Assembly (NCBI GenBank): GCA_002245135.1
Contig: NGBS01000007.1
Location: 1 to 64,000, forward strand
From: Proteromonas lacertae
Taxonomy: Eukaryota
DNA length: 64,000 nt
Direction of reading: 5' to 3'
Part shown: piece after piece, positions 1 through 64,000 of the stretch
How the letters are laid out: every line of letters begins with the position of its first letter
Position numbering within the stretch: position 1 is the first letter of the stretch
Made by a program: the position numbers and the translations under genes
Notes under the pieces: model-generated
What the model saw: the letters and a program-made list of their open reading frames with translations, nothing else
Database searches by the model: none
What the model was told of the DNA's origin: nothing

Positions 1-3000
1 ACTTCATCATCATCAATATATCTACTTGTTAAATTACTAAATTCATCTAAACTACTACCAAATATGAATTCAGGGATTAATAAAACCATTTTTTATTCCT
101 CCATTTGTGTTTATTTCTTGAACTAGCGAATATTCGCGTTAACATTGAGTTTACTTCTACACTTCTAGTTCCTGTTGTATCATGGAAAAATACTAACTTT
201 AATGATTTTGGTCTATATCTTGTGTAATCTTCTTCATCTAATAACCTTGATGATGATGAAGATGTTTCAATTGTCCAATCACATTTATATCCTTCATTCT
301 CAGGGAATATATCATTCCAAGCATCAGCAGCTTCAGGCTGAGATGCATAATCAACCACAGATAAACTAAGATCATTTGACACTTTCACTAAATATATTAT
401 TCTATTGGCAAAACCATCAGTACTCATTTCAATTGTTCCTGATGGACCTACTGATGAGTAACCATACAAAGCGCTTCTAATCTTGACATTATCAAACGAT
501 TTTGTATAAGATGTAATTATATTTGACCATAATGTTACACTTATATATCCATTCTCAGTTTCTGATGTAATAATTGAGTTTTCACCATAACGATCATTCA
601 TCGCTTCAATAAATGATTTACTTGTAGATTTATATGTCATTGTATCAGATGTTTCTAAACCCATTTCTTTAATAAAGGCAGTTAATATATAACTATCAGC
701 TAGACATTTTGCAGGGATATATTCCATTAAATATCTATCTAAAGAAATTGATACAACATATGTTTTTGTCATATTTATATTCTGTTTACACAACCAATTA
801 AACGCTTGAACATTATTTTCTTTAATCACACTTAAAAATATAACTGAATCTTTATCTAAACTTTCAATATCAAAATCATCTGAATATAAGAATCATTTAA
901 ACTACTAAGATTATAAACATGTGTTTGTAATTTTATAGTATCACTCAATATCAACATACTTCTTGAAAACTGAGAACTAAATAGTTCATCATCTTGAATA
1001 ATATATAAATGATTCATATTAGGTAATATATATTTCCAAGCACTTTTCATTAATTGTTCACTAGTAATTTGAGTTGACATCGTATATTTTGGACATGATT
1101 CTGTTGGTGTTTAAACCATTATAGAAGAATAATTTCTTATTATTTTCAAAAATCTCATATACTGAACTACTAATTAATGAATTTCCACCTCCACCAAATA
1201 CTACACTTACTTCAGAAAGTCTACAGAATTCTTCAGCGTAATAAACATATCTTTCTATCTCTGATTGTGCATCTCTTATTAACATTGTAATTTTCCTACC
1301 TATTATTCCGCCACTATTATTAATCTCATCTACAGCTTGGATAATACCTCTTGTTATTGATCTTTCGGTTGTATTGTATTTGCCACTGAATGATGTTAAT
1401 ATACCAATTGTTATTGATGATTCTCTAAATTTATCATAAGCTATATCACCACTTAATTTACATACATATTTTGCATCATTCACCCAATCCTTGTAAGCTT
1501 GAGATTCTATAACTGTAGTAGAACTCATTATCAATTCAAACCCATATTCATCATCATTCTCTATCATTTTTACCAAATAACATATATTGATTTATATAAT
1601 TATCATCTCCCATTGTTAATCTTCCACCACTGGGAGATTTATAATTTAATTCATATAATTTTTTACTCACCAATTGTCCTTTTACACTTTTTACACTTTC
1701 AGCAGCATATATAAATATCTTACTAGATATATAAGCTGTGTACATTACTTCAGTAACAAAATTAGTAACAGATAATATTTCTCTTTTCATTATTTCATTC
1801 TCTGGATTGTCTAAATTAGTAAAATATGTTTCAACTGAATAAAATGGTTTTGCACCTCTATATGCTGCATTTGAAGCAGTATTCAATGAAATTATTGTGT
1901 ATTTATCTCTACTATTACTATCCTTTGTATATTTATCCAATAGTTTATCAACTTGAACATGTATAATAGAATCAGCCAAAAACAATATATAACATCCATA
2001 TGTAGGAGTTGCTGTAACTAATCCTTTCACAATATCTTCAAGTTCTGAGGAAATTGTTGTATCAGAACCATCTTCAGATTAATGCTAATCCACTTGATGA
2101 ATAATCAACTATTCCACCAATAATACTCATGTAACTATTAATATAACTTCCATATTTTACTCCTGCATCACCATTTGCAGTTAAAACGCAATAATGTAAT
2201 GTTTCTGGTTTTTGTTGGTTCAATCAGATAATCAATCACTCTACTTACAAAACTTGGCTCTTTTAACATATAAAACACATTCTTATAGCATTTTTCACCA
2301 CCTGTATAACCAATTTTGGAATAAAAGAATATCTTTCTCTATCAATAATGGACTTAATGAACTAATACAACCATCAGCTGCAGTTGAAAATATTACACCT
2401 TCTTTCACTTGCTTTAAATAATTTGATAATAATTCATAACATACAATATCACTTGATTGAATATCATAGCTTTGTACTGTAACTCTTTTGCCTAATAATC
2501 CATCATTTGTATTTAAAGCATCTAAAACTAATTCAAATACATTCATAACATATTTATCTGTATCTCTTAATCTACCAGATACTGATAAAGCAACAGCTAC
2601 TGTAATAGTTGGAACTACATTACCAGAACCAACAGATGAATCAGTAAAATCACACACTAAACCATTTGTTTCAGGTATATCCCAACTATATGCCAATGGT
2701 TCAAGTATTCTTGTTTGACCATATACATTTGATAAAACATAATTATTACCATCTTTAAGAATTTGCATAACAAAGAATGGTAATGAAAGATGATTATCAG
2801 TAAACATCATTGTAATACCACTACAAGCTTTAAGACTGGCTCTATACAGTTGGTTTGACAATAATTCATTGTTTGTATAATCACCATCTATTTTTGATAC
2901 AGCATTTGACCAATATACTATAGCCAAATATGAACTATGTGCTAATTCATTTCCTTTTATACTTTTACCATAATAATCATCTATATTAGTTCTGAATTTA

Positions 3001-6000
3001 CATTCTGAATTTATTTCGTCATAATATGAACCAGTCAAATAAACATTAACACTTCCTGATAATGTTAAAGAAGGAACTAAATCTCTATCACTTTGAATTG
3101 AAATAATATGAAATCTTTTGTTATTATTCAGTGACAATTTTTGATACTTATCAGCTACTAAACTATCAAAGTAATTGATATAATCAATCGCAGTAACATC
3201 ATCTAATGTTATGATAATTATACATCCATTTTCAATGTGTTTACCTACTATTTCATCTGCATAACTATAAGTTGTACCTTTACCAGATTCTACAAAATCA
3301 TTTCCAATTATTGTATACAACCCTTCATAATTATTAATCAATATCTGATGAATCATTTCATTGGTTTCATCACTTGTTCCTAAGAAATATATTTTCTTAT
3401 CAGATTCAACTTGATCTATAAATGTTGATAATGGTTTTGTAAATAAACTTGGAACTAATCCAGTATAATAGGTATTACTATCACACTCTTGACCTTCAAA
3501 TAATGATGGATACCACAATACTTTTTTAGATTTTCCAGATATTAGCTCTTTATTTATTACATTCTTACAATTTGTATCTGAACAACCAATTATCATTATC
3601 ACATCTTCATCTTTAGCCAATTCTTCACCAATTGATTTAAGATTATTAGAATTTGATGTATCATAAACTGTATAATCTAAATAAGTACCTTTTAAAGTAT
3701 CTCTTTTATTCAAATTCTTAATTGTAGCTATTACAATATCCACTGCATTTAATTCATACTTTTTATTATCACCAGTAATTGAATATAAAAAGGCTATTTT
3801 CTTACTATATCTTGGTATTTTATCACCTCTTATTGTTTTATTATCAACCTTCCATTCACAATAATACAAATTTCCATCATTATTATATTTTGTAGAATAA
3901 GGATTAATATAATTCAATTCATTCAAATGAGTAATTGTTTCTACAGTATGACTGTTGTTGTTTGTATGATAATGAACTTTTACTAAATCACTTATCAATG
4001 ATAATTGATTATTTGTAGTTACTATTGTATCATCAATTATATCACTTAAATTAACATTATGAACAGCATTCAATAATTCTTCAAATGAATATGGAACAAA
4101 TCCTTCTTCACCTGTATCTTCAGTAAAATTTATAGAATTTAAGGCTTTAGCAGCAATTATCACAGATAATAAACCTGAAGAGGATGGTTCTTTATCAATA
4201 AATGTATATTTTTCTTTTGCTATATTATAGACTTCTTGATTCTTAAAATGTGACTTTTGAAGTGTTTCTACAAAATAATGTCCATCAAACAACTCCCAAT
4301 ATTTATTATCATCAATTTCAGTAAGTTTTGTATTAAATGATACGACTGTATATGTATTAGAATCATAATTACTCTCTTTCATTTGTAATAATAAATCTTT
4401 TCCTGCTGATCCTTCTAACAATGATACAATCAATCCTGACTTCATATTACTCACAATGATATTCATCACTACATCCATTTTATAATTTGAAGTTGGTAAT
4501 CTTATCAAATTCTTTACTATTATTCCTTTCTCTTTTAGAAAATATTGAAGATTCAATGCATTTTCATAATCTTTTAAAGTGTCTGAATATAATACTATTA
4601 TATCATCAAATGATTTTTCAGATAAATAAAAATATGCAATTATTGTTATATATTCAGTAAATGGATTTCTCATATATATTACATTCTCACTACATTCATA
4701 TCCTTCAAATGCATATGGAAAAAATAATAACAATTCATTATCATGTAAATCATCTAATACATATCTTCTCATTTTTGAATTTGATAATCCAAATACCACT
4801 CTGTTTCCTGTATCGTTCACAGCTTTTCTAATGAACTCTTTTGCTATATCATTATCAGATTCTGTATTTTGAATTACTGGTAAAATCATTTTGTTGTGTA
4901 TTCCATTATAATGATCATTTACATAATCAACTGCAGCTAAATAACTAAGAAGCAAAGCTGATGAAGAAAATGAAAAAGTTCCTGTAAAGGATATTAAAAA
5001 GTAGAATCTAATTGAATCATAAGTGATTTCATTACCAGTGCCATTGAACCTTGAACAAATTTTATACTCTTCTCTATTAAAATGATTTCTATATACTTCA
5101 GCTTCCCAATTATTCGTAACATTTGATACTACATTGGATGATCCATCTTTATTCTTTTGTAAGACAACAAATGGAAATGGAATACTTGTATCAGTTTTTG
5201 ACATTGTTGTTATGCCAAACGAAGTAGTTAATGAATGATTGCTTAAATATTTGTAAATTCCTAAATTACTAAAATCTACAGTATCAGTATATTCATCAAC
5301 TAATAATTCATAGGCAATGATTGCTCTTGTTTCTACTTTTGGTATTGAATATGATTCACCAAACATATTGATTCCCATATTATATATCTTCGTAGCTGTA
5401 TTTTTATCAGTGTAACATGATGCTAACGAATACTGACCTACATTTCTTACTTTATCAACATCTGGGAATATACTCCAACTAAATATTGGGAAATCTTTAT
5501 GAGCATCTTCTAAACTAGTGTAAACAGTACCGAATATCTTTTGATATTTAATGAAGAATAATTCATAACTTTTCTGGTTTGTTAAATAATTTAAAAATAC
5601 ACCGCCATTGGGTATGTATAATCTATATGAGCTAACAAAATCAGTTATTGAATCTTCTAAAGAATCAGTATCAGATTCATTCACAACTTTATGTTTCTTA
5701 AGATAACCACCTAAACTGGAAATTGTATCTTTTATCATAGTCAATTCATTCTCTGATGTACTGACACTTGTAATTAACATCACATCTGTTGTGTAATGAG
5801 TTAATATATAGGCAATATAAGGGATAATCTTTTGATTTGGAAATGAACCTAATTCCATTCTATAGACATTACAATAATGAATAAAAATATACATTCTATT
5901 ATCACATATATCTCCACTTTTATCAATTATTGATATTAATAGCAAATCTTGTTTTTCTGTTAAGAATTGTTTTTGTTTCTCTAATGAACATGAGGTTATT

Positions 6001-9000
6001 ACTACTGTTGTTATATTTTCAGGATCAAAATCATCACAATAATATTTTGTTAATACCTAAATAAGCAATATAAACAATAAATATCTATATACAATATTAT
6101 AATCTCTTTCATTATAATTGGCTAAATACAAATCCAACAAAAACAGAATTGATTCCTCATTACTATTAATAACTAAATTTATGTTTAATAATTCAGAGGC
6201 AGTTTCTTCTAATTCACATGTTGAAGTATCTCCATCATTTCTCTATAACAAATAAAAACAAAAAATATATATACATAAGCTAAAAATGAAGTCAAAGTCA
6301 TTGGGTTTATGGTTTTCAACAATTTATAGTATTCTCCATTTTGAATTTTTACTAACACATAAGAATTAGAACAAATCATATCATCTCTTACTTTTATTTC
6401 TCCAACTGGTAAATTCAAAACTAAACCTTTAATTTGCCTTTTTAGTTCATCAAAAGTTTCATCTTTTGCTTTTGCAAATGCATTTTTCAGAATCATTAAA
6501 GCAGTATAAATGTTTAAAGTGTGTTCATTCAAAAGATCATCATTATCACCAAATCTTTCAGTAAATTCTGATATAAAATTTTCATTTTCACTATTCGTTT
6601 GACTATCTTTTGTATATGAAACAAAGAATGCATGTCCTTCCCATATTTCTGGATCTACCCATTCAATTAATACATCTAAACTAATAACGGTAAATTTATC
6701 AGATTTCATATTCTTTTCATTCAACATTTCTATAAAATCAGTAGTTTCACTTCCTAACACAGTAAATATCATCAACCTATCAGTGATAATATCTTTCATT
6801 GAATCAGTTATATTATCAAACGAATAAGTAGAATTCAAATAATATCTAGAAGTCTTTAAATCTCTCATTGTATCAGCTGTAATAGCTATTGATTCTCCAA
6901 CACCATGACAAAATGGATTATCACACATAACAATAGCTAATGTCTTTGATTGCGAAAATTGCCAAACAGTTGCTATTGAAGCAAATGCATAATGATTAGG
7001 AAATCTTCCAACTTGAACAATATTTTCATAACATCTCATTCCTTCACTTGGATGAATACTAAAGAGCAATTTATCATGTTTCTTTAATATTGGAGCAAGA
7101 ACATCTCTTTGTCCATTTGTGGTTGTACCAAAATAAGCTAATAAGTTTGGATCATCACTATTCTTTTCTACATATTCTTTCATATCATCAATGGCTGAAA
7201 ATATTTTGGTGGACATTTTCAATAATCTTCCATTTATTCCTTCTTTAATATTAATATAGTCATTTATTATATTATTATAAAGTAAATAATAATTTAAATA
7301 ATGTTGGAAATATGAATCAGTGACATATAAGAAAATAATGTGATAATATGGATAAGATTTACTTACTCCTTCTAACCATTCACATTTAGTACTTACATCA
7401 ATAAATGCATTAGTATACATAACATAAGATGATGATAATTCAACATCTATTCTCTTACTTGCATTATTAACTCTACCAATGTGAAGTTGAGATGAATCTG
7501 TACCTTGCGAGTTCCATTCAACATTCCCACCTGGACCTAACATTGCTGTAGTATATATAATCATTTGGTTAATCTTATCATGATCTAAACTTCTTGCTAA
7601 TCGAACTGCATATAATAACAGTCTAATATTTATGTAACTAAATCCCATTGTTGATGTTATATGTTGTTCTTCATCATAATCTAAATCAAATAGTTCTTGT
7701 TGAAATGTTTTACTTTCTGTTGTATTTAATTCATCAAAATAATATCCAATCACATATGAACCATCATACTATTATAATACATAACAAATACAATATATAA
7801 TACATTTTCCCATTCATTATTGATAATATTTTCATCCAATAGAAATGACAAAACTGGATATGTTTCAGTATCTTTAACAACAGAATGATAATATTTATAA
7901 AACATCTTTTGATAATATCTTTCAACTAAATTTACAACTAAACATCCTTCAGGTAATCCATTCCTTTCAGAACATTGACTTAATATTTTTGTACAAACAT
8001 TCAAAGCTTGTTCTTCATTTACAGCTTTCATTTGTTCATAAACAATCTCCTGAAATGAATCATATTCATTTGTTATATTAATTATAGTGTTTAATGCGTT
8101 TGCTGAGAATAAAGAGTCACTATAAACAATGAACAATCTTTTAGTTGTAACAATATTTGTAAACTCTTGAAGGATGAACTTCCACATTGAATAAATACTT
8201 AATCCTTAAGAAAGAAATTAAAGAAAAATACTTTGCTGTATATTATAAAAAAAATGATATTGGAATCACATTCTTTTTACAGTAATTACTTGCATCAGGT
8301 TTTATTCGAACATATGTATAATCTTTGATATTATTACTTTCAATCATCTCTAAGAAGTTTGTAGCATCTTCAATAGAAGAAGTACTAAACATTGCAATTA
8401 AATTAAACTGTGTTCTGTAATATAAATATTCTTCAAACACTTTTTCAGTACCAACTGATAAATCAATATATAATATTTCTAACCTTCTATTCATAATATA
8501 TCCCTATTAAAGAATAACAATAAAATAATATACTTCCTTGTTAATACTATTCTTTGCTGCTTGAAATGCATATCCTATATTATTATCAGAAATTGTCAAT
8601 TCTTTGATTCTTTCATCTTCACTAAAGAAATTTCTATAAGAAAATAATATAATATTCATTGTATCAGGTTTCATCGATATATTGGATTTTAATTGATTAC
8701 ATATATATTCTTTTGGTAATCCATCAATATATACATAAGATACACCAATTATAGGCTTGAAAGCTTTACTATTCTTCATACTACCTCCTGTATCTATTTC
8801 TCCAAAATCAACTATTCCAATTAATCTATTACCTTCATTTAAACCAACTTCTATTGTTTGATCACCTGCTGTATTTTTATAAATAGTAATATAGTTATTA
8901 TTTCTATATGTATAATACAATATATCACTTCCACTTGAGAAATCATTCAATATTTCTTTTCCTATTGTATAATATAATCGACACATTTCATATAATTGAA

Positions 9001-9899
9001 TAGCAGATAAACTAAAATCTTTATTTGCTAAAGTATCAACAGGATCTTGTGCATTACCTATATCAGTAATTAACTCTGATGGTAGTTCTGTATTTTCACT
9101 AAGAAACCTTGATCCTTTTGCTTCAGATGTTGATAATAATAAATCTCTTGGAACTGTTGGCATATTGATTACAACCACAGTTTGTGAAGATGGAGGTGTG
9201 TAACTATTCCATTCTTTTACTAACTCGACATCAGTATAATAGTTCAATATTGTAACTGCAGATATTTTTGGATTGTTGTTAAAATATTTGTTAATGTCGT
9301 CAAAAAGTTGATTTACTTCAGTTGAAGGTTTATCAAATACAATTATTGGTGTAAGTCTTAAAAAATTTAATACTCTATTCAAATCATTAATCAAGCTTCC
9401 TAATTCCACTTTTTTTGTTGAATCATATGCTATTATTATATTTTGAAGTTGATTTATTTTTCCATTCATTGCTAAATAATATATACAACTATTTATATAT
9501 ACAGAGTAAAATAGACTCTGAAATATCATATCCAAATATGATATTTGAGTAACAAGTGGTATTGGGATATGCTACAGCGTTCCATACATATATACCATAT
9601 TCTACTGCTATTTTATTTATCATATCAAAATCTGCATCTGGTATATAAGCAAAAACAGTGTCAATCTTCTTTGACTGCTGTTCTTTGAATAAAGTTGATA
9701 GTGTACTTTCAGATATATCTATTATTTCCTTATTCAGATTTAAATTGTCAGATTTTGAGATATAGTTGATTAAATACCTCATGTCATCTGGTACATCCTT
9801 ATCAACAACAAAAAGCCTATTTACATCATCTGACAATGCAACAGAAAAATAACATAGAAATATAAAGTAAGATATAACACCAATTTTGTGTAACGACAT
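1..9899 (-). CDS. Giant secreted/membrane receptor with at least 9 tandem AmiC/UrtA-like type-I periplasmic-binding (Venus-flytrap) domains; paralogue of 10352-22005; 3' end lies outside the window
   Basis: ATG at 9899 starts a signal peptide (MSLHKIGVISYFIFLCYFSVALS). ORFs 9489-9899, 8507-9535, 8243-8494, 7750-8187, 6209-7753 and 2295-5945 join through short GT-AG introns (e.g. 9472-9502, 7769-7803). Repeat motifs include ITIGILTSFSG...AVDEINNSGGIIGRKI, FPYAFEGYECSENVIY and YPSLFEGQECDSNTYYTG. Several 1-nt indels lie between about 70 and 2320. No 7TM domain is visible within the window. Confidence 0.85.
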
Positions 9900-10351
9900 T
9901 TTTGAAATTGAAAATAATATTTGGCTTGAAGAATAACAAAAATGACATTACTATTCTATGGTATTATTTTATCATTAGTAATTCACAGGTATATGCAATA
10001 TAACATATTGCAAATTATATAACAAAATTATAATTCTATTCATTCTATAAATAGTTGTAGTGTTAAAAATAGGCAATTACTTTATCAGACAAGCTGTATA
10101 TTCTTTTTATATTTTTTCTAACCCTATTGACATACATTTTTTATATACAATGTTTAATAGTAAAGAAAATGATCTACAATTTCTATGTAATTTTTATTTC
10201 ATTCTATGTATATAAAAGTTAATTTGCAGCAATACCTAATTACTATAATTTGAATTATATACTCACTAATCAACTTACTAAAAAAATAAAAATGTTTCAA
10301 AAACATATTCGTTGTGTGATGTTGTATATAGAAACTATTTTTGAAAATCTA
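9900..10351. promoter_or_regulatory. Putative bidirectional promoter between the two receptor paralogues
   Basis: About 450 bp of AT-rich non-coding sequence between the divergent ATGs at 9899 (-) and 10352 (+). The call is positional; no specific element was identified. Confidence 0.5.
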
Positions 10352-13300
10352 ATGAATAATAGATATTTATATTTGTTTGTAATATTTTGTGTGGAAGTTG
10401 TGGGTATCAAGATTGGTTACATTATTAAAGACGGTTCTTCTTCTGAATTTGAATTTCTTTCTGCATATATATTAAAACTTAACAGTAATCAAAGAGAACA
10501 AATAGAATTAATAAAAATAGATAAAAATAGTAATGATTATATCAAAATCTTGAAAGATCCTGATCTGTCTGTTGCCACATCGTTATGTCAAGAAAATGTG
10601 GATGATAATATGAAAGTTGACCTCGTTAATAACAATGTGGTGTTATGGTGTGCAGATTTAGCAGTAGTTGGTGATTGTAGTCGAGATATGATTAATGGAA
10701 TGTCAGTTACACCATCTTTAGAGCAATGTATAATTATTTGTATAATTTAATAGCCATGTACATACTTGCAACGCAATATCCTCTTAATTTTGCTATTATA
10801 TTGGATAAGGCATTAGTAGTATCACCATTTTACTATGAAAGAATAATTCACTTAATAAAATTCTACAATGGTTCAGTTGTTTTTGACATTCATAATACAA
10901 CATTAACTGCAGACAATTTAGCCAAATACGAAGATAAGTTAAAAGAATATAAAGACGAAGGAGTAACAACTATTTTATTGCACAACAAAATGGATAAAAT
11001 AATGGAAATATTTAATCAAAGAACAGATAAATATTTAGCTCCAAAATATCCTATGTTATTATTAGAGGGTGGATTAACATATGCTGAAATTAGTGCTGAT
11101 AGTAGATATAATAGTAATTATGATGTTGGTAATTTATATATTCGATCTTATCATTCTGAAATTAATAATGAAAAGAATACTCTTTATAAACAAATTCATA
11201 GTAGTGATCCATCTTTTGCTAGTTTAACTGAAAGTAAAGGTGCAGTTTTGTATATATTTATTATTATTATTATTTATAGAACTGGTGTTGTTGATTTAAT
11301 AGGTTATGCAGCTGATCATGTTCCTACAAGTAAGATATACACAATGTTTACTTATTTGTATGATAAACCGTTTGAATTTGCAGGTGGCAATATCATTTTA
11401 AGAACTAATCATATGATGACTTCAACTCATTATATTGGCATTGTCACGAAAGATACAACTAGTGGTGATGTTAAATTAGTATATAAACATATAATTGAAC
11501 CAGATGTTACATTTGAACCAACACAATTTGAGAATGAAATTGTTGAAGTTGGTTGTAATTTTATCAATAACCCTGTAGATGGATCTTATAAACCTGATTA
11601 TTTACCTATTACATTCATGTTAGACATGAGTTTATATCAATCTAAAGTAGTTTATCAATTTATGAAAATGTATTTTGATAATATCAATGCAAATAAGCCA
11701 ATATTAGATAAGATATTATTCCCACTGATGTATAACATACTTGATGGAGCTGAAGCAATTAATAAGAAATTATTAGAAATGATTGACAAATATGACGCTA
11801 GAACAATATTCTTAATGACTTCAGAAGAAGATAGAGTTCAGTTATACACATTTTTAAAGGATTATGATACAGAAATATTCTACATTGGTCCAAATGAAGC
11901 TGAGATTTGTACAAGTGATTTGATATTTGGAGATTTTGTAAATGAAGTTTATGTTGAAGAAATATATAAATATGTTAGGAATATTGGTAAAATAAGAATT
12001 GCTTTAATTGGTAGTCCAATGTCTTATGGTACTCATACAAGGACATTAATAAAAGAATATTTCAATGAACAAGGAATGGATATAAAGATTGTATCTGAAC
12101 AGAATATTCAAAAACCAACAGAATTAGAAGCAAATGTGACTGTTGATTCGTTTATTGAATTGTATGGTTTAGTGAATGATACAGTTGTTATTATTACAGC
12201 AGAAAATGAGTATTTACCATATTTATATAAAGCATTTTATCAAAAAGGTATTAAAACTGCAAATGGTTTTACATTTATTTCATTGAATTTAGATCAATTG
12301 ATTGTAGATGGAGCAGGTAGTGAAAATGTATATAGAAATTTATTATTATTATTATTATATAGTTTAATGGAACAATGTTTATCAGCTACAGTAGTAATGA
12401 AATGAACTCGCAATCATTAGATATATTCTATAAATCATTTTCTGATTTAACTGGAAAAGAAGTACCATTTACACAAACTATTGCTTTTATTTTCAATTTA
12501 GTTTCTATAATTACTGATGCAATATTGTCATCTTCATCTGTTTCACCTGAGTATTATAGAGAATATTTGTATCATACAATCTTAAAAGAACCTTCATATG
12601 GTAAATATGAGATATATTCGAATGGTATTGCTAGAGGTGAAATACATATGTTTCAATTAGATGAGAATAATTTAGCTGAAATTGTTTATTCACCTAATTT
12701 TGTAAGTGAAAGTTATGCATTTGTGAATAAGTCTAAAACTTGTTCTTTTAGTAATGGAATAATGAATGAAGGATATACTGATATTTATTATATTGGAATT
12801 ATCTATAATTTGAATTCAAAAATAGATATTACTACTGTTGATTCGTTAAGTTTAGTTTTAGAATTAATCAATTTAGATGGTGGTTTAAATGGAAGAATTG
12901 TATTACCAGCAACACTGAAATGGATAGTAGGAGATAATGAAGATATGAAGAAAGAAATGGAACATCTATTCAATACAACAAATCCATTATTTGTAGTTGG
13001 AACTGATGATGACAATTCAAAGAAAGTATTATCTCCAATTCTAGAAAAATATGATAAATTATGTTTTTCATTGTTAATTAGTGGAGGTGAAACTGAACAT
13101 CCGAACATAATTCAAATGAATGCAATTCCTAATCAATTATTTTCACTACCATTAATGTATTTTTTACAGAAAACACCAAAATATATCATATTATATGATT
13201 CATCAGTTGATTATTCAAAGAAATTATATGATTATTTGATTCTATATGTTGAAAGTATTAAACAGAATCCTGCCTTTGTTGTTGATGTAGAAAGTAACAA

Positions 13301-16300
13301 AACTTATGATAAGATTGTTGATGATATTGAGGGAATTGTAGGAAATGATGAAGCTTTTATTATTGCATTTATTGATCAACAGACTGAACCATTTCTTACT
13401 GAATTTGATTCAAAAGGATTATCTAAAGATCAAATATCAATTATTCTAATGGATTTAACAACAAGAGTCTATTTAAATGCAAACAATTTGACTGTATTTT
13501 ATGGTTGCTATTTTTTCACATCTTATTCAACAGAAGGAACTTCGTTATTAAATACTGCTTTAATCCAAACAGTAACAAACTATAAAGGAAATCCATTGCA
13601 ATTATTGGATGATGTAACAATGGCATTTTACAACTCATATTTATTTATGAAAGCAGCAATAGGAGTTAATTCAAATGATTTGAGCAGTTATACAATAAAG
13701 TCATATTTCTATTCGCATCCTGTTGATACTCCTGTTGGACCATTGAATTTAGAAACATCGAATTATGTTGATATTTATCCACACATATTGTTATATTTGA
13801 ATGATAGTCAACCTATTATAGCTAAAATGACTTCTGCTGTATCTCCACAAGTGTATTATAATCTATTACATGATGATCAATTTATATCAACAGATTATTC
13901 TAAGAATCCACCAGATATTCAAACAAAAATTAATTATATTGGATTAGCTTTTATGATGAATATCGATGATCGAGTTCATTATCATGCTTATATTGATTTT
14001 GCCTTAGCAATTCAAGAAATTGAGAAATATAATAGTGAGGGAGGAATAAAAGAATACAAAATTAGATATGAATTATATAATTGTCCTACTACAGAAGAAA
14101 AAGCTGCTGGTTTGTTGATAAATATGAAAGTTAGAGGGTTTACTTACATAATTGGTGGTTGTGGACCAGAAACAAAACAGCTTATCCAAAAATCAATTAA
14201 ATCTATCGATATGATTTTATTTTATACCGAACTTAATCCTGGTAAAGAATGTTTACAAAATATTATTTATACAACACTTTCTCCATATCAAGAGATATAT
14301 CCTATTGCTCTTAGATTGTTATATGAAAGAGTAACAAATCCAATATTCGTATATGAAGATTCTTCATATTTAGCTTCAAGAGTTGAATTAATGAGATCTA
14401 TATACACTGGATTTGATGTAAATATAGAATTAGAATTTGCAATAAATACTGAGAATTACCAACAATCTATTATAGATTCAGTAGAACAGTTGAGGAAAAG
14501 AATAGTAATGACATCACATATAATATTGTTATTACAATATGAAAGAGTTGATTATTTCCTTGAAATGTTTTATAAGAAAGTATGTGATATAAATGGAATG
14601 AGTTTAGATGATTGTATTAATACTTATTCAATTTATATTATTGATGAAAGCCAAAGTGTTTATAATGGAGAATATGCAAGAGGAAGAACTGTTTATTCTG
14701 CCTTTATGAATGATGGTTCTGAAGATTTCTTGAAATTCTATGAAGATTCACATAATGTTGGTGGTTCAAAGTTTAATCCTAATTTTTATGATTCATTTTC
14801 TTCTATTGAAACTGATTTTCTGTTGACTTCGATGAAGAATGCATTATCTGTGTCATTATCAGATATAAGAAAACAAATTTATGTAACATCCATGAATTCT
14901 GCAGTTGGTTTAGTTGAAATAGATTCAGGTAATCATGTGATTGATGCTCTATCGATTGGTTATGTTCAGAAAGATGGAACAGTTAAATATCAAGAGACTT
15001 TGACAAAAACATGGGAAACAAATACATATAGAACTACTTTGAATATGAAGGAATATGAATATTGTGATTGGAATCCATCAACTCCTACAGAAGAACAAGG
15101 AAGTGAAAAGATACAAGAAGTTGTAAATATCGGAGTTGTTATACCAATTAGTTCATATTTTATTGAAGAAGGAATTTCATTTATTGCTTCATTATATGCT
15201 GGTTCTGTTGATATTAATAAAAATGGAGGAATAGAAGGAAAGAGATTGAATTTTATATTCTTCTCTGATGGAAATGATCCAGAGATAGCAGCTGATAATA
15301 TGAAGAAATATATTGATGAATATGGAATAAGTGCATTTGTTGGTGGATGGACTACTGAAGTAAGAAAAAGACTAGGTGAAGTTGCTGTTGAAAAGAATGT
15401 TTATATGTTTTATCCACCTGATTATACTGGTGATGTTTGCCAATTTAATGGAATATTCTTTGGTGCTCCACCAGTTTTATATTACATTTTATATCCTTGG
15501 ATTCTAGCTCATAAAATAGGTAAATTGATTTTGATCTATTCAACCACTGAGTATTCTACAACATTTGCTAATTCTTTACAGACTGAATTAGGTTATTATG
15601 CTACTCAATTTGATTATATTTATTCAATTCCACCTGAAAATAGTGATGTCTCTTCTATTATAGAAATTATAAAAACTGTAGCTCCAGAAGGAGCACTTAA
15701 TTATCTCAATATTAGATGGTGATTCAGCAATTAATTTACTCTCACAAATGTATGATGCAGAAATGTCATCTGAAAAGTATGTTGTAATGACTAGAGGTAT
15801 TGTTAGAAAAAAAGTAAATGAAATTGGTATAAAAGCAGCTGGACATTATAAAATTGATTCTTTAGATTTAAATTATGATAATCAAGAAGTACAAAAAATA
15901 ATTGCTAATGAAGTTGAACATTTATCAAATTATTTTACCTATTTGACTGATATTACACCAGTTATGGCAAGAGGTTATTCAATGGTATTGTTCTTAAAGG
16001 AAGTGTTAAGACAAATGATTGTCTACAATGATGATAATATAGGACATTATATTTATAATACAACAGTAATGTCTACTATTGGAAGTTTAGAAATAAATGA
16101 AAATAATAATGTTAGAGTTCCAATAATTATTCATCAAATGACTTATAAAAATGGTAATGTTGAATTTAAACAAACATATGAAAGTAGTTTAATTCAAAGT
16201 GATCCTTATTATTCAATCTATAGAGATGATACAACAATGAAGAAATGTGTAGCTGAATATAATCAATTATTGGATGTAAAAGTAATGAAATTTGGTCTAT

Positions 16301-19300
16301 TCTTCTCCACTACTGGTTCATTAGCTGAAGTTCATAGACCTGTAATTTATGGTGCAATTATTGCTATTCAAGAAATATTAGATGCAGGAGGTGTATTAGG
16401 AATATTACCAGTGGTTGTATTAACTGATTATGCATCTGATGCTTCATTAATTGATGGATTAGCTGAAGATTTATTCTCTGATCCTTTAGTATCTGTCGTT
16501 ATTGGATGTTATGATACTGATTGTAGAGATATATTAGAACCATATGCTAAACCATATGATGCTATTTATTTCTATCCAAGAAAATCTGTTGGTGAACAAT
16601 GTGATAAATATACTTACTACATTGGTCCAGCTCCAAATCAATATGTTGCACAGGTATTGGAATATTTAATTACACTATCAGTCGATAAGAGTTTAGTGAT
16701 GATAAGAACATCTGATGATGATGCAAATACATTATCAAGAATAGTGAAATATGAAGCTGATGGTTTATTTGTAGTTAAAGATAATATAATGATTAATACA
16801 ACTAATCCAATCACAAATGATTTGATTATTCGAATTAAAGGTATGTTACCAATTGGTGGTGTTATAATGTTAATGATAAACGATCAACAAGATTTACAGA
16901 CATTTTTAAGAACTTATAATAATTTAGGAATTGATCCAACACATTATCCAATCGTTGATGTTATGTCTGAAGTGGATCATTATGAACAGTTTGATGCACA
17001 TTTAAGAGCTAATGTCTACTTATTAAATAGTTATTTTTATGATATTAATAATGAAGCAAATACAAATTTCTTAAAAAGATCAAAAGATTATACAACAATT
17101 GAAAAACCAACAGCTGGTACAAATGCAGCGTATGGTGCAGTACAATTTCTTCTACAAGCACTGAAAGATACTGGTGAAGTGAATATTACAGAGATAAGGA
17201 TCAGGTTAATGACAACATCAATCACAGATGGAACAGGTGTTATTACGTTAAGTGAAGCTCATTACCCAAATCTACCAATATTTATAGCAAAATATAACTC
17301 AGATGGAAGTGATATAAAGACAGTTTCAGAGAATTTCAATTTACAATCACCTCAAGCATGGAATTGGGATTTAACAGAAAGTTATGGAAAGAAATGCAAT
17401 TGGTTACCTGAAAAAGAAGATAGTTTCTATGATGTTAATGCTGTTAGATTAGTTTTAATTGCTACAATCACTGGAGGATTATCTGAAGCTGCATTAGGTG
17501 CTGTTGATGCTTTTAAATTAGCAACCAATGAATTGAATGGTAAAGGAGGAGTAAGAGGATATACAATTAAACCAGAAATTGTTGATACACAATCAAATTC
17601 AGATGAATGTGTTAGTTTATTAACAAATTATGTGAATAATTATAAACCACCAGCTATATTCTTCGTAGGAAATGAAAAATGTAGAAATTCTGTTCAAAAT
17701 TTATTGAAGGAAAATAATGTTATGTTATTCCATTTCTTCCAACAAGATTTAGGTTATTGTAATGAAAATGTGATGATTGCATGTCACCATATATCTTTGG
17801 ATAAACCATTGATAAATGCAGTTCGAAATAGATTATACAATGAAATATTAATTATAGCTGGTGATAGTTATTTTGAAGATAGTGGTGAATATATCAAAAC
17901 ACTATTAGATGAAACAAAAGTGCCAAATACTTACTTTAGTAGTGTTGATGAAAATGTGGCAAATAAGATTAAAGAATGGTATGATAAGAATGTTACAAAT
18001 GTTGCAATTATCTACAGAGGTTTCTTTGATGGTTTTGATTTTATAGAAAAGAATTTGACATATTATAATTTAACTGAACCAAGAGTCAGATTAATAGTAA
18101 TAGAACCAACCAGTACAATTTATCTATCAGAATATAGAAATTATGAAGTGTTTGAAGCATATAGATCAAGTGATGATTTTGAAGAGAATGATGCATTTGC
18201 AGATAAGATGAATGCAAGAATAAATAAAGCAACAACCACTGTTACTGATATTACATCAGCTTTATATTCGAGTGTGTTGTTATGGGCAAATTCAGCTGAA
18301 GAATCAGATAGTTTTTTACCTTCAAAAGTAAGAGTTAAGATTAATACAGTTGTGTTTAAAAGTCCAGAAGGTGAAGTGAAATTTGGTGTTAATAATTATT
18401 TAACAAGAACAATTGCAGATTCTTATATAGATGAAAATGGTGAGAATGAATTATTACATTACACTCAATATATGCATACTCCAGATGCATTTGGTAATGA
18501 TTTAAATGGTGGAATATTTAAATTGTGTAACTTTGATGATATTACAATAGAAGATGGAAGAGAAGTAAATACATATGTGATTGGTATTATTTTATCATTT
18601 ACTGGAGCATTAAGAGAAAGTGAAAGTTCAGTTTTTGATGCAATTTTATCAGCTATTATCTATATGAACAATCAAGATAAAGTATTAGGATATTATTTGA
18701 ATTATAAAGTGTATGATATTGCTTCAGATCCAAACAATTATGCTATTCAATTAAAGAAAGCATTTGATACAGATGGAATAAAATATATATTTGGAGGTGT
18801 TAATCCTGATCATTATGATTATATAGCCAATTATATGAATGGAAGATCTGAATATTTCTTTTTCTGTGGTTATACTTATAGTATAACTTGTCCATCCCAT
18901 GTTATATCTGCCCAATTATTACCATCTCAAATAGCTGAAAGCGCAATTAGAAAAGCGATGGAAGAAGCAACATCAATGGTTCTTATCTATTCGTCAAGTA
19001 ATTTAACATCAACAGTAAATGAATTTATATCATCTCGAATGGGTAATTTGAATTTGTTGTTGATGGGTAATATTCTATATGACGATAGTTCAAATGCTCA
19101 ACTAATCGAAAGATTATCAATAGCTAATAGTGGTGGTTATATAATAGCTACATTAGATTCAAAAGAGAAATATATATCATTATATAAAGATTTATGCTCA
19201 TTTGGAATGCTTCCTCCAAATTGGGTTGTTTTGGCAACAATGTTTGATGAGAATATATTATATGAAGTAGATACAAAGTGTTTGAATGGAAATGAAGTAA

Positions 19301-22005
19301 TTGGATCATATTTTGAATCAGTTGGTAATTCTGAAACTAATAGTTTTTCAGTTCCATATTTATCTTCCATATTTAATGAAGAAATTCATATTAATATTGG
19401 CAGTAATAAGTATATAAGATCAGAATATGAATCAGCCTATTCTTTAATGCAATATTGGAAAACACTCATAACAAATGCCAATAGTTTTGATATATCTACC
19501 TTTGAACTATTATATGATTATTATGTAGATACACCATCAACATCAGTTGAATTAGAAGAGAATAATTTCATGAAAAGAATAGTTTATAGTGGTAAAATCA
19601 ACAATAGAGTAATCAGTATTAATTGGATGCCTACTTCATACATTGAGCCAATTCTTTATAATCAATGGGAAGGAGATTTGAGAGGATATACTTGTGATTG
19701 GAATAATGAACTTAGTAATACAAGGAGACAATTGCAAGATAATGGTAATACTGGTGATAATACAAATAATAAAATTGGTCCAATGCATAACAATAATCCA
19801 ATTCATGTTGCATTTATACATGAAAGTGATATTGGTACTCAAAGTGAGAAGTATAATCTATTGATTCAGAATATAGCAATTGATGAAATTAATGATGGAA
19901 ATGGTATTTTAGGTAGATTATTAATTCCAGATCATTATTTTGTAATGTCTTCCAAAGTATATTCACAATTAAGAACAATCATATCTGACACTGAGAATTT
20001 GAAAATGATATTTGGTTGTATGTCACCTAAATGTAGAACTGAAGCAGAAAGATATTTAGAAGCCATTAATAGTAATGTATTGTTTGATTATTTAGGAAGA
20101 GATGATGGTTTTGTATGTAGTACATATATTGTTACAACAGGATTAACAATCAATCAAAAGACAGAACCAACATTAGATTATATACATTCAATGGGATTAT
20201 TGGATTTAATGGTAATAGGTAATAGTGAAAATTCAACAGTAATAATGTCTGAAGTAGTAGAAAGACAAGCAGTGAAATTAGGAATAAATTTCTTAGGATC
20301 ACAATTATTTTCACCATATAATCCAGTGGAACTATCAACAATTATTAATGTATTAGAAGAAATGTTTTCTAAAGCTGAAAGATTTATAATAATTGATTTA
20401 TTTGCTGGAGGTGAACAAGAGAAATTCTTAACAGAATACTTCGCTGCTACTACCATAAATAGAGATTCAATAACATTATTCTTGTTGAATTATGATGCTC
20501 ATGATGTATCTTCATCAAACATTAACTCTTTATCTGGTTCATATATTGTTTCAAGTTATAATGCTGTGATAAAAAGTACAACTGCTGGAGCATTTTCAAC
20601 ATCAGTTCAACAGATATATCAGAATGCAATTACATTAGGTGAAATATTAGAAACAAGTTACAGTTCAATATACTTATGGAAAGCTGCAGTAGAATATGCT
20701 AAAAGTAATGGTGATTCTAATGATGAATGGCCTGATTATAGATATGTAAGATTAAGTATGAAATATGTGAGTTATGATGGTCCAGGTGGTACAATGACAA
20801 TGCAATATAACAATCATGCAAAGAGACAGATTTACATATTTAGAATGTCAGGAACAAATCGTATTCAAGTATTTCCAAATCAAGGAAGAGCTGCTTCATT
20901 TGATGCAAAATTGACATATATGAGTGATGAAGATTGTAATTTAGGTAAGAATATCGTTTTATATGAGTTTAACTCTGCTTTACAATGGACTGTAATTGTA
21001 TTTATGATTGTTGTAATGCTTTGTGCAATTGGTATAACAGGGATTATATTAATGTTTAGAACATTCTAAAAGTAATCCAATAGTGCTTCACCATTATTTT
21101 TATGTTATACACTTTTAGGTGTGATTTTACTAAGTGTTAGTGGTATGATATTTACATTATATCCGAATGATGTAGTTTGTGCAATGAGAGTATGGTGGTT
21201 AGCTTTATCAGTTGATTTCTTATTCAGTATATTGTTCTGTAAAGCATGGAGAATTCATAAATTATTCAATAACAAAGAAATGAAAAGGGTAAAAATTTCA
21301 AATATGATGTTAGTTAAAATTATAGCAATTATCGAATTAGTTCAAGCATTATATTTGATGATTTGGTGGTTAGTTGATAGAGCAGAATATACTGAAACTT
21401 TTAGTGTTGATTATTCCAATTATTTAGATGATTATTACATTAGAGAATGCACAGCCAATGATATATTCACTTATATCGAAATTGTTGGAGTTGTATTACT
21501 ATTTTTATGGGGAGCTAAATTAGCTTGGGATACAAGAAAAGCATCATCAGAGTTTAATGAATCAATCAGTTTAGCATCCACAATTGTGTTGATGATTATT
21601 TTAGGTATATTGGAAATTCCATTGAATGTATTAATGGAGAAACAACCTGATACATTGTTAATGTTAAGAGGTTTAGGTGTAGAATTAGGATCATTTGCAA
21701 CTTTGATTTTACAATTTGCATCAAAGTTAACATACTTATGGGTGAATGTAGTTCAAAATAGTACAACATTAGGTGGATCTTCAAGCTTATCATCAGCCAA
21801 TTCAAAGAGATCAAGAAGTTTAGCAAGGAAAGGAGCAACTAGAGGAAGATTTTCTGTAAAACCTGATGTATTTAATTGTGGAGATATTGGTTTATGTACT
21901 TTATCAATGCCTGATTTGTTTTATATACTTGGTGAAAGTAATTCTATGATGAGATCATCATCTCAAATGTCTGGAAGACATACTTCAACATCAAGGATGG
22001 GTTAG
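10352..22005 (+). CDS. Giant class C (GABA-B-like) GPCR, about 3,850 aa: signal peptide, 9 tandem AmiC/UrtA-like Venus-flytrap domains, 7TM and Ser-rich tail
   Basis: Starts MNNRYLYLFVIFCVEVVG. Introns at 10728-10753, 11250-11279 and 12328-12362. A 1-nt insertion near 15698 and short indels at about 21061-21080 interrupt the frame. The 7TM region (about 20980-21740) has class C motifs SASPLFL, CAMRVWWLAL...LFCKAWRIHKLF and AWDTRKASSEFNES. Repeat 6 is strongly AmiC-like: FGLFFSTTG...GGVLG...IGCY...YIGPAPNQ. Confidence 0.9.
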
Positions 22006-22284
22006 TTTTTTATATATTCTAAATGAAGTGTTTAATATTTCATAGATCTAGTAATTTTATAGAATATAGAAGTAGTGTTGTGATTTGTAAATAATAATAC
22101 CTGTTATTATTTGCTTTTCGTTATTATTTATTCTTATTTGTGAGAAATAATTAATAATTCATAACTATCTCCTGAGATTTTTTAAAAATTTTATTATCTC
22201 TTCTCTCACATATACAAACACAACATAATATATACACACACAAAGATAAGTTATAAATGCATCTTAAATTATTCAAACTAACAA

Positions 22285-23169
22285 CTAAGTTAACAAGAGT
22301 GGTAGAAATATTTCATTTGTAAATGATTTACAATATGGAGGGGTTTTCACTAACTCTATATTACTGACTATTCGATTCCACATCATTTCATATACTCTTC
22401 CACATACATATCCAGGATCATTTCTAATATACGATTTATTATAATTATTAACAGACCATTGCTCCATATTATTCAAAAGTGAAATATATTCATCTTTAGA
22501 ACGAATCTTCAAAGAGTTTGCATTAACAAAGAATGAACTACAACACGGATAAGAAAATTTTGTAGGTATTTCTGAAGGAATAGAAGTGTTCTTAAATAAA
22601 TCAACAAAAATACTTGATAATACATTACCTTTTAATGTTGGACAATAATTCCAAACACATTCAATACCTCCATATAATTCTTTTGATAAATAATTACTAT
22701 AAGAATTTAACAGTTCTCCAATCATTCTTTCTATGGGTTGAATATAATGCCAAGATTTTGAATGTCCATGAATAAAAATATAATTTTCAGCTAATGGCAC
22801 GTCATAATTGTCAATAATAAATTTTATGTAAGGGCCAGACTCTTTACATTGATAGTTCTTTTTTTCTTTATCACATGATAATTTAATCACTGGAAGGTTT
22901 AAGTAATTTAATTTGAAAACCTTATCATCACATGATGAATATAGAATCATCACTCTATGCTTGGGTTTTACGGATTGTGTTGTGTTTATCTGATTCAATG
23001 TATCCTGTAACTGTGTATTATTTTGTAAATAAAATACTTCGTTTATACTACCACTTGTCCTGTTATACTTCATCTTCTTATAATGAGCTGAATACCCTTC
23101 TTTAAACAAATAATATGAAAGAATTATAAATGAAATAATAATAACTATTGAAAACAACACAAAATTCAT
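22285..23169 (-). CDS. DUF3431-like type II membrane protein
   Basis: Intronless 294-aa ORF with an N-terminal TM and the motifs ESGPYIKFIIDNY...YIFIHGH...WH, CCSSFFV...I..RS and GRVYEMMW. Confidence 0.7.
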   Translation of the reverse strand: MNFVLFSIVIIISFIILSYYLFKEGYSAHYKKMKYNRTSGSINEVFYLQNNTQLQDTLNQINTTQSVKPKHRVMILYSSCDDKVFKLNYLNLPVIKLSCDKEKKNYQCKESGPYIKFIIDNYDVPLAENYIFIHGHSKSWHYIQPIERMIGELLNSYSNYLSKELYGGIECVWNYCPTLKGNVLSSIFVDLFKNTSIPSEIPTKFSYPCCSSFFVNANSLKIRSKDEYISLLNNMEQWSVNNYNKSYIRNDPGYVCGRVYEMMWNRIVSNIELVKTPPYCKSFTNEIFLPLLLT

Positions 23170-23296
23170 AGTAGCTATTAAATAAATTAATAAATGTACA
23201 ATCGTCTAAACAACCATCGATTGTTTATATTTTATTTATTTCATTAAAAACAACAATAAATACAAAAAATAAGTAAATAATAATAACAATAATAAT

Positions 23297-24466
23297 CTAT
23301 TGACAAAGCCTAAATAATTTAATCAATTCATCAGAAACAGCAGAGGGAGTAAATACACCCTGATCAGTCAGTAATAGAGTTATATATTGTGGTGGCGTAT
23401 AATCTTGTAGAACACATACCTGATCAACTAATTTTTCTTCTTCTACAGCCTTCTCTTCTTTATTGTATCTTTTATTCAAATCCTGAACAAATCTATCAGG
23501 TTTAAATGTATATTCTTTATTAGCACCGTGTGGAAGATCAGTCTGAGATAATGGAAATAGTGTAACAAATTTTGAACTTTCTATTAATAACATTATACAT
23601 ATATAAAAATATACCTGTAACAACATACACTGGTTTATTCAATGCCTTTGCAATTATTGATATTTGATAACTTCCAATTCTATTAATAATACCTCCACTT
23701 TCTGACACACAAGTAGCGCCAAAAAACACCATATCAATTTTATCCATATAATAACCAACAGAACAATCTAATATTATATCAACAGTGATATTCTTGCTAT
23801 TAGGATTATTTGAGAGTAATTCATCCATTATTTTAATACCATGACCTCCTGGTCTTCCTTCTGTAGCTAAAACATGAAAACGTTTCGTTTTTGATGCATG
23901 TACAAGTAATGCAATTACAACACGACTATAACCATGAACTAATATTGTCTATTAACCAAATAATAATTTGAAGAATAATATACAGAATTGTTTAAAATAA
24001 AATCTTCTCCATATTGACAGATCTTTCCTTTACTAAGAGCAGATTCTTCTGCTAATGTCTTTGCACGGGTTTTAAGAACATTAATAGCTTCATCTGGATT
24101 TACTATATCATTTGCTTTTATCATTACATATCTCTTGAATATTTCACAACCAGTTTCTACAGATAGTTTCTGCAGACCTTCATTTTCCTTTTCTAATGTT
24201 GAAGTTAGTGTCTCAGATAAGGTTCTTAACAAATTTGAAACATCCATGAAAGTTGTAGCTTTATAATTTCTTACAACTACAGATAAACTCTATTCAATTA
24301 AATAAAACAGCCATTATTAAATAAAATTTAATAATACCTGAATAGCGGCACTTGAAGGTGTTGAATCTTTTTGCTCTTTCAAAATAGATTTGTATAAAGG
24401 TACAATTTCTAAAAATCATAATTAATATGGAATACCATCATTAGCTTTCTTGAATTCTTCTTCCAT
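23297..24466 (-). CDS. EIF2B1: Translation initiation factor eIF2B alpha subunit
   Basis: Motifs [33 protein letters not shown] and [30 protein letters not shown], spread over several short-intron exons. Confidence 0.9.
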
Positions 24467-24508
24467 TTCTTTTTGTTTCAAAAATTAGAGTAGTTTCTAT
24501 TTTTCATA

Positions 24509-25363
24509 ATGGATTTGAATTATTGTCAAAAACTGCAATCATTGAAAGATTCACATCAGTATATTATTATTTTATTATTATATGCAGTTTTGCAGTGACA
24601 TTGACATATGCACAAAGTCTTGATGGAAGTATTGCAGTTGACAAGAGTAATATTCTCTTTCTATAATGTATTTAAATAGATTCAGAAACCAAAATAAGTT
24701 GTTTAGAAACATTAAAATTGACACATTATATTCGTTCGATAAATGATTGTATTCTTGTGGGAATAGGAACTATATTAGCTGATAATCCATCGTTAACCAC
24801 TCGATTTATTGAAGGTAAAACACCAAAGCCTGTTATACTAGATTCTAACTTAAGAATTCCACTTGATTCTCGTATTTTGGTTAATCCAGAGTGTGCTCAT
24901 CCAATTTTATTTTGTTCAAAGGGTAATATTAAACTAATATAATGTGAATAGATGCGTTTCATAACCAAACAGATAAAGTAAATCAATTAATTAATTTAGG
25001 TGCTGAAGTGGAATATGTAAACTTGGATGAAAGTAGTCATCTTAAATTTGATGAAATATTTGATAAATTATCAAAATCATATACATCTATAATGATTGAA
25101 GGAGGAAGTGAAGTAATTACTAAGTATTTTATTATTTTTATACAATGAATTAGTTTATTAAATAAATATTCACATTTAATAGATATTATATTAATTACAA
25201 TATCACCACAATTTGTATTTATACATAAGTTATTAATTCTTATAAATAGATTGGTGGATATAGATGTATAAATCGTTTATTGAGTAAGAGCATAGAAGTG
25301 AAGAATAATAAAACAATGGTTGTAGGGAATGATATTGTAATAATGGGATATTTAAATAATTAG
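24509..25363 (+). CDS. RibD C-terminal / RIB7-like pyrimidine reductase
   Basis: Motifs LTYAQSLDGSIA, THYIRS..DCILVGIGTILADNPSLTTR, PVILDSNLRIP and IMIEGGS; multiple tiny introns. Confidence 0.85.
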
Positions 25364-25453
25364 TTTATTAGGTTAATACCTTTAAATAAAAATGTTTATA
25401 AAACAACTTAAATATTATTAATTGTGACAAAATTGTTGATTTTTCTACTTAGA

Positions 25454-26592
25454 TTAAACTAAATCAGGAACTTCTTCATCATCATCTTCTTCATCATCAT
25501 CTAACTCTTCAACACGTGGATCATCATCAGGAATAAATGGATCAACATAACGGTCTTTCTCTCTAGCTTCATCACCCATTATTCTCTCAACTAATTCGAA
25601 GCATAAATCATCTATTTTTGGATCAATGTTCTTTTTACTTGCTGTATGGAAATTTCGAATAATTGGATATGCTTTTCCTCTTCTTAATTCATTTCTACCT
25701 GTCAATGATCCTGTCAACAATAATAAACTTTCTAGTATATTCTTCAATACATCAATATTCTTCTCTCTTTTCTTCTTTTTTCCTTCAGCTATTACTTCTT
25801 CAGCTAATCCATATCTATCTCTTGCAGACAATCTTTCTGGTCCTGCAATTGGATATAGTAACTTTGGAAGTATATTTACATCAGGTGAAAAGAGTAAATA
25901 TTGATGTTGTTCTAGATCTATACAAATATTTCTGATTGTTCCACTTATTCCAATTCTTCTAATTTCATTAGGTGATTTTAAAAAGGGGAGGATTTTAGGT
26001 AATATATTTCGTTTTTGATCAACCAGTAAGTGTCTTCCTTCGTCTAATTGTGTTATATTGTTTAATATTGTTGCAACATATTGTAAAGAATCACTTGGAT
26101 TTTCTTCTGTTACATTCTTTAGGTTTTCTGGATCTATAAACCAACTCACTAGCCTACAAGACATTTAAACCCATCAAAGCACCTCCATTACTTCTCATTT
26201 GTAATACAGCACCTGCTCCTACTTCACTTTGACTTAAATTACTCAACAACATCAAACACAAGTTTTTGAGTGGGTAATTTTGATCTTTTAAATTTTCCAT
26301 TACACTTTCAACAATACTATCTTTACTCATATTAGCTCTTAGTTCACTGTCTTCACACAAATTAATTAATGTTGTTAGAACAGGTTTTGATATTATCAAT
26401 TGATCTCCTATTAAACGGCATAATTCTTTTACTACATTAGTATTCTTCAATGCTTCTCTTCCTTCTTGAGAAGAGCTTAAACCCATTATTATTTCAACAG
26501 TTTGTTTTCTAACCTCTGGTTTTGGATCTCTATTTACATAAAATCATGTAATCATACCTCAAAAACCCTATTAACTCTTCTAATTCAGACAT
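25454..26592 (-). CDS. HGH1: HGH1 (FAM203) eEF2 co-chaperone, ARM-like
   Basis: Starts MSELEELIGFL. Motifs MLLSNLS, LNNITQL..GR, IRRIGISGTIRNIC, LPKLLYPIAGPE and ESLLLL...GRNELR...YPIIR. A 1-nt insertion near 26157 breaks the frame. Confidence 0.85.
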
Positions 26593-26721
26593 GAAAAAAA
26601 TTATGGTGCAAAAATGTTGACCCAAAATACACCAAATCAAACCATATTTTACATTTTGTTATTTTCATCGATATAACAACAAATACAAAATAAATATACT
26701 CAAAAGAATTAATAAATCCTT

Positions 26722-27884
26722 TTAATGTGATTGATTTTCAACATACTTTTGTCTAGCTGCAGCAGCAGCACCTATAATACCAGCATGAGGTCCAGCAGTA
26801 GCAGAAACAATTTTAACCAATGGTTTCATAATAGTCCAATTATATTTTGAATATTCTTCATTAACTTTATTAAACAACAAATCACCTGCTTCAGCCATTC
26901 CGCCTGTCATAACAATCACTTGTGGATCAAATGTTCTACAAACATTCACACAACCAACTGCTAAGTAAGATACTGCATAATCAACTACATCTTTAGCTAA
27001 TTCATCTCCTTTACCATATGCTTCAAATACATCTTTACAAGTGACTTCTTTATTTTCTTGTTGAATTGTTCTTAAAACTGATGGTTTATTACTTGATTCT
27101 ATCTTTTCTTTGGCAATTCTTGCTACAGCATTGGCAGATGTATACTAAATATATAAAGCATTAATTATTATATATACTGTTTCTAAACATCCTTTCTGTC
27201 CACAACCACATTTTCTTCCTTCTTTTTCTACAATCATATGACCAGTTTCAGCTCCCATATCAAAACCACCATGTAATATTCTACCTTCTTCTACATAACC
27301 ACAACCAACACCACTGCCTAATGTTAACATTACTAAACTCTTATATCCTTTACCACTTCCTACCCAATACTCTGCGGCTGCTGCTGCATTACCATCATTT
27401 TCTAAAGTACAAGGAATGCCTGTCTTCTTGGATACATAGTCTGTAATTGGAGCATTCTTCCATGGGAAGTTTGCTGCTGATTTTAATACTCCGTGCTATA
27501 TAATATTATATTAGAATTCAATTATATACTTCATAATCTAAAAGTCCTGGACTTCCAATACCAATTCCAGCAACATCTTTCATATTAAGATTGGATGAAG
27601 ATAATGCATCTTTTGTTACTTCAACTAATAAATCCATTACAGACTCAAATTTGTAATCATCAATTTTCTTTGAACTTCTGCTTATTAATTTTCCTGTATT
27701 ATCAACTACACCAGCTTTTGCATTAGTAGCACCTAAATCAATTCCAATAAACAATGGATTTGTCTTTGCATATACTTTATTGTTTCTGTAACATATATAT
27801 CCAGCATAACCGAATGCTAAAACACTTGATGCTCTATAAAAAGAATAAACAATAAATATTATACCCAATAACTCTTCTAAACAT
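26722..27884 (-). CDS. ROK-family sugar kinase (glucokinase-like) with N-terminal extension
   Basis: Motifs IGIDLGATNAK, GIGIGSPG, LENDGNAAAAAE, LTLGSGVGCG, ETGH...CGCGQKGCLE and AGIIGAA. Spliced start reads MFRRVIG|ASSVLAFGYAGY. Confidence 0.9.
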
Positions 27885-27967
27885 GGCAATAAGAAAGATT
27901 TTTAAAAAACACAAGAATTAGCTTGACTATCTCAAACTTAATATTTTCATATTTATTCATTTAAGTA

Positions 27968-29506
27968 ATGTCCAGCAAAGTTTCAATACTAGATCACCCT
28001 ACTACAATAAAACAACAAAATTACCTATCCAGATTTGGATTGTCTATATCTTATACAAAAGATAAAGGCAGAAAACTGATAGCTGAGAAAGATTTTTCAA
28101 TAGGTGATACAATACTAGTAAATCAATGTTTTAGTAAAATTTTAATCGCAAAGTTCAATCCAACTAGGTGTTACAGTTGTTTTGCACAAGGTGACAATAT
28201 ATTGAGATGCAGTAAATGTAAATATGTTTATTATTGTATGATTACCATATTCATCTGTTTATATAATATATATAGGTAATAGGGCTTGTCAAATGAAAGA
28301 TTGGAGATTTCATAAAAGAGAATGTGAAAGAATAGAATTATTTAAAACACTTCCCCCAGAAGCAAGAGATGATTTAATGCTTGTTGGAAGAATCACTTTA
28401 GCAAAACAAAACCATACCCAAAATGTATATATAAATTTAATGTAATAATAGAGTTGTTTTATCAATGATATTGAAACAATTCCGTGTAGTGGAGATGATG
28501 TAAATCTTATGTGTACAAATAAAAGCAAAGTAATTCAAGAAGAACCAGATAGAATTACCAGTTATTTCTCTTTAGCTGATTTTGCTATTAAGAATGAAAT
28601 GTTACCTTCCAATATAAAAGATCCTGAAGAAGTAGTTGATATTTTATTAAAAATAAATTGCAATAATTTTGGAATAGTGGATAGTTTGTATCAAATATAT
28701 AGTAGTGGAGTTTATCCAATTGGATCATTAATTAATCACAGTTGTTGTAGTAATACTGTAGTAACATATGACAAATTTTATGTATTTATTTTTAATATTA
28801 TATGTTTTTTTATAAATAGAATCAAATATTTAGATGTATTTCACCAATAGTAAAAGGTGAAGAAATTACTCATTCATATATTGACAGTATGTGTCCACGT
28901 GAAGAAAGACAATTAGCATTAAGAGATTATTCGTTTATATGTAATTGTCCAAGATGTAGTGATGATATAGAAAAGACAATAGATTTTGATTTAATCAGTG
29001 ATGTTAAACATACTATGATAAAACTAGATGATGAAGTTTTAAATAGTAAAATTGAGGAGATTAAAAGGTTGAGAGATGAAAGTGAAAGTTTGGATTCAGC
29101 TGATGAAAGAATAGAAAAACTAAAAGAAGCTTGTGATTTGTGTAATAAATATTTATATAAGTATCATTATTTGACTTTGTCTGTAAAAAGTGCATTATTA
29201 ATTGCATACAGTGAAGCTAATTTGATTGGTAAAGCATTGTTTATTAGTAATGACGTAGTTGAAGGGTTTAAATATGTTTATGGTGAATATCACCCTGTTT
29301 ATGCTTTACAATTATACACTCAAGGTAATTTAAAGGATTTATTAGGTCAACATCATGATGCATATGTTGTATTAAATGATGCGAGAACTAAATTGTTGTT
29401 ATCTTATCTTCCTAGCGATCCAATGATTGAAGACCTTAATACTTATATAGAGAATGTTAAAGAGAGTATTGATCAAGTAAAAATTAATCATAAGTTGGAT
29501 TCATAG
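27968..29506 (+). CDS. SMYD-family SET/MYND lysine methyltransferase
   Basis: Motifs KGRKLIA, the MYND finger CYSC...CSKCK...YC...CQ..DW..HKREC, SLINHSC, GEEITHSYID and FICNCPRC, followed by a TPR-like tail. Confidence 0.9.
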
Positions 29507-29613
29507 AGTAAAATTTATTAATAGAAATTTTTGTTTGTTTTTTGAAAATGTAACTGGGCTTGATGCTTGTTTGATTCATTCATATCAAAATAAACCATTA
29601 AGACTTCATTACT

Positions 29614-32600
29614 ATGCTATCAAGGTTGGCTTTTGTGACCAGTATAGGAGTTAATATACTGTAAATAGAGAGAATTCGTTTAAATGGTCTTAGAAGTATT
29701 TCTACTTTGAAGGAAGTTCCAGGTTCTTTATCATTATACTTGAACAGTATATACTAAATATTGCATTTATCATTTTATTTTAGATTGTGCACTAAAAGAA
29801 CCCAATTATTCTTCTAAACTTGATTCTTACACTCATGATGAACTTCTCTATTCATTGCAATCAATACAAAATACAAAATTGAATAATTTAGATGATAAAG
29901 AATTGGAGGGATTAATAACTAATCCAGATTTTACAGGTGTAAAATTAGAATTTCAAGAAGTAGTAGTAGAAAATGAAAATACCAAAGAAGTACTAAATGA
30001 ATTAGGTATGATAATAAAGGAAAATAAATTGAAAGATCAATTAATTTGGAAGGAATTAGTCAATACAATAGAAGTGGATAATAATAAGAGATATTTGAAA
30101 TGGAAAAGTTTAAATGGATCAATAAATCCATCAATAAAAAGTGAGAACAATGAAACATATAGACTATCAATAAGCAAGACATTGGAAGAAATCACATCTA
30201 CAAATAAAGAGAATGAAATTGTTATAAGTGATAATATTACAAATATAGGATTAATACCTTATACTATATACAAATATATAAAAAATAACAATAATGGTAC
30301 AAAGAAAATATTAGAAATACATATGAATAGTAATAATAATATGACAATAGAAGTAGAATTGCCAACAAAAGATTTGATTGTTAAATACAAACCAAAAACA
30401 ACAATTCCAACATCAACAACAACAATTTCAGAGAATATTACCAGAATCATTATGAATGATAATAATCTAAAAAGAATAAACAATACAAATGAAATTCATT
30501 ATTTATCTTTCAATAATAAAGATTTGAAGTCAGTCTTATCAAAAGATATATTACAAAGATGTAAGTTATATTCAATCAATAATGAAGATTTAAATAGTTT
30601 TTTAAAATGTATGAATAACAGTAAATCTGACTTAAAAATCAAAGAATTATATTTAGAGAACTTTTTAGATATTTCTAACCAGAAATTATCATTATATTCA
30701 GATATTAAATCTGTTTTACCAAGAATCAATAAAGATCTTGAATATGAAGTAGATCATTTGAATAAACAGTTGAAAAATGTAATGGATTTTGTAACAAAGA
30801 GTATATTTATTGTTTATTATATATATAGATGTTGAAGATTCAAATGTTATAGCAAATTCATTTGAAAAAATTATGAAAGAGTGTAACTTGTCAAGAGTGT
30901 TAAATGTAGAGAATTTATTTTCGAAACAAAAGAATATCTGTAGCTCATATGATGAACTTATTAGTCTAAATGATAGAGATTTAGAAGAAATAGATACTAT
31001 TGCATGTATTATATATAATTTTATTAAATTATTAGTTGATAATAATGAGAATATAAATTCAACCAAATTTGAAGAAATCTTAAAAGTTTTACCCAAAATA
31101 CCCAATTTGAAATCTATTGAAATACTCAGTATAGATTGACTTATACTTATATTGATAATAGAGAGTGATATTATTGATCCAGACTTATTAGAATTTGACG
31201 AATATTTAAAGACTAACCCCAATCTTGAGAAACTCAAAATTGTTAGCCATAAATTATCATTTCTTAGTTTTTCTTCTTTATTATCCAATATTAATCCTCA
31301 TATTAAAGAATTGTCAATGTCTAGTGATTTGTATAATGATGCTGTAACATTAATACTTAATAATCATCTTCCAAAACTTCCAGATTTAGAAAGATTAGAA
31401 TTATATGGATATAAACTAAGTGCAACTGAATTGGAGAAAGTTTATAAGAATGTTGATGCTTATTGTCCAAATATGAAATATCTATCATTACCATGTATAA
31501 TTTACTAATATGTTTATATTGGTTTAATAGATGTAAAAAACTTAAAAAATGAAACAAATTCTGTTATTGGTAGATATGGTATACATAATTATGAGATTGG
31601 ATTTACTGATGCTTGTATCACTGTTCCTGAAATGCAAGAGTTGTACGATATTCATCCAAATCTACAGTTTGGATATCTTGAATGTGTTGGCTTGAATAAT
31701 GAAAATGTTAGAAAATTTTCTGAATATATGAAAATAAACAAAAATCTCAGTCATTTGTTTATTACTGGTATTTATAATATTATATTCTTTTATTGTTATT
31801 TTATTTTTATGAAATAGAAGGTTCAATTAGTTCAGAGAATATCAACTGTTTATTTGATAGTATTGACAAGTTGAATATAGAAGTTCTTTCATTCAAGAAA
31901 TGTAAATTTAATGAAGAAGAGTTAATTAGGTTGTGTGAAAGAATTAATGAATTTGAGATTATTGATGATTTAGAAATAGAAGACTGTAATATGACTGCAA
32001 AGAGTTTATCTCTTTTATTAGACAGTGTGAAAAGTTTAAAGAATATAAGAAGATTAAACATTGCTGGTTTGAAAATAAACGATGAAATTGTCAGTGTATT
32101 GAAGTGTTTCAAAACAATATCTCCAAAATTTGAAAGTTTAGCTCTTGGAAATAATTCAATGAATCCAGAAGTATTAATTGATTTAATTGGCAGTGAATTA
32201 TTCAATAAAACTATAGTATTGACATTAAAAAACCTAAATATCAAATCTTATCAAACTCATAAAGTATTTAATGCATTAGAATCTATGCCAAAGATTGGAT
32301 TTGTTATTTTAGATGGATGTGAAACTAATGAAGGAATGATGAAAGATATAAATGAATTGAATTTGAAATATGAAATAGTACAACCAGAAAGAACTACTAA
32401 AAAAACAAACTGGTTGACATTAATTTTGGGTTTTGTTGGCTTATATCTTGTAATGGATTACTTTGAAAGAAGTGATAATCAGAATAAGAATAATAATAAG
32501 CAAATCAACAATCATAATGAAGCTACAGAAGTATTACCAAATAATAATGATGTCCACAAACTTCAAAGTTATGATGATCATCGATACTATAATAATAACA

Positions 32601-32626
32601 ATGATGGGTATTATTTGCAGGCATAA
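29614..32626 (+). CDS. Large RNI-like LRR protein with predicted mitochondrial-type presequence and C-terminal TM
   Basis: Spliced start reads MLSRLAFVTKRIRLNGLRSIST. LxxLxL repeats occur in the 30810-32330 ORFs, and WLTLILGFVGLYLVMDYF is hydrophobic. The exon structure is only partly resolved. Confidence 0.55.
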
Positions 32627-32881
32627 CAATAGTAATTATTCAACCTCAGAAGATTTGTCAGCTGATGAATATTCAGGAGGATCAGCACCTCATGGTTTTA
32701 ATCGATAAATTAGAATAAATTATTCTAATATCAAAACTTTCATTTCTTTTGTGTTCTTTATTTACTATTAAACCATAACAATCATCAAACATTTTGGTTT
32801 GAAATAAAAATTAAAAACTTTAAAATATTCGCGAATTAATCATTTTGAAGGAATATTATCTGATGAAATACAAACTAGACT

Positions 32882-33979
32882 ATGATAAATATATATTCAA
32901 ATATTCAATGTAAGTTATATTCACTCTATTATAGAATTTTGCTATTTTGTCCAGTTGGAGTGTGTTTAAGGATATATTTAAATAAATTAATGGAATATGT
33001 CGATATTAATCCATCTTCATTATTGCGTTATTCTGTAATTAATTTAATAGGAAGGTACTTCATATTATAATTTTTCAGTTCTATTCTAGGAATAGTAAAC
33101 GCATTAAATAGCAAATACAAAGATAATTTAATCATTCGTAATTTATTATCAGGAATTGGAACTGGCTTTTGTGGTTGTCTAACGTCTTTTAGTTCATGGA
33201 CAACTTACACAGGAATTTCAATAATTTATGATGGTTTGTATATCACCTCATTGTTTTTATTGTTCATTGGACCAATTTCTTGCTTTTTTTCCTATAATGT
33301 ATGTCTAGTATAACATTTTATTGAATTTCATTAGCTCTTTTATGGTGCAATTAATATATTGTATGATTATTTGAATGAAAAGACTATTACAGAAGAAATA
33401 GAAATGTCAGAAATAAAGAATGATAGTGTTAATACAAATACTTCTCAAAATCAAATAATTCCCTCTAATTCAGCAGCAGTATCATCAATATTACCATTCT
33501 ATATTTATATTTCAATTGTAATTATACTACAGATTGTTATTTTGATTGTTTTAATCTTTTTGACAGCGTTTTATAAACAATCAACATTAACATACATATT
33601 TGGATATATTGGTGCAACAGTAAGATATTTTTTATCAATATACTTTAATAAACCTAATAAAATACCATATGGAACTTTTTTAGCAAATATTATAGCAACT
33701 ATTATAATGTCTACGCTTGATTCATTGATTGTATTTTTTTGATATATATTTTATGTTAATATATAGATTACTAATAAATTGAAGAAAACATATGTTATCA
33801 ATGCAGTATTTGATGGGATAAACAGTTCAATGAGTACAATGTCAACTTTTGTTTCTGAATGGAATATATTCTATGAAGTTAAACTTATTAAAGAGAAAAT
33901 GAAGATTGTGTTTTATGTTTTATCTTCATTAATTATTGGAGCTATTTATTCAATCATCATTTTTGCTGTTTTTAAGTAA
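32882..33979 (+). CDS. FEX1: Fluoride exporter FEX (two fused CrcB/Fluc domains)
   Basis: First domain: GVCLR, INLIG and GFCGCLTSFSSW. Second domain: GATVRYFLS, IPYGTFLANI and MSTMSTFVSE. Confidence 0.85.
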
Positions 33980-34120
33980 ATTTAATTATTTATTTATTAG
34001 TTATTTAGTTTTTTTAATAAATACAGAAATACAAATAACGAATATATTTTTGAAATGATTTTTCATAACCCCAAATTCTAAAATCTTTTGTATCTTATCA
34101 TATAATCATCTGGACACTAA

Positions 34121-36950
34121 ATGTATATATTCCATATAATAGATGTACATACAAATAAAGTAATAACACTAACAACTTTAGATACATCTTCAAAAGAATA
34201 TCAAATCTTGTTAGAAAAGGTTAAACGATTAGTATTATTGTTTATATTGTGTTATATAATAGAATAATGATGTATATTATGGTGTAACATATTTAAGTTC
34301 TTTTGAATTAAAAATGAAAAGTGATCAAAACTTCATTGTTGAATATCAAACAAATGAAATGTAGTATTGAAGAATTATTATACAGTTTTAAAACTGAAAT
34401 GTAATGAGAAAATATTAGTCAATCAAATAGGTGAAGCATTAGTCAAATTACATAGTTTGTCAATAATCCATAGTAATTTAAACCCTTCAAATATATATCT
34501 TGATTCTGAAAATAATATCAAACTAATAGATTATTTCTTTACACCTATAATTTATGATTTAAATTACCATAGTAGTTATTTTCAAAGTATAGAGATTTTG
34601 TTAGGAAAAGAATATACAGAATCAACGGATAGTTGGTCATTTGGTTGTATTATATATTATATATTGACACAACAATATTTATTTTCATCTAAATCAATTA
34701 AGAGTTTGGCAAAATCAATAACCCATTTTGCTTATTCTCAACCTAAATACAATAATTCACAAATATTCAATATTCTACCTTATCTACTAAATACTTCACC
34801 TTCAGAACGTATTACAATTCAAGAAGCTGTTGATTTAATTAATCGTATAAAATATATTCTTTATGTTGCTATAGAACCTGATTTCCCGCCTATTCCTCCA
34901 CTGTCTACACAAACGTATCAATCGATTGCTTCATTGAATGATGTAAACATACATAAAATGTTAATGGAATACTATAGTAAAAACCAAAATGATAGTTTAA
35001 GTCAATTTACATATAAACAGTGTGTTAGAAAACCATCAGTATTTTCATTACTACTCCCTAAATATGCATCTTTTATAAACATTATTAACACTATAGAAAA
35101 TGAAAAGCATAAGTATAATAGTCTGTTTGAATCTGAAATTACATCTATTTATTATCCACCTATTGGATTGAAAAAACTTGTAGAGAAAGTGTTTAATAAA
35201 TTTGAGGTATTTGATGTAAATAGTATTGATATTATTATATTTATTATAGATGATTTAAAAAATCTTTATACAATTGATTGTTTGTCTCAATCATTATTCC
35301 ATTTAACTAATTTAATTGAGCTGAATCTGGAATGTAAGAATGTATTATAATTATAACTATACTAGATTCTAATATTGGCTCATTGGGCATTTCGAAATTA
35401 GCTTCACAATTCAAATATATTCATAAATTGGAAGTGTTAAATTTGAGAGATAGTAATATTTCTGATAAAGGTGCAAAGTATTTAAGCAAGTATTTAACAG
35501 AACTTACAAACTTAAAAACACTTATTTTAGAAGGTATTTTTTTAACATTGTGATGTGTTATAGACAACGATCTAAAGATTCAAGGTATAAAACAATTATC
35601 AGAAACAATAAGGCAATTAACAAAACTAGAATTCTTAAACGTTGCATGTATATTATAATATGAATAATTACTCTGTATTAGATAATTCAATGTCAACATA
35701 TGGTCTTATTTATTTGACTAATGTATTTGGGTTTTTGACAAATCTCAAACACATTAGTTTACCTGCTATTAATAGTAGTATTGCCATTCATCAACAAGGA
35801 TTATTACTATTTTTTAGAAGTATTAAGCATTTGAATAAATTGGAAATTTTGAATTATAGGAGTAAAATTCATTCGATATATATATATATATCTCTAAATA
35901 GCTAATGAAATTAATACAATTGGTTGTCAATACTTATCAGAATCATTGCAATATTTTCCTTCGCTTAAGAAATTGATCATTAGAAGTATATATATTATGA
36001 TATATTCATTATTGTTATACTTTTTTAGCAAATAAAATAAACGAAAATGGAATTATTTTCATTGCAAGAAAGTTTTCATATATTACCAATTTAGAAAAGT
36101 TGAACTTAAGAAGTATATACAATTATATATTATATTTGATCAGATAATCCTCTTGGCTCAAAAGGAATTGAAGTTTTGGCTAAGCATTTATCTCAACTCA
36201 AAAATTTAAAGAATCTTAATCTAGAATGTATTATACAAATCTAATAACATTTATTTAATAGTATGTAAAATTAATGATGATGGAATGAAATATTTAGTCA
36301 AACCATTACAGCTCTTGACAAATCTACAGATACTTGATCTAGAAAGAAACAAATTATCTGCAATTGGTATTGGTTATTTGTGTGAAGTATTATCTTGTCT
36401 AAGAGAATTACAGGTGTTAAATATACCTGGAAATCAATTAGAATATGATGGATCAGAGTGTTTGTCAAAGCAGTTCAAACACATAACAAATTTGAAGGTA
36501 TTGCATTTAGAATCAACTGATATTAGACCAGATGGATTATCATTAATATGTGATTCAATTCATTATTTATCTAATCTTATTGCATTGAAATTGGGAAGTT
36601 GTCAAATAGGAGATAGAGGTTTATCCTATTTTTCATTAATTGTGTGTTTTGTAACATTATTACAATCATTAGATTTAGAAGATAATAACATAACTGATAA
36701 TGGAATTAAAGCATTTTCAGCAACAGTAACATTACTGACTAATTTGCAATACCTAAACTTAAACAAAAATGATGGAATTACAAGAATAGGGATAAATAGA
36801 TTAAGTCAACTTCTTAAGTTCAAATTCATACCAATAATATATTTGGAGAGTATTTATTTATTAATTACATCTTTTTTAGATAGCAAAATGGAAGTTTCTT
36901 CAATTGATGCTATTTGTAAAGTTTTCAATCCATTTGAAGCAATAAAATGA
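34121..36950 (+). CDS. Pseudokinase + RNI-like LRR protein
   Basis: Kinase fold with IIHSNLNPSNIYL, KLIDYF and DSWSFGCIIY, followed by about 15 28-residue LRRs. Start codon uncertain. Confidence 0.75.
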
Positions 36951-37051
36951 ATAAATAATATAATATAATTATTTAAGTTATTTATCTTTGTTGTTTTTTT
37001 TATTTTTATAAAACAGCTAAACACAATATCATATTTCTAAAATTACAAATT

Positions 37052-38209
37052 TCATATATTAATAACATTCAAAATGTTTTCTAATCTAGTAATATTCACT
37101 ATAAACATTCCATTTTTCATACTTTCATATGTTCCATAATACTCCAATCCCATACTTCTGGCCAATGACATATAACACAAATTACCACTTAAAAACTCCA
37201 CTATTTTACAGTTTTCAGATAGAATAGCATTAGACAAACCAGCACCATGAGGAGTAACAATCAATTTTGCATATTTGAAATAGTTTAACGTGTCTTGGAA
37301 TTTAGTATTTGGATAAAATATAGCCATTTTCTTATTACTATATCTGTTCTTTATCGTTGTTTCCACTTCTTTAAAATTAATAATATCTCTAGTACCAAAT
37401 CTTTTTATTAATATTATATCATATTCTGGTTTAGATGTTATTCTACTCCTTAAATAATTTCTTATTGATTGTATATAAATTATTGGAGGAGTTGAACCAC
37501 ATCCTCCTTTCTCTAATACTAATAATCTCTTCGCATAAATATTACCAGATAGAATTCTAGAATCATTAAATCCAAGAAAATGTAAATAGTTAAGACTAGC
37601 TGCTCTATAAGTATGTATTTTTATAGATGGATCCTTCAGTAATTCTGGGATATAATACCCTATTTTTGATAGACATTCAACAATAGAATGAAACACAGCA
37701 TTTCCCCAGTGGTGAGATATTGATATTACTTTATCGAACTGAAAATGTTGAGGCTTTTTGTATAACTTTTTTGGTAGCTCTGAACATTTGCATCCTCCCA
37801 CTGTTGTTAAATCCCAACAATTAGAATGAATACTACCATCTTGTGCTACTATTACATCTTTAAACCCAAAAGCTTTTAGATTAAATGTTTGATTTACTAG
37901 TCTAACACTATTTCCTATATTACCTCTGATCTGTGTATTAGATCTAATTAATTGAAGTGATGATTCCTCCACTTGAATCCTTAAATTATTAGACTGGAAA
38001 TGAAATACGTTTTTTACTCCTATATTACTGAACTTAAGACATGCTATGCTAGAAACATTGCTGCATTGAATCAATTTCATTTGCTCCAACTGTTTAAAAG
38101 ATTCTCCTATAAATGTAGTAGGGTTTATTTTTGGAACTTTCTTTACCTTTTTCTTTTTGTAACTATACAAAAAGTACATTACACATACAAACACCATCCA
38201 TTCCAACAT
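37052..38209 (-). CDS. Glycosyltransferase family 61 (DUF563)
   Basis: Intronless ORF with an N-terminal anchor and the motifs WGNAVFHSIVECL, R.I.NFKEV and LIVTPHGAGLSNAIL...IVEF. Confidence 0.85.
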   Translation of the reverse strand: MLEWMVFVCVMYFLYSYKKKKVKKVPKINPTTFIGESFKQLEQMKLIQCSNVSSIACLKFSNIGVKNVFHFQSNNLRIQVEESSLQLIRSNTQIRGNIGNSVRLVNQTFNLKAFGFKDVIVAQDGSIHSNCWDLTTVGGCKCSELPKKLYKKPQHFQFDKVISISHHWGNAVFHSIVECLSKIGYYIPELLKDPSIKIHTYRAASLNYLHFLGFNDSRILSGNIYAKRLLVLEKGGCGSTPPIIYIQSIRNYLRSRITSKPEYDIILIKRFGTRDIINFKEVETTIKNRYSNKKMAIFYPNTKFQDTLNYFKYAKLIVTPHGAGLSNAILSENCKIVEFLSGNLCYMSLARSMGLEYYGTYESMKNGMFIVNITRLENILNVINI

Positions 38210-38259
38210 TATAACAAATCAAATATGGTTTGATGAATATCAAAACGAATATAATTCTA

Positions 38260-38270
38260 TTCCCGCCAAA
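38260..38270 (-). promoter_or_regulatory. E2F-like site (TTTGGCGGGAA) upstream of CDC7
   Basis: Plus-strand ttcccgccaaa ends 4 bp before the CDC7 ATG and matches the E2F consensus TTTSSCGS on the minus strand. Confidence 0.55.
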
Positions 38271-38274
38271 ACCA

Positions 38275-39610
<1,336 letters not shown>

Positions 39611-39746
39611 TTTTTCTCACTAATAATTTAAACATTATTTATTTAGAAATATAATTTTGGGAGGAAACACTTTGGAATGTGAGATAAAACCAAAAATAAA
39701 GAATGATAAAAGCTTGGCTTGATTCTATAAAAACATCAAAAAATCA

Positions 39747-41177
39747 ATGAAGAAGAGTGTTATTCTAGTGATAATGCTAATAATTGGATTATTGGCATAT
39801 TATCAATATATTCATATCTCCAATTTAATCATTACTATTGATGATCCTGATGAAGAATATTTTTATCTTGATCCATCAATTCCTTTGAATGGAACAAAAA
39901 TAAAAATTGGTTTACCAGATCAATACAAGTATAGAATTATATTTAAATACCCACCATACGTAATTCCTCCTCCTTTACCATATGGTTCAGTAATAACATC
40001 AAGTTTTGTAAAATCAATATTTTTTACAGAAGAACTTTCTTCAACTAAGAGAAGATGTATTAAAGATATTTGTCAAAATCCTTTAAATTACATCAACAAA
40101 TATTCAAATTGGAAATGTACATATTCAGATAGTAGTTGTGGATTATTAGATAATTATGCTATATATCACGATAAAAAATATCGTCGTGGTACAGTAGATG
40201 CTATAAGAAATGGAAAAATAAAAGAAGGATTTAATTGTGGTTGGAATAGTAATAATGAAAAAGAAATATTTCAAGTAAACGCACCAGCTTATAAAGGAAG
40301 ATTAATATACTTAGATGTACCAGAAGGTTGGTCATTTCAACACTTTATAGATGGAATATTACCAAAACTTGTACAAATAGAATCCTATTTAAAAATAACA
40401 AAAATCAGAATATATATGCCATTACCTGAAGGATTTGAAGCTAATAGTAATCATATAGTGTATGATTTATTAGAAAGAATAGGAATAAACCGTAATAGAT
40501 TAATACAAAGTAGAGATAGATATAGCATATCTGCTAGATTATTAATAGTTCCATGTGTTTCACCTCCAACACATCCTTATCTTTGGAGAAGAGGACAATA
40601 TCTATTGAAATTACCATTTTTACAACCTGGTTATGTTGATATGGATGATAAAATCATATATTTCAGTAGAAATCGAGGTACTAGTCATATGGAAAGAAAA
40701 GTATTAAACGAAAAAGATGTATTATCAACAATAAGACAAGCAATGACAAGTGATTCAATGTTAGAATTAGTAGAATATTATTCTGAAAATTATAATCTCA
40801 ATCAAACTATTGATTTGTTATCTCATGCAAAGTTATTAATTGGACCGCATGGTGGTGCATTGTATAATATGATATTTGCACATCCTGGTGTTTCAGTGAT
40901 AGAATTCTTACCTGATGAATATTACTTCATGTCTGAACCAGTTCATAGCATTAATTATGTGCAAGCTATGACTTTAGGACATAATTATTATGCTTTAATG
41001 TGTCAGTGTAATAAGTCTATGATGGGTGATGGGCAAGTTGGGGATGATAATGAGGGAGTACGTATGTTTGATAATGATGATATGAATGGTGGAGGAGGTG
41101 GATGGGGATATAGTTACGATATGACTGTGGATTTAACACATCTGAAAATGGCTGTTGAACAAGCGTTATTGAAATAG
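39747..41177 (+). CDS. Glycosyltransferase family 61 (DUF563), type II membrane
   Basis: Intronless ORF with an N-terminal TM and the motifs SFQHFIDGILPKL, IIYFSR...RKVLNE and IGPHGGALYNMIF...VIEF. Confidence 0.85.
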   Translation: MKKSVILVIMLIIGLLAYYQYIHISNLIITIDDPDEEYFYLDPSIPLNGTKIKIGLPDQYKYRIIFKYPPYVIPPPLPYGSVITSSFVKSIFFTEELSSTKRRCIKDICQNPLNYINKYSNWKCTYSDSSCGLLDNYAIYHDKKYRRGTVDAIRNGKIKEGFNCGWNSNNEKEIFQVNAPAYKGRLIYLDVPEGWSFQHFIDGILPKLVQIESYLKITKIRIYMPLPEGFEANSNHIVYDLLERIGINRNRLIQSRDRYSISARLLIVPCVSPPTHPYLWRRGQYLLKLPFLQPGYVDMDDKIIYFSRNRGTSHMERKVLNEKDVLSTIRQAMTSDSMLELVEYYSENYNLNQTIDLLSHAKLLIGPHGGALYNMIFAHPGVSVIEFLPDEYYFMSEPVHSINYVQAMTLGHNYYALMCQCNKSMMGDGQVGDDNEGVRMFDNDDMNGGGGGWGYSYDMTVDLTHLKMAVEQALLK

Positions 41178-41331
41178 AAAGTTATCATTAGATAGATTTT
41201 TAATTTATTGTCATTAGTTTATGTTATATATATATATATATATATTTAATCAACAAACAACAAACACATATATAATACATAAATAAGAGACATTTAATAA
41301 TTATTGTTATTATTTACTAATTGATATTACC

Positions 41332-42436
41332 TTAATGTGATGGTGGTGGAACTTGTTTAGCACTATTCATTTTAGTAGGAGGTGGAATAGCAGGTGTAGA
41401 TCCAGTAGTAGCAGGAGGAGCTGCATTGGTTATATCTGATGATTCATATCCAACACGATCTGTTCTCAGCACATCTCTCATTTCAGGACAATGTGAAGGT
41501 AAACAGTGTGCAGCATGTTCTACTTTAGAATCTAACCAATCAAAAATTCCATCATTTATATAATGTTCTCTTGCCATTACATCTTTGAACAATCTTTTTA
41601 GGAAGAAATAGTCAGGTTTATCATCAAACCTTAAGGCTCGACAGTATTCAAAGTATTGCCTAAATTCATCAGGATATCCTCTGCATAATTCTTCAAAAGA
41701 TACTCTTATTTTTCTCTCCATAATTTTCTGGTATTTCTGTGTTCTATTTGCTGCTTTTAAACCTTGCCATGGTAAAGATCCTCTTAAAAAATACATCATC
41801 ACATATCCTAGCGATTCTAAATCATCTCTTCTAGATTGTTCTATTCCTAAATGATTATTCAATGAAGCATATCTTGGAGTTCCTGTTAAATGCTTATTTT
41901 CCTTGTAGGGAATATGTACATGTGTCTGAGGGTTTCTATATCTTTTAGCTAATCCAAAATCTATGATATAAACAGTGTTTGACTTTTTACCTAAACCTAT
42001 AGCAAAATTATCTGGTTTTATATCTCTGTGAATAAAACTCTTCGAATGGACATATTCAATACGACTGATCAAAGAATCAGCCAACATAAGTACTGTCTTA
42101 AGAGAAAAATGACGTTTACAATAATTAAACAGATCTTCAAGAGAAGGACCTAATAAATCCATTATCATAATGTTATAACCATCTTCAACTCCATAGTAAC
42201 GAACAAAAGGTATTCCCATACCATTTTGAAGTAAACGATAAAGTTTTGACTCATAGAGTAGTTGTGGATGTCTAGTTTTTGCGCTTTCTAATTTTATAGC
42301 AACTTCTTCATCTAATTGAATATAATAAAGAATTATTAATACTATTCGTTACATTTATCCCTAAATAAATATCACCAAAAGCACCACTTCCAATCTTTTT
42401 ACCAAATCTGTATTTTTTACCTACTCTTAATTCCAT
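41332..42436 (-). CDS. CK1: Casein kinase I
   Basis: Motifs [43 protein letters not shown] and [13 protein letters not shown]; one intron near 42312-42343. Confidence 0.97.
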
Positions 42437-42652
42437 TTTTAATACTAGCCGATATGTATACTATGTTTAAAAATAAATTTAAAAAATAAAACTGAAGTTT
42501 TAGGGGGTACAAATTTCAAGAAATTTATATAGCCAAAGTCTATACAAAATTTGAAAATTACCAAACTACTAAAATGCTTTGATTATTATGAATTGGGGGC
42601 TGTTTAGTTATACCAAAAAAAGATTCTTTTTGGTTTTATTATCTCATAAATC

Positions 42653-44120
42653 ATGAGTGAAGGGATCAAAGTATCAGTAGGTGGTAAAACCCTTTTGATT
42701 GATAAAAAGATCGGTGAAGGTATAAATGCAATATACATATATTTAGGTGGTTTTGCTACAATTTATTTAGCACATGATCGAGCTAATGAGCAATATGTAC
42801 TTAAAAAGATGATTCTTAGAGTATTATATGGAATAACTATTATATATATAGAATGAAGGAATTAAAAAAGCTGTTGAGACAGAATTTACTGTATTTAAAG
42901 CAATAAACGGTAATGTGAATTTATGTAGAGCATTTGGATTAGATAGAAAGAAAGGAGCAGCAGGAAGAGAAGCATATATTCTAATGGAGTATTGCCAAGG
43001 TGGTGATTTAATGCAATATCTTAAAAAGGCACAAGCAGAAAAAAGAAGACTTACAGAAAATGAAGCTTTATTGATTATGTATGATATCTGTCAAGGAGTT
43101 AAAGTTATGCATGAAGTATATTATAATTTTATTGCATATCTATTTGTATAGCAAGATCCACCAATAGCACATCGAGATCTAAAACCAGAAAATGTAATGT
43201 TAGATAAATGGGGTAATTGGAAGTTAATCGATTTTGGTTCATCTCAAATAGGTCCAGTAGAATTAACCACAAAAGAATCCCTCAAAAAAGAAGAAGAAGC
43301 AATTGAAAAGAACACCACGCAACTATATCGTGCTCCAGAAGAATGTGATTTCTTTGGCATTGAACAGATAGATGAAGCTGTTGATATCTGGGCATTAGGT
43401 TGCATTATGTATACATTAGCATATATGACTAATCCATTCCAAGCAACTGGTAAATTGGGGGTAATGAACGGAAAATTTACATTCCCCAAGAATGATTCTA
43501 GATTTAGTGAACAATATCAAAATATAATTAAAAAGATGTTAACTCCAGATGTTGAAAAGAGAATTGATATTAATGGAGCAATAAAGATGATTAAAAAGAT
43601 TGTAGAAATAGATGATGATAAAAAGAAAGGTATTAAGAAATGTAAAAAAGCAATTGAAAAAGATGAAGTTGATTTAGAGAATACTGGTGATGGAGATGAT
43701 GATGATGAAGAAGACGAAGATGAATCACCTAAGAAGAAGAAGAAGAGTAAGAAGGACAAGAAGAAGAAGCATCATCACGATGAAGATGAAGACGAGGAAG
43801 AAGAGGAGGAAGAGGAAGAAGAAAAACCTAAAAAGAAGTCTAAAGCTAAAGCTAAATCAAAGAAGAGCAAGAAATCAAGAGATGAGGATGAAGATGAGGA
43901 GGAAGAAGAAGAAGAGGAGGAAGAAGAAAAACCTAAAAAGAAATCCAAGGCTAAAACAAAGGGAAAGAAGAGTAAGAAGTCTAGAGATGAAGATGAGGAT
44001 GAAGATGAAGAAGCAGATTTTGGATTTGGTGATGACGCAGGTGGGTTTGGAGATCAAGATAATGATGCTGATATTGATGCATTTGGAGGAGGTGGTGGTT
44101 TTGGAGGTGATTTCTTTTAG
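42653..44120 (+). CDS. NAK-family (AAK1/BMP2K/GAK-like) Ser/Thr kinase with acidic/basic tail
   Basis: Motifs IGEG|GFA, ILMEYC, PPIAHRDLKPEN, LIDFGS, EKNTTQLYRAPE and DIWALGC. Confidence 0.85.
43779..44010 (+). repeat. Imperfect tandem coding repeat of about 100 nt (DEDEDEEE...KPKKKSKAK.K.KKSKKSR)
   Basis: Two full copies and a partial third are visible in the kinase tail. Confidence 0.7.
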
Positions 44121-44293
44121 TTGAAAAACCTATGTAATAAATTTATCAAATATATATTATTAATTGTCGGTGTTTTTATAAAATCGAGTTAAATCAAAAG
44201 AAATGTTTTTAGATTGTAAGATATATGAAAGATTTTACTTTGATCCAAAAAAATATCCGTTTAATCACTTCATTTTTCATTTTCTAATTAGCA

Positions 44294-45601
44294 ATGTTTG
44301 GAAGATCTATTCATTCATTTAGAAATTGTGGAGCATTTGCTAGACAATTCGGTCTTCGTTCATCAGCATTACGTGCTTATTCAACACAACAATCAAAAAA
44401 AGCTTATAACCTCATTCCATTTGGATTTGTATCACTGATAATTCTTATTGAAATAGGGTATTGCTGCTGGACTTGTAGGTACTGGTTTATTTGCTTACTC
44501 AACACTTAATGCAAGTGAAACTAAACCTGAACCAGTTACTGCTAAACCATGTTGTTCTGCTTCTTCATCGTCGTCATCCAAGAAAGACAAAAGTATTGAT
44601 ATTTATAGATATTTTTTATATTAGGCCATCTTAGCAATTTACAATTATATGCAGGAAAATCCAATAGACCTCTTGCTCAAGAAGTTGCTCAAAAACTTGG
44701 TGTACCATTAGAAGCCTTAACCATTGAAAAATATGCTGATGAAGAAATGAGAGTTGAATTAAAGGGTGATGTAAGAGGAAAAGATGTATTCATCGTCCAA
44801 TCCACCTGCCGTCCAGTTAATGAAAATTTAATGGAACTTATGCTAATGATTTCAACAATGAGAAGATCAGCAGCTAGACGTATTACAGCTGTCATACCAT
44901 ATTATGGATATGCACGACAAGACCGTAAGATGCAATCACGTGTACCAATTTCAGCAGCTGATGTTGCTAGATTATTAGAAGCAATGGGTGTAGATCGTGT
45001 AGTTGCTGTTGATTTACATTGCGGTCAAATTCAAGGTTTCTTTGGACCAAGAGTACCTGTTGATAACTTAGAAGCTGGATCAATTGGTGTTGATTATTTT
45101 GCACATATCGATTTACAAAACCCAGTGATAGTTTCACCAGATGCAGGTGGTGTTTATAGAGCTAAACAATTTAGAGATTTATTATCATTAAGATATCATA
45201 CTGACGCTAAGATGGCTATGATAATTAAACAAAGATCAGCTCCAGGTGAAGTAGAATGTATGGATTTAGTAGGTACAGTGAAAGATTGTGATGCAATCAT
45301 TGTAGATGATATGATTGATACAGCTGGTACTTTAGGTCATGCTGCTGGTGAATTAAAGAAGAATGGAGCTAGAAGAGTATATGCATTTGCTAGTCACGGT
45401 GTATTCAGTGGTAATGCTAATAAGAATATATCTAAATCATGTATGGAACAAGTTGTTATTTGTAATACTATTCCAATTAATGAGGAAATGCAACAAAATC
45501 CTAAGATTAAGGTGTTGACTGTTGCTTCATTATTAGCTGCTGCTATTCGTAGAATACATTCAAAACAATCAATGGCTAATATATTCTCTGGAGAAGAGTA
45601 A
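44294..45601 (+). CDS. PRPS: Ribose-phosphate pyrophosphokinase with mitochondrial-type presequence
   Basis: Motifs VRGKDVFIVQST, PYYGYARQDRK, DLHCGQIQGFF, VSPDAGG and IVDDMIDTAGT; Arg/Ser-rich N-terminus. Confidence 0.95.
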
Positions 45602-45776
45602 TTGTGAAGATTATGTTTTTTTAAATTATTATTAATATGGAAAATGAAATGATATGATTATTAGAAATGTTTTTTTATTATAATAGTTATTCATAATTGT
45701 CAATTTCACACAATAACACAGTTTGACCATTATTGTGTAATTTTAAGTAATTATTACCAATATTAATTTTTGTTGA

Positions 45777-46127
45777 ATGGCTGATCTACAAACATTGTAT
45801 TGATGTTTTTAAAATATATTTAGACAAAAAGACAATAATCTCAAAGGAATGATGATAATAGATAAATCTGGATTGTGTTTAGAATGTATTTCTTTCTTTA
45901 TTTATTTTTGAAGCATCAGGAACATTGAAATCAAGATTTGCAATGAATCAATCAGGATTATTTAGAGATATGTCACAAAAATGTGCTTCACTTTTAGATG
46001 ATGATGTTTCTGATGCTATAATAGAAATTCGAACAGATAAACAGTATTTATGGTTGTAATATATTTTATTAATAGTAAATATTTGCTAAGATCTACCCTA
46101 GAAGGCACTAGTATTTTTTCTACTTAA
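45777..46127 (+). CDS. LAMTOR5: Ragulator subunit LAMTOR5 (HBXIP)-like, 87 aa; absent from the ORF track
   Basis: Removing introns 45797-45823, 45886-45913 and 46044-46075 gives an open frame: MADLQTLQKDNNLKGMMIIDKSGLCLESSGTL...SGLFRDMSQKCASLLDDDVSDAIIEIRTDKHKYLLRSTLEGTSIFST*. Confidence 0.75.
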
Positions 46128-46198
46128 TTTATTTCTGTTTTAATTTGTTTGTTGCTTAATGTTTAAAAATAAAGTTATATATCATATCAATGAGAAAA

Positions 46199-46789
46199 TT
46201 AATAAGTGTGATAAGTAAAAGTAGGAATATGTGAATACTCATCTCTTAATTCACTAATTACAGGCAAACTAAACAAGTTATCTATACACATAAAGGTATT
46301 TTGTATATATACTTGATAAATCAACATGTCTCAAATTCGGCAAATCTCTTAAATACACTTGAAAGAATTTCAAAGATTCATCATTGACATAATCATCTAT
46401 TCAATAAATTCAATGAAATATATATATTATACGATTAAAGAATAATTGCTGTAGTCTTGGAATATAATGAAAACAAGATGTAATACTCTTCAAACCATTC
46501 GAAGTGATTGCACAACCTGATAAATTCAATGAAACAATATTTGGCATAAACTTAAAATCATTTCCTAAACAAGTGCAACATGAATCATTAAGTGCATTTT
46601 TTGAAATATTAAACTCTTGCAAAACAGGTAAATTACGAAAACTTGATATTAATGATTCTAAACCAGGATTTGTGATTTTTGTTTCTGATATATCTAATGA
46701 CATGAGATTTGGTATAAGATGAATGTTTCTACTTAACATTGTTGCTCCATCACTACTTAATTTGTTTTCTATCAATTAATACATAATGT

Positions 46790-46823
<34 letters not shown>

Positions 46824-49170
46824 CTTGATAATACTAATCTAACTAGATTAGGTGTATTAACTAAGCATGATGCAAAATAGGAAATGTCACTTGCATTGAG
46901 TTTGTTTGCTAAAATGAATATATAATAACATATTATTATTATTATACATGAAATATCTAAATCACATAGACTTGCCAAGTTATTAGCTTTTGCACAAAAA
47001 TATTTCATTCCATTAGTTTCTATAACATTTCCAGCTAAATTCAATTTTCTTAATGATTTTAAAAATATAAAACTGTCACTAAGATGAACCATTCCTTTAG
47101 GTCCTAATTTACAATCTATTTAAATAATAATATAAACAATATATTAATAATACACTTCAAATCCAATTCTCTCAACTGTGGGAAACATGAAAAAGCTTGA
47201 CATAAATAGTATATATTATCTCCTTTAATATTATTATCTGATAAATTCAGCACCATTAAATCTCTAAAGAATCTAATACTTGAACTTAGACTCCTTATTA
47301 TATCAACATCATCTATATTACATTTTGATAAATTCAATTCTCTTACACATGGAATATATGGGAAATGAAGAATAGTTTGTAACATTGTGGATGAATTAAA
47401 TCCTGACCACCACAAGTTGATTTTTGCATTCTGTTGTATCGAAGCAATCATTTTAAACTCATATGATTTTAGACCACAATTTAATGCTTGAACAACAACT
47501 TGTCGAAGTTGTGGATTATATAAACATACATTCATTAATAAAAATAAATAATTATAACGTTTTGTATTGGATCTAAATATTGATAAAAATCCATTTCCTA
47601 ATTCTACATATTTACTGGCAATTGATTTAATCAAATCTATTCAATTATATACACATAGTTATGAATACTTAAATCTTCTGATATATATTTGATTATTTCT
47701 AGATCATTAATTACCCTATTATCTTCAAGTTGTTTTACTATAAAATGCATATCAACTGGTTTTGAAGCTACTGCTGATGATGGTAAAGTATATAAACTTT
47801 CATTTAAAGACGTATTATTTACATTCTCTGGAGGTTTAGATGAAGGGTTTACATTCTCATGATGTGTTAGCGCAGGATCTGAATTTGATGATGCTGGTGA
47901 ATCATTAACATGTTCTTTTGATTTTCTTCGATTTAATACAGTTTGTGATAAATCTAATATGAAATAAAATATTAAAAAAAAATTAATATATACTCTTTGG
48001 TTTATAAGGTATTGGAGGTGCAATTGATGGTTGAGGCGCAGATAATCCAACCATCATTGACTTTGGTTTTCTTGGAACTACTAAATGAGGATCACTTACA
48101 TTACTACCATAATTAATAATAGGTGGAATAGGAAGTAATTTATTGGAACATGGTAATAGTATCTTTGTATGATCCTCATTATAACAACTCATTTCATTAC
48201 CATCTCCTTCATCATCTTCATCTTCAATATGATTATTTTCTTCGTTATCATTAATATTCATAGATCCATTCATATTTTCAATAGCATCTAACATTTCTTG
48301 AGGTGTATATCTATCATCAGGATTTATAACAAACAAATGACTTAATAATTCATTCAATTCCATAGAATTTTTTTCTTGATAATCAATTGGTTTGAAATTT
48401 CCATTTAATACATTGGATGTTATTGTATCTGATGTACTTGATGAAAATGGCGAAGTTCCAGTGTAAATATAATATATTATACAACCCACATTCCACATAT
48501 CAGTTTTTATTGTTATATTATTATTCTTATATTGTTCTGGACTTAGATATTCATAATTTGTTAATTTAACTAAAGCAAATGGATCAGTTATCATATATTT
48601 ACAATAATCCATTAATTTATAATGCCCATCTTCTATCATAATGTTTGAAGGCTTTATATTTCCATGTATAACATTCAAATCTGAAAATGTCTTTAAACAC
48701 TCACATAAATCATTCAATAAATCCATTACACGATTATTTCTAAAGTATTCCTTTGTGTTTATATTTAATAGTGATAATTCTGAATAATATGGAGTAATTT
48801 GAGCTATTATAGTTTCTGATTGAAGGAGATATAAACTAACTGGTGTGATTGTTACATTCTTACCACTAATTTTTTCACATTCATTAATCTATTTAGGCAG
48901 TAAATAGTGCATTTATATACATATTTATTAATATTTTTAGATACTTCGTCTGAAATAATGATTAACTTTAATACATAAGATTCATCCATGTTTTCTTCAT
49001 CTTTCACTATATAATTTACTGATTCGCTTATTTCAGGTATTTTTTTGTCAATCTGAATGATAAATTATAAAATACATACAATGTAATGCAATCTTTCATC
49101 AATATCTTTCTAATCCGTATAAAATATTATAAAATACCAAATGAAAGTCTTCTGTGAAATTATAACTCAT
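46199..49170 (-). CDS. Pseudokinase + RNI-like LRR protein (paralogue of 34121-36950)
   Basis: Motifs VIHGNIKPSNIMI, KLMDYC, YLSPEQ and DMWNVGCIIY, then a Pro-rich linker and 28-residue LRRs. Confidence 0.8.
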
Positions 49171-49347
49171 TTTATGTAAGTTTCGAATTTTTTAATAATA
49201 TATTCGTTTCAAAATGTTTAATCATTGTTTCTTTTTGTTTTTCGCATAATTGTCAAATTGGCTTTTACAAAATAAATTATAAACCATATAGTAAAAAATA
49301 GATAAAAGTAAAATTTAAATATGTATATGTGAATGATTACAACAAAA

Positions 49348-51786
49348 TTAGTCATTTGGTGTAAATGCCTCAATAAAATCTTCTCCATCCGCCTTAGTCT
49401 CTGGTTCATCGCCTAAATGCTTTTTTAAACCTTCTGTTTCTTGGAGGAGTAAACACAGGAATTTGATCGTCATTTATATCTCTTGGTGAGTCAGAAGGTG
49501 AAATAAACCCTTGCGCGATTGGCATAGGTCTATTTTCATCATAATTATTATTATCACTTTCACCATAAGGATATTCTTTCGATTCATCAAAGTCTCCTCT
49601 TCTCATATTAGATGAATAAGGTGGATGTTGCGGTGTAGATGCAGATCATCAGGATAATTAGGATTTGGCATAGATGTACTACTTTTCTCATACATTCCTT
49701 TCCTTGTAAGACTATCATATCTATCTGGTCTTTGACTCTTCACTTGAATCGGAGCATTATTATTATTATTATTATTGGTTAAATGCATATTACTATTAAA
49801 CACATCATCTGTTATATCAGTAACTTCAATCTCTTCATGCTGTTCATGATATTTGTTTATTGATAGTGCAGGATTAGTTGATTCAGGTACAAATGGCTCT
49901 CCTGGTCGCATTGGGTTATTATTTCTATTATCCATTATTGTACCAGGAGTTAATGTTGTTGTTTCTTCTTTCTCTAAAGGTCTAATCACATTTTTACCAC
50001 CATGGTGTTTATCTTGGTTGGGAGATAGTAATAATAATGAATTAGCGACAATGTTAGTATATAGATTAGGATCTATATCAATACCATATTCAGTGATTAT
50101 ATTCTTCACTTGTTCACCTAATATTCCAGATTGATCTTCTAATTTATCAAGTATTCCTTTGATTTGTTTTAATAATTGCCATCCCATTTGAACCTTATTC
50201 TGAGCTTCTTTTGATCGAATACATTTTTCAATTTTGCTACTCATTTGACCTTTGTTGGTGAAATATGGATATTTCAATACAAAATTGAAATTTGGATTAT
50301 ATAATGATAATAATATGCAATATACTACGAATATTATTCCTGTATCAACACCATCAACAACTGAAGAAACTACATCTCTTGGAGCGATGTATAAAAACAA
50401 CAACATTATTGGATAACCTGTATATAATAAAAGAATAAATGAATAAGTGTTATAAAACATATGATCTCCTTTAGATAAATAATGTAACAGTGTTTTATTA
50501 CCAAACCAATAGTATAATATACATATTACCAATCTAATGAATATTACTATGTAATAATTGCCTGAATGAAGTGGAGATGGAATATCACTTGTATCTGTAA
50601 AATATACTATTTAAATAATAATAATAATATACAATGATAAAAATCACCAATTAATAAGAGAAAGAAATAAGATAGTGTAATTGCAGTAACAATAATTCTA
50701 GCATTTGCACTAATCTTCACTTTAGTGATTTTCAATCCTTTAGCTACAACTAATATATGTAGAATAAAGAATGTTTCAGCTAATGCTCTAATGATATTAT
50801 AAAAGACAGTATAACCAGTAGTATCTTTACCTGAGGAACATTGTACAATAATATCAATAACATATAATATTAAATAAAAAAAATAAGTGAATATTGATAA
50901 GACAAGACAAAACACTGGGATTTGGAAATTATCTTGAGCTCTTAAACGATATACAATCTATAATAATAATAATATATAACATACTTGATAAGTATAAGCA
51001 CATAATAATACAAACAATAGCAAAATAACAATTCTCAATATTAATAATGACAAATTTTCACCTGACATTTGTGGGCATAACGATTGATCATGTTTAACTT
51101 CAAATGAATAACTCTTCACATGGATTGGAGCAAATCTATAGGCTGAAGATGTGTTCGTTGATAGTATTGACAATGATTCTTCTTCATCACTTAAACTCAA
51201 TAATCTGTTATTACCAGGTTCATCTGTACTATCATCTGATTGTGTTGGTATTATTATAGTTGAGCTGTTGGAGGAACATGTGAATAATGCGAAAAAATAG
51301 TAGGTCAATCTACTAGGATGAGTAAACTTAATAGTATCAGAAACACTATTAAAAATAATTTATTACTAAATATACCGACCCTTGTCTAAACCAGCTAATT
51401 CATCTAAATCGACAATAAATGACTCACTTTCCATCTCCTTTCCTTTTGTATACAGATTTTCTATTTTAGTTTTACCTGAACAAGAGTCTTCTTTCATTAA
51501 TCCCTCATTACCTTTATACACTGCTAATTTCAAATTAATATTAGGTTCATAGTCAAAAGTAAAACTAGATTAAAAATATAACATATAATTCAATACCTTA
51601 TTACACCTCCAGAAGATTCTGTAGAATCAAAAGCAAAACGAGCTAATATTTTCCATCCTTGTCCTGATTCCCATGTCTAGATAAATAGAAAAGTATGAAA
51701 TATACATCTCCTTTTAGTACTGAGCAATTGACTAATACCATAAGAAAAACAAATATTAATAGTCTTTTTGTATAAACATTAACCAT
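49348..51786 (-). CDS. GPR180/TMEM145-like 7TM protein
   Basis: Signal peptide, then GWKILARFAF, a multi-TM region with AETFFILHILVVAKGLKIT and LHSG, and a long cytosolic tail with apparent 1-nt deletions near 49645 and 49440. Confidence 0.7.
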
Positions 51787-51943
51787 TTTAAAACTTTCGG
51801 ATAATATATAATACTAATAGAATAAAAAGAAGGAAGAAAAAAGAAAAAACCACTTCAGAACAAAACGAATAGTATTTTTTAAATTTCAAATTTTTAAAAA
51901 TACACTGAATACAGAAGTATTAATGTATTAATGAAGATTTTTT

Positions 51944-54095
51944 ATGGATTCTAAGAGTATTGTCTTGTTGCCTATTATTTTTAGATAACGAATTTAATAA
52001 TATCGCTAAAAGCGAAATAGCAGCTTTACCAAACGATGATGTATGAGATCTATTTTAATGTGTAGATATATTCAGTGTTGAAAGTTCACAGTGTTAAATT
52101 AAAAAGAAATGACTGTAAAATTCAGACAAATATAGATAGATCGCTGTTGTCTGTGAATTATGACCCACCTTTTCAGTCGAATGATGATCCTTATATATCC
52201 GACATAATGATTATTGGTAAAGTATATTTTCATCATTATTTATCCATAGAACGAAGAGTGTCCAGAAGGTTATCATCAGTTGGTTTCTGAAGTATTTTTG
52301 TTATTTATATTATCATAGTACTGTTTTACAAAACAATTCATATGTATAAGAAAAGGAAAAAAGGATTGTATTACAGATGTAATCGTAATTTACCCTGATC
52401 AACATGAAAAAGCACCAAGAGGCTATAGAATTTTAACAAACCTAGCAACAAACGAACCAATCAATATAAATGAATTCAACCAAGGTCCAAAAGCCTATCT
52501 ATGTTTCTGTAGAGGAACTGGCCCTCCATTAATTGATATATTAGTAGAAAGAGATAAAAATAATCCAGAAATCCATATACCTTATGGATATATTCCATTA
52601 TCAGAGACACCAACAGGTAGAGAGATCTTATTAGGTAATCACAAAGGTGATTTATTAGGTCAATTATGTATAGCAAAGAAATGGGCTTATTTATTCAGTT
52701 GTAAGTTAGAAGAGAAGGAAGTAATGAATTTGAGAAGTTCAGTTATACCAATATCAAAGTTCCAAGATATTCCAACACCCCGTAGTAATAATGGTAATAA
52801 TAATAATAATCATTTTAAAGAAAGTACTGAAATATCCACACCATTTAAAGGAGATAAAGCATCCTCCTTAACACAGTTGAACGATGAAGATGAGAATAAT
52901 AACAATAACAATAACAGTAGTGAAAAGAAGCATAAACATAATAAACGAAGAGATCCACCATTATTAGCACCACCAGGAATGCAACCTAAACCAATTAAAG
53001 AAGATGAAGAGAGAAAACCTGAAGAAGTGAAGAAAGAAGATAATAAACCCAAAGAAAAAGAAAAAGAAAAAGAAAAGCCTAAGGAAGAGGATCGTAAGAA
53101 ATCAATTGAGAGTGATGAACATCATCATCATCACCACCATCATGGTAAGAGTAAAGATAAAGATAGAAAGGATTCTACTGATCCAAAAGATTCACATCGT
53201 AAAGACTCTAAAGATCCAAATGATAGTCAAAGAAAGGATTCACATAGAAAAGATTCAAAAGATGAATCATCAACTCATCATTCAGATAGAAAAGACTCTA
53301 AAAGAAAAGATTCAAAAGATTCACATCGTAAAGACTCTAAAGATGGTAGAAAAGATTCAATTGAAAGAAAAGATTCACATCATCGTAAAGATTCAAAGGA
53401 TCCAAGTGAAAGTCAATTTCATAGGAAAGATTCAAAGGATAATAATAATAATAAGAGAGAATCATCAGCTGATAGTCAATCATCAGTAATAATACATAAA
53501 GATGAATCAAGTAAACATAAACATAGTAGGCCATCTGAAGATATTAAACCAGGTGATTTACCTCCAAGAAAAGAAGAATCATCTAAACACCATCATCACC
53601 ATCATCATAAGGATGATAAGAAAGATGAAGAAAAGCCAAAGGAGGAAGAAAAACTAAAGAAAGAAGAAGAAGAAAAGTCTAAAGAAGATGATACTAAAAA
53701 GGAACATCGTCATCATCATCCCCATGATAAAAAAGAAGAAGAAAAACCAAAAGAGGAAGAGAAACCAAAATTAGAAATAGATACAACAAAGCCAATTTCT
53801 GCAATACCTCCAGCATTCCGTGAAGAAGTTAAACATGCTCATCGTCCTTCCATATCAGATCCAGTAGATATTAATACACCAATAGAATTCTTAACACCAT
53901 CTCCAGATGAAGAAATCAGTGAAATAATCTATTTAGAACCACCAGATTATGCTGATATTGGTATATGTTCAATGAGTGTTGGAACATTGTTATTATCAAT
54001 ATATGCACATAACTCAATGATGATTGTGAAAGGTATAAAGACATTTATTGACTTGTTGAAAGTACAACCAAATTTCTATGATATGTCTGGAAGTG

Positions 54096-54126
<31 letters not shown>

Positions 54127-57100
54127 AATAGAAAGGAGGAAGACCATTATTTGATATAATTGTTGAACATATTACCAACGCCTGTTGTTGTCATCCAGTA
54201 GCTACTTGGAATTCATTAGTTTCATTCTTCAAATCATCAGTGGATATATATAATAATGGAATGAGTAATAGATCATTATTTTTATTATTAATTACTTTAG
54301 TTGATATGTATTTAGCATTATGCAGAAATGTATAGTTTTTTTATTTTTTTTAATTATAGAATAATGAACGTGTTGATGAAGAAATGATATTAACAATGAA
54401 AGATTGTATTACCTTATTATTCAAGAAAGCTGATAAGGATGAATGTAAAATACCATTATCATTATATCGAATTACCACATGATGTATAGTTATTATTATT
54501 ATATCTGTTATAGTTATCTAAAGTATATACATTAATGATTGGTCAATCTCCATTATCTTATGATTATTATAAAGCTTGTACATCATTATGTGATGCAATA
54601 ATGACCAAACAAATCAATAAGAATTGCTTATTTATTTTCTTTGAATGTATTTCATTATTGTCTGTTTCTATTTATTATAATGATGATATTTATGATATTG
54701 TATATATATATATATATAATTATTATATATTTAGTTACATTGTCGTGCTTTAGCATTGGAATGTTTAACAGCACTTTATACTCAAAAGAATGAAAATGAT
54801 ACTTCACAGTTCCATTTACCTGATGTATTACCTTGTTATCAACCAATCACCAACATTGGAGTAGTTCAAGCCATGCTTGAGAATGTATTTATTAGACCTG
54901 AATATATCCATTCAATATTACCACCATATATGGATTTATTGAGTAGTATATGGCAACATAGAGAACATTTATTATATGATTCAAGTGTATTATTAAAAGC
55001 AACAAATAGTTTATTAACAAAGTATATTATCATATATTATTATTATTATTATTATTATAGTACTCATTTATCAATTAATCATAAATTATTAATATTAAGA
55101 CAAATGGATGCTTTCTTTGAAACTCCACAATCTACAATTGAGATATTTATTAACTTCGATATGGTTCCTAAGATACCTTATAAAGTGTTACAAGGTACAT
55201 GTAGTGCACTTGGTTCAATGATTGAAAATACATTTACAAATCGTACAGATGAAGATACAGAAGAATCAGTATATTATTATTATTTTATTATTATTCTAGA
55301 TTGTAATTGCAAGAGAATTAGCATTGAGTTTATTGAACAGAGTTCAAAAAATCGCATTAAACTCATTAGCATCTGTATTTTTAGATATTAAAAAAGGTTG
55401 GAAAGAAGATAAAGAGATTATAGTGAAAAGTGAAACAACAACACCAAATTCACCAGACAGTGGTGCTAATAAAGATGGTACAGTTGCTCCAACATCAACA
55501 CCAACAACTACATCATCATCAGCTGATAAACCACCCAAACGAACATCTGATTTCTTCAGAAACCAAACAATGTCGTTTGTAAGATCCTATCATATGCAAT
55601 CAAAACAAGAAGAAGAATATTATGAAAAAGCAATGGAAATAGCCAGAGAAAAAGAATCATTAAAAAAAGGTATTAAATATTTAATAACAATGGGAATAAT
55701 CCATCAAGATGAAGATGAAATCGTTAATTTATTCCGTTTACATCAAGATAAGATAGATGATGCATTACTTGGTGATTATTTAGGTGAAGGAGGTGATACT
55801 CCAGAAGAAGAACAATTCTATAAGAATGTAAGAGAAATATTTATGAAAGGTACAAGTTATGCTGGTGTTCCATTTGTAGAAGCATTAAGAATGATGTTAA
55901 CACAAGGTGGATTTAAGTATATATTATTATTATTATTATTAATTATTATTATTATAGATTACCAGGAGAAGGTCAAAAGATTGAACGTTTTGTAGATTCA
56001 TTTTCAAAGACATATTATGATGATAATCCTAACAGTTTTGAAGATAGTGATGTATGTATGGTGTTAGCCTTTAGTACAATTATGTTGAATACAGATGCAC
56101 ATAATCCAAATGTAAGAAAAGATAGAAAAATGACAAAAGAAGAATTTGTTAAACAAAATAGAGGTATTGATAATGGTAAGGATTTACCAAGAGAAATGTT
56201 GGAAGATATATTTGATACTATTGTGAATAATGAAATTAAAATACCCAAAGCCAATCCATTAGGTGGTGAATTGAATAGACCATCCAGTCCAGCTGAATTA
56301 TTTGAATTTGAAATGGTTAAAACATGTAGATCTTGTCAAGCTATCTTAAAATCAAAAGTATATTTTAATCTTATTATTATAGTTGGATAATCCACCCAAA
56401 TACACTAAAGAACCATCGCCTGATCTTGCTCGTTTAATAGCAGAAGTATTAATTCCAATTGTATTGCCATTGGCTGAATCTGTATTTCAATCATATGATA
56501 AATATCGTATTGCTACTGCCAACTTAGTATTAATAATGAAATTATTTATATAATGTTGTAATAGTTGTGTGATACAAGTGACTTATTAGTAAATTGCATT
56601 TCAACCTGTTTATTCTTAGATGATAAAGCATCTACCAAAATTGGTGCAAATATATTAAAGAACTTTGAAACATTAGTATTATTCGAAGTAGGTCAAAACA
56701 GAGCATTAGATACAGCAAATGATTTTGATTGGTATCAACATATTACAGAATGTACTCCCGATATTGTATTTGATGTAATATCCATGTTCCAGACGAATAT
56801 GTTCCAGTTTAAATACATATTAGAGAAGCACATTAGAGTTAGTGAAGTACAACAGTTGAGAAGTAGATTTGTAGGTGATTTATCAATCTTTACAGCTAAT
56901 AGAAAGTTGATAAAAGAAGGTGAAATATTTTTATTATATACAAGTGAAGATGGAGATGAAGACTTTGACAAAGAGAAATTTACCTATTTCTTATTTGGTG
57001 ATTTGTTAATAATTGCTGAATTGAATGAAAAGAGTAATAAATATCAAATTATTTATGAATTCAAAACTGATGATGTTAAAGTCAATTATGATGATTCTAG

Positions 57101-57701
57101 AGATAAACAATTCTCTGTATATATTTATATTTATATTTATTTATTATTTATGTATTAGATCACTTCATATTCTACAACTTATACATTCGAATTAGGCAAT
57201 CAATTCGATGTAATTGATTTGATTGGAGGATTAAGAGATAATACTTCCAGAATGAGAACAGAATCTTGCACAATCGATCAAGTAGAATATCAAGAACAAT
57301 TGGAAGATTATAAGCCAGTTATAGCTAAACATATCTCTAATGCTCCTAGTAGAATAAGACAAACATCAACTATACCATGTATTAACTTAGATGCACAAGT
57401 AAAATTCCTTTCATTTGAAACAACAGAGTATGAAAAAGTATGTAGTTATGCTTATAAGAATTTGAGTAAAGATACATTCCCGTATTATTATCAGATGAAA
57501 TTTGGTGATTATAGTAGTAAAGGATTAGATTTAAGTAAGTATCAACAAGATTGGATTAGTGACTATCAGAAGAAATGTAATATGAGTTTTGAAGAAGCAC
57601 TTATTCATCTATTGTATGATATATTGTATTGTTTATATTATTTATATAGCTTATTATCAAAGAAAAATGGCTATGAATATAAGAGTGAAAGTGATGAGTA
57701 G
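51944..57701 (+). CDS. Large Sec7-domain Arf-GEF with N-terminal MABP-like domain, charged low-complexity region and PH-like domain
   Basis: Sec7 motifs LGDYLGE, ALR...F|RLPGEGQKIERFV and LAFSTIMLNTDAHNPNV...MTKEEF. MABP-like APRGY...INEFNQGPKAYLCF. PH-like RKLIKEG...YFLFGDLLIIA. Many tiny introns. Confidence 0.85.
53160..53440 (+). repeat. Coding tandem (H)RKDS(K) peptide repeats
   Basis: About a dozen RKDS units, with variants of cgtaaagactct/agaaaagattca, in the Sec7 gene. Confidence 0.7.
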
Positions 57702-57849
57702 TTTACCTTTTAATACTTTATATATCTAATTAAATAATATCTAATTTGTGTTTATTTGAATGAAAAAATCAAAAAATAGATTTATTGAAACGAATAGTTG
57801 GGCTCGAAGCTGGCTTGATTTTTATTTTCATCTTTGATTTTTGTTGTTA

Positions 57850-58751
57850 ATGTTTGCTCGTTTAGGTTCTAGACAGTTGCTATCCACTGTTACAAGATGC
57901 ATACAACCACAAGTATTATCTTTATTGTGCTTATTTTTTATCATTATAGGTGTTTCAAGCTCCTCGTTGTCTATCTCACACTCTAGTTCAAGTATATTTT
58001 ATACTGATTTTATTTATTAGCATGTAAATACCATTGACAATAATGAAGACACTTATTTCGATTTTACTAAAGAAAACTATAAAAAAATTGAAGTAATAAT
58101 GCACAGATATCCCAAGAATTATCGAGCATCTATAATCATGCCACTTTTGGACTTAGCTCAACGTCAAGTATGATATTTTCATTTTTTACTCAAAAATAGT
58201 GTAATAATTTCCTTCCATTAGCAGCAATGGATAAAGTAGCTCAAATAGCTGGAGTTTCTCCAATGCAAGTATATGAAGTCGCAACATTTTACACAATGTA
58301 TCATCGTGAGAAAGTCGGGAAATTCTTTATTCAGTTATGTGGAACAACTCCATGTATGGTAAACGGTGCACAAGATATAAAGAAAACAATTTGTGATTAT
58401 TTAAAAATAAAAGATGGTGAAACAACTAAGGATGGAATGTTTACTTTATTAGAAGTTGAATGCTTAGGAGCCTGTGCCAATGCACCAATGGTTCAAATAA
58501 ATGATGATTATTATGAATGCTTAACTGGAGAAACAATGTTAGAAATTATTAAATACTGTCAAGAAAAAGGTAAATTACCACCTTTAAAGAGATGGGCTTC
58601 TTTACCAATGAATGGACAATTGAGTTGTGAAGGACCTTATGGTTTAAATCATGTATTAACAGAAGAACCAAAACCATACTGTCGTGAACTAGATGGTAAA
58701 GTTGATCCAGCTTCAGTAAAGAAAGCTATGTATCCAGCTACTGAGAAGTAA
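57850..58751 (+). CDS. NDUFV2: NADH dehydrogenase (complex I) 24-kDa subunit
   Basis: Presequence MFARLGSRQLLST, then MPLLDLAQRQ, VYEVATFYTMY, QLCGTTPC and EVECLGACANAPMVQIND. Confidence 0.97.
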
Positions 58752-58918
58752 AAGAAATGTAATTAATAAAAGTTTAATTAATTATTAAATATTGATAACA
58801 CAGTTGTCATTATAATGTTTTAAAAAGTAATACTGAAGTTTTATTATTTCGAATGTTTTATTTGGTTATATGGAATCTAGAAACAGTTTAGATTATAAAA
58901 TGAATTAAATATCAACGA

Positions 58919-60247
58919 TTAAGAAAAAAATGAAGTAATATTTGAATTCTTCAACGCTTTCTTATTGTTATACTCACTAGCATTCATTAATAACTTATCA
59001 AATCTTAAATTACTATCTCTAGTGGAATTTAGTTTAGTAATTCCACCAATTCCATCAAATCCTTTCCTAATGTAACTTCCATCACTTGTTATATTACCTG
59101 AATAATGTATTAAACTACTCTTCTTCTTAATTTTCACATTATTGTTATTACTACTAGATAACAAATGATTTTCATTATCCTTGGGCTTGTTGTGATTATC
59201 AATAATATCATTATTATCATCTGAATCTATATTAATAATAGTATTATTATTAATATTACCACTCAGTTTTCTCTTTTTTGGTTTTATTATGTTATTATAT
59301 TCATTTTGTATTTCATCTAGAATATTCTCTTTATAGATTTTGTCTTTACTATTCTCATCCATTTTACTATGATTATTACTATTATTACTTTTATAAATGT
59401 TATTAATTAGCTTTTGTTCTTTTAATTCGTATTTTAATTCATCTATTGTGTTATTTAGTTTGTTTATTAATTCACACGATTTGCTATATTCTCTATTATA
59501 TATATAACAATATATACAATCTAGATTTCTGTAGTGATATATGTTGAACATAATATAATTTCTCATTAAAATCAGTTTCCTTCATTGATTTTATTCTTTC
59601 TATTAATTTTTCTAAATTCATTTCCTTTATATATTCATCACTATAATCTTTTGTTTTATAATTGTTTAGTTCATTACATATCTTCTGATTATATAAATCT
59701 TTTTTCAATAACTGCTTTTTGATTGTATGTAATTCTTGTTCTTTGCTTTTTAACATCTCTTTAAAGTATTCTAATGAATCATGAAGTTCTTCCATTTTCT
59801 GTTTTAAATCTCTCAATTTTTCGTTTTCTATTAGAATTTTAAAATGTATAAAGCAATACTTTCAATAAGTTCTTTCTCTCTTTCATTTGCTTTTACTTGA
59901 AATAACGATCGTTCCTTCTTTAAAATCATCATTTCTTCCTATATCAATTATAATATTAATATATTTACATATAATACCTTTATTTCATTTGATTCAATTC
60001 CTTCTAATTTTTTATCTTCTAAACCTTCCTCATTCAATTTAATTTCTTCAAATAATCCATAGACTTTATAAACTGCATTTATTCTTGTTTTACATATGAT
60101 ACATTTCGTTCCATGTTTTTCTTTCCACATCTCCATACAGCTTGAATGAAATACATGACCACAAGGTACTATGATAGAAATTTCTTCTTTTATAAGTGGC
60201 TCCAAACAGAATAAGCATGGTGATATATATTTTATTAATGAACTCAT
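58919..60247 (-). CDS. TRAIP: TRAIP-like RING E3 ligase
   Basis: RING CLFC...CGHVFHSSC...CIIC, a long coiled coil, C-terminal IRKGFDGIGGITK, and a PIP-box-like end NSNITSFFS. Confidence 0.75.
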
Positions 60248-60289
60248 GTTATCTCATCATAAATAATGAAAATTAGTTTGAATAAGAAT

Positions 60290-60300
60290 TTTGGCGCGAA
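60290..60300 (+). promoter_or_regulatory. E2F-like site (TTTGGCGCGAA) upstream of TRAIP
   Basis: Canonical TTTGGCGC about 43 bp upstream of the TRAIP ATG, in an otherwise CG-poor spacer. Confidence 0.6.
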
Positions 60301-60429
60301 GAGAAATATTTATTTAATCAGCCATTTAAATTCTTCAAAAACATGATATTATATATTACATACAACATAAATATACTAATCAATAAAAAAAATAGTAAAA
60401 ATCATGAAATCTAAAAAATAATATAAACG

Positions 60430-61060
60430 TTATTGAATCATTTCATTAAAAGGAGCAGGTATCACATAAGATGAACAAAACCAACTTCTTTCAACATACT
60501 GCCTAGTTATTTGATTATATCTATAAAGTATTAAAAATAACATAATTTTTAAAATTTGATTATTATACTTCTTTCTATCCATTTCATAGAGTTTTGAAGC
60601 GACAGGATTTGCAGGTGACTTTGTATTTGGATCTGGTAGTAGTGACTATGTTATAATAATCATATTCTATTATACTTGTATAGAAGTAAGTACTGAAAAA
60701 ATATTCATCATTGGACTCCATTGATTTTGTAATATATCAAGACAAATCTTGCCATCTGTATATACTATCCACATATAAATATCTCACTAATACTATTAGG
60801 GTGGAACATTGGTGTTTTAAACAAAATTATTGGAGGTTTCTTTGGATATTCCTCTGTAAATTCTATAGATAGTTCAAATGTTCCTTTCTCCCAAACTGTT
60901 TCATCCGGCCTAATTTATATTACAACTAAGTCATATACCCAATGATACAAGCTCTCCAGTGCATTAAACTAGACGTAGGCTCTGCATATATTCCTGGAGG
61001 TAAATTATTCTTCATATTTTTCATTTCTTGAATTATCCTTCTTCGCGCTGCTGTACTCAT
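60430..61060 (-). CDS. RAD6: Ubiquitin-conjugating enzyme RAD6/UBC2-like; absent from the ORF track
   Basis: Spliced sequence [10 protein letters not shown]...[12 protein letters not shown]...EYPKKPP...[22 protein letters not shown]...[16 protein letters not shown]...YVERSW. The boundaries of the last intron are ambiguous. Confidence 0.9.
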
Positions 61061-61529
61061 AGAATAAAAATGAATTATAAATTCAAGCCTTTTTTATCAA
61101 GCTTATTTTGTAATTTTGAATATATTGAAAAATAAGGCAAAACTGTACATTTAAAAATATTCCAATTCTCCATATCAACGTACACAATAAGTAATTAATT
61201 AGTAAAATAGTGAACTTTTTGAGACTTAGATTTTATATGAATTAATTATGTGTTGATTATAAAAAAAATAATTAATACATTTAGTATGACACATATTACT
61301 ATTATATCATTATAAACTCGATTAATAGTCCTTAACATAGAGTAATATACGTAAATAACAAAAGTTAATATTATTTAAATATAAATATATTTTCTCACTC
61401 TTTTATAGTATTAGTTACACTTACTAATAATAGTACGATAGTTATATTCATAGGAAGTTGAGTTAAAGACTATCTTTTTATTCTTTAAGAATTGAAACTT
61501 ACAAAAATAATAACACAATATAGCAACAT

Positions 61530-62676
61530 ATGCAAGTATTATACAGTTTCCTAAACCTAACTGTAGTTGTGAAAGGAAAAAATAACTCACATGAAGAAAT
61601 AATTACCCTTTGATATGTGTAGATATTATATTATAAAAGTGTATTATAGGAGTCAGCATATTATGTAAGCATTATTATTAAAACATCCAACCATCTCTCA
61701 CTTTGTCACAAACATTAAGCTTGATATAATTCTTTTTAATGAATGATATTTATTCAAATAATTCACCTCAAGGGGGGATAGATCAAATAGATGTATTATT
61801 GAATGTTTCCTTATACTATAGATATCAAATCTATCTCCTGAAGCTTCTCAAAAAATAATAACACAACTTTTCTCTATAATAAACTATTGGAAAGGGGAAG
61901 CATCTAAATATCAAATTCAAGTTTCTCAAGTAGAAAACAAGCTTCAACAATGTGAAAAAGCGTGTTTATATTGGAAGTCACAGTATCAAGATGCAGAAGA
62001 TGATCTAGAAGCTGCTACAGACCAAATAAATCGCGATGAACAAATTAAAATTGATTTAATGACAAAAGTTACTTCGATTAATAATCTATATGACAACTTA
62101 AGGCAAGAAAATGTTAATATAATTCATGAAATAGAAAGATTGCGAAATAAATATGAGCCAATTATGAATAATTCCAAACAAACCTACCAAGTGGAAACAT
62201 CAACACAAACAGATTACATACCATTGAGCATATTTAAAATCACAAAATCTAATAGTTTCACTTCTAAAGTAAATGTAAATAATGAAAATGAACAATACTC
62301 GAAAATAAGAAGTCAATCATTAGATAAATTTGAAATAGAACCGCAATGTGCTAACATATTGAGGAGGATGGAGCATGAGTTAAGGCTGCTGGAGTTCAGC
62401 CATCTTTCAGACAATCAACAGAATATATACTTATTACTATCAGAAATTTTAAATAGATTACAGTTTATTAGGAATAGTGTGTATCCTGAATGGGAGATTG
62501 ATGAAGATGTATCAAGGTGTCACATATGTAATAGGGAATTTACTGTTATACATAGAAAACATCATTGTAGGCGATGTGGAGTAATAATTTGTCAAAACTG
62601 TTCAAAAACATTGCCATTTTATGAGAATAGCCGGACTTGTATATTATGCTTCTTAATACTCTCCTCGATTTTCTAA
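61530..62676 (+). CDS. Coiled-coil + FYVE zinc finger protein
   Basis: FYVE motif WEIDE...CHIC...F...RKHHCRRCG..IC..C...R.C..C. The open frame extends upstream of 62059; the start is uncertain. Confidence 0.75.
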
Positions 62677-62885
62677 AATAAGTATATATAGTATTGACTA
62701 ATTTAATCAAAGAAATATTTATATTTTTTATTTATGTATTACTAATTTATTTGGTTAAATTATTATCTATTTGCAGTAATTGGCAGAATAATATCATTAC
62801 AAGAGGAGAAAAATAACAAAACAGATTTATTAAAAATATTTGGCTTGATTAACAACAAATCTTTTTTGTTTTTCGAAAGGTTTTA

Positions 62886-64000
62886 ATGTCAAGAACAGAA
62901 GAAAGTATAATTCAAATAATATTTTAACTTATATTCAGTCAATCCAAATCTTTTTGTGCATGGGCCTGAACAAATTGAGTTAGAACATCGAAGGGGTTAT
63001 AGATATTGGATATATAAATATACAGAGTTCTTTCCAAACCAAAAACCTCTCAATGACAGATTGTCTGGCTTTCCATTTGCAGTTTTTCCAGGATTAGGTC
63101 GTCATCCTTCACAATGTCCAATTGTGTTTATATTTCAAGTATAATATTAATTCAAAGGATGTAATAAAATAATAATTTTCAAATAGAACTTCGGAACATC
63201 TTACAAAACAAATGCCTTTTTAATACCTACTCTTAATGATATGGGAATAACAGTTTATCTATATGACTTTCCATTTACAGGAGAACGTACAATAGTAGAA
63301 ATGCCTTTAACAGCCAGTCCTTTAGAGATATTTGAATCATCTTGTTCAGTGATAGGATCATCAGAATTGAATGAACGATTCATTTCTATCTTCTCAGAAC
63401 GACTATATCGTGATTTATATTATATGAGAGGTGTTGGTGCAAGATATCATGGGTATAATAACCCAAATATAGCATTTATTGGAGTTGGAACAGGAAGTAT
63501 ATTATGTGGGTATATATATATATAAGATATTATTATTCTTATTATTTAAATAGTAATGCATATACTCGATTTGGAATAGGTGATAAAATCTGTTGTATTG
63601 GTGGACATTTAGATTTATCTAAATTCGCAACATCATTTTTCGCTTCAGCTTTACCAGGATTAGGTTCAACATCTGTTGATCATGTAGATGAATGGTTAAT
63701 TAATAATCATCCATCTTGGCCTAAAGGATCATTACAAGTGGTGAAACTATGTAGAGAAATGATGGAATCTGCTTCAACTATTTGTAGAATATTTGATCCA
63801 ATGGGTAATTGTAGTTCAATATGTATTGATTTTATGTTATTTTTAATTATTTATTTATTTAGCTAAATCTATAAGAATTATTATTGGTGAGAAAGATTCA
63901 TTTTGTAATGCGGATGATGCAAAGAAATGTGTTAAAAGGTTTACAAGTGGAGATTGTTATGTAGTACCAGATTTAAATGTATAAATATTTTTTTATTTTC
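62886..64000 (+). CDS. Possible alpha/beta-hydrolase-fold protein, truncated by the window end
   Basis: Spliced exons contain PIVFIF, VYLYDFPFTG, IAFIGVGTG and IIIGEKDSFC. The nucleophile elbow lacks Ser. Confidence 0.45.

What the first reader, a model, noticed from the sequence alone, without database searches (positions are those of the whole stretch)
10352..22005. Class C GPCR with nine tandem bacterial-type amide/urea-binding (AmiC/UrtA-like) domains
Seen in sequence: nine repeats of about 385-400 aa start near 10410, 11605, 12787, 13935, 15125, 16285, 17443, 18574 and 19801. Most open with a beta-strand followed by 'IN..GG..G', and the ninth joins a GABA-B-like 7TM domain with no cysteine-rich domain between them. 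Established knowledge: characterised class C GPCRs (mGluR, GABA-B, CaSR, T1R) carry one Venus-flytrap domain. Motifs such as GCY, YPxxxEG and GPAPNQ are typical of bacterial AmiC/UrtA solute-binding proteins. Inference: this is an ~3,850-aa multi-ligand nutrient or chemosensory antenna, possibly built from a bacterium-derived domain, in a probable gut protist. I know of no described receptor with this architecture, but could not search.
Basis: partly seen in the sequence, partly recalled or inferred. Interest (0 to 1): 0.93.

Follow-up and report, generated by a model that had tools for sequence, protein, structure and literature searches.

The report
Nine-flytrap giant GPCR from urea binders
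A eukaryote, likely a single-celled stramenopile, has a giant surface-receptor gene in which nine copies of a domain related to bacterial urea-binding proteins are strung in front of a GABA-B-like seven-helix membrane domain; here all nine have lost the urea-contact residues and likely sense something else, while distant relatives of the same design keep those residues and would be urea sensors.

Summary
The architecture is real. 10352-22005 (+) encodes about 3,850 aa: signal peptide, nine type-I periplasmic-binding (UrtA/AmiC-family) domains and a class C 7TM domain with no cysteine-rich domain. It has three short introns and two frame breaks that uninterrupted relatives span, so the breaks are probably assembly indels (no reads were available).

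It is not a one-off. AT-rich relatives match domain by domain. Three distant single-ORF proteins also have nine domains plus 7tm_3, Capsaspora CAOG_05347 has three, and a paralogue sits head-to-head on the minus strand.

'Urea/amide-binding' fails for this gene: its domains keep 0-2 of UrtA's 8 urea residues. The three distant proteins keep all 8 in 20 of 27 domains, and their membrane-proximal domain is always degenerate. The module's closest prokaryotic kin are picocyanobacterial-type UrtA.

Best reading: a likely chemosensor on a long stalk, with new ligand pockets in a few repeats (D5, D9). The Peripla_BP+7tm_3 pairing was catalogued in 2014; ten literature searches did not find the nine-fold UrtA array. 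This scan has no earlier look-alike. New variant of a known kind.

The parts
10352..10408 (+). Start codon and likely signal peptide (an alternative in-frame ATG lies at 10293)
   Evidence: Hydrophobic stretch at aa 7-25; aligns with the N-terminus of P0018 from residue 4. No dedicated signal-peptide predictor was run.
10409..11604 (+). Domain 1, most diverged PBP1 repeat (holds introns 1 and 2)
   Evidence: 56 bits against a best shuffle of 3.3; 22% identical to P0018 D1
10728..10753 (+). Intron 1, 26 nt, GT-AG
   Evidence: P0018 aligns without a gap across the junction
11250..11279 (+). Intron 2, 30 nt, in frame, GT-AG
11605..12785 (+). Domain 2 (holds intron 3)
   Evidence: E 3e-19; groups with P0018 D2 at support 100
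12328..12362 (+). Intron 3, 35 nt, GT-AG
12786..13934 (+). Domain 3; the only repeat lacking both cysteines of the inferred tail-to-lobe disulfide
   Evidence: E 2e-27; cysteine positions
13935..15125 (+). Domain 4
   Evidence: E 6e-18; position-specific clade
15126..16284 (+). Domain 5; keeps pocket Trp120 and a YPxDY motif with Asp in place of UrtA Gln144; candidate ligand site
   Evidence: W in 7 of 7 and D in 6 of 7 same-position domains; pocket against background P=0.07
15697..15700 (+). Frame break 1: one extra base, no intron signal
   Evidence: 6 of 6 relatives covering the site align straight through it
16285..17442 (+). Domain 6, the most UrtA-like repeat
   Evidence: E 5e-58; PDB 7S6E E 8e-21; model pLDDT 92.8, top Foldseek hits UrtA/AmiC
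17443..18573 (+). Domain 7
   Evidence: E 1e-25
18574..19800 (+). Domain 8 and an Asn/Gly-rich low-confidence linker
   Evidence: E 7e-34; model
19801..20955 (+). Domain 9, membrane-proximal; best conserved repeat; invariant Arg at the Gln144 position
   Evidence: 40-70% identity to relatives, partly on partial coverage; R in 8 of 8, pocket P=0.14
20947..21753 (+). Short beta-strand stalk and class C seven-helix domain with ECL2 hairpin
   Evidence: 7tm_3 115 bits; best PDB match GABA-B2, E 1e-15; seven helices in the model
21064..21081 (+). Frame break 2 in intracellular loop 1: local out-of-frame patch with two in-frame TAA codons
   Evidence: P0020 and P0016 read through without a gap; the homologous residues appear in a shifted frame (direct reading)
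21754..22005 (+). Ser-rich cytoplasmic tail and TAG stop
   Evidence: 38% identical to the P0020 tail over 72 aa
9900..10351 (.). AT-rich gap of about 450 bp between the two divergent start codons; possible shared promoter
   Evidence: Direct reading; promoter function untested
1..9899 (-). Head-to-head paralogue: signal-peptide-like start and at least six clear PBP1 repeats, several introns and frame breaks; runs off the window, so its 7TM is not seen
   Evidence: Pfam/NCBIfam hits; domain map; collinear with P0022 and P0025, which end in 7tm_3

Best explanation
This is one gene for a class C, GABA-B-like seven-helix receptor whose ectodomain is nine tandem UrtA-family Venus-flytrap domains without UrtA's urea-contact residues, and it likely works as a chemosensor on a long stalk in which only some repeats would bind new, non-urea ligands. 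Shown: gene structure, fold, class C 7TM, loss of the urea pocket, and domain-by-domain conservation in relatives. Inferred: (1) a picocyanobacterial-type UrtA module, C-terminal tail included, was fused to a class C 7TM and multiplied, and the tail became the linker; (2) a cysteine pair would staple each linker to its domain, giving a semi-rigid chain; (3) domain 9, the best conserved repeat and degenerate for urea in every relative, would be the coupling module to the 7TM; (4) D5 and D9 are the best candidates for new pockets; (5) the head-to-head paralogue may be a heterodimer partner, as GABA-B1 is for GABA-B2.
For: The model aligns with the single ORF P0018 over aa 6-3267 and with P0020 over aa 1247-3843, across all introns and breaks. 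Repeats are 15-24% identical to each other over long alignments, against 22-70% to the same position in relatives. D4-D9 each form a clade by position with support 95-99, paralogue-type rows included. Identity rises towards the membrane: P0018 22% at D1 to 42% at D9; P0020 43% at D9 and 49% in the 7TM. The TM3 KAWR and TM6 FNES motifs and the TM3-ECL2 cysteines are kept. The D8-D9-7TM model has pLDDT 83 and pTM 0.74, and its top Foldseek hits are GABA-B receptors. 8 of 9 repeats have both linker cysteines and D3 has neither. The membrane-proximal domain scores 0-2 of 8 urea residues in all 12 PBP+7tm_3 relatives examined. GC3 of 0.14-0.19 matches neighbouring host genes.
Against: No ligand is shown. 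Pocket columns are not significantly more conserved than background in any of the six domains tested (P 0.07-0.95), and D1-D3 were not tested. The D9-7TM orientation in the model differs from GABA-B (rmsd about 25 A, TM 0.41), so either the coupling geometry differs or the prediction is unreliable. The frame breaks could be real. No G-alpha gene was looked for, since no genome is held. The trees do not settle the origin: one origin of all eukaryotic domains is not rejected (p-AU 0.59), but neither is a separate origin of the window's clade beside four other prokaryote-type rows (p-AU 0.17).
Confidence: 0.5

Rival explanations
1. Full multi-ligand antenna: each of the nine repeats binds its own nutrient and all report to the 7TM.
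For: Every position has been kept as a distinct lineage since before the paralogue split. The fold is intact. Rapid pocket change is what diversifying chemoreceptors would show (inference). Prokaryote-type family members also vary: only 10 of 52 have all 8 urea residues.
Against: Pocket columns in D6, D7 and D8 are less conserved than the domain average (0.26, 0.20, 0.26 against 0.35, 0.34, 0.36). D1-D3 are the most diverged. No path is known for a distal closure to cross eight domains.
Confidence: 0.18
2. The ectodomain is only a structural stalk or adhesion/spacer rod. The 7TM is switched by contact, force or a partner subunit, not by small molecules.
For: All nine urea pockets are lost, and 0 of 76 domains in the AT-rich clade keep more than 5 of 8 residues. 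Fold residues and linker cysteines are kept. In BvgS the conformation of tandem flytraps sets activity by default (PMC4352136, abstract).
Against: D5 keeps an invariant pocket Trp and a near-invariant Asp, and D9 an invariant pocket Arg. Relatives with the same design keep complete pockets.
Confidence: 0.2
3. The gene is a decaying pseudogene, or is split into separate genes in this strain.
For: Two frame breaks here and several in the paralogue; none in about 830 codons of three neighbouring housekeeping ORFs.
Against: The breaks are small indels with no isolated substitution stop in about 3,850 codons. The paralogue's break near 2316 reads as one extra A in an A run. Class C motifs are intact. 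About one break would be expected in 830 codons at this rate, so zero does not discriminate. Relatives are single ORFs.
Confidence: 0.08
4. The window's domains still bind urea or small amides through a rebuilt pocket.
For: The closest sequences and folds are UrtA and AmiC. The AmiC amide-contact residues were not tested.
Against: In UrtA, mutating any one of S122, Q144, Y190 or N246 strongly lowers or abolishes binding (PMC10392092). The window's domains keep 0-1 of these four.
Confidence: 0.04

Closest known systems
GABA-B receptors (GABBR1/GABBR2), class C GPCRs
   Same: Best PDB match of the 7TM (E 1e-15) and of the D8-D9-7TM model; flytrap joined to the 7TM by a short stalk, with no NCD3G domain.
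   Different: Nine flytraps instead of one; UrtA-family (Peripla_BP_5) rather than ANF_receptor type; predicted flytrap-7TM orientation differs; dimerisation and G-protein coupling untested.
UrtA of picocyanobacteria (PDB 7S6E, 7S6F, 8HIC) and AmiC of Pseudomonas aeruginosa (1PEA)
   Same: Same fold (TM 0.77-0.87), 20-24% identity, and the same C-x-W C-terminal tail, reused as the linker.
   Different: Urea residues absent (0-2 of 8); far below the TIGR03407 cut-off; repeated nine times in an intron-containing eukaryotic receptor, not an ABC importer subunit.
Non-metazoan class C GPCRs with bacterial-type binding domains (Krishnan 2012, PMC3251606; de Mendoza 2014, PMC3971589; gut fungi, PMC5168858; Dictyostelium Grl, PMC10445921), including Capsaspora CAOG_05347
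   Same: PBP-clan ectodomain on 7tm_3 without NCD3G. 'Peripla_BP//7tm_3' is a listed architecture. CAOG_05347 is in the 2012 supplement; it has three UrtA-family domains here and the best 7TM score outside the AT-rich clade (125 bits).
   Different: Reported N-termini reach 1,667 aa; this one is about 3,490 aa. The passages read do not describe a tandem UrtA array or a urea pocket.
Receptors with two tandem Venus flytraps: Bordetella BvgS (PMC4352136) and trypanosome adenylate cyclases (PMC6027212)
   Same: Tandem flytraps in which membrane-proximal and distal domains behave differently (BvgS abstract); the role of the trypanosome flytraps is still unknown.
   Different: Two domains, not nine; output is a kinase or cyclase, not a GPCR-type 7TM; no sequence relationship was tested.

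Membership tests
Class C (Glutamate) GPCR | 7tm_3 domain above the curated cut-off | tested here: met
   115.3 bits against 33.5
Class C (Glutamate) GPCR | Seven membrane helices with TM3-ECL2 cysteine pair and TM3/TM6 motifs | tested here: met
   Seven helices in the model; C869 invariant, C959 and K890 at 90% or more in 15 rows; alignment to GABA-B2. That these motifs mark class C is recalled knowledge.
Class C (Glutamate) GPCR | Large N-terminal Venus-flytrap-type ectodomain | tested here: met
   Nine PBP1 domains
Class C (Glutamate) GPCR | Constitutive dimer | not tested
Class C (Glutamate) GPCR | Activates heterotrimeric G proteins | not testable with these tools
   Needs an assay; no genome held to look for G-alpha
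mGluR/CaSR/T1R subgroup | NCD3G cysteine-rich domain between flytrap and 7TM | tested here: not met
   No NCD3G hit; D9 ends about 20 nt before TM1
GABA-B receptor subgroup | A single ANF_receptor-type flytrap | tested here: not met
   Nine Peripla_BP_5 domains; ANF_receptor 22 bits, under its cut-off; GABA-B flytrap ranks 47th for D6
UrtA urea-binding protein | PBP1 fold of the UrtA/AmiC family | tested here: met
   Top 10 Foldseek rows for D6 are all UrtA or AmiC. The model was built on an alignment of such proteins, so it leans their way.
UrtA urea-binding protein | W120, S122, Y141, Q144, E146, Y190, N246, S274 | tested here: not met
   0-2 of 8 in each of 9 domains; column mapping checked on P0083, which has all nine published residues at the published numbers
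UrtA urea-binding protein | TIGR03407 score above 492.75 bits; subunit of a UrtABCDE importer | tested here: not met
   352.6 bits summed over six stretches in the longest frame; neighbours are eukaryotic genes
AmiC amide receptor | Amide-contact residues | not tested
   No residue list was obtained from a call

The most novel reading that the evidence does not exclude
An undescribed, widespread eukaryotic family of giant class C GPCRs was built from a cyanobacterial-type urea-binding module repeated up to nine times. Members with intact pockets (P0013, P0192, P0193) are multivalent urea-activated GPCRs that signal through a ligand-blind proximal domain. The window's gene and its head-to-head paralogue are a derived, heterodimeric version retuned to other solutes.
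Probability: 0.3. Interest if true: 0.92.

Novelty: new variant of a known kind. Interest (0 to 1): 0.76.

Why it matters
The characterised class C receptors in the papers read have one flytrap, and the model of activation rests on that. A receptor with nine, kept position by position across divergent relatives, raises a testable question: can distal flytraps signal, concentrate ligand, or only space? The relatives with complete UrtA pockets give a direct experiment for a urea-sensing GPCR; my searches found none described. The family also looks like a separate capture of a bacterial binding protein by a class C 7TM, with the donor type still recognisable.

Tried and rejected
No genome is held for the window. 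No sequencing run was listed, which says nothing on expression. The protein-atlas tool did not complete.

TAA-as-amino-acid recoding was rejected: the homologous residues sit in a shifted frame, and the long frames hold no other in-frame TAA. An intron at either break was rejected: no GT-AG candidate lies there among the 5 found, and relatives align without a gap. Bacterial contamination was rejected: spliceosomal-type introns, host-like GC3 and eukaryotic neighbours. Recent tandem duplication was rejected: repeats are 15-24% identical over long alignments.

The Blastocystis downstream motif (recalled) is not enriched: 6 found, 6.3 expected. No tRNA or Rfam hit. The plasmid search gave ordinary urtA genes at about 43-45% identity and no donor clue. 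The 77 genome loci held no cyanobacterium and 0 of 62 had the C-x-W tail, so the donor sample is thin. The strict four-motif regex matched only 1 of 62 bacterial loci, so it was not used as a test. One row (D1-2 codons) was read in the wrong frame and is ignored. Position-by-position matching between the window and P0013/P0192/P0193 was not found, apart from a weak long-branch grouping of proximal domains (support 89). Searches of this scan's notes by sequence and by place were empty.
Full report
Observation. The region holds five long + strand frames, not one ORF. Three junctions are AT-rich GT-AG introns of 26, 30 and 35 nt, like the short introns of neighbouring genes. Two are frame breaks without splice signals: one extra base near 15699, and a short out-of-frame patch at 21064-21081. 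With X at the breaks the model is 3,853 aa: signal peptide, nine domains of 377-409 aa, 7TM and a tail of about 80 aa. Pfam and NCBIfam give Peripla_BP_5/6, sub-threshold UrtA hits and 7tm_3, and no NCD3G. D1 is the weakest repeat but real: 56 bits against a best shuffle of 3.3.

One gene. A search of 1.84 billion representatives with D6 gave 1,097 hits at E 0.001 or better, of which 150 were listed. I scanned 59 of those 150, plus P0001, with Pfam: 7tm_3 together with Peripla_BP_5 occurred in 8 of 24 (P0034 under the cut-off) and 3 of 36. P0018 is a single ORF that aligns with model aa 6-3267, across all three introns and break 1. P0020 is a single ORF covering aa 1247-3843, across both breaks. 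All 6 relatives covering break 1 and both covering break 2 read through. No AT-rich record holds D1 to 7TM in one piece; several end in intron-like AT-rich sequence. Continuity therefore rests on the overlap. The breaks look like assembly indels, but no reads were available, so decay is not excluded.

An old, ordered array. The repeats are 15-24% identical to each other over long alignments. Each is closest to the same position in relatives: 36-70% to P0014 and 22-42% to P0018. In a 120-row FastTree, D4-D9 each form a clade by position with support 95-99, including rows of the P0022/P0025 subfamily (D1 left out; long branches flagged). Identity rises towards the membrane. A paralogue lies head-to-head at 1-9899 on the minus strand, about 450 bp away. 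It is closer to P0022/P0025 (26-32%) than the finding's gene is (22%). Those two lack the W-R of the TM3 KAWR motif, which hints at unequal subunits; the paralogue's own 7TM lies outside the window.

A wider family. A search with part of P0013 among proteins of 2,059-6,554 aa gave 8 hits. P0013 (3,745 aa, starting inside its first domain), P0192 (4,080 aa) and P0193 (3,909 aa) are single ORFs with nine domains plus 7tm_3 (Pfam counts 10 stretches in P0192 because of an insertion). Their longest contigs are only 180-730 nt longer than the ORF, and their taxa are unknown. Capsaspora CAOG_05347 (P0198) has three domains plus 7tm_3. Its 7TM scores 125 bits against the window's, P0013 111 and GABA-B2 61, but P0192 only 41, so the 7TM does not prove one origin for all. 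P0194 and P0197 carry the same module on other membrane anchors.

Ligand pocket. UrtA binds urea with Kd 141 nM through eight conserved residues (PMC10392092, passages). My column mapping is exact on P0083. All eight are present in 5 of 9 domains of P0013, 8 of 9 of P0192 and 7 of 9 of P0193; in all, 24 of 35 domains of that group. The window's domains keep 0-2. Of 76 domains in the AT-rich clade, 75 keep 0-3 and one keeps 5. Among 52 prokaryote-type single-domain hits, 10 have all eight and the lowest have 2; I labelled these prokaryote-type by size and shape, not by name. The membrane-proximal domain is degenerate in every PBP+7tm_3 relative. Among same-position relatives, pocket columns are not significantly more conserved than background: D4 P=0.28, D5 0.07, D6 0.86, D7 0.95, D8 0.87, D9 0.14. 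D5 keeps an invariant Trp and Asp for Gln144; D9 has an invariant Arg there. These rows may include paralogues with different ligands, which would blur the test.

Origin. 23 of the 24 intact eukaryote-type domains hit P0083 or P0044 best among 114 prokaryote-type rows. P0083 is nearly the Synechococcus UrtA of PDB 7S6E by eye. Both end in a C-x-W tail, found in 3 of 52 singles and 0 of 62 genome loci, which reappears as the linker between repeats. In a 47-row tree, all 21 eukaryotic domains lie with P0044, P0083 and P0059 on one side of a branch with support 96. AU tests reject neither one origin (p 0.59) nor a separate origin of the window's clade (p 0.17). The donor is therefore likely, not shown.

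Structure. D6 folds at pLDDT 92.8, and its ten best Foldseek rows are UrtA or AmiC, with mGlu and GABA-B flytraps at ranks 45-48; the alignment behind the model consisted of such proteins. D8-D9-7TM folds at pLDDT 83 and pTM 0.74, with seven helices, a short stalk strand and an ECL2 hairpin. Its best matches are GABA-B receptors, but at rmsd about 25 A. Eight repeats have both a cysteine near position 90-106 and one in the tail, and D3 has neither. I infer a disulfide; the UrtA paper does not mention one.

Organism. GC is 27% and neighbours are eukaryotic (Sec7, FYVE, kinases). The best named NuoE hits are mostly stramenopiles at 63-68% identity. Short introns and low GC are reported on the Blastocystis side of stramenopiles (PMC12129017, passages and section 5). 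A gut protist is compatible but not established.

Mechanism. Most likely a class C chemosensor (0.5). D9 would couple to the 7TM, the stapled chain would hold distal domains out from the surface, and a few repeats would carry new pockets. Rivals are a pure stalk (0.2), a full nine-ligand antenna (0.18), a pseudogene (0.08) and retained urea binding (0.04).

Prior art. Krishnan 2012 (PMC3251606; passages, section 20, supplement search) lists PBP-clan ectodomains and N-termini up to 1,667 aa, and includes CAOG_05347. De Mendoza 2014 (PMC3971589; passages, first part of the supplementary figures as text) lists Peripla_BP//7tm_3, without species or repeat number visible to me; its file 1 was not searched. 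PMC12716839 (passages, section 9) does not mention periplasmic repeats in its main text; only one supplementary file was held, and its domain table could bear on novelty. I read passages of PMC10445921, PMC12965686, PMC5168858 and PMC6027212 and the abstract of PMC4352136; the last two describe two-flytrap receptors. Ten full-text searches found no description of a nine-fold UrtA array on a GPCR; subscription journals are largely missing from that library.

Verdict. Observation confirmed; interpretation partly supported; new variant of a known kind; interest 0.76.

Noticed in passing
window 1-9899 (-): Divergently transcribed paralogue with at least six clear PBP1 repeats and several apparent single-base frame breaks (for example near 2316); its stretch at 8510-9571 matched nothing in Pfam, NCBIfam or the family profile.
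   Followed up: partly
P0013, P0192, P0193: Nine-domain class C receptors with complete UrtA urea pockets in most repeats; arguably better experimental targets than the window's gene. Taxa unknown.
   Followed up: partly
P0194, P0197: The same UrtA-type module, in intact/degenerate pairs, on other membrane proteins: with Ephrin_rec_like repeats (P0194) or a TRP-like membrane domain (P0197).
   Followed up: no
P0028, P0030, P0033, P0035, P0040, P0042: Prokaryote-like proteins of about 1,500 aa with two Peripla_BP_5 domains plus HEAT repeats and/or a NACHT/NB-ARC-like ATPase domain.
   Followed up: no
window 37052-41177: Two glycosyltransferase family 61 genes close together, on opposite strands; a DUF3431 gene lies at 22285-23205 (-).
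   Followed up: no
window 26722-27144 (-): ROK-family sugar kinase fragment; origin not examined.
   Followed up: no
window 34358-36950 and 47116-48888: Kinase-domain frames next to leucine-rich-repeat frames at two places; possibly kinase-LRR genes of an expanded family.
   Followed up: no
window 58200-58751 (+): Complex I 24-kDa subunit (NuoE/NDUFV2); an unnamed record P0199 is 96% identical, the next hits 71% or less.
   Followed up: partly
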